Shown here one piece after another: positions 1 through 64,000 of a stretch of 64,000 nucleotides of DNA. Each line of letters starts with the position of its first letter. Positions within the stretch are counted from its first letter, which is position 1. The stretch comes from Pelomyxa schiedti (lineage: Eukaryota > Protista > Evosea): positions 1-64,000 of the forward strand of contig JAHLWZ010000475.1 in assembly GCA_020536535.1 (NCBI GenBank), written 5' to 3'. The position numbers and the translations under genes were made by a program. The notes under the pieces are model-generated. The model searched no databases. It was given only the letters and a program-made list of their open reading frames with translations, and was not told the origin of the DNA.

Positions 1-523
1 TCAAGCTCCCTGCACGTGCGGCCCTTCAGCTCCTGGATCTGGCACTCCACAAACACCTCCTCCTGGCTTCTCTGCTCTGCGGAGGATGTCGTAGTGGTTG
101 TGGAACTCACTGTACTAGTAGTAGCAGCAGCAGCAGCAGTCGTAGTTGACGTTGAAAAAGCGGCAGTGGTGGAACGTGATGTCGACGATGAAGAAGCAGA
201 ACAAGAAGCTGGGGTTGCAGTGGGAGTCGAGGAAGAGCGGGATGTCGATGTCGATGTTGGTGAGGACGATGGCAAAGACGGTGCCGGTGGTGTTGTCGAT
301 GGCGGCGGCGGCTGGTTGTTGAGGTGGCTGGCCAGCTCTGGGAGGAACAGGTGGGTGCCGACGAACGCGGCGGCGAGGCGCGCGGAGGGCCGCGTGGCGG
401 GGCTCCTGTCGAACACGCGGGCCAGGAGCTGGTGCAGGCAGGGGCAGTCGCGGCCGAGCTCGGGCGGGATCGATATCGGCTTGGAGGTGATGGCGGCCTC
501 GCTGGTGAACGCGCTGGTCCCGA
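1..523 (-). other. Gap-bounded variant copy of the 3' part of the LRR-kinase gene (alternative haplotype or paralog fragment)
   Basis: Near-identical to 4979-5480 and begins at the same TCAAGCTCCC. It differs by several SNPs and in-frame indels in the Ser/Thr/Pro low-complexity tract and ends at an N gap. Confidence 0.8.
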
Positions 524-745
524 ANNNNNNNNNNNNNNNNNNNNNNNNNNNNNNNNNNNNNNNNNNNNNNNNNNNNNNNNNNNNNNNNNNNNNNNNNNNN
601 NNNNNNNNNNNNNNNNNNNNNNNNCCCTATCCCTTAGAATAGACTCCGCCTTTCATCTGAACGCACACTCTAACTTGCTCCAGAGCACATAGACAGGCAA
701 AAATAACTAGGCTTTATTTAAATCCTCAGGTTGTTGGTAACATTT

Positions 746-3700
746 CTACCCCTTGAGAACCAATTTCTGCAGTTGCACAACGAATTCGCCATAGGGTAGG
801 CTGTTGTGGTTCCTGTCACCAACCAAGAAGCTGTGGAATAGCCTCCTGTCCTGGTCATCTGTTTCGCGGCATATGTAGAGCCACTGGGGCCACGAGTGGG
901 AGTGTTGTATGTAGGTAATAATAGACCGCACCCGTTGGCTGTAGGGATTGTCTAGCTCAGGTAGTGAGCCCTGTGGTTGTGCATCAAGTGAGATTGACAG
1001 TTATTGTTGAGTGTATGAGATGCGGGAGCGGCGAGAAATGCGGGTGTTCTTGGGAAATGAGGAAGGGAGAAAAGAGGGAGAAGGGTGTGTTAAAGGGTGC
1101 CGTACGATTGTGAAGTCAACTTCTGTCATTGAGCTCACTCCGAACAGCATTTCTATTACTGATGAGGGTGTGGCGCGGCCGAACCATATTAGGAGCCCCA
1201 TCACTGTGTCCAGGAGCATAACACCTCGCGGCTGTAGTGACTCGCAGGATAATGCAAGCGGAGGTGGCAATGTAACAAGCCCATCGTCGAGTGCAAGTCC
1301 GACCTTGTGGAGTTTCAGGATTTGGATTTACAAAAAAAAAAGTACATACGTCAGGGGGAATGTTTGTTATGCTGTATAGTCTTGGGTGTATACAAATGCC
1401 GGATTCTTCTACAGGCATTGTACGCAGGGCCATCAGATTGTAAATTCGTTCGTCAGGTCTATGACGTGAGTTAGGAGAAAAAGAAAGGTATTGTAAATTG
1501 ATTCAAATTAAAGGGATCTGCCCAAATTCATCATTAGTACTATTTTACAAATTAATCTTGCACACACTTGATCTCTCCACCCCTAAATACAATGTTCTTG
1601 ACCAAAGCTAGAATATATAGGGGAAGATTATTCAGTGTATCTGGTATCATCAGCTGTAGGGGTGGTGCTTCAGATGGTGAAAGTGTGGCGCGATATGAGA
1701 CAAGGATGTCAATTAATTTTCTCACAATTGCCTCCCGTGTGTCATTCAATTTAGTTGTGGCCGTTTTTTCAAGTGCTTTGTGGCTGTCAACAAGAAAAAA
1801 AAGAGGACAATTCTGTCGTGTACCAATTTTAGCAATCATATTAACCAAGGCTTCTGTGTCAATATACTTAAAAATCTGTTGTGGTTGATCAACAACAGGC
1901 AGACACAGTGTTGAAACACGTATTCGTCTCTCGCCATTCGTTGTTGTATATCTAAGGGGGTGAATAGGAATTTAAAGAAGAGGATTCACCCACAGAAGAG
2001 CGTATTGAAGATAAGAAAATTGCATGTTGACAGGTTCTGACACTGAAAGTTGAAAAGCGATGGCCTTACAGTCATCAATGGCTGGAAGTGCCAAAAGATC
2101 ATTGCTGCGAATAAAGAAGTTACCAAAGTATCCAGAAACGGTTAGTCCTGTGGCTTTTAAGTGCAACAAAAGGTGTGGAGGGTTGCTACCTCTACTGCAA
2201 CGCAACCGCATAACAGCTTCCAAGGCGGTATGCCTTTGAAGGTTGTGCAAGAGATCACCACTCAATTTATGCGAGGAAAACTTGGCTGAGAATTGGGGAT
2301 AACAATACACTTGACCTCCTGTTATTTTGGGTAGTGTACCTATAGAAAGAGTTATTCGATGCACAGTGGGTGCATTCAACCTATGGTAGCAAGGTCACTA
2401 TATTGCGCAGTGGAAAAAAGATCCAGAGAAACTTGGTGCCTGGAACATTCCAATGCCAAGTCTTTGTAAAAGTCCACACCAGAAGCTGGGGTGGGCACGT
2501 CATTTCCAGTGTTGGACGATTCTCTCGATTTGAGTTTGCCTTCTCCATGAGAGGGCAAACCACTGATAAATGCAAGAACTTTGCCACCAACTGCTTTCTA
2601 AGACTGGTTCAGTTTAGGCTATTATCAGGGAGGAGTACATACAATCACGTTAAAAGCAGATAAAACGGCAGGCCCAAACGCGCATCCCACTTGTTTGCTG
2701 CTTGTAAACATCCGAGGAAGCTTTTCCAGCAATTGTTTAACGCATACTGCGTGCTCACTCAAGTTTACAAGCAGTTCGTCAGGGAGTGGGGGTGTAATAG
2801 TCTCAATGTCTGGTACAACAAGCATCTGAGGTTGTGAAAGGGATGCCTGATTTCACAATAAATACGGAGAATAAAAACTGTGGGAAAGGGAACAAATAAA
2901 TACCTTGAGGTTATAAAAGTGCACTGTATTATTAAATGTAATGAACCCTATTTGTGTTCGTACATTTCCGCGGTAGTCTTTGAGACATTACTCCATAAAA
3001 GTAAAAAAAAAGTGGAATACACACTATCAACAAAAGTAGATATAGTTTTTACACAGGTAGCAAACATTCCTGAGGATATCGACGCATACGAGGCATCGAT
3101 TACAAAGAAGAACACTGGGGGTTGAGGGGGCCGAACCATGTACTCTGCAGGAGCAAGAATTTCATAACAACCCTAATGTGGTTTTAAGAAGAAGATTTTT
3201 GGGAGGAAAGGGAGTGCCCACAGTGCTCAATTCAGGTCTCTCTTTGGCGTCTTTTCTAATTCCAAGAGAAGGAATAATAGGGCAATAATATTCGCTGAAG
3301 ACTTTGTTGATGCAGTTTTGTTTTAGATAAAGTCACGGGCGTGATGTGATTGATACACACCATCATTTGTGAAATCACACAAGTTGCACTTCCATCTGTG
3401 GCCATGGTCAAGCCAAGTGACAAATGGATTAATGTAAGCTCTGCATATTCTACAGCGCACAACACGGCCGGCTCCAAAGTTCACAACAGGTACCTGTTAA
3501 TGCACACAAATGAACAACGCAACCACAACCAAAAGAAAAACGTAGCGTTTGTATTTGAGGAACAAACAAGAACTGGCAACTAACCTCTTCATTGGGCACC
3601 AAAGGGTGAATTATGCAACCAAGGGGAATCACAGAGGCAAGCTGTGGTGTGTTTGGAATGGCATTGATGCTCATCCTCATGTACTTCCCAGGGCAGTTCA

Positions 3701-4166
3701 TTTCAGCAACAGACATTGGCTGCAGTTGCATTTGCTGCTGCTGACGTGTCTCCTGCAGTTGCTGCTGACTATTTTGGGGAGCTGACGACCCAGACTGAGA
3801 CTCTGGGATCTGCTGTTGGCGTGGATGTTGTTGTTGTTGCTGCTGAGGAAAGTCGCTGCCGCCATCTTCCACGGTGTCGCGTTGGTCCAATTGGGGCAAT
3901 TGCGGGGGTTCCAATTGGGCCAGTGTAGTAGGAGCCCCCAGTGTCGCTGGGCGCGACTGAACGGGGATCTGTTGTGAAGCCTGAGGGCCGACGGGCAGGG
4001 GAGTGGTGTTTGTTGTTGGCGAAGAGGGGGCGTTGGTGAGAACGGGGGTGGCTCCCATAAGTGCGTTGTTGTGGGTGCTGGGAAACAGCAACGGGGAGGT
4101 GCCTTGCTGTGGAGCCTGGGAAGACGACCCTGTCCACGCTTCCTTGGGGTAGCGACGTGCTGACAT
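746..4166 (-). CDS. SEC24: COPII coat subunit Sec24 (multi-exon)
   Basis: Gln/Pro-rich N-terminus, then [19 protein letters not shown], a zinc finger ([17 protein letters not shown]), [73 protein letters not shown] and gelsolin-like C-terminus [12 protein letters not shown]. Confidence 0.93.
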
Positions 4167-4627
4167 GAAACTGGTGTTAGGCAGTGACCTTTGAATAATA
4201 TTTTTTTTTCCTCTCTTGGCCATTTCTTCGTTGTGTCACCTGCTCAGTCCAGAGGATCTAGACCGGAATTGATCACATCAAGACCCACAATTACTTCCTG
4301 TTGAGTGGTGGTGCTTATTAAGCAGAGAGGAGGGGAGAGTTTTTCTGCAGTAGAAAGGAGTGGCTCTGTGACGGGAAACCCGAAGCTAAGGGAACAGATC
4401 CGTCACCTTCAGTGATCCTGTCACTGGGAACACTCCCTATGTATGCTGAATACCTTTTTTTGTAAGTGGGGAAACTGTGCTCCAATTCTCGTTGAGAGTG
4501 GCTCCTTGTGGCTAGATTGCCACCCACACTTGTGCACTCTTCACAAAACAAAATTGTTCAGATCGAGAAAACTGTGTTGGTGTCATAGAAACAGTGATTT
4601 ATTTGAAATTCAACGATGCCCAACACA

Positions 4628-7600
4628 TCAGGCACGTGAGAATTCGCGATGGGCTTGGAGGATCAGGGAGGGCGTTGCTACTTCTCTGAGGAATGCCATC
4701 TGAAGGAACAGCCTCACAGGACACGAGACCTCGTGCTGCCCATCGCCCACGAGTGCATCAAGCTCCCTGCACGTGCGGCCCTTCAGCTCCTGGATCTGGC
4801 ACTCCACAAACACCTCCTCCTGGCTTCTCTGCTCTGCGGAGGATGTCGTAGTGGTTGTGGAACTCACTGTACTAGTAGNNNNNNNNNNNNNNNNNNNNNN
4901 NNNNNNNNNNNNNNNNNNNNNNNNNNNNNNNNNNNNNNNNNNNNNNNNNNNNNNNNNNNNNNNNNNNNNNNNNNNNNNTCAAGCTCCCTGCACGTGCGGC
5001 CCTTCAGCTCCTGGATCTGGCACTCCACAAACACCTCCTCCTGGCTTCTCTGCTCTGCGGAGGATGTCGTAGTGGTTGTGGAACTCACTGTACTAGTAGC
5101 AGCAGCAGCAGCAGTCGTAGTTGACGTTGAAAAAGCGGCAGCGGTGGAACGTGATGTCGACGACGAAGAAGCAGAACAAGAAGCTGGGGTTGCAGTGGGA
5201 GTCGAGGAAGAGCGGGATGTCGATGTCGATGTCGATGTTGGTGAGGATGATGGCAAAGACGGTGGTGGTTGGTTGTTGAGGTGGCTGGCCAGCCCTGGAA
5301 GGAACAGGTGGGTGCCGACGAACGCGGCGGCGAGGCGCGCGGAGGGCCGCGTGGCGGGGTTCCTGTCGAACACGCGGGCCAGGAGCTGGTGCAGGCAGGG
5401 GCAGTCGCGGCCGAGCTCGGGCGGGATCGATATCGGCTTGGAGGTGATGGCGGCCTCGCTGGTGAACGCGCTGGTCCCGAAGCACATCTGCCACACCACG
5501 CACCCGATGGCCCACAAGTCTGTCTTGGAGACGTCATATGTGCTTGACCTGTGCGGTGTCAATGGGAAAAAAAAAATACTAGCTATTTGGGTTGGGATTG
5601 TGGTGTTGGTTTGATTGGTTGGTTGGGGGAACTGGGAACCGCCAATGCGTTGAGGGAAAAGGGAGGGAGACAAACCTTGGTGTCAATGCCACTGGCCTCA
5701 GTGATTCGGGAGCCCGGTTGATCAAGTTTCCTCCTGGCGCCTCGTTTGGGCCAAGCTGAAGCATCCCAGGCGCAATTCCGCCAGAACCTGAAGGGTTGAT
5801 GTTCACTGATGTCCCAAAGTCACAGAGCACAGTGAACTGGCCGGTGAACCCTGATCTCTCGAGGAGGAGGATGTTGTCAGACTTGATGTCCAAGTGGAAC
5901 AATCCCCGCTTGTTGTTGAGGTGGTCAACAGTTGCGAGAAGCTGGAAAGTGCTCTCCAGGGTCTGGTCCCTTCCAAGAGGAAGGACCACGGTGGGGGCGG
6001 CTCTGGATGGTGACGCGTGGTTGGCTGCACGGCTGGTTGTGTGATGGCGGGGCTGCTGCTGTGGTCTAACTGTCACGACTGTTGTTTGAACGTGCTTCTC
6101 GAGGGTTGTTGATCCAAGCTCCTGTGTGATGAACGTTGTTCTGTCATAAATTGACACGCGATCTTGGTCGTCAGCGCCCCTGTTCAATGGATTTCCAGTC
6201 TCAGAGGAAACCAAGTACATCTTTCTGTCTCTGGGAATCAAGACTTCCTGTTGCAGGCACGTGAGATGGCTGCAGTTTGCTGGGGGGTTTACCTGCGTGT
6301 AACTTCGGAAAAAGCTCAGGATGTTTGCGACTCCCCAGTGGGTGTTTTGTATGAGCGAGATATACTCTCTGTCAAACCGGTTTCTCTGGTGCTCTGTGGT
6401 TCCAATTCCACCAGGCTGAACCACTAAGTTGAACATCATCTTCAGTGCCACACCTTGCTCCATTATCTTCCTTGGGATGTGCCAATCGCTTGTTGGTTTC
6501 AGCATCACTTTACTTGTGGTCCCATTGCACCCGACTCCAATGATCTTTTCGTTGTCAGAGACGAGTAATAGCACAAAAAAAAACTGCAGGAAAAACCTGG
6601 GCAGACATAATGTCCAAGTCACCGATCTCAATTGCTCTCGTGCAGCTGAAATCAACGCATGAGGAGAACCTCTCCCAAAACTGTGTGAAATGTGGACAAA
6701 CATTCAATTTTTAGATGAAACTTACCAACAATAATTTAATGTCATCACGCTGAACTTGAGTTTCCTACCCCAACACTCAGGCGTCAGAAAACAAAAACAA
6801 GGTGACAAGGTGAACTTCTACCTGCAAAAATGCCGATTTTACTGTTTTAATCAAAGTTGAGATGTGGTCCAAGCGGCACAACGAACTGCAGTCATGGCCT
6901 TCTGCTATGGCGTTTCTTGTCCCAAGCCTATTCCTGGGTCTGACACAACTGCTGTTTTGTGTGTCTTCACACATTTCTGTTGTCGTAGATATCGGGTCTG
7001 ATGTTTTTCGCAAGGAATTGTTGGTTGTATGTGGGAATGGTGATACAGTCTGCAATTGCTGAGGGAACTCTTGATGCAACATGGAAGAAACAACTGAGAT
7101 TATTTCAGACACTGAAGAATTCGAAAATGTGGGTCCCTGAGTTGGCAGACAGAAATGATGATTGAAATATCTTTTCCCTGGGTTGATTGGTCAATCCCCA
7201 TAAAAGAAGTCTCACCCTTCCCCCATAATGGTATACCATTGGCGATTGCAACGGGACTTGGCACTGAGCCTATTCGATATTTTCGTTAGGTACGGCTTAG
7301 AGAAAGTGTGGATTTAACATGGGATGCAATTCTTTGAATCAAGGAGTTCAATGGTACTGTCAAACAAGTTAGGATTTGGCGGAAGAGGCTTATGTGCTGT
7401 TGGTATAAGATAAATGTGAAAGCCGCATTGGATGGGAAAGTATGCAACGGTGTCCACAATAACAGATGAAAGGTCCGATGGACCCTCTACAAGCAGTAAA
7501 GCTCCCACAACCGGATTGATGAGCCAAGTGAACCAAACAAAGTGATTGCCTGATGATGTAAAAGAAGAGTGCAACAATGAATAAGAGTAAAAAAGAAGTG

Positions 7601-9254
7601 GGCAAAAAAGAAAGCTTACTCCCACATCTCTGACTCAGGCGGTTCTTGTTTAGGGAGTCGGTAATTTTCGATGCACCCTCATCACCAATGCTGTTGCCTT
7701 GTTGTCGTTTTGAGGATTTTGTTTTTGTTGGTGAGTTGAACAGAAGTGTGTGTGAAGAGGGTATTTATTTGTCACATACCTCCAAGATACAGACTCACGA
7801 GTGACTTGTTTGACACAAGTGATTCGGCAATTTTCGATGCACCCTCAGCACCAATTCTGTTCCCTTGTTGTCGTTTTGAGGATTTTGTTTTTGTTGGTGA
7901 GAGAGGGTATTTATTTGTCGCACACTTCCAAGATACAGACTCACGAGTGACTTGTTTGACACAAGTGATTCAGCAATTTTCGATGCACCCTCATCACCAA
8001 TTCTGTTCCCTTGTTGTCGTTTTGAGGATTTTGTTTTTGTTGGTGAGAGAGGGTATTTATTTGTCACACACTTCCAAGATACAGACTCACGAGTGACTTG
8101 TTTGACACAAGTGATTCGGCAATTTTCGATGCACCCTCATCACCAATGCTGTTGCCTTGTTGTCGTTTTGAGGATTTTGTTTTTGTTGGTGAGAGAGGGT
8201 ATTTATTTATCACACACATCCAAGATACAGACTCACGAGTGACTTGTTTGACACAAGTGATTCGGCAATTTTCGATGCACCCTCATCACCAATGCTGTTC
8301 CCTTGTTGTCATTTTGAGGATTTTGTTTTTGTTGGTGAGAGAGGGTATTTATTTGTCACACACATCCAAGATACAGACTCACGAGTGACTTGTTTGACAC
8401 AAGTGATTCGGCAATTTTCGATGCACCCTCAGCACCAATGCTGTTGCCTTGTTGTTGTTTTGAGGATTTTGTTTTTGTTGGTGAGAGAGGGTATTTATTT
8501 GTCACATACCTCCAAGATACAGACTCACGAGTGACTTGTTTGACACAAGTGATTCGGCAATTTTCGATGCACCCTCATCACCAATGCTGTTCCCTTGTTG
8601 TCGTTTTGAGGATTTTGTTTTTGTTGGTGAGAGAGGGTATTTATTTGTCACATACCTCCAAGATACAGACTCACGAGTGACTTGTTTGACACAAGTGATT
8701 CGGCAATTTTCGATGCACCCTCATCACCAATGCTGTTCCCTTGTTGTCATTTTGAGGATTTTGTTTTTGTTGGTGAGAGAGGGTATTTATTTGTCACACA
8801 CATCCAAGATCCAGACTCACGAGTGACTTGTTTGACACAAGTGATTCGGCAATTTTCGATGCACCCTCAGCACCAATGCTGTTCCCTTGTTGTTGTTTTG
8901 AGGATTTTGTTTTTGTTGGTGAGAGAGGGTATTTATTTGTCACACACTTTCAAGATACAGACTCACGAGTGACTTGTTTGACACAAGTGATTCGGCAATT
9001 TTCGATGCACCCTCATCACCAATGCTGTTGCCTTGTTGTTGTTTTGAGGATTTTGTTTTTGTTGGTGAGTTGAACAAGTGTGCCGTGTTTATGTGTGAAG
9101 AGGGTATTCGTGAGCAAATGGGGCGTGTCGACACACCTCTCAGCACCAGATTGGCACAAACACACTGAGGGTGTTGCAGAGCACTACAAAGACACGGTAG
9201 TGGTATATGGTCGCTGGTATCTATGACCGTTTTGAGGTGCAGGTCAGAGCTCAT
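4628..9254 (-). CDS. RI-type LRR protein fused to a C-terminal PINK1-like Ser/Thr kinase (multi-exon; 3' end crosses an assembly gap)
   Basis: ATG at 9254, nine 84-nt LRR exons plus a tenth degenerate one (7697-7620), spliced in phase 1 into 7549 and onward. Kinase motifs: IGVGCNG, VALKMMFN, HLDIKSDNILL, CDFG, GGNLINRAPE, KTDLWAIGC, RPSA. Linker exons 6700-7320 were only partly traced. Confidence 0.75.
7665..9070 (-). repeat. 146-bp tandem repeat, about 9.5 copies; each unit is an 84-nt LRR exon plus a 62-nt GT-AG intron
   Basis: Exons at 9031-8948, 8885-8802, 8739-8656, 8593-8510, 8447-8364, 8301-8218, 8155-8072, 8009-7926 and 7863-7780. Each encodes xN(S/R)IG(D/A)EGASKIAESLVSNKSLVSL(Y/D)L(G/E). 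Confidence 0.95.
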
Positions 9255-11231
9255 AGTGGGTGCCGACAAAAAACCGGGCCCCCCTCACTGTAATTAATTC
9301 CTCTTTACAAAAAATTGTTTTGGACACCCTGGTGGCTGCCGCACCCCATCTCACTCATTCTTGTTGGTCGCCGGCAGGCCAACGGAGGCACCAAAAACTC
9401 GCCACTCACACATGGTGCACCTTGCTTTCTTGAGAAAAGTTTCAGGATACTGGCATTTGAGTCCAGGACTGTGATCACTCCGCCTTTTTGGGTAGGTCTG
9501 TGACGCTAATCCGGCAACTTGGTTTTTGGTTGGTGTTGTGTACCGTGGAGAACTACTAGATACGTCACGCGTCACAGTTCAATGCAAGGTTGGCGTTCGT
9601 ACGGACAGAGGGAAAAAAAAGTGCAACAACATCACCCACACACCAGACAAGCACCATCCGCATTGGGCAACCATCTGATGAGGACTCCTCCTTATGTGAG
9701 TCCGATAATCGTATCCACCAACAGTGAAGGTAACCACACTTTTATCAGAGAGCAAGTTCCGAGAAGCAGCGAGATCATAGTTCAGGTTAACCAAAGAGCC
9801 AGAAATTCAACAACCTGTTGCACCTTCCAAGGCACACTAAGTTGAGTTCCTCAATTTTGTGTCTGTTGAGCTTTTGTGATAGGCCCAAGTCATGGTATCT
9901 ATCATTCACGTGAATTTCCGGGAAAACAATCAGTTGCTCAAACAGGTATTACTTATTTTAATTTAAAAAAACCCCTCTTCATTTCGTTTTTTCCCCTTTG
10001 TGTTGGTTTTTCTTCCACAGCCTTAGTGACAATGGAAACGAGGTGGGAGTGGTTATCAAACCTTTTTTTTTTTAAAAAAAAAAACCTCTTATTTGTGTTT
10101 TGTTTTGTCTTTGTCTTGTTTAATTTGATTAATTTTTTTTATTTTGTTTTTAGTCTTGTTTTAAACTTACTGTTGTATTCCATTTCCTCATGGTACCTAG
10201 GGCTGATTCCATGCCACACTCCATCAGACTCCAACAGACCAAGCCAAACCTACAGGTATCTTCTCTGTTTCTTTTTTGAGTTCTCACACTTTCTAACCAA
10301 GTAGTGTTACAACTTGTCAGCTGCAGAGATGACAGGCTGTCATCATCACAGTAAATCCCTCTCCTTTGTATTGTCACCCCACTCAACCATGATACATAGG
10401 TACCCAGACCCAGGCCCCAATGTGGCACACCCCATCCCCTTTCTGCATTTCCAACAGTGACACTGGTATGTGTCTTCTTTTTTTTTTTTTCCCCTGCACC
10501 TCATATATGTTATTCAGATGGTGGACCTGCTTGACAATCTATCACTAGGGTACACTCCCTTTCCCTTTTATTACCACCATTCAACAACAACAGGGACAAT
10601 GGATGCCACTGACTTGGAATTTGGTTTGTACCCTTCCCATAGCCTTCCCTGGTCCCACTAAGCTGCTGGCCAGACACCCGGAATGATGATGGAGAGCACA
10701 GCACTGATTCCAAAGCAGAGACCCGGAATGATGGAGCCCAGCCATGACAAACAGCGCTACTTTGAGTTTGGGTATGATTGTTCTTCTACCTTCTAACTGC
10801 CAACGAAATTGTTCAGGTGGAAACATGTGGATGGCAACAGCAAGGCGTACTGCAGCCAGCCCCTTGCTCCTGTATCCTTCCATGTGCTCCCAGGACCCCT
10901 GGCTCTGGCTACACATGCTGCCCCAGCAGCCCACTACACCTTACACCCACGCCTAAGGGAACAAAAAAAAAAGGAATAAAAAAAAGCTAGCACAGATTGG
11001 CAGAACCCGAACTGGGGCCACTGTGTACACAAATTGGGCCCCACTCTGGGCTCCCACCTCCCAAACTGGGGCCAGTTTGACTTCAGGGTGATATCACACG
11101 TAACCAATGGGAATGAGAGTGTTAATACTTCCGAAAAGAACCAGTGCATCTTTGCTACAGAAGACTGATGCTGTGTCCCACTCTCAGAGGTCGAACGTCA
11201 AAAGGGAGAAGAAAATGGTTTTCGAAGCTAT

Positions 11232-13745
11232 CTAGTATTGTTTGCTATTTCCACGTCGGCCTCGTGACGACTTCCTCCTGTTGGGTGTGTAGCGGTTGTT
11301 TCGCAACGGGTTGTTGGAATGTGAGCCCGTGCTGGTGTTTGGGGACAAGGTGGGGTCTGACTCCTCACCACCAGGTGCTGTGGAGTTCCAATAGGGGGGG
11401 TAATATACAGGAGTAACTGTCGGTTGCTGTATGTGGAAAATAGATGGGGGCTGTGACAAAGAAATTTGTGGTGGGTCCGGGTATGCTGCTGTAAGTCCGG
11501 TGTATGGCAGCTCAGTAGTTGAAACTGGTGGCTGTATGTAAGTAGCTGGAAAGAATGATCTCGGACCAGGTCTTGTGTATTGTGGCTCAACAATTGGATG
11601 TACATAGGTTGCTTGTGGTTGCTCTTGATGTGGAGGAAGAACTTGCGGCGTCTGGAGAGGCACAGACTGAGCCAACACAAAACTTACTTGGCTAGTTTTC
11701 AGTAGCATTAGGTAGTGAGGAACTCCATTGGCGGAGTGTGCAGATTTTAGTTCACAGGAGCTGCAAACCAACTCCTCTCCAGGGCAATTGACACACACGA
11801 AAATTTTTCCTCCTGGTTGTCCCAGTATATCTGCTACTCGCATTTCGCAGCACGAACAGTGATCAAAGCCTTCCTCAAATGTGTGCTGATGTGCCTCCTG
11901 TCTTTGCATTTGTAGATCAGCAGCGTTTTTGGCCTGCCACAGCTGTCTGACTTTTTCTTCACGCACTGTTGACAGTGTGAGAAGAATTTGGGGAAAACTT
12001 GTTGCAACATTCAGGTCTGCAATGAATGTTCAAATGGCTGAGCCCTCTTTCCTTTGTATGAACAAATTGATCAAGGCACTTCGCACAATACCTTTGTTTT
12101 GTTGGCTTTTTAGAGGAGTGGGAAGAGGACGTACTCCTGCCTGCAATGAGGGCAAGTCATATGTGCACAACCTGGGTCTTCACCTTTTTTCTTCCACTCC
12201 TCTTGATTGAGAATCGGAACAAAGCACTTCTGACATGGAATAGATACAATTTCGACCAGTCTTTTAGCTTGCTCCTCTTCTGTGTCATGTCACATAATAC
12301 AAACTTTGAAATAAAAAACCTCTTAGCTTGGATTCTAACAAAGCACGGTGTTGACTTCGGGATGCCTCACGTTCCACTTGCTCCTTTATCACTTTTTCGT
12401 ATTGCGCACATGATATGAGGTAATGATAGGGATATCTTTTGCACAGAGTACAAAATTCCGTATTGCAAGTTTCTACCTGAAGAGGGTGAAAACTAGTACA
12501 AGTCATAAGATTTATTTCATACTGGGCATATTGCAAGTTCCCGTTCGTCGGGGTTTGACCGTTCAATAGTGCCACAGCAGTCCGGTTTTGGGCAACACAC
12601 ATAGAGGGTGGAGGAAGAGGTTACTGCCCTTAGTGACAAGTCTGTTGCATAAAAAAAATTATTCCAAGAGGTTACGAAGTTGTAAAGCTGACCTAAATAT
12701 TTGTCAAAGGTGCCACCATCAACTAACTTTTGAATTTCGGTCTGTGTGTAGAGATGTTCACATGTGGGGCACTTGATGGGAAAAGTTCTGTCTTGAATCT
12801 TCCCTGCAATATATTGTTGAACGCAAGCATTGCACAAATCGTGTGCTGCACTGCAAACCGCTTGTGAAACTTACACAGGTCAATAAGGAAACTATAATGG
12901 ATGACTGTACATTTCATGTCCTCTGGAATGTCCTCCAAGCATATCTGGCAACTAAATGTTTTAATCACTGGCGCAGCTTGTTGTGGAGCGGCGACAGTCT
13001 CTTGTGTTTGTGGCCATATCTCAAAATTTACCAAATTGAATTCTACACCAGGATGCTCTGTCAGGAGATGAATTTGAAAAGCCTCGAGATCATCTTCTCC
13101 ATGTTGGCGACCACATACAGGACAAGAGTAGATTCCCTGATTGTTTGTTGTATGTCCAAGTCTAGACTGCTGAAGTTGTGCAGGAGCATCAACAACATGC
13201 ACGCGTGGAGAGTTGGCTGCCGCTGATTCAATTCCGGTAGGAGCAGCAACTGGGGAGCAAAAAGCAGCCTCATTGTCAGTGTCGTCATCAGTGTCACTTG
13301 GAGCGGAAAATGTTACGCCATTGCCCAGCGGTCTGGGCTGCACTGCGCGAGACTCCAAAGGAGTAGTAGCTTTTCCAGGTACCAGTAGCTCGTAAGTAGC
13401 GTTCCTCCTCGGCAAAACAAACATGCCTTCGTAAGCACCGCCGTCCTGAACGGAGAAAATATCGTCGGTTTCCCGCATCAACCCCGCACCAACGGTTTCC
13501 TGTCGTAGTCGCCACAGTGAAGGATGAGATCCGAGATTAAAGTGTCGCTCCAGATCCGCCGCAGGCACAGCCACCACTTGGTACGGCATGAATACCCCAA
13601 CGTATGGCTCCACAGATTCGTACATCTTCACCTCCAGATAAACGCCGGCGGCATTTTCCTCGCTTTGACAGCCGGCCCCGGCTGAGTTGTCATCGTCCTT
13701 GGGGGGAAGGAAATGCGCCCCGTTCGGCCCCTCGTTGCGCTGCAT
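11232..13745 (-). CDS. RBR (RING1-IBR-RING2) E3 ubiquitin ligase with extra C2H2 and ZZ-like zinc fingers
   Basis: C2H2 CPVC..HLLTEH; RING1 CQIC..HTICNAC..CPTC; IBR CPKPDC..CPVC..FCTLC..H..C; RING2 CQKC..GCAHMTCPHC..YCAKC with the catalytic Cys; then HCSCC..CVNC..CSSC..H and a Pro-rich tail. Confidence 0.88.
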
Positions 13746-14005
13746 CGTTTCGTCGTGATTTTATTTATTCGTCACGTCGGGCAAGCAGCGGCTCGCGAGG
13801 TCGTGTTGGTAGATGTTTGTGGGACTTGCAGAAAACTCAAATTGCGCGCCAATTTGGTGCTTTGATTAGTCAATCTCTCACAGAGCTTCGGTAATAGGGT
13901 TGCTCAGAGGAAGTTCCAGTTGTCACCTTGGTCGTGTGGGTACACAGGAAACTGGTGTTTTATTGCTTCCAAACAAATAAATTTTTTTTCCGTGCAATCA
14001 CGTGC

Positions 14006-14998
14006 ATGCTTACCATCGCAACGTCTGAGAGTCACCCAATATACGCCAATGTTGTGGGGTTGCCCACCGGTGTCCCTGGCTCACTGGGTGCGACTCCCGT
14101 TTTTGTATTTTTGTTTGTTTTCTTGGTTGGGGCCATGCAACGTGTAATGTGCACTCACTTGAATATTCACTTTTTATGACAGCACTCACGTATTAACGCT
14201 TACATATTCTTTTTGATTCGTTGACTGCTGTCCAGGTTGGCTCCAGGCAAAGTTCAAAAGCACTCAAAGACAAAGATGCATTGGCAGAGGTATTTCAGTA
14301 CTATGTATTATATTATGAAGTCTTCAAATTACAAATTTATGTCTACCATATTTCTCCTTTTTTTTTCAACAACCACACAAAGGGATGTCCGGACAGACTT
14401 GATGAAGCTACAAAGTGACTACAACCTGTCTTTCCTCGTGACCCTGATGACCTCCCGTGAAATGGACACATGCCACATCCCGCACCTCTTCACAACGGCC
14501 GCTGAGCTACACATCGAGACGGCCCACTACCCCATCCCCGACGGCGGAATCCCTGCCGAGGACGACGCTTCCACCTCGGAATTCCTCGCACTAGTGGTGA
14601 GACTCACAAAGGCTGTTCTATCAGGCCGCACTGTCATCGTGCACTGCCTCGGGGGTCTGGGCAGGAGCGGGACAATGTGCTGTTGTGTTCTCATCATGCT
14701 CAACAGATTCCTCTTTCTATCATCTGGAAACATAACCACTACCCCTACAACTGCAACTGCGAATGCAATTGCAGAAACCGCAACTGGAAATGCAATTGCA
14801 ACTCCCGAAACAGCAACTGCAAGTGCGCATACAAATTCGGATGGACGCAGGGAAGTTCCCCTGAGCAGTGTGATTGCCTCAGTGCAGACAGCCAGGCCTG
14901 GTGCCATCAAGAGGAAACATCAGATGGACTTTGTTGGCAGGTTCTACAACAAGGCCTCCCTCCTCACCGAAGACCGCGTCAGGCAACTAATGTCATGA
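14006..14998 (+). CDS. CDKN3/KAP-like Cys-based protein phosphatase
   Basis: HYPIPDGGIP general-acid loop, VHCLGGLGRSG CX5R motif and RPGAI. RDVRTDL and the N-terminal SESHPI are typical of the CDKN3 family. Confidence 0.82.
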
Positions 14999-15162
14999 TT
15001 CCTGCACGCGTGACATTAAAAAAACAAGGGCCTTCAATTCTCCAATTTCCCCAAAAAATAATGATGACCTGAATCACAGAAACAAAGGCGAAAAAAAAAA
15101 GAAGCGAACAAACTACAAAAAAACAAAAAGAAAAAAAACCCATCGAACACACGAAGGGAGTT

Positions 15163-16133
15163 ATGTCTGACACAAGGCAGACAGCGAGATCTGGGAGCGA
15201 CAACAACATGACTACGGCACATCAAGTGGCAACGCTACAGACGTTGTTCCCTAACGCGCCGGTGTTTTTGATTGAAGCCGTTGTTTCGGCGTCACGAGGA
15301 AACATGGAAACAGCCGTTCAGTTGTTATTGTCCCTTGCCGGTCCTCCGACTAACTCTCCCCAGGTTTGTTGTTTTTTTGTTATTGTGACATTGTGCCCTT
15401 CTTCCGTGTCATTGTTTCATGGTTTTTCTTTGCGCAGTGTTCGTCTTATGCGGTGGCAGTAATTTTTTTTGAACATGTTTTAACTTGCTTGTAGGGAAAT
15501 GCTGTTTGTGGCCCACCACCACACCCACCACCGGCAAGGAATACTACTAACGGCCCTGCAACACGCACTGCCGTGGCGAATCCTCCTCCACCCCCGCCAC
15601 CCGCGGTGCAGATGCCTGCTTATCCGCCGTTTTACGGGGCTCCTCCTCCACCCCCAGCTTTCCCGGGCACTGGAGTTCTCGACGTTTCCTCACTCCTGCT
15701 GCAGGTCGAGAAGCAGCGCCAAGAGATAGAAATGCTTAGGATCCTACTGCAGCAATCACACACTCCCCCAACCACTCCCCCTACACCCCTAATTCCAACC
15801 CCACAAATCACCTCAACCCAAACCCTACATGTAAATACAATGCCCCCGCCCCCACCCGCCCTATCAACCGCAAACACCGCGAGCACTCTAGGGACCTCCG
15901 CAACACCAGCCACTGCCTCCAGTGCACTCCACAACAGCGCCACAAACCCTGACCCTGGCTCCCAATCATGGCTCTCACGAATGGTGTATGCACCGGTCAG
16001 GACCTTTGAGCAATGCCGGGACAGGATAGAGCAGCTCACAGTAGTCCAGCAATTCCTTCTCAACCGCGTGCACCCACCCTCTGCATCCACGTCCACATCA
16101 TCCAGCACACTCCCCCACTCCAAACGTTCCTAA
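15163..16133 (+). CDS. CUE-domain, proline-rich protein
   Basis: LQTLFPNAPVFLIEAVVSASRGNMETAVQLLLSL matches the CUE FP...LL pattern. An intron at about 15364-15495 is followed by a Pro-rich exon. Confidence 0.75.
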
Positions 16134-16243
16134 CAGCCAGAGTTGTAAATAATTGAGAAGAGCCCTGTTACTTCTATCTCCTTTCGTGCTGGCGTTTTAC
16201 TTTTTTCTCACGTTTTCGTGATTTTACGGGAAACCGATTCGGC

Positions 16244-19200
16244 ATGTACACCGGTGGGACAACAACGGGTGTTGTTGATGTGAGGGTGGCGTCATTTGCA
16301 CACGCTGACACCGTGGGCAACGTGTCTAGCCTCGTGGTAAGTTGCTTGTTTCGCCTCCGTGTATATGGCAAATTATGGTTCGCATTTTTGACTGGGTTCG
16401 CGATTGCAGGATAGGCGCATTGGAAAAACTGTGCGAAAGATCACTGGGAGCAGTTGCTCTGTGAGTGCAAATGGAGGGCTCGTGACGTCAGGCGCCAGTT
16501 TCGTCTCATTTTGGAGGAGGGGTTCCAATCGGGACTCTCTTGGGAATGGTCAATTTTGCTATGTTCTGTGCCGTAGTTTGGCTCCTCTACCTTGGGCTAT
16601 TGAGGTCAATGTAAGGGTCAAATCACACAGTGCTACAGGAACTTCCCTCCAGTTCCTTTTTTGCAGCAAATCCAAAGCAAATGTGTGTAGAGAGCACCCT
16701 TCACAGCTAGTCATATGAATATCCTAATATCCTGTTGTAGACAACCCAATGTCTGAGCAATGATCTCTATGTTATATGCCTACCTCAACTGGGGACCATG
16801 TGGTCTGTAATAGCGTTCAACTTGAGCAATTTGGTTAGCACCTACACACATGGTTGATTTGATGCAAATATTTAGTCGTACTGATGCCCGCAAAGGAAGA
16901 AGAGAATATAGGAGCCTCCAAAAAATTACTCTATTTGCAAGCCTAATGGTGTGGACTGTCTTCACTTCGGATGTCGAGTTGACCCTTGAGGTATCACAAG
17001 TTGATTAATCCTGGATGAACACTTATTCATCAAGACATTGCCGTTGGAGATGCACTATCCCCTTGAAACTGGAATATCCAACACATCATGGAGGGCATCT
17101 TACCTCTGGGTTAATGTGCCAGAGACAGTGGGTAATGGCAGTACCCAAACCATTGGCCCTCCAGAACTTGAGAAGCCAACTTCAGGGTCTACCAACACTG
17201 ATGATACAGACTTGGATGAAGCTGAGCTCTCGAGTTATATTGACAACTCTCTGGATGCCCCTGATTCCCCTGGAGTATTTAATTTCATTAAGTTCACGTT
17301 CTTTTCGGTAATATCATATTTAATAGGTGCCATCCAAACATAAAGGTTTTTCCCTTGGACTGTTGTATGAAAGGTATTGCATCAGACAACCACTAAACAC
17401 ACCTAGAAAGTCTTAAGAAAGCCACTTTATCACCCCAACCGATCATTCAGTTTCAAAAGGCACAACTTTTTTTCCCTGTGGCTTGTTAATTTTATTAAGA
17501 TTCTTGGTTGTAACGTGGGAGTGAAAGTATCATTTACATCTGATGGCAGTAATATTGTATTTCCAGCAAACAACATGATTATTAAGATGCATGTTAGGAC
17601 GGGTAGCTCACCTTCCTTATAATAGCAGAGCACTGCGAACTCTTTTATTTAATGGCTTCAGGCACTCAAATTAGCTTGCAAGCTCACTCCTATCCTGTAT
17701 GCCAAATAGCGAACTGTGACAACTCTTCATTGATGGTGTCTGCGGATCAAGGGAATCCCCCGATAGTCTGTCTCTGTTCTGCCTTTCCTTTTCCAACCTC
17801 TGTTCCTCAAGATCATACTTTGGAATATCGAAACAGGAACTGCACTCTGTGAGATAAGGACACAGTACCGGAAAGTACTGCAGTTAGGTCTTTCACGTGA
17901 TGGAGAAATGTTGGCTGCAGTAGCGGCCTCTCCCAGTGGTCTGTAAGATTACCTCTCACACCTTTTCATATTCTTTTAGGAAGAAAAGTACTCAGCCTCT
18001 TCGATACAAGAAATGTGTCGTCTTGTGGTTCTCGTTACATACTGCCTCAATTCTGGCTGACCTGTGCTAGGGAATATTGGAATCATTGCCACTCACTCTC
18101 ATAACTACAATGTGAATTGTATTATGTTCTTGCCAGGTAATAAGGCCAGACTCGTGGAATGTGGAAGTGGCATACGGTGTGTGTGTATTTTACAACCTAG
18201 CATTAAAACCTCTAGATTTTGGAGAGCAAAAGGCAATTCACTGCATTCTATTCCCGTAGTGCTGGGCGATTACTCCCTCAGAGAGTTCACCAGTGTCAGC
18301 TTCAGCTCAGAGTCCAGTCTTTCCGTTAATCGTCCCACAACAAAGGCGTTTTTCACTTATCTCAGACGGGACTGCAACTTTATGCGAGCACTACCTCTGG
18401 TGAAGTTCTTCAAATAGATTGCAACAATGTACACAGTGGCGGCATGTGTGTCAAGCAGATATTCGAGTTGCAATTGGGTCCCATTTTATCTTTATCTGTA
18501 TCTGTGGATCGTTGTATCATTGGTAATTTTACATTGCACTCTCTGTATAATTTGTGCACTGAAAACTATCAGGAAGTAAAAATGGATCTGTCAGTGTCTG
18601 GGCAATTGATTTCTCTTCATGCATAGTTGAAGCTCCCTTTGAAGGTTTTTTTCCTGCTAGACTTGCCTGAGTTGATTTCTTCTTTTGGGAGTGTAAGTAG
18701 TGTTGATGTTTCAAGGGATGGTCTATCTATTGTTGGATGTACTTCATCTGGGCAAATTGCACTTGTTTCACTTTCGAGTCCATTTCAGCAGGTTGCGAGT
18801 TTCTCAATGCTGAAGTCATTTATCTTATGCACAGACTGTTTTACTTCGTTCCCACATGCATAATGTAACTGCCATGGCGGTCGATCCCTTTTTCAATGAA
18901 GTCACAACAGTTTCTGCCACGTGATTCGTGTGTGTTCTAATCTACAAACTAGATTTCCCAATGTGATGTCAGAGTGTGGGATTTGAGTACTGCCCAGCAG
19001 CTCTATCACTTTGATATTGGCACAGATGTTGGTTTATGCATTTCTTATCACAAGAAACAACGTCATGTAGTCGCTTGTGGTTTTGAAAGTGGAGTGATCC
19101 GTATTCTCGGTGATTATAAATGATTAATTTCTTGCAAATGACTGGATATCAGATATCTCTCAAACTTGTGAGGTGTATAAATTGGATTGCCATAAGTACC

Positions 19201-22200
19201 CTGTCACAGTCATAGCATATTCTTGTTTTTGGGTAAATGACAAGAATAAGTCCCATACCACATCCTCCATGAGTAGTGAGAGATTAGTTTCTTGGTCAAC
19301 TGATGGTCTCCTCGTTCTTAGTGATCCTTCAAATGACTACCAGGGGCTGAGCGTGATTAATACAGCAGCACCTGCTGGGTAAAACCTCAGAAAAAAAAAA
19401 AAAAAAAAACCCAACCAGACACCATAATAGATTCAAGTATGGAATGTCATTGAGTCTTGACGGCACACTTTTAGCACATTTATGTGAATCCCCACAGACA
19501 TCTGAAACTCAGTCACTGGAAGTGGTAGTTTTGGACATACACGAGCTCTCTACAGTGGCAAGAGTTCCTTTGGGAACAATTCCCCTCACAGGAAGTGAGA
19601 TGCCTCAGGGAGTTGGTCTCCTGAAATTTACTCCTGACTCTACGGTGCGTTGTCCCACATTCATCATCCCTTGCCCATATTTTATGCAGGAAATTATTAT
19701 CCACCACAAAGGCCAGCTTACAAGAGTTAATGTTTTCGATCGTAGATCCCAAACCATGGTCTGTTACACAACTTTGAGTTTCCCGCACGTTTTCCCTTAC
19801 CACCCACAGGCAGTACCCTTGTGCTCCTCTTTTTCTGTAAGCACGAATTCGCAGTATCTTGCTGTTTGTTGCAGTGGTATCGACGAGAACGCCGGGGTAT
19901 TGTCACCCTGCGAAATCAACATATTCCTGCATAGTGATTGGTCTCTTCCTCCTCAGGTAGGCTCTAACTTGTTTCACTGACCTGAGTTAATTCCAGAAAT
20001 TTATTGGGCATTGCTTTTGTGCAAGTGATTGCACATTTACACCAACTGGAAAAAACTTTCTTGTTTCTTGTGGCAACTCGGTTTTACTCTGGGAATTCTG
20101 TGGCAGTGTGGATTTTTTTAAGGTTTTCCTACAATGCATCTATTTTCTTTTTACGATAAGCAGGATGATTTGCCAGAATATCCAAAGAATCCTCCCCCAC
20201 CTGAAGGAGTGAAAACCACCAACAAAAGCTCAAGATCACTGCCCGTTTTAGAAAGCACTTCCTTTGTGGATATAAGTACTTTACAGCTTCGGGATCCCTC
20301 CAAGGCAACCTGTACTTTCTCTAATAAGAGTTTTAACGGCTCACACCTTTCTCTCAGTACCTGTCAACCAGGCACAGCTTCCACCCTGTCACAAAACGGC
20401 TACACTCCCCCATGACTCACTTTCGGAGAAAAGGTGAGTAGTCAATACATTCTGCAATAGCCCAGTTTCCACTTAGGTTCATCTCCCCTGGAGGGGAGGC
20501 ACTTACTCTCCTGTCAGTGAACGGTTTTAATTTGGACAAGGACTGTATTTTTTGGAGTTCTACGGTCGGAGTCCTAGTTTATGCAGTTGGATGCACACTG
20601 GTTGTCCTCAACCTTCACTCGTTCAATGTGTCTAGAGGAACTGGTTCACAAAAATTATTGTTGGGACACACAGAAGCCATCACAGTGGTTGCTGGTGTAA
20701 AGTCTGGCGTTGTTGTAGGTATTTATTTATATTTTCTTATATTTCTCGCTCAAATTGCACAGCATCGGGCTGTGGTTGTACTTCCAAGTCTGGAAGGTGG
20801 ATACACTTTCTACTTTGTTCTTTTTTTTTTTAACTCCTGTTCAGATCGCAGATCAGAACCTGGGACACAACAACAGGAGCATGCCAACACGTTCTGTGTT
20901 ACCATAGGTCACCAATCCAGGCACTCAGTTTTTGTCCTGATTCTGCTCTTCTTGTGTCTGTAGGTTGTTGAGCCAGTTCGTTTTTCAGTTGGCTTATTCA
21001 TGAAGGTACTTGGGAAGATTCTATTATAGCTGTGTGGGACTACACCACTGGGAATCTTTTGGCTACCTGTGCTTCTAACGTTGCCATGCATTCAGTTGCA
21101 TTCTCGCAAAATGTAAATGTAATTGAAGGAAATGAAACTTCTCACAACAAACAGTGGAAAGGCACCGCCGGGTGTTTTGTAACAGGGGGATGTGGTGCAG
21201 TTTTCTTCTGGAGTTTAGATTCGAGTTCTCAACTTCATGTATGATGTGTTGTGCCTTTTGCAGGTTTACCTTGATTAAATATGTCACAGGTAAACGACAT
21301 CTCGTTGCCATCAAGTTCAACAAATCCCCTCCTGTTGCATGCAACAGCAATAGTCAGCCCCCTGCCTAACCTAGTCATTTCGGGTCTAAGTGATGGATCG
21401 GTTTGCTTTTTTCCCCAAGAATTTCTCCTCACCCATTGGTAAGGTTTTGTTGTGGGATGTAGCTTCCAAAACTCAAGTTGGCTCTCCTTGGCAGCCTTCT
21501 GGTTCTGAAATCAGTACGCTTTGTTTTTTTTTTTTTTTTGGTGTGCATACACTCTACTATCTCTAGGACAAATTTCCTGCGATGGCCACACATTGATTGC
21601 CTCCAGTGGAAGCCCTTACTTGCACCTTTCGCAGGATTTCTTTTCCAATTCTCGTACAACGGTATCACTCAGACTGGGTTGTACTCAGAATATTGTGAGC
21701 ATGGTTTGGAATGAAACCTTGAAAAAGGTCACCTTGTATAAAAAGACGTCATATTTTACCGTGCAATAGGCCATTCTCACAACTGATGATGGTTGTGTCT
21801 GGCTTACAACAAGAAACATGGATGATGATAACTATGATGGTACTAGCAACCAGGACGCAATTCTATCAAGTGATTTACTTATTACGAGCCATATTGGAAC
21901 CATTTTACATTTATCCTATGTGTCCTCTCTGGGCCTTATTTTGTCCTCCTCTGATGATGGTATAACTTTTCAAACCACTAAGTGAAGTTATTTTGCTCAG
22001 GTACATTGAAAACCTGGACTCTTGACCCCTTCCGACAAACTTTTACCTATACACCACCTGTACTTCACCACAAATTTCTTTACCGTTCATTTTTTACAGA
22101 CTCCATCACGGTGTACATGCAACTCATTTCATCCATCTGACCAACAGCTTTGTGGGGGATACGATGATGGATACATTGAATTTAGACATATTGCCAATGT

Positions 22201-23033
22201 TCGCTGTCATCGAAAGTGCAAAGTGTTCACTGATTCCATTCACGCTCTCTGCTACATCTTCAATGGTAAATAGTCAATAATACCTTTAAACCCTTACTGT
22301 GTGCAGGTACAGCTATCCTTGTGAGCAGTTCTTTTCCCTTTCTACGCATCATACCTGCTCCTCCGGCTCCACCCCAGCCCGTTGGAGTACTTAGAGTGAA
22401 CCCTCCACCAACCTCACCTTCCTACATCCATCAGTGCCCAATCAACTCCTCCCTGATTCTCGTTTCATATCTCGCAAATGAAGGTGATGGCAGTGCTTGT
22501 GCTGTTCAAGTACTCCAATGTTTGACTGAAAAGTGGGATGGCGCTTTGCCCTCCGTGAAGAACCGTTTGCTCATTCCTTTGGTATTCCACTCTACTCTAT
22601 CTTTTTTCCAACCTTCTAATGCAGGCCACAAGTGTTAAATTGCCACCCATTGCGCAGTTTTTCTACAGTGAAACCACCATAGTTGTTGCCGTTGGTGAAG
22701 TTATGCAAGTGCATAATATCTCCCAACCAAAAAGCACCTTGATAAAAACGATATCACTGGGATTCACCCCAACCTCACTGGCACTTTTACCCTCACAGAT
22801 TGTAGCCCTTGGAACCCCCGGTACCAACATCGCACTTTTTTCCACCAATAACTTTTAATTTAGACAGACTACTGAGGCTAATATCTTTGGAAACGGGTGC
22901 CTCTCAGGACATGGTTGTTCACAGCCCCTGTTCAATCAGGTCTCTGGTGGCAATACCACAACAGCCCAACAAAGGATTCCTTGTGGGTGCTTGTGCAAAT
23001 AGTATACATGTTTGGAGAATTGGGGGTGTATAA
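16244..23033 (+). CDS. WDR90: WDR90/POC16-like protein (N-terminal CFA20 domain plus many WD40 repeats)
   Basis: CFA20-like N-terminus (DRRIGKTVRKITG, WSVIAFNL..YRSLQKITLFASLMVWTVFTSD..LPLEMHY), then many WD repeats (LQAHSYPV, VRVWDL, LLLGHTEAI, VWDYTTG, HVWRI) across more than 30 short exons. Confidence 0.78.
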
Positions 23034-23166
23034 CATCACTCAATTCCGTAATTGTGAATAAAATTAAGGTTGAAGATACGTGAATCACTTCTTTTATTTT
23101 ATGCAAGAGCACTCTTTAGGAGCTCCTGCATGAATGATACGGGAATGTAGTGTGGCTTGGGAATGT

Positions 23167-24686
23167 TTAGGTTTGATTGTGTCTGCACAGAACTGTTGAT
23201 ATTGGAACAGCACCTTTAATTGCATCCGGTTTGTCTACTGTGAAGACTTCCAGTCCAGCAAGTTGCAGTTTGGGCAAGAACTGTGACATTCCACCCCCGC
23301 AACCAAAGTAGTACTCCTTGCCGGTAATGCAAGCAAAACTGCCGGGTTGTGTGGACAAGGCAGACTTGATGAGACTGGCAAGCGCCGCCATGTTACTTAC
23401 ATTGTAGACCGTTTCAGAGGTGACAATCAAATCGTACTTCAATCCAAGTTGTTGTAGGAGGGCCTAAGATAGTTTGAGGCAGTGAAGGAAAAAGTAATTG
23501 ATGTCTTACCTGAACACTAGCCCAATCACCAGAGAAAAACCGCACTCTCTTGACAGTAGGAGCACAGTTCAACATAATATTTCTAATAGTCAAGTTGGTT
23601 AACACATCTGCGTTCTAAAGGAGTCATTCCAAGTAGCAGAAGCAGAAAGTACATACGTAGTCTTGGAAATGAACAGTGGCACCATGCATCAACGCGAAGG
23701 TACCCAGTAGGCCATGCCCACATCCAATCTAGATCACTAACCATTAAAGGTGAAAAATATATTGTAATAATTGAAGGTATTACATCAAGAACGGTTTTAC
23801 TGTGGAAAAAATTTGGATCAGAGGTCAAACAGCCAGAGAGATAGGCCAGAAGAGTATGCGTGCCTTCCCACACTTTGAACCCTCCTAATTCACTGTTTTG
23901 TAATCTAGTAAATTAGGAAAAGAAAGAGATAACCTTCATATATTCCTGGAACTACATCACTTGAGCTAATGTGACATGCCAGAGTTGGGGCAACCATTTG
24001 AACATACTTCTTGTTTAATGTGTACTTGCGCATAACAGCGCTGCCACTTCCCAAGACTCTCACCTCCTCAATCGGAGGTTCATTACTGTGGTCGGGAACC
24101 TTTTCCTCCGATATGTCCTCCTGCACCTAATAATAATTACCCCATTAGAAACAACAATGGAACCACTACACAACAACGCAACCGACATATACTCACATCA
24201 TCTTCGCCCATAATTAATATCCCAACGGCAGTAGCAAAACACAACAACAACAAAAAAAAAAACAAACCAAAAAAAAACCCAAGAACCCCCAATACCCAAG
24301 CAAACAAACAAAACAAACCCAACAACCTCTTGGGCTACGTGGTATCCCTCGGGTACAACTACGCTGACCTCCTTCACTTCAACGACCAGCGGCCCCCCGG
24401 GCCCGCTCGCCGACGTCGTGGCGTGGCACCCGCTGCCGCCCCAGCTCGCGCTCGCCGCGGCGGAGGCGGCCGCCGTGCCCGTCGCGCCGCCGCCGCCTCC
24501 TCCTCCTCCTGTCGCCGCTCTCCCCACGTCTTCGCCTGCGTCCCCACATCCCTGCTCGTCAACGTCGTCGGGCACGTCGACTGTGATGGTGGACAGTGCC
24601 CCTGGCCCCATAATCGCGGTAGTGGTGGCCGGCGCACTTTGTGCATCGGCGTCCATGTCCTCCGACACCGTCACGCTGGCGAACAT
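23167..24686 (-). CDS. METTL18: METTL18/Hpm1-like histidine protein methyltransferase
   Basis: SDVVPGIYEGGFKVWEGT, VLD.GCGHGL, VHFQDY, FFSGDW, KYDLIVTSETVYN and KEYYFGCGGG. The GC-rich first exon 24686-24327 splices in phase 0 to 24126. Confidence 0.88.
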
Positions 24687-25839
24687 GGGGTGAGTGCCGC
24701 AATTGGCCGAATAGAATAATCAACGGACCGGAACGCTGTCATTTTCGTTACCGTCGCTCAGGATCGGCGGTCTGGTGTTTTTTTTGTTCAGCCACACGTG
24801 TTTCCAAGATTTTTTAGTTGTCATTTTTATCCTGTGTTTGTTGGCTTTGGTTACAGTCCTCTAGTCACCTATCCTTGGTGTTGCCATTGTGCTTGGGTTT
24901 CTTTGGCTGGTTGGTTGAAATCGGTCCTACTGCATGTTGTTGACATGTTGTTGTGTTTGTTGTGCATGTAACTGGCGAACTTCCAGGTACCTTTCGAACT
25001 CCGTGGGTTGTTGTTTGGATTGTTGTGGAGGGTTCATTGTTGTAGTCGGAATCACTCCTGCTGTCAGCGTTCTCGTCATCCTCATTGTAATCACTGTTGA
25101 AATTCCGGCAATAGGCCGCATCATCATCCTCACCAGCACAGTCGGGTCGTTAAAGAGCAGTGAGAAAGAATTTTGAAGTTTAGCAACATGGGGATTACAC
25201 AGGTAAAGAGATAGTTACGAGTTCCAAATGTTTTTGAGTGAACTGATCCTTTTTCGAAATATTTCAACTATAATGCACACATTCAAGCTTTTCAGTGGTG
25301 AAAATAGGGGGAAAAAAAAACCCAAAATAAACTCGTGGGTAGAAGAAGGAGTACAAAGCACAGACCTGCACAGATCTTCTTTCGTGTGCGTAGTTTTTCT
25401 TTTTAATTTGGAAGAGGAAAAGAGCAAACCGAGAGGACGTCGACCCGCAGGGCAGAAGGCGACAGGGATGGAGCTTACGGTGTTATTGACCCGCCACCAG
25501 TCGCATGTCGCCCCCGTATTGTTGCGGATCTTGTGACCTCATAATGTGCGACAACCAGAGCGATGTCGCCTGTGCCCCGGTGCCGAAGACCAAGATCTCC
25601 GGAACAAGACACAGGACTAGACACCGTTAGTGACGCTGAAAAAAAAAAAAAAGAAAAGAAGAAGATTAAAATTTTATTGGGAAGCCAAAGAGCGAGACTG
25701 AGCATACTCCATGTCAATGTGAGCCAGGGATGGAACAAGACCGGTGCTGATTTTTGGACCAAAGTTCTTTCTGTTGAAATAGACTAGGTGAGCCTAGTAT
25801 GAGAGGTAATAAACAGTGGGATCAATAAACCATCTTCCG

Positions 25840-26172
25840 ATGAAGGACTGTGAAGCTGAAATCTGAAGAGAACTCAGTAGAGAAAGAAACAAAGGTGTAG
25901 GACCAGCTCAGAAATGAAGAGTCTACAAACGGGAGGTGCCCAAAAAAGATTTCAGGACTATACAGGTTTGGGCTAAAAACGACACTGAGAAAGGCAGGAA
26001 CCAGCTCGGCAAAGTGCAGCCCTCCGATATCAAGCCCAGGAAGTCCGGTTCTGCAATTAACCGTTCCAGATGGGCCATGCCAACAGAGGCAAGCAAGATG
26101 TGGGAGTTTCACATCCAGCAACTGCTGGAGCCCCATCCCGGCTCCGACGAAACAGATACCGAGTCAGAGTAA
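25840..26172 (+). pseudogene. Decayed reading frame with two in-frame TGA codons
   Basis: The frame MKDCEAEI*RELSRERNKGVGPAQK*RVYKREVPKKDF...DTESE has TGA at 25864 and 25915, both in Arg-like contexts. Confidence 0.35.
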
Positions 26173-26621
26173 AACAAACAAACAAAAGCAAATCCGTCAC
26201 AGTCCAAGAAATCACTTACACAAGTGTGGGTGCACAACTTGACTTGTCGCTGTCACAAGTTGGTGCCTGATGATCCTTGCGTGGGGGTCCCCCACGAGCT
26301 GTACAAGGATCATGGATGAAGACGATCGGGGCAAGGAAAAGCCATTCTTGTCATTTCCTTGCAGGTTGTTTGAAATTGAGACGATGGCTGTGAAGCCAAA
26401 GATTCCTGAACGTTGCTCCGGTTCTGCTTCCAAACCAAGAAGCTCAGATGTTGAACAACAGAAAAAACAAGTTTTTTCAAAATGTCCCCTGGGACGAAAA
26501 AAAAAAACAACACAACAAACCACTTCTTTCCCCCCTTCTTCGAATGTCACATCTGGCGTCCTTCGTTCCTCATTCCTTCCGGTTGTTGTTGTTCCCGTCA
26601 GCCTCCCGCCACAGTCCCACA

Positions 26622-29600
26622 ATGTTGTACCGCCTCCTTCTGCCCTTCCTCTGCATTTCAGTTCTGTCCCTGCACCTTTCCTCGTGCACGACCTGCAGCC
26701 TCACTCCCATAAGGGTGCAATTGCACTGGACCGCTCAGGCCCAGTTTGCCGGGTACTACTCAGCCGCTGTACGTGATTTCTATCCAAAAATCCCCCTGCC
26801 ACCCACTACACCAACATTTTTTTGCCCCAGAACAATCACATCTCCTAACCCCACGCTTCCCAAAGTCCTTTGGTTACTTTGAAGACGAATGCCTATCTGT
26901 TACCGTTGTGGCTGGGGGGCCTGGATACGATCCAGTTGAGGAATTGACATCTGGGAGATCACAATTCGCGAATCTGTGGGCTGCAACTGCACTTGCATCA
27001 CGTGAGGCCGGAACGAGATTGGTGACAGTGAGCCAATTATGGCAAAGTTCCAGTTTGGTTTGTGTCAGCTGGAAGTCATCTGGACTCTCAAATCCTAGTC
27101 ATTGGCCTGGTCACACTGTGGGAGTCTGGGATTCGAATGGATTAGCAACTGAGGTTGGTTGTGAAATTCAATTGTTATATTTCCAAAACTCCCTGCTCCT
27201 AGCTCAAGTTTCACTCAACTTTTTTTTCAGGTCCGAGTTTTGGGAAGAGAGTATGGAGTAAGTGAAAAGAACTATACTGAAGTGGCCCAAGGATTCACAG
27301 TCAGTCCTCTTTTTGATGGCAGTATTGAAGTAATATCTGCTACGACTTACAATGAGTTGTCTCAAATTCTGGAAACTGTGAATACTGAAACACAGGACAC
27401 GTACAAGACATCTGATTTGTACATCCTCAGATTAGCTGATAGTGGTGTGGTCATTGTGGAGGATAGCGTTGTTGTCACTGAGGAATTCCTTGCACAAAAT
27501 GAAACTATAGTGAAAGCTTTTTTAAAAGCTTTGACCCGTGGATGGCTAAAATGCCGACTTGATCCAGAATCCTGTGTTTCTCTTCTTCCCACCTCAGATG
27601 ACCACCAACGTTGGATGATGAATGAAGTCAACCGCATGTTGTGGCTGTTCCGGGGACAACCCTTTGGTGTGCCTACATCAAGTGCTTGGGACAGTACCCT
27701 ATCCTTGTGTCAGAGTGTCTCCACAACAAATCATCCGTTGAATAGCTCAGTATACACTGGTGCTTTGAATACGACTCTGCAACGTAGCGTTGTTCAGGAA
27801 CTGAGTGACGAAGGATATGATGTCTATGGGTTTAATTACACCTACACACAGTTTTCATGGTGCCTGAAGTGCAAGGCGGGATCTAAAGCAACTTTATGCC
27901 AGACAATGCCTGCCAGTAATAAAACCTCAACCACGCTAATTACAGCTATCTCGGTTCCTTTTGGAATCCTAGCACTTGCAGTAACTGCTATATCTATTGT
28001 ACTCCTTCTAAAGCTGAAAGAAGCTCGAAATAGAGTCCAGCAACTTGAAGACGAAATAGATAAGCACGCCAATTTCTCTGTTGTTGGTGCCCCCGCACAG
28101 AAGGCAATAGATTCTCTGATTCGACTAAAAAAGAAGCACTGGATTGGTACTTCTGACCATGATGAACTGAGCCGAGTTATATCCCTGATAGCAAGTAATA
28201 GATTATATAATGCAGATATGCTGGAAGAATCACTTCAAGCAAAAAAAGTGGATGCAGAAGTGGACGCCTTTCTTGTGGATCTACTTGTCAAGCATGATAA
28301 GGCAAACCCTTTGCACCTTCCTGAAAGCTCCACAACTAGCAGCATTATGACTATTCTTGTTGAAGCGGACCCAAGCATTTCGACTGATTCTCTTTTTAAA
28401 TCTATTGGAGATTCCCGGGCCACTAATGCTGGTTGGGATTTTGATATATTTTCCATGGCTCCCAATAGCATGCTTTCACGTGTGCTTTTTTCAAATCTCA
28501 AGCTGCATTAACTTCTCTCTAGCGCTAGAGATGATTGGCTTAGCATTACTTGAGGAATTTGGACTTGTGTCATACTTTCATTTGGATGTTAGAACTCTTG
28601 TTTCTTTTTTACGACGCCTCTGCAGTGGTTATAGCACTACTAATCCATATCATAATGCACTCCATGCTGCTGACGTAACGCAGGTAAAATTTTTGGCTGC
28701 GTAATTATATTCTAATACTGTTAGGCAATGGGTGTCCTTCTGTTCCAGTACCAGAAGTCAGCCCAAGCACAACACTGCAGTGCTGCTACTTTGTCACCCA
28801 TGGAACTTCTGTGTGCTGTAGTGGCTGCGCTGATACATGACTTCGCTCATCCAGGTATTCCATTTCCATATGTGAAGAACCTGCTTATTCTTCAAGGCGT
28901 AAACAATAACTTCATTACTGCCACAATGCATGAAATTGGGTTGCAACATAATTTCATTTCTCCACTAGAAAATATGCACGCTTCTGAAGCATTACAATTA
29001 CTTCTGAGGTGTCTCCTTCTCTCCCATTTTTCATTGTTTACCGGAAAAAGAAAGGAGAATAACTTTTTGACTGATCTGCCCTCAAATGAATATCTCGAGT
29101 TTCATCGGAACGTCGTAACACTCGTACTAGCAACAGACATGACGAGACACATTGAGATTACGGGACAAGTTACTGCCAAACTATCCACGACGAGTACTGG
29201 TGCCAAGTGAGCTCTTTCTAAACACGCCTTATTCTCACTGATGATTCCCAAAGGTCTTCCATAGATCACCTTCTCCTGCTACAGATAATGCTCAAGTATG
29301 CAGATATGCATTATAATAGTTTCTCCTAACGCAATCAACCTAAACAAAACAGGTTCGCAGATATCAGTGCACCGTCTCGCAAATGGCCTCAATGTGAGCG
29401 ATGGGCCACATTTGTTCAGAACGAATTCTACAGTCAAGGTGATAAGGAACGAGTACTGGGACTTACCATAAGTCCGGGAATGGACCGCACTACCACCAAT
29501 TGGCCCAAGTGCCAGGCCACGTTCATCAAATACGTGGTTCAGCCGCTAGCAGATTTGATGGACCAAATGATCAACCTCGAAACGCTTGGAATCAAGGAAA

Positions 29601-29647
29601 ACCTGAAAGATAACGAGGCCAGATGGATGGAATTAGATCACCAATGA
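26622..29647 (+). CDS. Single-pass receptor: signal peptide, NMT1/THI5-like solute-binding ectodomain, TM helix, coiled coil, class I cyclic-nucleotide phosphodiesterase
   Basis: Signal MLYRLLLPFLCISVLSL; NMT1/THI5 motifs VQLHWTAQAQFAGYYSA..GYFEDECLSV..GGP, ATTYNE, KAFLKALTRGW; TM ISVPFGILALAVTAISIVLLL; PDE motifs NPYHNALHAADVTQ, AALIHDFAHPGVNNNF, LENMH, LATDMTRH, KFADIS, EFYSQGDKER, QATFIKYVVQP. Confidence 0.92.
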
Positions 29648-29789
29648 CTCATAGAATGCAACACTTTTGCCAGTGTTGTAACTCACTATCTCTATCACAA
29701 CCAAAACCTACCACCAATAGTTTGTACATTACAAAAGAAAGAAATGGAAACTATCTTTTTTTTGTCACTTTGTTTTTGGTTTATGACTA

Positions 29790-31373
29790 TCACAGGAGAT
29801 AGGAGAAGTCCTGGCATGACGAAACAAATACACCAAACATGAAATCCATCACATGTGGGTTGCGTAAAACATCCTCATGCTTGTTTTCAAGCTCCCCTGC
29901 AGATTCAAGTGTTGACTTTACTTTGGTGAGGAACATTGCAAGCCGGACTCCATTTTCTGATTCTTGGGTTGTTGATTTGCTATGCTCGGGTGTTGTGGTA
30001 CAGGGAGGGCTCAACAGAGGTTCAACAGAGCTAAGAACAGAGCTAAACCGGGTGTGAACTGCCACAAGTAGCAACTGGGAAAACTGGAAACTGAACATGT
30101 TTAAGTAAAAATATTGCCCACATATGAGTGGGTTCGAACCTGGACAAGATTTGGAATGTCTTTCCAACCATAAACTGGAGTTCAGCAGATTCTCCAGACA
30201 TGAAGTCAGGGGAATCTCGGAGGATGAAGGGGAGCACAGCGGAACCCTGGTTTGCAGTTCCCGTGCCTTCGACGGTGTCACACACTTGCGCAGCAAGCTG
30301 ATTCAGATCCGCAAATGTTAATACTTTGTCCAGAGGCCATCTGTGGGTTCCATTAGAAGATGCCTGCTTCTTCAACTTGAGTACGTGCTAAACAGGTCTG
30401 AAACGATTTTTTTAGTCCTTCCTATCAATGTCTCAACAATGGAGTGGCACCACCTCTCAGTGATACCCAAAAATTGGGCTTGCAGTCCAGGCGTAATTGA
30501 AGGGTGTGAAGGCTATTGAAGGGTGTTGTGTGTTAGTTCCAGTACAGAAAAGTGAAATTGACCTGGTCACTTTCATTCAGACAGACAAGAGGTGGCAAAT
30601 ACACGCAGTTCGAGACAATATTGAGTTGAACTTGCATTAAGAGTGGGAGTAGACACTGAACGTAAGGAACCACTATCAGCAGCGTGATTGCTGTACGCGT
30701 TATGAACTGTAAGAGTGGTGTGGTTTCGTACAATTAATCTTCATTTCTTCCCAAAGCAATCTTCTTTCCTCCTTTGATGCTTCCCTCATCTAAACAACTT
30801 TTGGCCTGAGTGAATTACCAACAAATTCGATTCCAAAGAATCACAAAGAAATTGACATACCCGGGCAGGAGAAGGCGGTGCCAACATTGCACAAACATGC
30901 GTAATACTCGTTTCAAGATGGCGCTTCACATTCTCGTTCCCAGCCACCTGAGCACTCCGAAAGTACAACTTCACTCTATTGCACACAAAAGGGGGGGGGG
31001 GTGGGGGGGAACCTTTGAGTTCCACATTAAAAAAAACAACACACACCCAACGTATCTCACTAGTCAACACCAATACCCTCCCTCACACCCCAAAAACAGC
31101 AACAACAAAACGAGAAGAAATAAAAATCCATCAACACGCAGCGGCGGCTTAGGCCGGGGTACGCAACTTGGTCAGCGTCTTCGCCCTGTCGGCGCTGCGT
31201 TCAGACATGGCGCGGTCGGCGCCGGCGGCCATGTCGCCGATGGCCTTGGCCGCCACGGCCCCCGCGCCCACCACCACCGCGAGCCCCCCTACGTCCCACA
31301 CCGCCCCGGCGCCGCGCACCGCTGCGTCCCCAAGCGCGCCAAGCAGCCCCGTCAAAAACCCGCCCCCGCTCAT
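29790..31373 (-). CDS. Hypothetical protein (multi-exon)
   Basis: GC-rich first exon MSGGGFLTGLLG and several downstream minus-strand ORF segments flanked by GT/AG. No recognised domain; structure uncertain. Confidence 0.5.
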
Positions 31374-31649
31374 CGTCGTTTGTCGATTCCTTGTTGTTTT
31401 CTGATGTAACTCCTCAGCTCCAGTATCCTGAGGGACAAATTGGTGCCTGTAAGGAAACAGCTAGAGAGGTGGTTCCCTGCACTGTCCCCAACTGTCCCCC
31501 AATCTGCCAAAGGCAAATTTCCTCAGGGGACCACACTTCTTCACAGGGACCGACTGGGGGTCCAGATAAAGCCACAGAAGAATTCCTCAGATCGTTCTAT
31601 TTTTTTTTTTTTTGAAGAACACAAGGTTCAAAAAATTCGTACTTGGAAA

Positions 31650-33507
31650 ATGAACGACCTCCGTTCTGCAGCTGTTCGACGGGTTGACAACTTGGTTGGT
31701 CACATTACTGCCTCCCCGCTCAACAGGTGACTCCCATAACTTACGGTTTTGGTTACACCATTTAAGCCTCTTCCGGACTTCCACCCAACCCCACATCACT
31801 TTCTCCCTCGAATTCAAATCACATACCTCGTATTAACCGCCAAGTAGCGTAAAGAAGACAGTGTTGGTGTTAGGCGGTGGACTTGTGGGAGGTGTATTGG
31901 CTGGTGACCTCAGCACTGATGACGACATTGTTGTGACTGTTGCCGATGCTTCTCCTGCCGCCCTTGCTCGTTTAAAAACGGGTGTGTATCTCCACTGGGA
32001 CTCACAACTATGTCTAGCAAAATTACATAATAAAACAGTCGGCGAGTGACCTAACTATCTTGTATTTTCGAAGCGTACCCCAGATTGAACACGATAAAAT
32101 TGGATTTGTCGGACAAAGCTGCTATCATTAAAGCTGTTGGCCCATTTGATATGGTTGTTGGCGCACTACCTTCTTGGCTTGGGTTTAATGCCCTAAGTGC
32201 GGTTGTGGAAGCTAATAAGAACTACGTTGACATCTCTTTTATGGAGGTAGTCACCCTTCAGCTTTCTTTGTCCCTCACCTTTTTAAAAGCAAGACTACAC
32301 CCAGCTTGACAGCATAGCAAAGGCTAAAGGAACTGTTGTTGTATGTGACTGTGGAGTTGGTCCTGGAATGTCTCATATGAGTGCGTTTCTCTTCACCCTT
32401 GTAAGAGGATTCTTTCTAATCTCCATTTTTAATAGTGTGTGCCTATGGTTCGAAATTCTTCGTACCTGATGGTTGCGAAGATTGCATAATATACATTGGT
32501 GGTGTACCACTCTACCCGAAACCACCATTCAACTACAAAGTGCCTTTCTGTCCTCATGATGTTTTTGCTGAATACACACGTGATTCAACAGTCGTTAGGA
32601 ATGGCAAGGTGAAGAAAAAAGACCCCCATCATGTTATACTTACAGAACATTTAAGGTTCTCCGTGTTCCCGCGCTCACGGAACTGGAGACTATTCTTCTT
32701 CCTATGGTTCCTGAAGGCAAACCCATGGAGGCATTTATCACAGATGGATTGCGTTCATTAACGCAGAAACCAATTGCTAAAAATATGGTAAAGTACCTAA
32801 TTGGTAGGCTTATTTTTTTACCTGGTAGTGCACAGTGTGAAAAAACTCTCAGGTGGCCGGGATATCATAACTTTGTCCTGTCATTAAAGGATGCTGGCTT
32901 TTTCGGCATGGACCCAATAAAAATCACTTCCACTGTAAGTAATTTTCAATTTTTGTTCCTACTGTTCAGCTGTTTTCACAGGGGCAAACTATTGTTCCTG
33001 ATGCTGTTACATCTCAGCTCCTACTTCCTCACTGGAAGCAGAATCTTGATACAGACCCTGAGTGCACTGTATGACAGATTTGTTTTTCCATTGCCCTCAT
33101 ATTAGTTGTAAAAGGTCATGCGTGTCCAACTGACTGGTATCGGCAATGAACGTTCTGGAGCACCTGGCAAAAGGTGCCGGATAACATTTGACCTGTTTGT
33201 TTCGACAGACATTTCGAGACCTGTCAGAAGGTACCCAAACATTAAATCCAATAACCTCAAACTCTTCCGCTTCTCCTTCTACTTCAACACTGGGCAGTCA
33301 TTCACACTACTACATAGGTCTTCCATGGCTGTTTCTACCGGGTGCACATGTGCCCTTGTGGCCCGCATGGTCCTCCATGGACAATATGCTGTTCCCGGAG
33401 TACATCCCCCAGAGGTTATTGGATTCCAGGACAACCTCTTTGAGCAATACACACAAGGAATGGCCTCGCGGGGTGTGAGGTGGAGCTGCACCAAGGAAAT
33501 TCTCTGA
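31650..33507 (+). CDS. Prokaryote-type saccharopine dehydrogenase-like / lysine 6-dehydrogenase family oxidoreductase
   Basis: Rossmann VLVLGGGLVG, GALPSWLGF, YVDISF, DCGVGPGMSH, IYIGGVP..PPFNYK, AEYTR, EAFITDGLRSL, EKTLRWPG and SMAVSTG. Confidence 0.88.
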
Positions 33508-33732
33508 TCGATCTGCCTTGGGCTTGATAGTTTCTCCTACAATGCACCTCCAAAAGACGAAAACAAGACAAACAAAACTCCACAGGCGCGAAAATTGTCC
33601 CTGGACATTTAGTGCTTTCTTGTTTTGGAAAGGCAATTCAAGCAAGTTCACTACTTTTTTTTTGTTGCTGCGATCTTGCCAGGGAAAACAGACAACCAAA
33701 AGAATAAACGGGCTCGTTGGAAACGCACCGAG

Positions 33733-35646
33733 ATGAGCACAGGAGATCCAGAGGCCAATACGCGCTGTGCCAAACCACATAAATGTTTTTTCCCAGATGT
33801 GTACCCCGAGGTCGCTGACGACCAACACGAACCTAGTTGTTGTGGTAAATGCTGGGGCAACAGGTTGGTTTTTTTTTTTATCCATTGCTCTTCTCTCTCT
33901 CTCTTTTTTGTTGACAGAAACCAACTCGAACATTTTTTTTTATCTTTCAGGTTCGTGGGGCTTATCGTGTTGTGTCTTCTTCAACTTTTTGCAATGATAG
34001 ACAGAGCACTCCCTTCTTCAATGAAGGATACCATAAAAGAGGATTTGGATCTCAGTGACTTCCAAACAGGTTTCTACTTGCTGTATTTATTCTATTCTTA
34101 TCTATACGTAGGAGTCATTTTTACTGGTTTTGTTATCGTCAATGTCGTTGCATCTACATTTTTTGGCCATTTAGTTGATAAAGGATTTTCAAGAAAGGTA
34201 CTCAACAATCTAAATATGCTCATTCTTATCAACATAGCTTCTTCTTTCCTGCGGCATGGTCGCATGGTCTATTGCAGCCTGTTGTACGGCGTTATGTAAC
34301 AATTTTGTTCAACTTATGATTCCCAGAGCAATAGTCGGTGTGGGTGAAGGTACATGTTCTACATAGTTATTATTCTTCTTCTTACATTCTCTTCCTAAAG
34401 CCTCCCTTGCGGCAGTTCTTCCCCCCCTTATCTGTGACTACTTCCCACCACATCAAGTATCAAAAGCCCTTTCTACCACCTATACCATGATTCCAGTTGG
34501 CACAGCCCTATCATATGTGCTTGGGGGATATCTTTCTGGCATCATTGGTTGGCGGCTTGCTTTTGTTGTGAGCGGCGCACCCGGGATAATGGTATTTGCT
34601 GTATTGCTCTTGAAGACACCCGTAAAAGGGAATTATGAAGATGCTGCGGCAAAGAAAAGCACACCTCCTGGAGGTATAGAAGGACTGAAGGTACTCATGT
34701 TTACAAGGTCGTTAGTGACTTGGCCTTAAGATTTTATTGACTACTCCATCTTGGGTTGCTCTTCTCATAGGACGTCTTGGCACGGCCTTTTGTACAGGCG
34801 CAATGACAGATTGGCTCCCAACTTATTTCCTAAGGTGCTTGTTTATTTGTTATATTAACATATATCTTCTTCCACCTAGCTATTAATAAAACAAAAACAC
34901 TGATTTACGAACCCCCAAACCACACTCCCCCTCTCACAGAACCTTCAATCTAGAGGAAGGACAAGTTGGATTGATTGTTGGGTTCATTGTGCTTTGTGGT
35001 GGTTTCCTTGGGACTATTTGTGGAAGCCTTATTGGAGATTTTGCGCGCAGGTGCATGAGGCAGCCTTATTTCTTTGTTAGCTTTCTTGCAGCTTTCCTTA
35101 CAGCTAGCTTGGTTACCACCTATCTCTTGCTTGAGAATAAGTGGGTGTCCTTATCTTTCGCATTTGTTGCGACTATCTGCCTCTTTTTAGCACTTGGTGG
35201 GATACTTCTATAATACACTCTAAACTAATCGTCTTTCAAAGGCCCACTGGGTGCGATATTGAATAATTGTGTTGCTGCAAATCTCAGGGGAAGAGCTAAC
35301 AGGTGTGATCTTATCCACAAACTCTGTGAATAACAAAAACAGTTATGAGGCCCTTTTTGTCTGTATCTTGGGAGCTTCATACAGCTCTGCCGCTGTGGTA
35401 TGGAAAACAAATCCAACTACTTGACACTCATACATTGTGCAGGGGGCAGTTTCAGATGCCACTGGCAATGTTGCATACGGGCTTCTTTTAGTGCCTTGCA
35501 TGTTGCTGATACCCATAGTTGTTTGGTGTATAGCTTGGCTGTTTATCAAGCAGGACACCTCTGGTGAAACCTACAGAGAGAAAACAGAAGCAGAAAAAAA
35601 AGATACAAAGCGCAACGAATTGACTGGCCTAGTTTCAGAACATTAA
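33733..35646 (+). CDS. Spinster-like MFS transporter
   Basis: MIDR..IKEDLDLSDFQTG, FGHLVDKGFSRK, RAIVGVGEA, PPLICDYFP, IPVGTALSYVLGG..GWRLAF and multiple TM segments. Confidence 0.88.
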
Positions 35647-35710
35647 TAATTTAAAGCACGTTCTTCTGTACTTGTTTACGTGACAACAAGAAAAAATTTG
35701 TTATTTTTGC

Positions 35711-37387
35711 TCAGTCAAAATGGACAGTTGAGCTTGCGGAAAATCTAGAATTGAGAGTGCCAGCTTCCTTTACAAGTTTATGTGCAAGTGATTGGTCAAT
35801 GTGGGTGCTCTGAAGGTCCCGTTCTCTTTGAGGAATATGTGAGTGTTTTTTGAGACTGTGTCTGAAGGAGATAGCAAACCTGTCGAAATACGGTTCATAG
35901 CCATCATCTGCCTTCTTTTGAAGTTCCTTCTTTCTGCCATAGAAAGAGAGTTCCTCTGGGGAAATACCACTGCGTGCAACAGTTTCCCCACGTGAAACCT
36001 TCTCAGAGTATTCCTCAACAAGTGATTTACTTCGGTATTTCCTCTGGAAAAGTGATGTCGGAATCGGAAGTAATTGATGAGGGGAAAGTACATTATAAAT
36101 ATCCATAAGCTTTTTCGCTTCCATTTCCTGTTTTGATAAGGGTGCCTCTCCTTCCACCCGGCTTTTCTACAAGTCACTCAGAAACAGAAGGCAAACTTAA
36201 AACGGTTACCTTAGGACCTGTGGGTTGTTCAGGCTCACTGCCAGGGATTCTCTTGCGTATTATACCTTCTTCTCGCTCCTTTGCCTTCCGAGCCCTAAAA
36301 ATTAATCACCATTTTGGGTAAACAAGGGTAAGGCCTAAAGCATACTTATCAGCCGGTGTGTCAGTCCATACACTCGAATCACCTATCTCTAAGCTGTTTT
36401 TCCGGAATTGACGTGGCTTACCCAAGACAGCTATCAAGAAATAAACAGGAGGTCAGTTTTAAAGATAAACTTCTACACATACTTTTCTGTGTCCTTTCCT
36501 TAGGTATGGAAAGCATCCAATCCGGCCGTTTCAGTTTGTCATCCTTTAAGAGTAAGGGAAATCACCTAGGTAGAGTTCAGGTACCTCAGTAGGCAGTTCA
36601 CCCTTCACCCGCAGCCATTCTTGCTTTGCCCATCTGGCCTCTTCCTCCTCAGTCGGCAATTGCTGCAGTGCAAGCCTCTGGTGGGAACGAGGGTCACTAA
36701 CCGGACAGGGTCCAATGATAACATTTCTCGTTGGTGCAACCGAACTGGTCTGAACCATAACGAAGGTAAAATCAGCATAACCACATTTACCCCATCAACA
36801 AAATAAAGAACAAACAAAACCAATAAAAATAACCAAACAAAAACAAAAAGGAACAACGAGCGTTTGTACCCAAAACCAACACCACAACAACCACAAAAAT
36901 TCTAGGAGGCAAACAAAACGGAAACAAAAACGGGGGGGGGGGGGGGGGGGGGGAAAAAAAAAAAAAAAAGTAAGCAAACAGGGGGGTTTCGTGTCGACTC
37001 CTCACCGCTGCTGCTCATGTGCCCGTGTTGTTGATGTTGTTGGCGCGCGCCCCCACCGATCCCCGGGTCCTTCGGCTCCTCGCCCTCGCCCTCGCCGTCG
37101 CCGTCGCCGCTGGCCCCGCCGCCTCTCCCTGCGCCCTGTGCCGCGTCCGGCCTCGCCCTCCCTGGGCCCCTGCCTCCGCTGTCCTCCGCGTCGTGGTGTT
37201 CCGTGCTCCTATGGGTGGTGCTGCTGCTGCTGCTCGTGGTGGTGGCGGTCGTGGTGGGCCTGCTGGGGAGGGCACTGCTACTTGGGCTTACAGGTTTTTC
37301 TTTGGGTGTTTCTGTGCCCAGGAGATCATCCAGGGAGGGACCCATTACCCGCCGTCTCGCGTTTGCCGCCGGCTTGGGTCCCAACAT
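35711..37387 (-). CDS. DUF3752 / GPALPP1-like protein
   Basis: N-terminal GP motifs (MLGPKP, RRVMGPS, IIGPCP), then RPDWML, KSLVEEY, FDRERDL and LNSRFS. Confidence 0.75.
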
Positions 37388-37667
37388 CGTAATTTTCCTA
37401 AACAATGATGAGCTTGGAACTTTTCTTGTACTGTGCAAACACTACGGGTCTGCTCCATGTTCAGCCTGTCTCAGTGTACCAGAGGGAGGAAATAGGCGAG
37501 TTTGGTCAAGTGGATCTGGCAATTTGGCAATTACCTCAACACTGTGCCCAAGTTGCTAATTCCCTTTCTGGAAAACATGTACTGTTCTCTGGAACATAAA
37601 ACAGGAAAGTGTGCCTTGTTTGTTTGCATAATAACCAAAACAAACCCAGGCAGTACAACGCCCCACA

Positions 37668-40600
37668 ATGCAAGCAAACACCGAAGCGCAAGGCAGCCAG
37701 GGACAACTGGCTGAAGATGCACTCTTTGAAGTTCCAGAAAGCAAGCGGTTCCGCCCCACAAACTCCACCAGCTCGGCCGAGCCACGACCTTGCTTGCCAT
37801 TGGTGCCGCAGCCTGAAGTAACTGTGCCAGAGCAATACACACTCCAACCACAGGCCCACACAGAGGCCACATCCACGGCAGAAACCCCACCAGGGACCAA
37901 CAGCGGCCCAACAGCTACAGATAGCCCACTTTCTCGGAAGATCAGATTTAAGTCCTCCAATCTCCCAGTGTAAGTCCCGCCGGTTAAGTTTTTCGTCTTT
38001 TTAAACCTTGTGTTCACACAGGGCACATGACATCTGTCCACCACAATCTTGCACCGAGAGAATCAACCACAGGCGGACTGTTCGGCTAGGCACACAGAGG
38101 TCCTCCGAGGACCAAGTGTTTGAGGCATTCTACCGGTTCTACAAGGTGCTTGGGGATGTTGACCAAGTGTGCGGCCGAAACCTCAAACACAGATTCCTTG
38201 AGTTCATTCTGTGTGGGGAACAGAGTGTCGGCAAGTCCCTCATCGTCGAGCGTCTCGTCGGGGTATTTCTTCTCCCCTCCCCCTCCGCCCCTCCCCTTTA
38301 GTTAACTCGAAGACCAGTTCCCGCTGAACATTGTGGGACACAACCAAGGCACAAGGCTGCCACTTCGAGTCGAACTTCTGCACGACGATAATGTGCCTGA
38401 GTATGCTTGCACTTTGAGTGAGTGATTCAGCATTCCCATTACAAAACTTTTTTTTGTATTTATTTCGGCGTTTTTATATATATTGAATTTAGCTATTTTG
38501 CGATTTTATGCACTAACTGGTATCAAACGAAAAGATTATCACAACATCAAATTCACCGAGATTCAGGCTGCAATCACCAAGCTTAACTTGGAGGCACCAC
38601 AGGTGACTGACAAGCCAATCGTGTTGACTGTGAGATCCAAGAAGGTGAGAAACTTGGCTTTCATTGATCTTCCTGGACTGTTTTCTGTTGGTGTGTTGAC
38701 TCGATCATTGATTGCATCTGAATAAATTCTTTCATCAGGTACAACAGGGCAGGGATCGCGAGACGCAATCAAAGCACTGGTTGCGAATTATGCTAAAAGA
38801 GACAATGTTATCCCAGTGGTTGTCATGGAGCCGAGGGACTATGCCACCCAGGGCGTCATTGCTTTTCTCGATGACAAAGTGCCCACCTGGAAGAAGAAAA
38901 GCATCGTAGTGATGAACAAAATGTACTCTTTATTCACACAATACAGCAATATGAATTTCCAATGCAGGGATAAAGCTGAAACCAGCTACACATCCGCAGC
39001 AATGTTGCAAAGCGACCTTCTCCAACAATACTTTGACTGTGGAGTGCAAGTGTTTTTGCTCGCCTTGAAGAACGCTGAGCGCCGTAACCTGACATTTGAG
39101 GATCTCAACGAGATTTTGGTGGGAGCAAACCAATGCGAAGCAGACTTCTTCCAAGTACAAATGATACTCTTCACATTTTTTGACACTGAAGCAAGAAATA
39201 CTATGACGGACTTGAAGGCAAGCTTGACCGGGATAGACTTGAAAAAATAACTGGACTTGGGAAATTGGAAGTCCACTTGCGTCAGGTCTTGCTCTCCTTT
39301 TAAAGTTCAGTACCTCACACTATCAAGATTATGTGGGACAACGTCATGAATGAACTACCTTTTCTTGAGGATACCATTCGACAGGAAAAGGCTGACATCA
39401 CTGCAGATGTAATTGATCTCCATCTCTCCACCCTTCTCCCTGACCAAAATATTTCTCTTCAGATGCGTTATCTGAGTGCTAAAGACAAGGATCTCACCTG
39501 CAGGCTCATGGAAATGGTGTATAAGATATCTTTGAAAATCATTGAGTTGCACTCCTTTTCTCTTTACTAATATTACTCACTCCTATTGGTTGGCAGTTAC
39601 CTCAATGGGACATGTGCCGTTCAAGAAAGGCGCATTTCTCAGGGTAAAACTCTCGTTGACGAACTAACTGAGTACATTGATCATGGAGAGTTTTCGAAAA
39701 AGTAAAGCCCTTCGAATAATTTCCAACAGTTGACATCATAAACAGATGGTTGAATGAATTCTCTGCCGAGGAGAAGAGCTGGCAAGAATTTCTCATTTCC
39801 AACTTTTTGGGGACTGGGGTTACAGGAGAAGGCACTCCGGTAGCGGCGGGGGACAATTCAGCCCCTCCCCGACAGGTTACTGACTCGGCTCATGGACTAC
39901 AGATTCAGTATGCAGATCTACATCTTGTTGGTGGAAAGCAGTTTCAACGACTCAAAGATTTTCTTGGTGTTGCATTGATCCAGTTCGTAAAGGCACGCAT
40001 TACCCCGAGTTTTTTTTTTATAACCCTGATCGATTTCTAGTCTAGTGTCAACAACGAAGCTCTTGTGAGTTCAATTGGTCACCTGTTGGATACTACCACC
40101 AGTGAAGACTGGGAACACGCAGTCAGCGATATTGTAAAATATTGTGTGGGAGTTTCGCTCCACCCCGCCATGAACTGGTTTTGCCGGGTAAATGGTACCA
40201 ATGAAAAGAGTGTTCTAATGTACCTTCTCAGCATGCAGGAGACATCTTGTACAGTTTGCTAGATATAGCACTGATAGACCTGAGCAATTATGGAGCTGGT
40301 GCTAAATTATTCAAAGACCTCAAGGACGTGTTCAAATCAGGCTTGCGCGTTTACTACAAAGAGTTCATCTCCTCTCTGGTGACCAAGGCCAGCGATTCGT
40401 ATGCGCCTCTCTCCCTAACCTTGAACCATTAATACATTCACTGTTAGCGTTCAAACTGCAACAACACCCATGTATACGTTTGTGCAGCACAACCTGACTC
40501 GTCGCTTGAGTAAAATCATCTTTCCCTCAACCACTGATTCAAGAGAGCTCTTGAGTAAAACAACTACTTCGTCTTCCTCTTTGGAGGAGGAAGGGGAGCC

Positions 40601-41053
40601 GGCACCCACACTGAGTTCCACTAAAACAGACTCTGGAGAGCTGTTCAAGGGTGGATGTTTAGACCTGAGGATGGGGAAGGGAACAGAAATCCCATTCGAC
40701 AGGACTGCCAAAGTCAACACCGAAGCTGTGGAAAGAATATCCAATGCCAGCAGTAAATACATTTTTTCATTGTGTGTGTTCCGGAAAACATTGGCAATTT
40801 CCATCTAACCTCGCTCAGGATAATGCTACTCCTGCCACATGCTGAGGCACATTTCAATGAGTACATGTTTCTGTCCTTCAAAAGAGACCTCCCCCTAAAA
40901 CTCATGCTGTATGCTGTGCAGAGTGATCCCTGGTTGGCTTTGTACAACATGACGAGTAAGGAAGCTAAAGATGAGTATGATGCCCTTGTCGTGCAGGAGA
41001 AGAGTTATGACGAACTTCTGACCCGCATTGATGCCCTCAAGCACGCATTGTAG
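37668..41053 (+). CDS. Dynamin-related GTPase, DRP5/ARC5/Dlp-like
   Basis: G1 GEQSVGKS, G2 GTRLPL, G3 FIDLPG, G4 MNK.D. FPLNIVG and LVGGKQFQRL resemble the DRP5 clade. Confidence 0.83.
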
Positions 41054-41128
41054 CATTTAAAAATACAAGGGTGAATGTAACAAAACAATTTGGGCCTTGT
41101 GTTTCTGTTTATTTTTTTTCTTTTCATT

Positions 41129-44013
41129 TTACATAATGTTACATGGACCTCTGTTGGAGTAACTGTGAATACAGGATAGTGTCAACTCAAACTGTTGGAG
41201 TTGCTTTACAAAACCAGGGTTTGGTTCTACAGTTGGTCTTCGCTTCCGGACAAATTCCAATGCAGGTTGAAACCCCAGGTTGTTTTTATACATGACATAT
41301 GATATTACAATAGTCGCTGACCGCGAAATTCCGGCGGCACTGATGTATTGAATAATGTAAGTTAAAATTCAGTGTTGTATCTGAACGATGTGAATTGGTT
41401 TCTGAGATGTACCAGTGCACGAGGGCGCCGTTCCCGGAATCCCTGGCTTCATCAATGAATTTGTGGCAAGTTTGAAAGTGTTCCAGCAAATCTGTGCTTG
41501 TTTGGTCTTCGACCGGTAGAATCAAGTAGTTGAAGAGCTGGGCAGCCCCGTCAGAAAATGGGATCATGTACGGAATGGATTATACCTTGGGGTAAGGACC
41601 TTTGGATAGAGGTACAACTGATAACACATGAGTGATGTGCTTGGACTGGCTGAAGTTACAAAAAAAGGAAGGGAGGCTAGAAAACGCACGAGGAGAAAGT
41701 GTTTATTATCTGCAGCACGAAGAGACCCAAGCCATAGATTGGGCATAATCTCATCCGCGGGAGGCTCTTCTACCACTGGAAGACAAGTAGGGGGTAGGGC
41801 AATAGGGGCAGAAATCTGTTTTTGTGAAAGAGTTGACCTCTAGTTTGGTCTTGTCTCACAAACTTTATTTCCAGTAAAAAGGAATTGTTTCAAACGGAGC
41901 GCAGTGATTTCCTCAGGCAGGGTTTCGAGATCATTAAAACTGAATAGATGTGAATGAGGAGATATTTACTTAGAAACAAACCTGATATCGAAAAACGATA
42001 AGTTTACAAGTGTGGAGATTGTTGATGGGATGGCGGGAATACTATTCCTATTGAGTGCTACTGATACAAGACCAGTCAAACTAGTGATACAAGGAAATTC
42101 GCATATGTTGTTTTCACTAGTTTACTACATGAGTATCCGGTTTTTCCAAAAAAAAAACATAAATACCTTGCCTGAAAAGTAGAAAGGCGAGTTAAAAACG
42201 AAATCTCAGATGGGATCGATGCCAGTTCATTGTTGCTTAGGTTGAGTCTGGAGCAAGTGAAAAAAAGTAGGCTGTAGTGTGTAAATTTACGTTTGCAGAG
42301 ATACAAGGTTTGACAGCATGTCCGGTGTTTCGAAGTGTGTAATTTTGTTCCCGTTGAGCCGTAATATCCCCAGAGCAGGAAGGGTGCACAAACACAATGG
42401 AAAAGTTGTTAGGAGATTGTTTGATAAGTCTATCTCAGTGAGTCTCATCAGCCTTCCTAATAGAAAGTTAATAGTACACCATGAATGGTAAGACCCACCA
42501 AAAGAGTCTGGAAGTACGGACAGTTGATTTTTGCAACAGTTGAAATTTGTGAGCGCCACCAGTTCACCTATACGGAGTGATAAGCCTCAAATGATTTCTG
42601 GGGAAAGTACCAATGTTAGGCGGAATATGGGTGATAGAATTGCAAGAAATGACAAGTTCCCTTAATGAGACAAGATTGCCTGACTGAGTTGAGTGCATTT
42701 TTTTCGTGTACGAGCATACCGATAAAATCCGGAAGAGTCTGTAACTTATTATTGCCCAATGCCAAGAAATTGAGATTTTTCATGTTCGATATTGGTTTGG
42801 GAACTTCATAGAGCCCATTTGATGCCAGCCGCAATACCGTGAGGTTCACTAGGTTCTTGGGATGAGTTAGACTGCAATTTCAATAACAGAGAAAACTGAC
42901 TGTAAAACCATCTGGTAAGAATGTAAGAACATTATTTGACAAATCCATCAACGTAAGTGACGTAAGCCTTGATATTTCAGGTGGCATTCCAGTGATTCCA
43001 TTGCTTGGAAGAAGCAGAGATTGAAGCCAGGTTGCCTCAAAGATATGTGGAGGGAACTTTGAAGGGTGAGATAAGTCCCTAAGGTATAACAAGTTAGCCA
43101 GTGTCTACTTGCCATCCCACAAAGAAAAAAAGGAAAAAAACGAAAAAAAATACTCTCAAAACAAAAGAACTTGCCTGAACGCAAGCGAGAGTTCCAGAGA
43201 AGTGTTAGACTTTGACAGAGCCTCACGCACTTGTTCCTGCAATTTTCCCTCATCCGCCACAACCAGCTGAGAAAACCACGAGGAGCCCTTCATCACATCA
43301 GGGCCCTCGTCGCAAGTGGAGAAAATCGACGGGTGCAGCCTCAGCACCACCGTCCTGGGTGCCGCCGGCGCCGGCGCCGCCGCCCCCCCCTCGCCGCCCC
43401 CCTCCTGCTGCAGAGCCGACGGCGGCCGCGGCGCCACGCCCACCGGCGGCGAGCGGTACTTGCTCAGGCGGCCCGCGGGCGCGGACGCCGAGGTCTGCGT
43501 GGTGGTGGTGCTGCTGGTGCTGCTTGTCGACGTCGAGGTCGATGTGGTTGTGGTCGTGGTCGATGGGAGCGGAGTGGTGTTGGCCCTTGGGATTGGCGCC
43601 GGGGAGTAAGACTGGGTGGGCGACGGGGGCGGCTGTGGCGTAGCACCTTGGTTGGTGCCGTTGCTGTTGCTGCTGCTGCTGCTGTTGGCGAGGGGACTGC
43701 TCGGGATGCTGCTGCTGCCGGTGTCGTCGCTGCCGCTGGGGTTGGTGGCTCGCGTGACGGAGGGGGAGAGCGGGGGGGAGAGGGAGGGCGAGGGGGCGGG
43801 GGACGCGGGGGGCTGGGAGAGGCCCAGGGAGGAGGAGGAGGAGGAGGGCGGCGGGTGGCCCGTGGACGTGAACAGGGTCTTGCGCGCTTGGGTGGGGCTC
43901 GGGCTCGTGCTCGGGGACCTGTCAGAGCCCCAGAAGCCGCCAAAGCCCCCGCCCACGCGGCTGCCCTCCCCGTTGCCTACGGTTCCACTACTGCTTGCAC
44001 GGTGGCTGTGCAT
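41129..44013 (-). CDS. LRR plus dual-specificity phosphatase (MPL-like) with C-terminal CaaX
   Basis: Ser/Pro-rich N-terminus, SHOC2-type LRRs (LxxLxLxxNxLxxLP), EIMPNLWLGS, VED, VHCAAGISRSAT, PNPGFVKQL and terminal CNIM*. Confidence 0.9.
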
Positions 44014-44428
44014 TCCCGTGTCTTAGGAGACGGTTGGCAACACCGCCGCAAAACGATCAGGCTGGGGGTTCAACTTTTATCAAACTTGTTACCAGAAACC
44101 CCGTTTCAGGCAGGAGCGTAGATCTGGGTGAGAGAAGTTGGCAGAGAGTCAACAATCCCAAGGGGACTCCCACTGTGAATATTACTGGACACTTAAGGGA
44201 GGAGGCAATAATCTGTCTTGCCTTCAGTCAACTCCTTATCAAGGCCCACAGTAGACAATTCGAAGACTCTGCTACGGAGACTCTCTGTGCACACTACACC
44301 AATCCCACCAACACTATGTTGATGTTCGCCAACACATGAGAGGTTCGAGTGAGTGATTTCTGTGTGACAGCCGGGTGTTGGTGATGCGTTTCAAAGAAAC
44401 GACCAACTTGCGTTTCACTCAACAAAAG

Positions 44429-45643
44429 ATGGCCTTGAACAACCGGGTAGCGATAGAGGGTCACATTTCAGCACGGGACCAATTCATTGCCTTTGCAACT
44501 GGAGCGCTCGTCGAAAGGTGCGGAATCAAAAGCCCCGTCAGGAACGCGTGGTCTCAGTCTGTGTTGTGTGAGTTTGGCCGATCTTGGGTCGTGTGCCCCG
44601 CGAGGCAAATCGGTGTTGTTCTGGACCTGGAAGCGAGCTCTCTAAAAAACCTTATAAGGAGGCTCAACGTGTGGATGGAAGTGTCGCCAACCGGCGGGAT
44701 TGTGGGATGCGGGTGCCACGACTACTTGCGGGAGTTCCCGTACAAAGGGTATGCCAGAGGCAATGACGGAGACATTCAAGGAAGCATAGGCGGCGGAATG
44801 CTTGCCACGGTGTGGTCCAAGCGCTCCCTACGAATCTGCGAAGGCGACGGCCCACCTGCCAAAGCTTTTTCATGGCGCAGGAGGAGGCTTTCAAACCTGG
44901 CAGGTTGCAGCAGCCGCTGGATCGTCGTCGTCGTCGTGGAGAGATACTGCAGTCAGGTGATGGAAGTGTGGAGGGTGGGAAGGAACGGCACACTTTTGAG
45001 TGATTCGCATAAGATTGCGATCGAGCCGCTACTGAACTGGAGTTTCCTGTTGAGAGGCAAATACTGCTTGCAGGGTGACACTTTGGTGATCTCGGCACAC
45101 CTCACGAATGAGGTCACCGACGTATGGTTCATTGACTTGGTGAAGTCAATCGACGAAAACGCACTGGTGATTTCGAAGAAACTGCAGTTTCCTGGCCCTT
45201 CCCCCACCCACGATGTCCTCCTCAGCAATCCTATAACCACTGAACACATTGAAAACCTCTATGTTTCTGATGGCCACAGGACTACCCCTGGCAGAACGAA
45301 CCGCGTGTTATCTTCTGGAAGCATTACCCGGGAGTTCCAAGATTGCTGCTCTGCAATGTGCGTTGCCGATGACCTAATATGCACCCAGATAGTGCATCCC
45401 TTCAGGGTGCACAACTACTACCGGCTTCCAAACCTTTCCACTCCAGTTCTGTCAGTCCCCTCCAATCAGGTTATCGAAACCGTACCAATTGAAACAAGGG
45501 AAGGAGTCGTGGCAGTTCGATCCACGCCCTCTAGAATCTCAATCTTGGACGTTGCCTCTGCCACTGTCCTCGCCACAATCTCATTCCAAAGCTATTGGCC
45601 TGCACCAGTCTGCAAGTCAAATGAGAAAAACAGAATTTTTTAG
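44429..45643 (+). CDS. Intronless hypothetical protein, lineage-specific family, paralog 1
   Basis: Uninterrupted ORF of about 404 aa; strong similarity to 45681-46931. Confidence 0.8.
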   Translation: MALNNRVAIEGHISARDQFIAFATGALVERCGIKSPVRNAWSQSVLCEFGRSWVVCPARQIGVVLDLEASSLKNLIRRLNVWMEVSPTGGIVGCGCHDYLREFPYKGYARGNDGDIQGSIGGGMLATVWSKRSLRICEGDGPPAKAFSWRRRRLSNLAGCSSRWIVVVVVERYCSQVMEVWRVGRNGTLLSDSHKIAIEPLLNWSFLLRGKYCLQGDTLVISAHLTNEVTDVWFIDLVKSIDENALVISKKLQFPGPSPTHDVLLSNPITTEHIENLYVSDGHRTTPGRTNRVLSSGSITREFQDCCSAMCVADDLICTQIVHPFRVHNYYRLPNLSTPVLSVPSNQVIETVPIETREGVVAVRSTPSRISILDVASATVLATISFQSYWPAPVCKSNEKNRIF

Positions 45644-45680
45644 TTTGCGAGGCGAGAGTGGGATTTTCATTCAAAATTGA

Positions 45681-46931
45681 ATGAAGGACGAAGGAGCAAC
45701 AACTGCCACGAAAAAAAAAGAGAACCTACCAGGGACTCCCACAATTCTCAACACTCTGCAAGTTCAAGAAAACACCAGCCGGGCAACAATCGAGGGTCGC
45801 ATTTCGGCACGGAATCAGTTCGTCGCGCTGGCGGCGGGAGCACTCGTCGAAAGGTGCGGCCGAAACAGCCCCGTAAGGAGCGTGTGGTCTCAGTCTTTGT
45901 TGTGTGAGTTTGGCCGATCTTGGGTCGTGTGCGCCGTGAGGCAAATCGGTGTGATCCTGACCCTGGACCCGCATTGCACAAAAGCTCGAGAAAGGAGACT
46001 GAACGTGTGGATGGGCGTGTCGCCAACCGGTGGAATTGTGGGATGCGGGTGCCACCACTACGTGAGGGAATTCCCATCCAGATGTTCCACCACACTCCTG
46101 GGAAGCGATGGCGACATGGTGGGATGCATCGGCGGCGGAATTCATGCACGGTGGGACGCATGCACCATTCGAATCAATGACGGTGAGGGAATCCCCGTGA
46201 GGGTCTTTTCGTGGCCTGGAAAGCTTGTTACAACTCTGAGCACTTGCAGCAGCCGTTGGGTTGTGGTTGTGGCGGCTGATTTGGGTGATGCCAATCAATT
46301 CATGACAGTGTGGAGGGTGGGGATGAATGGCGCTCTGTTGCGTGATTCACATTCCATCAGGATAAAACCGAGCCTGGATAGTAGCTTCCTGTGGGGAAGC
46401 TGCTCTTGTTTGCAGGGTGACACTTTGGTGGTCTCTGGTCGGCCAAGCTCTTGTGACAGTTCTGAAGTCGTGTTTATCGACTTGGTGAAGACAATTGACG
46501 AGAACACCTTGGTTGTTTCCAAGACACAGTCGTTTCCTGGTTTCTCCTGCCATAACCTCGTTCTTTGCAATCCAATCGCAACTGAAAAAATCCAACAAGT
46601 GCAAAGTGGTGCCTCTAAGGGGACAGGGTTCAAAATCCGCCGCACATTGACCTGCGGTAGGAGTTCCCGCGTTATCAACGATTGTGCGGATACCTTTTGC
46701 ATTTCTGATGATATTGTATGCACCGAGGTAGTGTTCCCCGTCAGAGTGCATAACTATTTCCAGCTTCCCAATCTGTCCACTCCAGTTCTGTCAGTCCCCT
46801 CTGATCAAGTGATCAGAACAGTGCCACTTGAACCAAGGCAAGGAGTCGTGGCAGTTCAATCAACACCCTCTAGTATCTCAATCTTTGATGTGGTGTCTGC
46901 TTCTGTCCTTGCTGTTGTCTCCCTCACTTGA
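45681..46931 (+). CDS. Intronless hypothetical protein, lineage-specific family, paralog 2
   Basis: 416-aa ORF sharing ISARxQF..GALVERCG..SPVR..CEFGRSWVVC, RLNVWMxVSPTGGIVGCGCH, LQGDTLV and LPNLSTPVLSVPS with paralog 1. Confidence 0.8.
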   Translation: MKDEGATTATKKKENLPGTPTILNTLQVQENTSRATIEGRISARNQFVALAAGALVERCGRNSPVRSVWSQSLLCEFGRSWVVCAVRQIGVILTLDPHCTKARERRLNVWMGVSPTGGIVGCGCHHYVREFPSRCSTTLLGSDGDMVGCIGGGIHARWDACTIRINDGEGIPVRVFSWPGKLVTTLSTCSSRWVVVVAADLGDANQFMTVWRVGMNGALLRDSHSIRIKPSLDSSFLWGSCSCLQGDTLVVSGRPSSCDSSEVVFIDLVKTIDENTLVVSKTQSFPGFSCHNLVLCNPIATEKIQQVQSGASKGTGFKIRRTLTCGRSSRVINDCADTFCISDDIVCTEVVFPVRVHNYFQLPNLSTPVLSVPSDQVIRTVPLEPRQGVVAVQSTPSSISIFDVVSASVLAVVSLT

Positions 46932-47044
46932 GGAGAAATCCGACCCATAAAAAGCCTGAGTACAACGAGGCATGCATTCCTTTTGAAAAGAAACCAATTT
47001 TTACTTGTTCTCCGACGAATCAATTGTTTTAACTGCTTGATAAC

Positions 47045-47197
47045 AAAAAAGTATAGCGCACCACTTCCTCCAGTGATCCCACACAGAGGGAACCTCTCCC
47101 GGTTCCTCCAGTCCGTACCTGACAGGATAGCCCGGTCTGTGTCCTCTAAAGGAGCCACCATACAAGTGGTGTAACCTTCAGGAAGTCGCTCCTTTTT
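47045..47197. ncRNA. Candidate structured small ncRNA (unclassified)
   Basis: Nested stems AGCG+ACTTCCT/AGGAAGT+CGCT, ACACAGA/TCTGTGT, GGAACC/GGTTCC and CACCAT/GTGGTG, with T-runs at both ends. A minus-strand ACCCATCA..CCGGCCGGGAAT lies upstream and resembles the U12 promoter. Confidence 0.5.
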
Positions 47198-47757
47198 CTT
47201 CTTCCTTTTCGCCAGGAATTCCCGGCCGGCACTTAGTGATGGGTGGTATTCAGTGTCACTAGAAAAAAGGCAGTTGCGTAGTCCCACCAGTTAAAAGGTT
47301 TTTTCATAACAGTGCCATGGGAAGCAAGGAAAGGAGTCGTGGACCCTGGCGAGGCAGGTAGACAGACTTTCAGGAATGCACGGGAAGAAAGGGAAGAAAA
47401 ATACGTTGGTATCACGTGTTGTTCAGCCGAACACTGTAAAAGGGATTAAGCAGGGCAGTTCTCGAAGTACCTCATCGCCCGTTGATTGTGATGACTGCCT
47501 TTCCGCAAATAGGAAGAATGTCAGCGAACTTTCACAACGTTCACTGTACCTCAATCACATCTGGTGATTAACAAACGTAAACGGGCGTGTTTTTTCTGTG
47601 GCGAAGTCTGTAGTGCTGCGTCCATTGATTCATCGTTTCCTGTAACGAGAATGCCTTGTCTCTTTATAAGCCAGCCTCTAACAACCAAAGTAAACAAATT
47701 TACAAACAAACAAGCAAAAGCAAACAAACATAACAAACAAACAGTTTGACAACAACA

Positions 47758-49927
47758 ATGAGTGGCTCGACAACATCATCTGACGCAGAGGTGCAGGCAA
47801 CCCCTATAGTAATCGTAGCTGGGCCAGACCTTGACACTGGTACAATTAAAATATGTGAATAATGGTGGCTGGGCTCTAACTCAAATACCTCAGATTTCAC
47901 TTCAAAGTCTCATTTACTTGTCGATGGGAAGGAAGCCAGCATAGCCTTTCTGAGAGAATACTTCAGGAATGGAAAGGTTACCACTCGAGTGTCTCGTTTC
48001 TGGTTTTCTTAAACACTCTAGGATGCTGTGAGGGCTGATAAAACTGTCAGAAATAAGCAAGGCTACCTGTCACTCTCTGGAGTATACTTGAAACAGTTCC
48101 TCCATAAGAACAGGGGAGATGCCGGAGCTGCAACTGTAATACACTATTTCAATGACGCTACAGCCGCGGTATATGACCGGGCAGTTGCAAGTGCTTCTGT
48201 GCTGCTAATTAGCACCACTCTGATGCCCACTTGGAGCTTTGTTGAATCGCTGGCTGAGAGGGCCAAGAGAATCAATCCAACTATCACGGTTATCGCTGGT
48301 GGCGTAAGTGTATACAAGTAAGTAACTGCATCCGATTTCTTTATTGGTATTAAGTATGCCTCAGAATAGCCAAAGCGAGGAAAATGCTAGACGCCGGTCT
48401 TTTTGAGGCAACTCCCAAGCTGAGGGAGTTCTGGAAGTTTCTTATGAAACCGTACCAATCCAAAATTGACTTCGCAATTGCAAGTGTAGCCGGGGAACAG
48501 ATTTTGTTGACTCTCCTGGACTGTTTGGAACAGGTATGGATCTTTGTACTGGAAGAGAGTAGTCTAACTTCTTTGTTAAGGGATCTGATGCCTGGAAAAC
48601 CATGCCAAATGTGATATGGTACGATCCCTCGGTTGGGGATTTTCATATGAATGAGCGTGAGTCTTTACACCTTAACCTAACTTTGTAATAATTCAATTCC
48701 GTTAGTTGTGGAAGAAAAGTCTTCAGACTGTGAGGTTGATTGGTCACAAGAAAAGTGCCCTGAAGGGAGTATTTACCCAGTGCAGGCTGGGCAAGGATGC
48801 CCATACAAGTAAACTTTTCTGAAGTGACGCTGGGTCTAAATAAAGTTTGAAGGTGTGGTTTTTGCGATTTTGTTGCTCTAGAACCTGTTGTGTATCGATG
48901 CAACACCACTGCTGTCATGAATACTGTGAGGAGCATCCCCTTATACAAAGGACATAGACGAGTAAGTTTGTCTGTTTCTTTCCAAATCTAAATCATTTAA
49001 GGTATGGTTTACAAATGATAACTTGTTGGTCACACGCTCCGTGGCAGTGAATTTCCTGACAGAACTCATTCGACAGGATTTGCACTGTCGGTGGTACTCC
49101 TTTTTGAGGTTAACTAGACAAGAAGCGATTATCAATGCCAACATAACAATTTCAGACTTGACGCTGTTGCTGATGCAGAACTGGCCGATTTAATTGCCCA
49201 GTCAGGGTGTGAAAGAGCCAATTTTGGATTGGAGAGTGGAGATCAAACGATTCTCGATAATATGGAAAAGCATTGCCGTGTTCAGGTTACTTTTCCGTGC
49301 CAGTATGTTGTGACTTATTCCCAGCAGGATATTCCACGTGGCATCAATTTCCTCTTGGAACGGAACATAATTGTGCGTGTCTCTGTCATTGTGGGATACC
49401 CAGGAGAGACAAAGGAAACGATCATGAAGACAGTCAAACTTGTCAATAGCATCCAGGATACTGGAGTGTTTGAGGTGAAGGTATGAGTTTAGAAGGAAAA
49501 AGTAGTTTCCGCTCACTCATAATTTCCAAAGGTGTTCCCGCTTGGTATTTTCCCAATGGCGCCCATTTCTACTCGCCAACAGAGGCAAAGATGGGGCTTG
49601 CAAGGAATAGGACTTGTGTGGAAACATGACACAATGACATCAACGGAGGCGGCCTTCTATGCTGACAAGTTCGATGATTGGATCAGGCCCACAATTGGCT
49701 CTGTCTACTGCGCCGAGAACTGCTTCTTCTTTGACGTTGAGGATCCCGCAGCCAGAAGGACAGTGATCATACTCAGAAACATGGTACCACTATCATTTCC
49801 CCGAGATTGGTTGTCGCTAACCAAAATATAGCTCAGGAGGCGTTCAAGGGGTAACAGAGAAGATGGGGATCCAAGGACTGACGAGCAACTTTGGGAAGCC
49901 CTCGAGGCAGTTTTGACTTCGAACTGA
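47758..49927 (+). CDS. Cobalamin-binding radical SAM enzyme (class B, PhpK-like), intron-containing
   Basis: B12-domain LLISTT..ITVIAGG; CxxxCxxC GCPYKCGFC assembled across an intron (about 48799-48865); FTNDN, FGLESGDQTILDNMEK, IVGYPGET and WGLQG..WKHDTM. Confidence 0.88.
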
Positions 49928-50415
49928 TCTCAGGAGTTCAGTCAGTAAGGCTTCACTCTGAAATTTGTGAATAGAAGAAAGAATTTTCTGAAATTTGGTT
50001 TGAGCTTGTTGCTTCTTCTGCATTACATTTAGAATACTTGGCCAATTAAAAGAGGTGGCTGTATGAAACAAGGGAATAGAGCGCATTTGTGAAGTAAACT
50101 TCCAGTGCTGCCCCAGCCACACTCAGGTGAGACAGCAACAAAATTTTCCTATTGTGCCAGCCATACAGAATTCCGAGAGTTCCGATACACTTTGCCAATA
50201 TAGCAAAAGTTGCGAGACGCGTGTCGAAATTGGTTACGAGTACATCTTGTTCCTATGCGCACAACAAAGTCCTCCAGGGCAGTGGAAATTATTTCAACAT
50301 CTGCTCACTGTGCATTTACAACTCTTCTGCCTGGTGCTTTCGGTGGTTGGGTGCGCCAAACACCACGTACTTTTGTGGGCTCCGAAGAAATTTTTTCGGC
50401 TAAACCACAAGAAAG

Positions 50416-52215
50416 ATGGATCTGTCAATGGGTGCGGCCCATCATTCTTTCGGTTGCACCACCCGCGTTTTGTTTTTCACTCCTCAACCACAGGTACGAC
50501 GTGCTCCAACTGCGACGACGCCGCCGCGACCGTGTCGTGCGAGCACTGCGGTCTGCTGTGCCACCCCTGCTCGTCCCAGCTCCACGCAATGAAGGCGCTT
50601 TCGTGGCACACCCCCTCGCACCTGTCGTCATCTGAAACTGAAACTGCGCCTATGTCTGCGGCTACTTCTGCCCCCGGTACCACCACTGCGTCCTGCATGT
50701 CGGAAACGCATAAGAAACCAAGGTGCGCGGCGCACAACAAGAAGCTCGATCTGTTCTGCGTGAAGGACGAGGTGGCCGTGTGCGCCCACTGCATGCTGCT
50801 TGGGCCGCACAGGGACCCGGCGACGGGGACCCCCCACGCCTGCGAGTCTCTGGACCAGGCGGCGCAGAGGCTCAGGAGGAAGATGGACGACGAGAGGGCA
50901 CTCCTGTCAAAGCTGGGCGACGCGGTGTGCGCCGGGAGAAACCGGCTGCTTTTGTCGCAGAGGAGAATTGACGAGGTTTGTGTTTCCCCTGGGCATTCCT
51001 CTTACCACTCGACGAAGTACAAACTACGCAATTTTAAGAGGTGCGAGGCTGTCAAGATTGATGTTTACAAATCGTTTTCGGAACTACGAGCCGAAATTGG
51101 TGAAACAGAACGCAGATTGATTTCAGAGATAGAAACCTTCAACTGTGAGAAGGGTGAGTACCTGAGACACCTCACCTACACTAAACCTCCCTCTCTTTTT
51201 AAAGTATATATAACCTTGTGCAGCCGCCAATATAAGGAAATCGATTGAAGAGCTTGATGCATTATCGGGACCAATCGAACGATCACAATTAGAACTCAAG
51301 ACTGTTGACCTGCTTCCTTCCCTTCCATTTCTACAGGCCTTTGGGACCCACGTCACCCCGTTTCGCACACTTCAGGTACCTACCGAAGAGCCAATTGAGG
51401 AGATAGAATTTTCTGCAGCACGGGTGCAGGCCGTAACCCAACAGATCGCGTCATTGAGTGTGATTACTACTGGATTCTCAATCAAACACAGTTCGTTTTC
51501 AGTGAGCCCACAACAGTGCAACATTTGCATTGGAGACAGGACTGCGATCGAAGTCACACCATCCCTATGTGACATCGACGGACGAGCATGTGACAAGGCT
51601 ATGGCGTCAAAGATAGGATTACAGTTGCATGCTTTCTTCATTGTGTGTTTTTGCTCGCCACCAACTAGAGCATAATAAAATCACCAGAATGAACCCAATG
51701 AACAAGCCGTGAAAGTGAATGGGCTCTCTGTTGAAGTTGGCCCATTTGCGAAATCTGGGCATCACAAACTTTCACTGCAACTGCATCCATTCTCCACACC
51801 AGTTGTTGTGCCCCTGAATGTGGTTTCTCTGATTGCCATTGGGAAATCAAATGCAACATACCCAGGATACCGCATGATGACTTTGATAGACCTCACTGAG
51901 GAGCCAATGAAGACCAAAATATTTGATGCAGCCAATGCAAACGGTGGTGGGTTGCTGAGCCTCGACTCCTTCAAGCCATCTGATGTGTGCCAGATTCAGG
52001 AGGGATATGTGCAGTTTGGTGGGTCATGTAAATTCCTCCAGGCCACTGAAACCTTTCGAGAGGGTGACACACAACCAGCTGGGAAGTGGAACGCGTGCTA
52101 CCTGTATTCAAACACTGGTAGGAACTTCTCACAGTTGAGGAAAGAATGTGTATCAACAAATTCATGTGTCCAACGGACAGACACCATCCCCGCTCTTTTC
52201 ATCCACCAGCTGTAA
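50416..52215 (+). CDS. Tandem B-box zinc finger plus coiled-coil protein (RING-less, TRIM-like)
   Basis: CSNC..CEHC..CHPC..H..H (B-box 1), CAAH..FCVKD..VCAHC..H..H (B-box 2), then a coiled coil and a beta-rich C-terminus. Confidence 0.82.
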
Positions 52216-52294
52216 AATGGTTGTTTCTGTTTGGGACCCGTTAACCTATCTGTTGATTATTTTATTCACCATTCCCTGTTTTTTTATTCCCGTT

Positions 52295-53550
52295 ATGGCA
52301 ACCATAACCGCTGGGCAGGGGCAAGCTTGTGTTATCGATTGTGGGACAGGACTGACCAAGGTTGGACTTTCAATTGATGGTGTCGAAAATGGCCTTCCTC
52401 GTGGCTTATTCCCGGTATGTGTGTGTAGCTGCAATTTTCATAAGCAACTGACGTTTGGCATAACAGACAATAATTGGTAGACTGAGGCCGGCATTGTGCA
52501 CCGGCTTCGGCGTTCCTGAGTATTGTGGGAATGAGGCCCTGCAGAAACCACAGGGCCATTTGTTTTTCAAGCATCCCGTTGAGCGCGGAGTTGTGAACTT
52601 GTACGAAATTGTGGGTTGAGTCGAGTCCCTTCTTACTTAGACCTTATAGTTGTTTTTCATTTTAACAACTAGCTTAGGAGTCAATTTATACACATATATT
52701 TAATTCAGTACTTCGTATTGCTTCTGATGAGCACTCTATCCTGATTGCGGAACCATCACTCAACCCAAATGCAAGTAGCGAAAAATTGATTCAGATTCTA
52801 TTTGAAACTTTCACTGCTCCAGCTGCTTACCTGGCCAATGATGCACTTCTTTCTCTAATATCTTCTGGCCGGACCACTGGAATTGTCATTGACTGTGGAG
52901 AAGGAATCACACGGTTTGCTCCTATTATAGATGGAACACTGACTACTAGTGCCACTGCACGAGTCGAACTGGCCGGCTGTGACCTGACTGATTTCATGAG
53001 TACCATCCTGAGCCAGCATGGAAATTCTTTGTCAGAAAGTATTTCCGACCGCGCCATTGTAAAGGATATAAAGGAGCATATTCCATATGTTGCATTGAAC
53101 TTTGATGAAGAGATGGGAGCTGATCCCCCACAAAGCAAAAAGACTTGTCAACTTCCAGATAAGAGAGTTATCAATCTACCGGACAAACTTTTCCGGTGCC
53201 CAGAAGCTCTCTTCCGACCTGAGCTCATTGGGAAGAAGACACCCGGCATACACCAGTTTTGTGCAACGTCAATATCCCAATGTGATGCATCAATCCACCC
53301 TCAACTTTATGGAAACATAATTCTGTGCGGAGGCTCGTCGATGTTCCCTGGAATGCAAGAGAGATTGCAAAAAGAGATTTCAATCTCTGCACCCTCACAC
53401 AGCACTAAGGTAATAGCTACTCCTGACCGCAGATACTCTGTGTGGCTAGGTGGATGTATTGTTGCCTCCCACAGCACCTTCGAACAAATGTGCATTTCCA
53501 AGGCAGAATACGATGACTATGGCCCAGGTATAGTGAACTCGAAGTGCTGA
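52295..53550 (+). CDS. Divergent actin / actin-related protein
   Basis: CVIDCGTGLTKVG, HPVERGVV, EPSLNP, QILFETF, SSGRTTGIVIDCGEG, LAGCDLTD, FRCPEALF, LYGNIILCGGSSMFPG and YSVWLGG. Confidence 0.92.
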
Positions 53551-53676
53551 TGAATCAAATAAAATACACTGTTTTCTTCTCAACATGTTATTTGACGCCT
53601 TTTTTACCAGCAACAAACAGAAACAACTGTCTCATCATCTAAGAAATCAATTAATCGCCCTTGCTGTAGTGTCGTT

Positions 53677-54837
53677 CTACTGCTTGGATAATACATAGAG
53701 GATTCCGGAGACAATGACAAAGGTCAAAAATCCGGCCCCAAGTCCCTTGGCACGAACCTGCTTGATACAAGCATCACCAAGGCGAATGGTAGCTCCTGAA
53801 ACTGCTGCACCAGAGGCAAGGCCAACAACAGCGGCCCAAATTGCATGCTTCACGGCCGGGTCATGGGAGAGGCTTACTGCCACCAGCCATTCTGATTCCT
53901 GGTGTGTGTTCAGGTATTATCTCCTTCCCTCGGGGGTACCTTGGTGTTACTTAAGACCTCGAGTAGTGTGGGGATCCAATTGGTGCCATCTGGAAGGGGC
54001 TGTTCTGGGTTAAGAGGGTCATTGTCAATGATCACAACTGGTGCCCCTGGGATTGTTTCTTCTAGGTTTTCTGTGAGTACCTTCTTCCAGGATATGTACC
54101 TGCGCGTGTTCTGTGCTTCTTTGTTGGAGAGCCCCCTCAACTCCGCTATGTCACTAGATAGAGTGGGCGGGATAGAGCAACCATAGGTGAGTATGACGGT
54201 AATTTTGGCGTCATATTCTGAAGCCAGTCTTGTAACCAGTTCCCCTACTGCCCTCTCAGTGGAATTCCATTCCCGGATGAACTGCCGGAAGAGGAAAAAC
54301 TGAGTACTGTTAAGCGCTAGTACAGTAAAACAAAGAGTAGGTTACATACGCAACTCGGGTGAATGTGTTCAGTCGTCAAATACTGCTTTGTCATTGCCAC
54401 AATCTCTGCATCTGACTTTGATGGATCGGAAAACCCCTGAAAAAAGGAAGGACAGAGCTAGGAGTGCATATATCCAAGAAAAAAAAATACACACTGGCGT
54501 GTCAACAAAGAAGAGTTTCCTGTTTTCATGATTGTACATGCGAGGTTCCGTGGTACATGGCCCAGCGTGGTCTTTAACAGGCACATCTACAGCGAACATC
54601 CTCTTAATGAAACTGGACTTGCCTGATGCACTTGTGCCCATAAGTACACCGTACAACGGAGAGGTCCTCTCTGTGCAGAATCAATTCACTCCATAAGGAA
54701 CGGCGGGTTTCGCCACCTGCAAAATGATTCGAAAGCACAACACTCAAAACGTCCTCATCACGAACAGGCGTCCCTCCGTGGTTTAAGGTGGCTGCGTCCA
54801 GAAGTGGTGGAGTTGCCTGGCTCGGGGAGTTACCCAT
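53677..54837 (-). CDS. TRAFAC GTPase (AIG1/Toc34-like) with N-terminal MGxxxS and C-terminal hydrophobic anchor
   Basis: G1 GTSASGKS, G2 CTT, G3 VDTP(G) and VILTYG; starts MGNSPS; ends with two hydrophobic helices. Confidence 0.72.
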
Positions 54838-55069
54838 TTGTTATTTGTTGATCTCATCCAACTTGGTCAGTTTCCAGAACACACTGAGGGAAGATGTTCT
54901 TTCTTGCACGGAACTCACAAGAGTCTCTGAGTGTGCCAATCAAACTGATCTGTGTTCTTGTGTGTGGCTCACCGCCCATAGGCGGAAAAAGGTGCACAAC
55001 AAAACGGTAACCGCAGGAAAATTGAAGAATCTGCTTTGGGGAAAGCGGGAAAAAAACCGATTGAAGCCG

Positions 55070-57704
55070 ATGGCCGTTTGGTTGCTGCCGTTGGTGCTCC
55101 TTCTCTCTCCACTTGTAAGTAGCAGTTTGGTCTGCGGGCCTGACGTCACAGATTGGTTTGCACGGCAACTAGACCTGGGCCGGGCACAGGCTGATGCAAA
55201 CTGGGCCACGACTGACACTTTTGATGGGTTGCTGGGCCCGACCGGGTTGGCGGGGGTGGGTTCGGCCGCCAGCCAGTTGAGCCAGATTCTGGCCACCCAG
55301 GCGGGAATCTGTGGGGCTGAGACTGGGTGCAATGGAACAGTAACGGTGTGTGATACTTGCTTCAGGTTGGACTCTCTTGGAAGAATTCTCTATGGGTGTG
55401 TTAGTTAGATCGATTAATGTGGGATGAAGGGTGATGGGTGTGACATTTAACTGGAGGAGTGCCATAAAATCCTGGGGAGTTCCCTTTTAATCTCAATGAA
55501 TCAGGTATTGTGCAAGCACCGTTTCGAGTACGGCAATATGGGGGGCTGTGTATGCTGATGGAATTCTCTCGGCAAAGGATATTGATGAAGTTTTGATTGG
55601 ATTTTACCTCAGAGGTAAAGCTCCAGCGGGACCGCTGCAATCCTCTGTCCCCAGAATGTGCCAGTTGTTGAACGGAGAAAGAGGCAACATGCTATTAGGA
55701 ATGCTTTTTTCCGGTATGTCTGGGGATGTGATTGCTCAGGATGCGCTTTATTCAGTCTCCAATGGCGTCCCGCAGCTTCTCCCACAGTGGGAGACTGAAA
55801 CTGGCCAGAACTTTTCAGTCTTAATTGAGGATTCCTTGGCAGATCTGGAAATTCATACAATGGGAACATGGCTTTCTCTTGTAGGCACAGATTGCACTCC
55901 CTGTTCAACATCTGGCTCCTGGTCGGACATATCATTCGCGCCAGCATCAAACCGGGTAAGTTTGCCGGAAAATGCCGTACTCTTATCATCAGTAATATTA
56001 ATCTAGGCCACTGTATTTGCTCGACTTCAAAGGAAAATATCCCGCCTGCGAATTGCTGTAGTCTGCTGTCTAAAATACTTTGCCTTAACACACAAATAGA
56101 CAGCGGAAAATTCTACAGTTGTGGGTTGCAGTCAGTTTTCACGGGATTCTCCAGAGTGGGCCTCTTGTTCTAGATGGAATTTTGTTGTTGCTTCATCCTC
56201 ATTGGCAGGGGTTGCAGAAACAAAGAAAATGGAATTTACCTACAGTTCCATCGTGCGTGGGCATCATGACCCATCTGCTGAATGGTATTCTTGCTACCAA
56301 CGATCCACATTCCACTTGTAATCTTCCTCAGTCAGGCAGCAACAGTCCCCTTGGCGGTACAGATTTTCACAATGCTGGATGCACCTGACTGCTGGTGAGA
56401 AATCTTTATTTATGGATACCTTAATAAACTCCCAATAGTGATCCCGGTCTTCAGCAAGAATTTCGAATACTAGTTGATGATGCAGTTACAGCATGTGCCT
56501 ATACTTCCTTTGCGGATATTCTTAGACCTCTTCTCAGTTTCAGTCAGGTTATATGTAACGCTGCTCCGTTGGATACTGGAGAAACAGGTTTTTCTTTACA
56601 ATGCCTTACACAACTTGAGTTTTAATGTACGATAAGGTGAAGAGTGCATGAGGGAGCTTTTAGTCAAATTCGCAGCGCAGCCAAATTTTGAGTTGATGTC
56701 AGTGCCGCTCTGCATTCCATGTGCCTCCGACATTCTGACAAGGGAAAAAATGGATCTTGCTTTCGACTTGATGTGCTCGCTACAGCCCAACTACTGGCCA
56801 GATGACCCAGAAGTTCAAGCCTGCAGGTATAACATAAACCCAGCCAGCATAAACAAATTCCTTTCTCATCGAGCTCACATTGCCCATAGTTGCCTTGGAA
56901 TATACAACGAATCTCTTGGGAATACCTCAGTTGTGCCGATACCTTCTGATTGCCTCATTCCGCTAACAGGTGCCAAAACACCTCTGGCCGGAACAACTGC
57001 CTACGTTCCATCCCACTGTGATTCCAACATCGGAACCATGAATTCCGTGTTGCTGTGCTGTTCCCGGCTTCTGGATGACATGCTCGGAATGATGGACATG
57101 CAGACTGGTGTCTCTGGAATGCGCAGTTCCATGTGTATAAGCCAAAAATGGCACCTCCGTATGCGTCTGGGTCATTTCAACTACGCAAAAGCTCAGCAGA
57201 GAGCCTCCAAAGAGGCCATTATTCAAATGGCGTTTGATGAAGTAGCCCATAGGATCCCTGCAATTGACAGAGACGAATTCCTCCAAAACGTGACCCTCAC
57301 GCAGAGTGACCAAACCACAGACTCCAGCAACATCACTCTAATGGATGTAACAGTATGTCATGTCATTCTTTTTCACCCAAATCGAATTCACTTTGGTTCA
57401 CTTTTTTTCACAACCAGTATGAGCCAATGTCTGAATTGGGACTAAATGCCTCCACAATGGACTTTGAGACCGGCGATGTTTTGTTGTAGGCTTTGTTTTT
57501 TCCCGCTACTGATTTCTCCTAAACTCAATCAATAGGGAAATGACTGATTACCTCTTGGCAGATGATGGGAACATCACCATTGAGACTGTAGACATGGTTT
57601 TGGAAGGTGGGGAGAGCTCAGAACTGTCTGTTTCTGATTCGGCAGTTGTGGTTCCCCTGATTTCTGCATTTTTGGTGGTAGGGGCAGTGGCTTTGTTATT
57701 GTAA
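55070..57704 (+). CDS. Cys-rich secreted/surface protein with C-terminal TM or GPI signal
   Basis: Signal peptide MAVWLLPLVLLLSPLVSS; in-frame splicing traced through about 55957-56099; ends SAVVVPLISAFLVVGAVALLL*. Confidence 0.7.
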
Positions 57705-57789
57705 AATGGTGGTAATGGGAATGAATTCCTTTTTTTTGTTTTGTTACAATAGCTTCTGAGATATTCAGTAATGTTAGAGGTTGTTTGTG

Positions 57790-60572
57790 TTAAAGCCAAT
57801 CCTCGTCATTATAATCATCATCATCACTGGAACTATCACCATCCTGCACAGCATTCTTAGAGCAAAAAGGGAATTTTGGGTAGGTAATTACCACGGCTGG
57901 TCTGATAACATCCTTAATATAAAGCATAAGGTTGTTGGCTTGCACTGAATTCTTCAGGGGTGGAGGTGGGGGTCTCTCGGCAGCAGACTTCAACTTTTGC
58001 TTCTTCAGCTGGTCAGATAGGGACTCCGTCTCACCACTGGTGCCAGGGCTTGCTGTTGTAGCACTTTGTGGGAGTGGGTCACTATCGGTAGTGGCTGGTG
58101 CCGCGGTCCTCTTGACTGCCTATAGGATACTATGAGAATTAATTCAACAGGGAAGGAATGTACCGGGGGTGGGGGAGGTGCAACGGGTGGAGGCGGAGGT
58201 GCTGGAGGAGCTGGGGGTGCCGGTGGTGCTGGAGTTGATTCTTCAATTGTGGGTTGAGGGGTTGGAGTGTGTATGATGGGTGTTGGTTCTGAAGGGGTTA
58301 TTGGTGTTGGATTGGGGTTTGGCGATGGTGGTAGTGAAGTATTTGCTGGTGTTTCTGGTTGTACTGAGGGTACGGGAACACCCTCTTCCATTGCTTTTAA
58401 AACACCCTGATGGATGTTGTTACTTGAAAACAGAAGTAAAAAAGAAAAGTACTTCAAGAATGGCCTTGCGTTTTTCTGGATTGTGCATGTGCTTGTTTGT
58501 TACACCTGCTTCCCTCAAAAACTGTTTCCATTCTTCAGGAAGGTTTTTTGCCTTAGAGGTTTTAGTGATTGTTACAATGAGAATGAGTACTTCATAATTC
58601 CCGTCAGCACCAAACCCGAAGTGAGACACGTGCCCAAAATTGGATGGAGTAGATATTACGAATTCATCATCTTCCGTCTCAGATTTCTTTGCCTTCTTCT
58701 TCTTAATGTTCAGAGGGATCTTGGGAGTGAGTGTTGTTGTTGGTGTTGGTTTGGGCTCTGGTTTCCTGGATAACGAAATATTTATCATAACATGAATTAC
58801 ACCAGATTCAGCCTCCTTAAAGGTGTAAGTTACCCCATAGGGGTGCTCGCACAGACCTTGACATTGAGGGTATGTTCGACCCACTCATTTTCTGTGAGGG
58901 GAAGATATACACTGGTGGAACCAAGAGAGTCATCAGACTTGAGTTTGTCTTTATCCTGGGTTTGTGTTGAGTGAGAGGTGCATTCATGTTGGCAATACCC
59001 AAAGATAGCATAAGAGGGTAGCAACTTTCGGGTCATAAGTAAAGGTGAACATTTCTTCCCACTAGACAAATTTCAGGAATTGCTTTGCATTAAAGGAAAA
59101 TACCACTGCATGTTCCCGTGAAGCAAAAGATTTTTTAAGGTGTTTTGTTTGCTGTGGCTTTTGTTTGCCGTATTTCTGTCAGAAGATGAGCTGAGGGTTT
59201 ATAGAAATACGCTAATTCATACCAGAACTACATAGGGTGCAGTCGTACCATCATTGTCACCAGCAATCAAATCTACAGCATCAACAACAAAGATATGGAC
59301 CCAGTGCTATGTTGTAAATCAATCAGCTTTGAAAGGTGAAGAATAGACAACGCACCTCGGCCTTACTAACGAAGCTGGATTGATTCAGAGCTAAGAAGGT
59401 GAGTGTGGCGACTAGACATAAATTCTTCCAGCAATACCTGATTTGGAATTCAGCGCTCCAGTTGACGTGAGATTTCCACTGTCAGAAACGGAGTGATCCT
59501 CTTTTCCACTTGCATGTGGTTCAGGCAGTGTGGGACTCGGACTTACTGACGCCACCGGCTTTTCTTGCACGGGAACATGCACAACAGGAACCGGACTTGG
59601 GGAGCGATCAACATTTGTTGAAGGTGCAGGAGAAGGTGATGGTGATGGAGAACGAGAGGATGCAGGCAAAGTAGGGGAGCATGTAGTTGGTGGAGTGTTG
59701 TTAGTGCTAGTGGAACTAGAAATAGAAGTAGCTGCAGTAGGAGTAGGCTTAGTTACAACAGAATTATTACGTGGCGGAATAGCAGGCGGCTTCTGAGGCC
59801 CAGAAGTCGAATCCAGCAGGGCCGAACTTCCCCTTTGATCCTGAGTCTGAGCAGTCACCCCAGAAGTAGAAGTAGAAGCTGAAACAGAAACAGAAACAGA
59901 AATAGATGGATTTGGAGTAGCAGGCTGAGGGCGAGGGAGCGTGGGCTGGGGCCTGGGGCCCGGAGGAGTCGGCTGGGGCCTCGCTCCCTGAGGGGGACTG
60001 GGCTGAGGCCTGGGCCTAGGCGGCGGAGTCGGGGAGCCCCCGGTATCAGGCGACGAGACCGACGACGAGGCGGTGAGGGCGGAGGAGGGCGGAGGAGGCC
60101 TGGTCAGCGGCGGGGGAGGCGGCTGCGCCCTCTGCGGAGGCTGGCTCGGGGTCTGCTGGGCCTCGGGCTGCGGGGCAGACACCACGCCACTCTCTTGCGT
60201 CGCCTGCTGCGGCCTGCGAGGCGGGAGCGCCGGGCCGTCCGCTGCGGGCGCCGTTACCGTCGCAGACGCAGTGGGTGTGGCTGTGGCTGCGGCTGCGGAG
60301 CCTGTGGGCGAGGCGGAGGTGGCGGGGCGCTCGGGGGACTTGGAGACGTGGCGCAGCTGGGACTGGGACTGGAGCTGGCCTGGGGTGAGGGCCACGAGCT
60401 GGTGGGGCTGCGGGGAGCCAGGGGGCAGGGCCGCGGTGGCCTTGGCCAGCTTTGTGATGTGGAGGGCGACCATGTGGGGCGGGGGAGGCGGGCGAGACAG
60501 CGGGGGCCGTGGCCTCCTCTCGCGGGGAGTGCATGGTCTGAGGGTCCTGAACGTTGCTTGTTCGTGGGACAT
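57790..60572 (-). CDS. WASP-family actin nucleation-promoting factor with long Pro-rich N-terminal extension
   Basis: CRIB ISTPSNFGHVSHFG, NLPEEWKQFL, poly-Pro, WH2-like SLSDQLKKQKLKSA and acidic tail DDDDYNDEDWL; probable WH1 exons at 58990-59450. Confidence 0.85.
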
Positions 60573-60892
60573 GTTTCTTTCGGTTTGTACTTTTTTGGGC
60601 TCTCGAAAAGGAATCAATTCTGGGGTACTTGATTGCCGCAGAGTGTAGTCTCCCAACCACCACGCACTTAAGTAATACTGGTAAGCAGCCCAGTTGAGGA
60701 GAACCAGAAACAGGGAAAACTGAACATCATGGTTTTTCAAAGAATTTTTCTTGTAATAACAAAGTAGGTGATAAACCAACTCCTCGTGGTTTTACGGAGA
60801 GCATGGTATTATTTTGCAGTTTTATGGAGGTACAACAAAAGATATGTTGCGTTGATGCCAGCCATATGAGCTGTTAGAGGCACGAAACGGTC

Positions 60893-61130
60893 TCAGCTCT
60901 GGCAGTTGGGTCCCCTCCTTGGTGCACCCGTCTCAACTACAGACACAAATCTCCTGATGGAATTGATGAGTTTGAGGAAACCAGTGTGAACAACGGGGAA
61001 TTTACTTGTTGTAAAGAATCCTCTTGTATGCTCGTCCCCTTGGGCTCTTCTTCTTCTCAGTTGGTGCAACCTTTGGGGTCTGTGCCTTGACCTTTCCTGC
61101 GCGTGCAAGTCCTCCGTGTACTTTGCCCAT
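60893..61130 (-). CDS. RPS30: 40S ribosomal protein eS30 (no ubiquitin-like fusion); missed by the ORF track
   Basis: [61 protein letters not shown] with one 52-nt intron at 60954-61005. Confidence 0.96.
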
Positions 61131-61300
61131 TTCAAGGTTTTTGCTTTTGTTGCTTTTTTCTGGAGCTCTTTGTTTACTCTTTTTTGTTCTTCTTTTTTGT
61201 GTTTTTGACCGAGGATTTGCCTAGCTTTAAGAAGAGGGTAGTATCCGTACCGGGTACATAAACAAAAAAAAAAAGGAATCTGGATCCGGAACAGAACGTA

Positions 61301-61330
61301 ACCCATAATGGGAAGGTCCCCGGCCGGAAT
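61301..61330 (+). promoter_or_regulatory. DUSE-like snRNA promoter element (ACCCATAA) plus CCGGCCGG box
   Basis: ACCCATAA at 61301-61308 starts 62 nt upstream of the U12 5' end, matching the Dictyostelium WCCCAYAA element and its roughly 60-nt spacing. Confidence 0.7.
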
Positions 61331-61362
61331 CTTAAGCGATGTGGGGACTGGGACAAAGTTAA

Positions 61363-61519
61363 ACGCCTTAAACCAATGAGTAAGGAAAACACCTGCTAGG
61401 CCGAAGGGTCTGGCAATTGTGAAAGTTATTTCACTTCTCAATTTTTGACGGGCACATAGGCTGTCCTCTTGGTGTCCTGGCCCCTTTGCTGGGATGTCTC
61501 CTGGACGGTCTCCGTCTCC
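61363..61519 (+). ncRNA. U12: U12 minor spliceosomal snRNA
   Basis: 5' GCCTTAAAC-CAATGAGTAAGGAAAA (U12 hallmark including the branch-recognition GTAAGGA), Sm site AATTTTTGA at about 61440, and a 3' domain CGGG..AGG..CCTC, GGTG..CC..CTTTGC.GGGATG collinear with metazoan U12. Confidence 0.9.
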
Positions 61520-61668
61520 AACAAATAAAAAAAAAACCGAAAAGTTTTGTCTGGTCTCCAAACTAAGTTGCTTACAATCAACAGCAGTTAAAAAAAAAGA
61601 AAACCACGTAACAAACAAGAGCCGTTGTTTCGTTATGAAACTTTCATACAAACTCGCCCATGGTGGGG

Positions 61669-64000
61669 CTAAAACTTGGTGTTGAAGTGCAATACTGGTG
61701 ACCACACCTCTCCAATTTCTCCAGACTCCTTTTGCACCTGGAGAATTCGGGCTTCCGTCAAAGCCCTTTCAGTGATTGTATCGTCCGGAAATTCTTTGTG
61801 AAGTTGCTGCAGGCGCATCACACACTCGTCAAAGGCTTTCGTTTCTTTGAGCTGTGTGCACATTGAAAATTCATTACAGAGGTGCACAGTTGAATCCTCT
61901 TTGTAAACGTGAATTAGCTCATAAACTCCGGTTCCGCTGAGCATTCCTTTAGTGGCAACAATACCAAGTTTCCGGCATGTGAAATCCAGGTGAGGTTGCA
62001 TTGAAGGCATAAAAGTATTCTGGTACACTGACTCTGAGATGAGGATTCTGCTGCCATAGTACTTGTTGAGGTTCTCCAGCCGTGAGGCAAGATTCACATT
62101 CGAGCCCATAACAGTGTAGCAAAATCTGTTCGTACTTCCAGAGTTCCCTGCTAGAACTTCTCCAGAAGAAATCCCAATTCGTGCAAATAACAGGGGAAGG
62201 CCAGCTGCCTCATGTTCTTTTCGTAATTCCTTGAGAGATTCTTGTATCCGTATGGCACAATTGCATGCAGCGAGGTCGGGGTTGTCCAAGTTGACGGTAG
62301 CCCCCCAGACAGCCTGCGAGTGGATGTTATACTACAGAATATATGGAGTAGACTTAAACCATGATTTCATCTCCAACTATCTTATCTACAATCCCGTTTT
62401 CGATTTGTATGGCGTTGTGGCAGATATCCATGAACCTTGTAAAAAGTGCTATCATCAATTCAGGTGGCACTTGCTCTGTCAGGCGAGAGAAATCCTCAAT
62501 GTCACAAAAAAGAATACTGCATTGCCTTCTTCTGACACCGAGTTTGCATTCCGCAGTACCATTGAGGTACCATTTTACGACTTCCATCGGCACATATTTT
62601 CCAAAACTGGCCAACATCAGTCTCACGGACTCAGCTGACTCTTCAAGTGACTCAATTTCTCGTAGTCCAACTTTTTTCTTTGACTCCTTTATAGTGTTGC
62701 CAGGCCCTATGGTTGCTTTACTCATGGCACCTTCGTCCAGTCTTGATAAAGCCTCAAGCTCGCGAGAAACGTATTTAATTGGAGTGGTCAGACAAAAGCT
62801 TGCTCCAATTACAATGAATCCAAGCACTAAGAATATGCCGGTTGCGCTGCATGCTGTTATGATAAGAGTATCCTTCTGCCTTGTAAAGTAGTCTGCTGAA
62901 GGCACAACAGATACGATCACCCAGTCATCTAGGGTGCTTGCAAATCTCTCACTCTTGATAGTAAGGTCAACAACTTGTCCCGCTACATCTCCGCGACAAT
63001 GGAAAATTCCCTGAGGGGAGAAAACTGCAGTCACTTCTTCACCAAAACTGAAGGAAGCTATCACTACAGATATAAAGTGCAGTTTACATACTCTGAATAA
63101 AGAATCTCAGCAATGTCACGAGCCTCTTGAGTGCTCAAATCCCACAGAGAAGTCCGAGTATCATTAATTATTACAGGAACATTTTCATTTCCTGATGCTA
63201 TGAGAAAGCCACCACTTGCTTCAAACATCAATGCCCAGCCAGTTTTAGCCACGCTCAGATTCTGGAAAAAATTCTGCAAGACAAACATCTGGTAATCCAG
63301 AGCAAAGACAGCGCATAATCTTTGGGTGTTTGCTGGATCGGGTACTGCAACAGACACAGTGAAGCCAATTCCGAGAGTGGAATAGAAATTGTAGAAGGGT
63401 GTCCAGGTCACGACATTGAACCCAGCTTCTACTGGAAGTTGATACCACTGCCTTAGTAATAAATGAGGCTGACTAAAACAAGTAAGGAGGTACTTTAGAG
63501 TTGGCCTATATCCTTGACCCCAGGATATGCACATTGTAGTTTCTACAACCGGTTCAGTCTCGAAATTGCACGCGATCCAATCAAACCCAGTGGAATTGCA
63601 TTGAATCATCATTGTTTTATCAGGCAAAGAGCGAGCACCAACTAAACATTCATATGGGTTCCCTGTGTATATAGAATTGCTCAACGTGAGACTATTTGCA
63701 GCCAGAAGACGCCACAAATTTTCATACGCAACTGGATCAGTGCATATTTCAGGACTAACCTATGAGTGTAAGTCAAAACTATGTGTCCGCCGCTCTTAAT
63801 TATTTTTCACTATGCCTTAACAATGTTTGAATTCTGCACTAGTGTGACAGTGGCATCCTCGATAAACGTATTTACAAAAGTGGTGATATCACCAACGATG
63901 TTTTCATACAGTGCTGAAGTGGTTTTCTCCAATCCAGCCTGAGACGCCAGCGTCCACAATACCATGACAGGTGCGACTAACAAATAATTTGAATTAGGCA
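61669..64000 (-). CDS. Membrane receptor class III adenylyl cyclase (Cache-like ectodomain, TM, HAMP, cyclase); 5' end outside window
   Basis: WTPFYNF..GFTVSVAV..VFALDY (Cache); TM then TTPIKYV..REIESL (HAMP); ILFCDIEDFS, VDKIVGDEIM, RIGISSG and YTVMGSNVNLASRLE. Confidence 0.92.

Follow-up and report, generated by a model that had tools for sequence, protein, structure and literature searches.

A nine-exon gene of Pelomyxa schiedti, on the forward strand at 26622-29647 of the 64,000-nucleotide stretch of DNA analysed here (the window), encodes a protein in which a ThiY-like binding domain is joined through one transmembrane (TM) helix to a class I phosphodiesterase (PDE). We regard it as a real single gene, and its product, an 859 aa type I protein in the in-frame model of 859 codons, is probably a chemoreceptor-type PDE under ligand control. 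The features of the gene and of its predicted product are as follows.

26622..26768, + strand: exon 1, aa 1-49; start codon, signal peptide and first strand of the binding domain (VQLHWTAQAQFAGYY)
26622-26687, + strand: signal peptide, aa 1 to ~22
26688..27953, + strand: NMT1/ThiY-type class II binding domain, predicted extracellular, aa 23-386; interrupted by introns 1 and 2
26866..27153, + strand: exon 2, aa 50-145; N-terminal lobe of the NMT1/ThiY-like domain; GT..AG borders
27231..28479, + strand: exon 3, aa 146-561; remaining ectodomain, TM helix, juxtamembrane module, linker and first PDE helix
27954..28010, + strand: single TM helix (VPFGILALAVTAISIVLLL), aa 387-405; hydropathy 2.62 over 19 residues
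28011..28313, + strand: conserved juxtamembrane module, aa 406 to ~506
28314..28430, + strand: Ser/Thr-rich linker, aa ~507-545; predicted disordered (pLDDT 26-37)
28431..29647, + strand: class I PDE catalytic domain, aa 546-859; end of exon 3 and exons 4-9
28523-28683, 28725-28854 and 28897-29008, + strand: exons 4-6; PDE catalytic domain
29051-29206, 29254-29295 and 29353-29647, + strand: exons 7-9; PDE catalytic domain, stop codon included

One gene for sensor and phosphodiesterase

GT..AG borders were found at all eight introns of the gene. An earlier reading made from the sequence alone had placed the sensor, TM helix and PDE start in one 423-codon open reading frame (ORF), and this ORF was confirmed at 27240-28511. 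Encoded in it are NMT1 profile positions 113-214 and, after the TM helix and linker, the 'GWDFDIFSM' with which the structural PDE domain begins; the Pfam PDEase_I boundary lies further on, at YHNALH in exon 4. The sensor-PDE fusion is not a splicing artefact, because a single exon codes for everything from the C-terminal half of the sensor to the first PDE helix, with TM helix and linker in between. The last three introns of the model were matched exactly by an RNA-seq contig, which shows the joints 29206>29254 and 29295>29353 in addition to the pieces 28989-29006 / 29049-29206; this RNA support comes from one single-cell run and covers only the 3' 0.6 kb (exons 6-9). The 5' exon was chosen by homology, and here the model departs from the deposited protein KAH3762201.1 (P0001). 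The deposited protein has no signal peptide, and it matched NMT1 with 110.2 bits (profile positions 2-214 of 216) and PDEase_I with 222.6 bits (cut-off 24.8; profile positions 1-228 of 238).

An artefactual gene model, in which the gene of a secreted or anchored NMT1 protein had been run together with an independent PDE gene, would be compatible with RNA contigs that reach exons 6-9 only and with the errors seen in deposited models of the family (that of the paralog, for example, is merged with a WD40 gene), but it retains next to no probability once the uninterrupted exon is considered together with the absence of any stop codon or gene-sized gap between the NMT1 and PDE parts. The same continuity was found in the paralog and on the environmental contig L017, which carries aa 20-553 in a single frame with PDEase_I called in the next ORF, and which has an intron at the place of intron 1 (after YYAA). 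Both domains are also encoded on a single Tetraselmis transcript (P0150) and in mRNA-based models of Mastigamoeba balamuthi (P0004 and P0006), which have the same NMT1-TM-PDE build. For the neighbouring genes (saccharopine-dehydrogenase-like, MFS and DUF3752), no functional link to the receptor-PDE was found.

Ectodomain and membrane topology

As the sequence-only reading had proposed, a signal peptide (MLYRLLLPFLCISVLSLHLSSC) was found before the first binding strand; it directly precedes the conserved 'VQLHW..QAQFAGYY' strand, a layout that was the same in all homologs inspected. The Pfam match to NMT1 (PF09084) is spread over two exons, with E-values of 1.7e-11 for exon 2 (profile positions 14-102) and 8.3e-11 for exon 3. 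An AlphaFold2 model of the ectodomain (pLDDT 93.8, pTM 0.91) was superposed by Foldseek on ThiY (3ix1, TMt 0.81), a thiamin-binding protein (4nmy, 0.80) and Thi5 (4esx, 0.80). Profile match and two-lobe class II periplasmic-binding fold place the ectodomain in the NMT1/THI5-like family, and Pfam, model and superposition agree on the ThiY-like fold named earlier. The N-terminal pocket motif of the family, QLxWxxQAQFAGY, has been retained. Likeness to ThiY (FAMP/HMP-binding), 4nmy and Thi5/THI13 is clear in fold (TM-score ~0.8, E 1e-17 to 4e-19) and detectable in sequence (E 1e-9 for THI13, 4e-6 for ThiY). However, identity to ThiY, 4nmy and Thi5 is just 15-19%, some 60 additional residues form a Cys-containing membrane-proximal extension of the ectodomain, and the domain is tethered to a TM helix, whereas ThiY-type proteins serve an ABC importer.

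In the phmmer alignment, catalytic residues K62 and H66 of Thi5 are replaced by Leu and Thr, and its CCCF motif by VVIV; H66 was pinpointed by comparing the 4esw 'H66G' entry with 4esx. K62 is the PLP-binding Lys of Thi5, and H66 its active-site His, which is consumed in the reaction. With K62, H66 and CCCF all missing, a Thi5/THI13-type HMP-P synthase, which works by a suicide-His mechanism (PMC7187267), was ruled out. The replacement of K62 and H66 by Leu and Thr predicts that the ectodomain is a binder and not an enzyme. The nearest folds bind FAMP, thiamin or PLP, and by this analogy a thiamine-pyrimidine-type ligand may be taken as a lead only.

One hydrophobic helix was found, at aa 387-405, as expected from the single TM helix claimed before. 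A type I topology, with the ectodomain outside and the PDE in the cytosol, is supported by several sequence features: N-glycosylation sequons number 6 in the ectodomain versus 1 on the PDE side, the ectodomain contains 9 Cys with conserved pairs in its NMT1 part, and the flank following the TM helix (KLKEARNR) is positive. The inverse orientation, in which the PDE would degrade extracellular cyclic nucleotide and the NMT1 domain would be cytosolic, has a counterpart in Dictyostelium Pde4, whose class I catalytic domain lies outside the cell, and would fit the missing signal peptide of P0001. In addition to the features above, it is opposed by the in-frame ATG at 26622, from which translation would begin with a canonical signal peptide, placed as in all homologs, and we consider an inverted protein very improbable.

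Catalytic domain and proposed coupling to the sensor

The class I PDE profile (PF00233) matched over the entire catalytic domain, whose key residues are H605, H609, H653, D654, D765 and Q816. H609, H653, D654, D765 and Q816 were aligned with equivalent residues of PDE4C and PDE1B. By the roles established in PDE4 structures, the metal ligands are the second His of HNxxH, the H-D pair and the Asp of the A-D-x-S motif, and the invariant Gln contacts the substrate. The aligned motifs comprise YHNALHAADV, HDFAHPGVNNNF, LENMH, LATDM, ADIS and the invariant Gln, and HDFAHPGVNNNF satisfies the signature H-D-[LIVMFY]-x-H-x-[AG]-x-x-[NQ]-x-[LIVMFY]. The claim of an intact PDE was borne out, in that every metal and substrate motif could be found and aligned to PDE4C/PDE1B, and the predicted cytosolic domain is most likely catalytically competent. 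The equivalents of the substrate-related PDE4 residues Asn321 and Tyr329 are Ala and Cys, and a preference for cAMP or cGMP is not readable from the sequence.

Matches of the catalytic domain to PDE4C (E 2e-47), PDE1B (4e-47) and PDE8A (2e-46) leave PDE1B no closer than the other two, and the deposited name "calmodulin-dependent PDE1b" is unsupported. Mammalian PDE1B can be aligned over the catalytic domain, but the N-terminal region of the receptor-PDE is unrelated to it: these 545 aa consist of the signal peptide, NMT1 ectodomain, TM helix and an Archamoebae-type module, and N-terminal of the catalytic domain no Pfam match besides NMT1 was found. In public records, proteins of the family are misnamed 'calmodulin-dependent PDE1b' and carry a wrong 5' exon, which hides the architecture.

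When aa 382-859 were paired with a second copy of themselves in a complex prediction, the score was 0.68, against 0.00 for the best of 3 controls; this pass may reflect memory of solved PDE dimers. The mark used for this score was reached by 21/30 proteins solved as same-chain pairs and 0/23 single chains, and among eukaryotes by 17/29 pairs and 0/30 single chains. The runs shared at least 54% of contacts, partner pLDDT was at least 74, and confident pairing contacts were confined to the catalytic domain, through which the protein probably pairs.

Between membrane and enzyme, the TM helix runs unbroken into the cytosol in the structure model. The juxtamembrane module consists of this helical extension (RVQQLEDEI) and a small helical bundle (APAQKAIDSLIRL ... 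LIASNRLY ... DVDAFLVDLL). The coiled coil of the sequence-only reading was retained in part: ~17 cytosolic helical residues past the TM helix have a conserved a-d-a spacing (RVxxLExQL), but they do not form a long coiled coil. The module is conserved in 20 receptor PDEs of Archamoebae and Tetraselmis, whichever ectodomain they carry (alignment A2). When its profile was compared with solved structures, only designed helical repeat proteins were matched, which we regard as noise, and no known relative was found; PDE4 chains containing UCR modules were included in this comparison and remained unmatched. The linker of ~45 residues between module and catalytic domain is conserved across the family in neither length nor sequence (alignment A2), and no docking of the module on the catalytic domain was seen in fold or dimer prediction.

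We infer that ligand occupancy alters PDE activity. The ThiY-like domain would act outside the cell as a Venus flytrap that binds a small metabolite, and one TM helix, the conserved juxtamembrane helical module and a flexible tether would link this sensor to the PDE. A linker of predicted disorder, whose length differs between family members, makes a rigid mechanical relay unlikely, and repositioning of the module is preferred over a rigid signalling helix. With the tether predicted to be disordered, the likeliest route would be a ligand-dependent shift of the module, which may serve as a tethered regulatory or autoinhibitory element similar to the UCR modules of PDE4. By analogy, a sensor role has precedent, as homologous ectodomains are joined to 7tm_3 or cyclases in eukaryotes and to histidine kinases or GGDEF in bacteria.

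The same disordered, length-variable tether ahead of the catalytic domain would also suit a constitutive membrane-anchored PDE, a localised cAMP/cGMP sink without ligand allostery, whose ectodomain would be used for nutrient capture or hand-over, adhesion, sorting to a membrane patch or clustering. Class I PDE catalytic domains retain activity when isolated, and a predicted contact between module and catalytic domain was not found, both of which count in favour of such an enzyme. Yet the ectodomain family has been fused repeatedly to 7tm_3, cyclases, bacterial kinases and GGDEF, and a strongly conserved module on PDEs with unrelated ectodomains is hard to square with a mere anchor. The constitutive enzyme has a real but distinctly smaller chance of being correct, and control by ligand is kept as the preferred reading of this receptor-PDE.

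Relatives, known systems and significance

In a representative protein search, exon 3 as query gave 323 matches, full-length NMT1-PDE proteins among them, whereas a word-index homolog search with the ectodomain returned 7 proteins only. Within the P. schiedti genome, a paralog on contig C721 has the same order of sensor, TM helix and PDE; its deposited model is fused to a WD40 gene. A paralog count, which the earlier reading had suggested, gave two NMT1-type receptor PDEs in a genome where PDE loci number ~65 and cyclase loci at least 15. The juxtamembrane module was found beside PDE matches at 11 loci of this genome. The locus in the window scored 122.9 bits against the module profile, being itself among the 20 rows that build this profile. 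Judged by sequence, at least 11 receptor PDEs of this genome share a TM-proximal chassis but differ in their ectodomains, and two of them, this gene included, are of NMT1 type. Signal peptide, ectodomain, TM helix, module and PDEase_I, which together provisionally define an Archamoebae receptor-PDE chassis family, were all found (alignments A2 and A3), and the module follows the pattern RVxxLExQLG...GTPAExVI...LIASNKLYKAD...DVDAFL. Other Archamoebae receptor PDEs, with dCache, OpuAC or other ectodomains (M. balamuthi P0055, P0066 and P0071; P. schiedti P0144), have the same module and PDE, with a cytosolic part that is 33-40% identical, but their ectodomains are not of NMT1/ThiY type.

Homologous ectodomains are fused in eukaryotes to 7tm_3 (class C 7TM), TM plus cyclase, TM plus kinase-like domain plus cyclase, and glutaminase. 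In the ectodomain tree, the P. schiedti domain groups with other eukaryotic receptor ectodomains, and a eukaryote-wide clade of such ectodomains was recovered. The earlier description of the domain as bacterial-type therefore holds for the fold but not in the sense of a recent bacterial graft. Recent bacterial transfer or contamination by an endosymbiont contig was rejected on account of the 8 spliceosomal introns and the clustering with eukaryotic receptor ectodomains. No bacterial protein with a class I PDEase_I was found, and PF00233 was present in 0/14 control prokaryote genomes. In both trees the branch of Tetraselmis is very long, and for the NMT1-PDE build in Archamoebae and Tetraselmis one or two origins are, from the sequences, neither shown nor excluded.

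Use of NMT1 domains as bacterial signalling input, which the earlier reading had named, was observed in histidine kinases, GGDEF proteins and anti-sigma regulators (P0156-P0160), which resemble the receptor-PDE in their input but have prokaryotic outputs. Homologous ectodomains also occur in the NMT1-TM-cyclases P0036, P0078 (Lacrimia), P0022, P0067 (Fabomonas) and P0162. Receptor guanylyl and adenylyl cyclases (natriuretic-peptide receptors, trypanosome cyclases) similarly combine a binding-protein ectodomain, one TM helix and a cyclic-nucleotide enzyme. In animals and trypanosomes, however, the binding domains are of class I (ANF/LivJ-type) and not class II NMT1; cyclase catalysis requires dimerisation while PDE catalysis does not; and receptor cyclases synthesise the cyclic nucleotide that the receptor-PDE is predicted to degrade. 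Among PDEs, the choanoflagellate Rh-PDE, a light-gated rhodopsin joined to a cytosolic class I PDE, is alike as a membrane receptor fused directly to the enzyme, through which an external stimulus reaches cyclic-nucleotide breakdown with no G protein involved, but its sensor is a multi-helix rhodopsin and not a signal peptide, soluble-type binding domain and single TM helix. On this comparison of architectures, the receptor-PDE belongs among the receptor enzymes of cyclic-nucleotide signalling. The suggestion of an uncharacterised receptor class stands insofar as no literature describing NMT1 plus PDE or a chemoreceptor-type class I PDE was found within the searchable papers. It does not stand as a claim of an unseen architecture, since the build is already public, though misnamed, in P. 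schiedti, M. balamuthi and Tetraselmis records, and the light-gated Rh-PDE has been characterised.

Textbook control of PDEs is cytosolic, through GAF, PAS, REC, calmodulin or phosphorylation, and among receptor-type class I PDEs only a light-gated one is known to have been characterised. A PDE gated by its ectodomain would, if true, be the degradative mirror image of receptor guanylyl cyclases and would show that an outside chemical can directly bring down a second messenger in eukaryotes. The Archamoebae family is large, and its modular build, in which one chassis is combined with different sensors, provides natural domain swaps for experiment. In eukaryotes the NMT1 ectodomain recurs as a receptor module, a use that was undiscussed in the searchable papers. 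More tentatively, free-living Archamoebae and Tetraselmis could possess, independently or by shared descent, an undescribed class of chemoreceptors in which a metabolite on the ThiY-like domain directly tunes cAMP/cGMP destruction, the domain being drawn from an ancient eukaryotic family that in other protists supplies class C GPCR-like receptors and receptor cyclases as well. If so, a sense for one class of small metabolites, possibly compounds of the vitamin B1 pyrimidine type that bacteria release, would be widespread among eukaryotes, though so far unrecognised.

Gene model and reality of the fusion

The receptor phosphodiesterase (PDE) gene of Pelomyxa schiedti lies in an assembly of 52,367,397 bases and 5337 contigs; the published single-cell assembly of this species has 52.4 Mb, 5337 scaffolds, 7.4 introns per gene and 98% GT-AG splice sites (PMC8887013). 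Among plus-strand ORFs at 26.4-29.7 kb, NMT1 was detected as two pieces (E 1.7e-11 and 8.3e-11) alongside PDEase_I matches (E 3.4e-21 and 2.4e-4). A nine-exon model built by reading the genomic sequence has an open frame of 859 codons, PDE motifs that are uninterrupted once the exons are joined, and GT..AG borders at 8/8 introns (41-97 nt each).

Exons of the nine-exon model (window coordinates)
26622-26768, + strand, exon 1
26866-27153, + strand, exon 2
27231-28479, + strand, exon 3
28523-28683, + strand, exon 4
28725-28854, + strand, exon 5
28897-29008, + strand, exon 6
29051-29206, + strand, exon 7
29254-29295, + strand, exon 8
29353-29647, + strand, exon 9

A contig from one single-cell RNA-seq run maps to 28989-29006, 29049-29206, 29254-29295 and 29353-29650, with GT..AG at both the 29206>29254 and 29295>29353 joints, and the last three introns are confirmed because it aligns across them; RNA cover from this run is absent over the 5' 2.4 kb. 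Database queries were restricted to exon 3 or the deposited protein (KAH3762201.1, P0001), with the joined model kept to local scripts, and a protein search with exon 3 returned this same deposited product of the locus. The deposited model joins an upstream exon (window 26270-26660) midway through the hydrophobic segment, which leaves no signal peptide. The ATG at 26622 gives MLYRLLLPFLCISVLSLHLSSC directly ahead of the VQLHWTAQAQFAGYY strand. Since a signal peptide is found at the equivalent position in the paralog, an environmental contig (L017), Mastigamoeba balamuthi P0006, Tetraselmis and the 7TM and cyclase relatives, the start at 26622 proposed by the sequence-only reading is preferred over the deposited first exon.

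Five lines of evidence show that the NMT1-PDE fusion is real. Exon 3 (416 codons) lies within the 423-codon ORF previously described as joining ectodomain, transmembrane (TM) helix and PDE start, and on its own does span all three: it carries positions 113-214 of the NMT1 profile, then the TM helix, ~140 cytosolic residues and 'GWDFDIFSMAPNSMLS', the structural start of the PDE, aligned with residue 24 of the PDE4C catalytic construct. Only two NMT1 loci occur in the P. schiedti genome, this one and C721:41008-43711 on another contig, and PDE exons follow both, which puts the number of paralogs, a question raised by the earlier reading, at one; the paralog's ORFs run in the same order, with 54% identity over aa 1-661. 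The environmental eukaryotic contig (ENA ERZ21831265) has a gene for a 49-54% identical protein, with aa 20-553 in one frame, PDEase_I in the next ORF and an intron position matching intron 1 of the window gene. M. balamuthi P0004 (914 aa) and P0006 both have NMT1 plus PDEase_I, and Tetraselmis astigmatica P0150 (999 aa) carries the two on one complete transcript. Against this record, an artefact of the gene model is very improbable.

Several further features of these loci were observed. Intron 8 opens with bases (CAA|GTATGCAGATAT) that nearly copy the acceptor and exon 9 start (CAG|GTTCGCAGATAT; window 29293-29365), the paralog reads LKYADISAPS at this site with no intron, and the RNA contig has intron 8 spliced; from sequence, the intron looks like a gain through small tandem duplication. 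The study's single DNA sample has runs that differ at 26582, 26605, 26694, 26735, 27723 and 28502 (one 3-base deletion, one GCA insertion and four substitutions). Both indels are in frame, one shortly before the start codon (26582) and one at the predicted cleavage region of the signal peptide (26694); allelic or cell-to-cell variation is the probable source of these differences. The paralog's deposited model P0002 (1655 aa; C721 ~38.5-46 kb) joins the NMT1-PDE to a WD40-repeat gene lying upstream of it and is probably a merged gene model. Among the downstream neighbors (window 33118-34296) are the C-terminal domain of a saccharopine dehydrogenase and a fragment of an MFS transporter, and no link between these and the PDE gene was seen.

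Sensor fold and membrane topology

The ectodomain, modeled from a 73-row alignment, reached a pLDDT of 93.8 and a pTM of 0.91. Foldseek placed ThiY, the FAMP-binding protein (3ix1; E 4e-19, TMt 0.81), at top rank, with a thiamin-bound ABC substrate-binding protein (4nmy) and Thi5 (4esx) both at TMt 0.80 and lower scores for taurine, sulfonate, nitrate, bicarbonate and PQQ binders, and the best solved relatives by sequence were THI13/Thi5 (1e-9) and ThiY (4e-6). As fold ranking and sequence matches both favor ThiY/Thi5, the earlier label 'ThiY-like' was correct. The wider NMT1 family has many different ligands, and a riboswitch class named for NMT1 genes is reported to sense xanthine and urate (PMC7373994). 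Thi5 consumes its own His in its mechanism (PMC7187267). In the sequence alignment, His66 and Lys62 of Thi5 are replaced by Thr and Leu and CCCF by VVIV, which ruled out the ectodomain as a Thi5 enzyme.

The N-terminal part (364 residues) contains six N-x-S/T sequons and nine Cys, two of them at family consensus C..C positions, and the C-terminal part (454 residues) contains one sequon; KLKEARNR comes next after the TM helix (aa 387-405). Because sequons, Cys and this post-TM stretch agree, the predicted topology is sensor outside and PDE inside, and an inverted arrangement has very little probability.

Catalytic domain, juxtamembrane module and proposed regulation

The C-terminal 320 residues matched PDE4C, PDE1B and PDE8A at ~1e-47, with YHNALHAADV, HDFAHPGVNNNF, LENMH, LATDM, FADIS and the invariant Gln in register with these PDEs, so that all metal-binding His/Asp motifs claimed from the sequence are aligned. 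The positions of PDE4 Asn321 and Tyr329, residues with roles in substrate choice, are Ala and Cys here, and that choice is not legible from sequence. The deposited name 'calcium calmodulin-dependent PDE 1b' was rejected, as PDE1 is not singled out and there is no room for a calmodulin-binding N-terminus; judged on its sequence, KAH3762201.1 owes this unsupported name to annotation transfer.

In an alignment of 20 receptor PDE cytosolic parts, a conserved module directly after the TM helix reads RVxxLExQLG, then GTPAExVI..L, LIASNKLYKAD and DVDAFL.D.L. The module is common to proteins with a weak dCache or no Pfam ectodomain match, is present in diverged form in Tetraselmis, and was located by profile search at 11 loci of the genome, all adjoining PDE exons; a profile search against solved structures found no relative of it. 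In the AlphaFold2 model, the TM helix extends ~17 residues into the cytosol, the module forms four short helices of modest confidence (pLDDT 52-77), the ~45 residues after it fall below pLDDT 40 and the PDE domain is above 90; it is also this low-pLDDT tether that differs in length and composition from one family member to another. Homodimer prediction for aa 382-859 passed (score 0.68 vs 0.00 for the best of three controls; at least 54% contact agreement between runs; partner pLDDT at least 74), at a mark reached by 21/30 one-chain-pair and 0/23 single-chain structures and, on eukaryotes, by 17/29 pairs and 0/30 single chains. Confident contacts involved only catalytic-domain residues 666-722 (859-aa model numbering), and the pass may be a memory of solved PDE dimers.

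The evidence shows a binding domain that faces outward, a single TM helix and a competent PDE that faces inward, and we consider it reasonably probable that PDE activity is ligand-regulated in some way. Ligand would make the flytrap domains close or re-pack and thereby shift the TM helix together with the helix that extends it. Given the flexible tether, a tethered regulator, either autoinhibitory or activating, like the UCR modules in PDE4, is the more fitting picture of the conserved module, and how it engages the catalytic pair would vary with ectodomain state. That the protein is a constitutive, membrane-anchored PDE is rather unlikely.

Origin of the sensor and novelty of the architecture

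An exhaustive search with exon 3 gave 323 matches, among which the same ectodomain, membrane-proximal part included, occurs on several outputs.

Outputs joined to the ectodomain
Class C-type 7TM: Rhizamoeba P0007, metagenomic P0008, chytrid multi-TM P0011 and P0012
TM and cyclase: P0036, Lacrimia P0078
TM, kinase-like domain and cyclase: P0022, Fabomonas P0067
TM and glutaminase: Yihiella P0074

The order of NMT1 ectodomain, TM helix, kinase-like domain and guanylate cyclase in P0067/P0161 (Fabomonas tropica) and P0022 is the layout of animal natriuretic-peptide receptors, whose binding domain is of a different class. P0074 (Yihiella yeosuensis, a dinoflagellate) is an odd receptor-enzyme combination of NMT1 ectodomain, Ephrin_rec_like, TM helix and glutaminase. 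The ectodomains of P0150 (PDE) and P0162 (cyclase), from Tetraselmis and a relative, are 39% identical, and the two are possibly a matched make/break pair for the messenger answering one ligand. Bacteria, too, use the NMT1 domain as an input, on kinases and GGDEF proteins.

A quick maximum-likelihood tree groups the Archamoebae NMT1-PDE ectodomains in a single clade (SH-aLRT 97) with Pelomyxa/environmental (99) and Mastigamoeba (95) subclades, placed among eukaryotic receptors and outside the block of short stand-alone binding proteins. This clade and the varied eukaryotic outputs indicate that the fusion is old within Archamoebae and the NMT1 sensor an established eukaryotic receptor module. 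In the cytosolic-part tree, the two Pelomyxa NMT1-PDEs pair (100), as do the two Mastigamoeba ones (100), over an unresolved backbone; together with the single ectodomain clade, these pairs fit one ancestral NMT1-PDE duplicated separately in the two lineages.

M. balamuthi has expanded guanylate cyclases and PDEs, described with receptor architecture unmentioned (PMC8136499), and this expansion is echoed in P. schiedti by ~65 PDE loci (genome profile matches counted by eye) and at least 15 cyclase loci. Full-text literature searches returned nothing relevant on NMT1 with PDEase_I, 7tm_3 or (NMT1/THI5) cyclase, nor on 'receptor(-type) phosphodiesterase' or extracellular/transmembrane PDEase_I architecture. 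NMT1-PDE sequences are already public, with their architecture absent from the literature searched. Apicomplexan multi-TM PDEs have been described, but theirs is an architecture without a ligand-binding ectodomain. Set against the known receptor cyclases and Rh-PDE, the NMT1-PDE is a new variation on these designs.

Follow-up and report, generated by a model that had tools for sequence, protein, structure and literature searches.

An intron-rich gene for a two-domain radical SAM protein in Pelomyxa schiedti

The window analyzed here comprises 64,000 nucleotides of the forward strand of contig JAHLWZ010000475.1 from P. schiedti, an anaerobic protist, as the initial annotation had supposed of the host. 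The window contains a predicted gene for a protein of 551 amino acids, which starts with the ATG at position 47758 and whose stop codon ends at 49927. The model consists of 12 exons and 11 GT-AG introns of 40–54 nucleotides each. Its product shares 96.6% identity (over 551 columns) with P0002 and 97.5% with P0001, two database records labeled only "radical SAM protein [Pelomyxa schiedti]". The features of the gene and of the encoded protein are as follows.

47758..49927, + strand: gene for the 551-residue B12-domain radical SAM protein (predicted model, open coding sequence of 1656 nucleotides)
47758-47839, 47894-47976, 48022-48317, 48365-48533, 48581-48656, 48706-48808, + strand: exons 1-6 of the gene model
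48853-48961, 49002-49108, 49156-49285, 49328-49480, 49532-49783, 49832-49927, + strand: exons 7-12 of the gene model
48809..48852, + strand: intron 6, 44 nucleotides, GT-AG, phase 2 in codon 270, between C267 and C271
47791..48717, + strand: N-terminal Rossmann-type domain, predicted to bind cobalamin (residues ∼12-240, exons 1-6; from the domain model of P0002)
48208..48219, + strand: ISTT, the "downstream" cobalamin motif after strand 3 (residues 118-121, including S119)
48298..48303, + strand: G148-G149, the Gly-Gly motif, predicted to accommodate the nucleotide tail of cobalamin
48492..48497, + strand: G197-E198, the Gly-Glu motif, where a helix begins
48798..48865, + strand: CxxxCxxC motif for the [4Fe-4S] cluster, CPYKCGFC (residues 267-274; C267, C271, and C274), split by intron 6
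48777..49447, + strand: partial barrel of the radical SAM domain (residues ∼260-425), with FTNDN, GLESG, and GYPGET
49532..49924, + strand: C-terminal portion (residues 437-551), which includes the motif LxG....W.H.TM of the family
49619-49636, + strand: WKHDTM (residues 466-471)

Contigs of RNA run X4 (study P1) match 7 of the 11 introns (introns 4–10), and contigs of run X5 (study P2; run type not recorded) match 9 (introns 3–11), with blurred ends at three of the nine contig joints. Intron 6, which had been proposed from the outset to interrupt the cluster-binding motif, is absent from the contigs of both runs, with GT..AG ends and in two separate studies. The spliced contigs are not identical to the window, one example being 21 mismatches over 254 letters, and thus demonstrate splicing in a near-identical copy or strain, not in the window's own copy. 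Third codon positions account for 35 of the 40 substitutions listed for X5, indicating purifying selection. No spliced contig spans introns 1 and 2; RNA contigs over exons 1 and 2 are absent, which says nothing on the expression of these exons. Both introns agree with the NCBI gene models and are also backed by indels in other DNA copies, where 18 of the 21 indels listed fall in introns, one in the leader, and two in the first codons. DNA run X1 contains the window sequence together with at least two variant copies. Other splice sites for introns 9 and 11 were dropped, and the sites chosen agree with NCBI's P0002.

Elsewhere in the window, 135 of the 201 long ORFs were scanned and returned eukaryotic families, e.g. 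actin, Sec23, B-box, and CRIB. Together with the introns, the spliced contigs, and the archamoeba relatives described below, these flanks confirm a real, intron-rich nuclear gene of Pelomyxa, and the initial view that it is no bacterial contaminant is borne out.

Several other features were seen in the window. Directly upstream of the gene (44357-45640 and 45681-46928, + strand) lie two tandem ORFs of ∼420 amino acids, apparently intronless and clearly similar to each other, that have no Pfam match. Downstream, at 50067-53547 (+ strand), come genes for a B-box protein and a member of the actin family. At ∼7900-9070 (+ strand), ORFs start every 146 nucleotides (7901, 8047, 8193, 8339, 8485, 8631, and 8777), a spacing that suggests a tandem array. 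At 26713-29644 (+ strand), NMT1/THI5-like binding domains are immediately followed by cyclic-nucleotide phosphodiesterase exons, possibly forming one sensor-phosphodiesterase fusion.

Domain architecture and predicted cobalamin-binding motifs

The initial annotation had described a B12-binding domain fused to a radical SAM core. The core stands: Pfam Radical_SAM (PF04055) matches P0002 with 58.9 bits against a cutoff of 29.5, and CxxxCxxC is invariant across all 103 rows of our alignment, so that by sequence the amoeba protein belongs to the radical SAM superfamily. The B12-binding model (PF02310), in turn, stays below its cutoff of 32.1 bits, with 20.3 bits (E 5e-4) for P0002 and 23.7 bits for exon 3. 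The cobalamin half of the claim therefore rests on motifs and fold.

Three cobalamin-binding motifs (S/T, Gly-Gly, and Gly-Glu) are defined in section 5 of PMC9204698. All three sit at the expected strand or helix positions of the N-terminal domain, and they are largely retained across the alignment. Of the 10 amoeba-clade and 93 bacterial rows, 8 and 93, respectively, have Ser-119, all have Gly-Gly, and 9 and 91 have Glu-198. The relative from Mastigella also retains the complete set. Cobalamin would thus be bound in a predicted base-off, His-off mode. By motif spacing, Met-123 is inferred to correspond to Trp-76 of TokK, and a leucine occupies this site in 73 of 93 bacterial proteins. A hydrophobic lower face is described as a mark of radical methylases in the accessible part of PMC12931638.

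Amoeba and bacterial proteins differ at conserved positions of the barrel, for instance at Tyr-338, where the bacteria have an invariant arginine. Together with an overall identity of only 31–44% between the two groups, these differences suggest that the substrate of the amoeba enzyme may have changed.

The predicted fold resembles cobalamin-dependent radical SAM enzymes

When the N-terminal domain of P0002 was folded alone (pLDDT 91.8), all eight matches at E ≤ 0.001 were to TokK, TsrM, OxsB, and CysS (TMq 0.45–0.54). AprD4, given as a non-binder of cobalamin in the part of PMC12931638 available, is not among the matches listed for the isolated domain. The model of the whole protein (pLDDT 84) is less discriminating. 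Its top match is AprD4 with a Z-score of 21.1, and MgmA, TsrM, CysS, OxsB, and the methylthiotransferase MtaB follow at 19.8–21.0; the whole fold does not set the cobalamin enzymes apart from AprD4 or MtaB. Judged from motifs and fold together, the enzyme is very probably cobalamin-dependent.

Family assignment

Among NCBIfam families, the P-methyltransferase PhpK (TIGR04479) scores best, with 201.9 bits over residues 33-487 against a cutoff of 600. It is also the top family for all seven relatives scanned, and query and relatives range from 194 to 330 bits, all below 600. Many relatives carry the JGI label "p-methyltransferase". The PhpK-like motifs noted initially are therefore present, with ISTT at residues 118-121, WKHDTM at 466-471, and PhpK as the best-scoring named family, but the score remains at 202 of the 600 bits required for membership. 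No phosphonate- or phosphinate-pathway family was found among the neighbor ORFs scanned.

Models of BchE, HpnJ, and lipid-biosynthesis B12/radical SAM proteins score 50–88 bits, and the HpnR model scores 21.9 bits against a cutoff of 650; HpnP is absent among the 22 families listed for the query. In the ESM Atlas, the protein matches radical SAM clusters without names, the top three of which are almost entirely bacterial.

Methylthiotransferases (MiaB, RimO, MtaB, and the eukaryotic forms), a placement among whose eukaryotic forms would have refuted the initial annotation, were rejected. Their models reach 21–39 bits against cutoffs of 251–357, a TRAM domain gives no match at E ≤ 1, and there are no conserved cysteines upstream of CxxxCxxC that could hold an auxiliary cluster, only Cys-267, Cys-271, and Cys-274 being conserved.

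A multicopy family in three archamoeba genera

Besides P0001 and P0002, four further P. schiedti records (P0004, P0005, P0054, and P0055) share 40–43% identity with the protein. EukProt holds one relative each from Mastigamoeba balamuthi (P0059) and Mastigella eilhardi (P0068; Archamoebae), so that a multicopy family is common to three archamoeba genera. Three proteins without an organism name (P0003, P0056, and P0057) group inside the amoeba clade. The contig of P0057 (L083) shows no introns and has an A/C-rich leader; at ∼520-575 it contains a frame change at a T run, a likely assembly error that shortened the P0057 record.

The phylogeny called for initially placed the nine amoeba-clade rows of a 28-row LG+G4 tree in one clade (99/96) nested among bacteria. 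Within it, Mastigamoeba branches first, followed by Mastigella and then by the Pelomyxa-type paralogs. A PVC clade is sister to the amoebae (93/91, unstarred). Without Mastigella (27-row LG+G4 tree), the corresponding values are 100/98 for the amoeba clade and 96/92 for the PVC sister. The rows of both trees were picked by hand; an 86-row quick tree supports the amoeba clade with 96 and resolves no sister group for it. Named bacterial relatives belong to Kiritimatiellae, Lentisphaerae, Verrucomicrobiota, Planctomycetota, Desulfobacterales, and Elusimicrobia, and viral contigs contain distant relatives only (best E 1e-22). A clade of 561-amino acid proteins from Desulfobacteraceae first looked nearest; the tree makes it an outer clade, and it has no conserved neighbors. 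The simplest reading of these sequences is a single gain from bacteria before the three genera split, likely followed by duplication in Pelomyxa.

Other architectures occur among P0123, P0133, and P0280: proteins of 2331 and 2096 amino acids, each matched over four separate regions, may be tandem fusions of radical SAM units, and an 841-amino acid near-clade member is fused to AraC domains.

PMC10711303 and PMC8887013 give MetH a cytosolic prediction in P. schiedti, M. balamuthi, M. eilhardi, and three further free-living species; the entry is blank for Entamoeba histolytica and Endolimax. The MetH entries of the three species indicate that these amoebae use B12.

The bacterial sister clade co-occurs with an SHC-like cyclase

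A near-clade profile matched 11 of 64 genomes of one bacterial order, 10 of them at E < 1e-200. The eleventh match (G410) is an outer-clade member, leaving 10 sister-clade carriers. A PF13243 cyclase is present in 9 of these 10 genomes versus 16 of the 54 others (p 5.5e-4, kinship ignored), and a DUF116-polyprenyl synthase in 10 of 10 versus 15 of 54 (p 2.2e-5, kinship ignored). G440 has no cyclase match at E ≤ 1e-10. Carriers and non-carriers of this order are alike in genome size. Among planctomycetes (n = 401), all three sister-clade carriers, two of which have nearly identical copies, possess both genes, against a cyclase background of 27/101. Counting any triterpenoid cyclase, 13 of the 14 bacterial near-clade genomes have one. 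All bacterial genomes surveyed for the cyclase are drafts.

Inspection of the bacterial gene neighborhoods, likewise suggested initially, found physical linkage to terpenoid genes at only 2 of 14 near-clade loci. At L252, the B12 radical SAM gene lies inside an operon, between the DUF116-polyprenyl synthase and a prenyltransferase-toroid gene, and at L255 it stands head-to-head to the gene of a class II cyclase with a retained DxDD motif. Over 21 cyclase loci, the conserved PVC set consists of ferredoxin, radical SAM protein, DUF116-polyprenyl synthase, toroid, and cyclase. At L262-L281, L252, and L255, a PQQ-type propeller also accompanies this set.

Scored against true SHC, the linked cyclase reaches 83.6 bits against 431, and it resembles planctomycete clusters. 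An "SHC-like" clade of PVC cyclases has been reported without an assigned function, according to the sections of PMC12324236 and PMC7306690 at hand, which contain no mention of a B12 radical SAM partner. By host range, intact DxDD, and gene context, the linked cyclase is a candidate member of this clade.

Other neighbors differ between loci. Acyl transferases adjoin the gene at L282, L283, and L080, an AMP-binding/acyltransferase protein also at L283, and a carrier protein with an SAM methyltransferase at L291; outer clades adjoin genes for FeeM, lipid A acyltransferase-like proteins, and FadL. The L080 cluster (2281-17410) combines this acyl transferase with two PhpK-like genes of the B12 radical SAM type, two additional radical SAM genes, UbiA, and a methyltransferase. 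At L018 (44-7948), an outer-clade relative follows directly behind genes for acetyl-CoA synthase and the corrinoid Fe-S protein.

The outer clades give a mixed picture and show no tie to the cyclase. An SHC-like cyclase is found in five of eight outer PVC carriers, and a strong cyclase match in none of 15 outer Desulfobacterota carriers; TIGR01507 had no match in 11 of the 15 outer carriers tested. G1130, the sole near-clade Desulfobacterota carrier among 401 genomes, has no SHC-like cyclase. Its true SHC was rejected as support and is uninformative, because six of eight genomes of its family carry one. On the amoeba side, the archamoeba papers and supplements searched, which are curated subsets, have no entry for squalene, hopene, tetrahymanol, or a cyclase. 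The Mastigamoeba supplement lacks even the KO of methionine synthase, which makes its blank for the cyclase uninformative.

Proposed function and mechanism

Since the bacterial sister clade travels with genes for a ring-shaped terpenoid, its enzyme may methylate such a lipid. The broad guess of lipid methylation made initially gained ground from the cyclase link, and the guess of phosphonate chemistry gained none (202 of 600 bits, no phosphinate-pathway family among the neighbor ORFs scanned). For the amoeba protein, radical C-methylation is the probable, putative chemistry. That it acts on a polycyclic terpenoid lipid as a cobalamin-dependent radical C-methyltransferase is a tentative assignment, somewhat short of an even chance, and a terpenoid substrate in the amoeba as well is slightly less probable still.

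By analogy to known class B chemistry (described in PMC12931638, as far as accessible), cob(I)alamin would take a methyl group from one molecule of SAM, and the [4Fe-4S] cluster would cleave a second one to yield the 5′-deoxyadenosyl radical. This radical would abstract a hydrogen from an unactivated carbon of the substrate, and the resulting substrate radical would take the methyl group from methylcobalamin. Ferredoxin or flavodoxin would reset the cofactors. Gene context suggests that in PVC bacteria the sister enzyme may optionally methylate, and so tailor, what the SHC-like cyclase makes, much as HpnP and HpnR do with hopanoids. In the amoebae, the enzyme might tailor a terpenoid that substitutes for sterols and is either self-made or taken from prey or symbionts. 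The full scenario, in which archamoebae took from PVC bacteria a B12 radical methylase for the SHC-like cyclase product and tailor an oxygen-independent sterol substitute with it, multiplied into paralogs in Pelomyxa, is speculative and, taken as a whole, rather unlikely.

The strongest alternative keeps the cobalamin-dependent radical C-methyltransferase and replaces its substrate by an acyl chain, a carrier-bound molecule, or another non-terpenoid lipid, the cyclase link then reflecting shared ancestry of the host bacteria. The acyl transferase, AMP-binding/acyltransferase, and carrier neighbors named above speak for it, as do the FeeM, lipid A acyltransferase-like, and FadL genes beside the outer clades and the nearest folds TokK and CysS, which act on pantetheinylated substrates according to the titles of their structure entries. 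However, none of these neighbors recurs across the sister clade, whereas terpenoid genes occur in nearly all carrier genomes and are adjacent twice; we give this reading about one chance in four. Less probable again is cobalamin radical chemistry without methyl transfer, such as the closure of a ring, a rearrangement, or an oxidation of the OxsB or BchE type, with a lipid as the probable substrate. OxsB does appear among the matches of the N-terminal domain, and the BchE, HpnJ, and lipid-biosynthesis models score 50–88 bits, but the predicted lower-face residue is hydrophobic, which that of OxsB is not, and C-methyltransferases are by far the largest group of the class in the part of PMC12931638 available.

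The remaining alternatives are improbable. A relic N-terminal domain without cobalamin, as in AprD4 or ArsL, would leave a plain radical SAM catalyst; the Pfam score below cutoff and the top Z-score of AprD4 would fit, but the S/T, Gly-Gly, and Gly-Glu motifs are near-invariant over 103 rows, and AprD4 is missing among the matches listed for the isolated domain. Marginally less credible is a PhpK-type P-methyltransferase that makes a C-P-C phosphinate, against whose top rank for the query and seven relatives (194–330 bits) and JGI labels stand scores far under 600 and the lack of phosphonate-pathway families in the neighbor ORFs scanned. Readings of the gene as a bacterial contaminant, as a pseudogene, or as a methylthiotransferase of the eukaryotic type can almost be discarded. 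MtaB and MiaB match the whole model with Z-scores of 18–20, and the window's own copy was not seen in spliced form, but these readings are contradicted by 11 introns that leave the frame open, by the spliced contigs and the eukaryotic flanks, by relatives in three archamoeba genera, by methylthiotransferase model scores of 21–39 bits, by the lack of conserved N-terminal cysteines, and by the missing TRAM match.

Significance

Eukaryotic B12 enzymes are usually taken to be methionine synthase, methylmalonyl-CoA mutase, and some class II ribonucleotide reductases. With a class B family kept, spliced, and expanded among three anaerobic amoeba genera, this list would grow by radical methylation. 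If the speculative full scenario above holds, eukaryotes would have their first radical SAM enzyme that depends on cobalamin, and HpnP and HpnR would be joined by a third lineage of methylases for polycyclic terpenoids. Methylated terpane biomarkers could then also have a eukaryotic origin, and a methylase for such a lipid would bear on the reading of methylated terpane fossils. Through the link to the SHC-like operon, one gene set would address both the product of the PVC cyclase and the replacement of sterols in amoebae without oxygen.

We found no description of a class B radical SAM family in a eukaryote in the literature searched, outside which most subscription journals lay. The sole paper found to combine "Pelomyxa schiedti" with "radical SAM" (PMC10579272) has the latter merely in a reference title in its available part, and two reviews of the cobalamin-dependent radical SAM class do not mention eukaryotes in the sections accessible.

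Comparison with known systems

The amoeba protein shares the fold of its whole model and the S/T, Gly-Gly, and Gly-Glu motifs with TokK, TsrM, CysS, OxsB, and MgmA, the first four of which also match its isolated N-terminal domain. It differs from all five in sequence (10–17% identity) and in the long insertions of its N-terminal domain. With the P-methyltransferases PhpK and BcpD it has in common the architecture and the C-terminal G....W.H.TM region. In contrast to these, the amoeba gene is eukaryotic and intron-rich, its product scores far below the family cutoff, and the neighbor ORFs scanned beside its bacterial counterparts include no phosphinate-pathway family. MiaB, RimO, and MtaB possess a related radical SAM barrel, but the amoeba protein lacks the auxiliary-cluster cysteines and a TRAM match.

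HpnP and HpnR methylate hopanoids at C-2 and C-3, respectively. PMC12931638 counts the two among the Csp3 methyltransferases, and they would share with the amoeba enzyme its proposed role, the optional methylation of a polycyclic terpenoid by a B12 radical SAM protein. The amoeba protein is distant from both in sequence, and the cyclase linked to its sister clade is SHC-like, not a true SHC. With the SHC-like clade of PVC bacteria, this co-occurring cyclase shares host range, the DxDD motif, and gene context.
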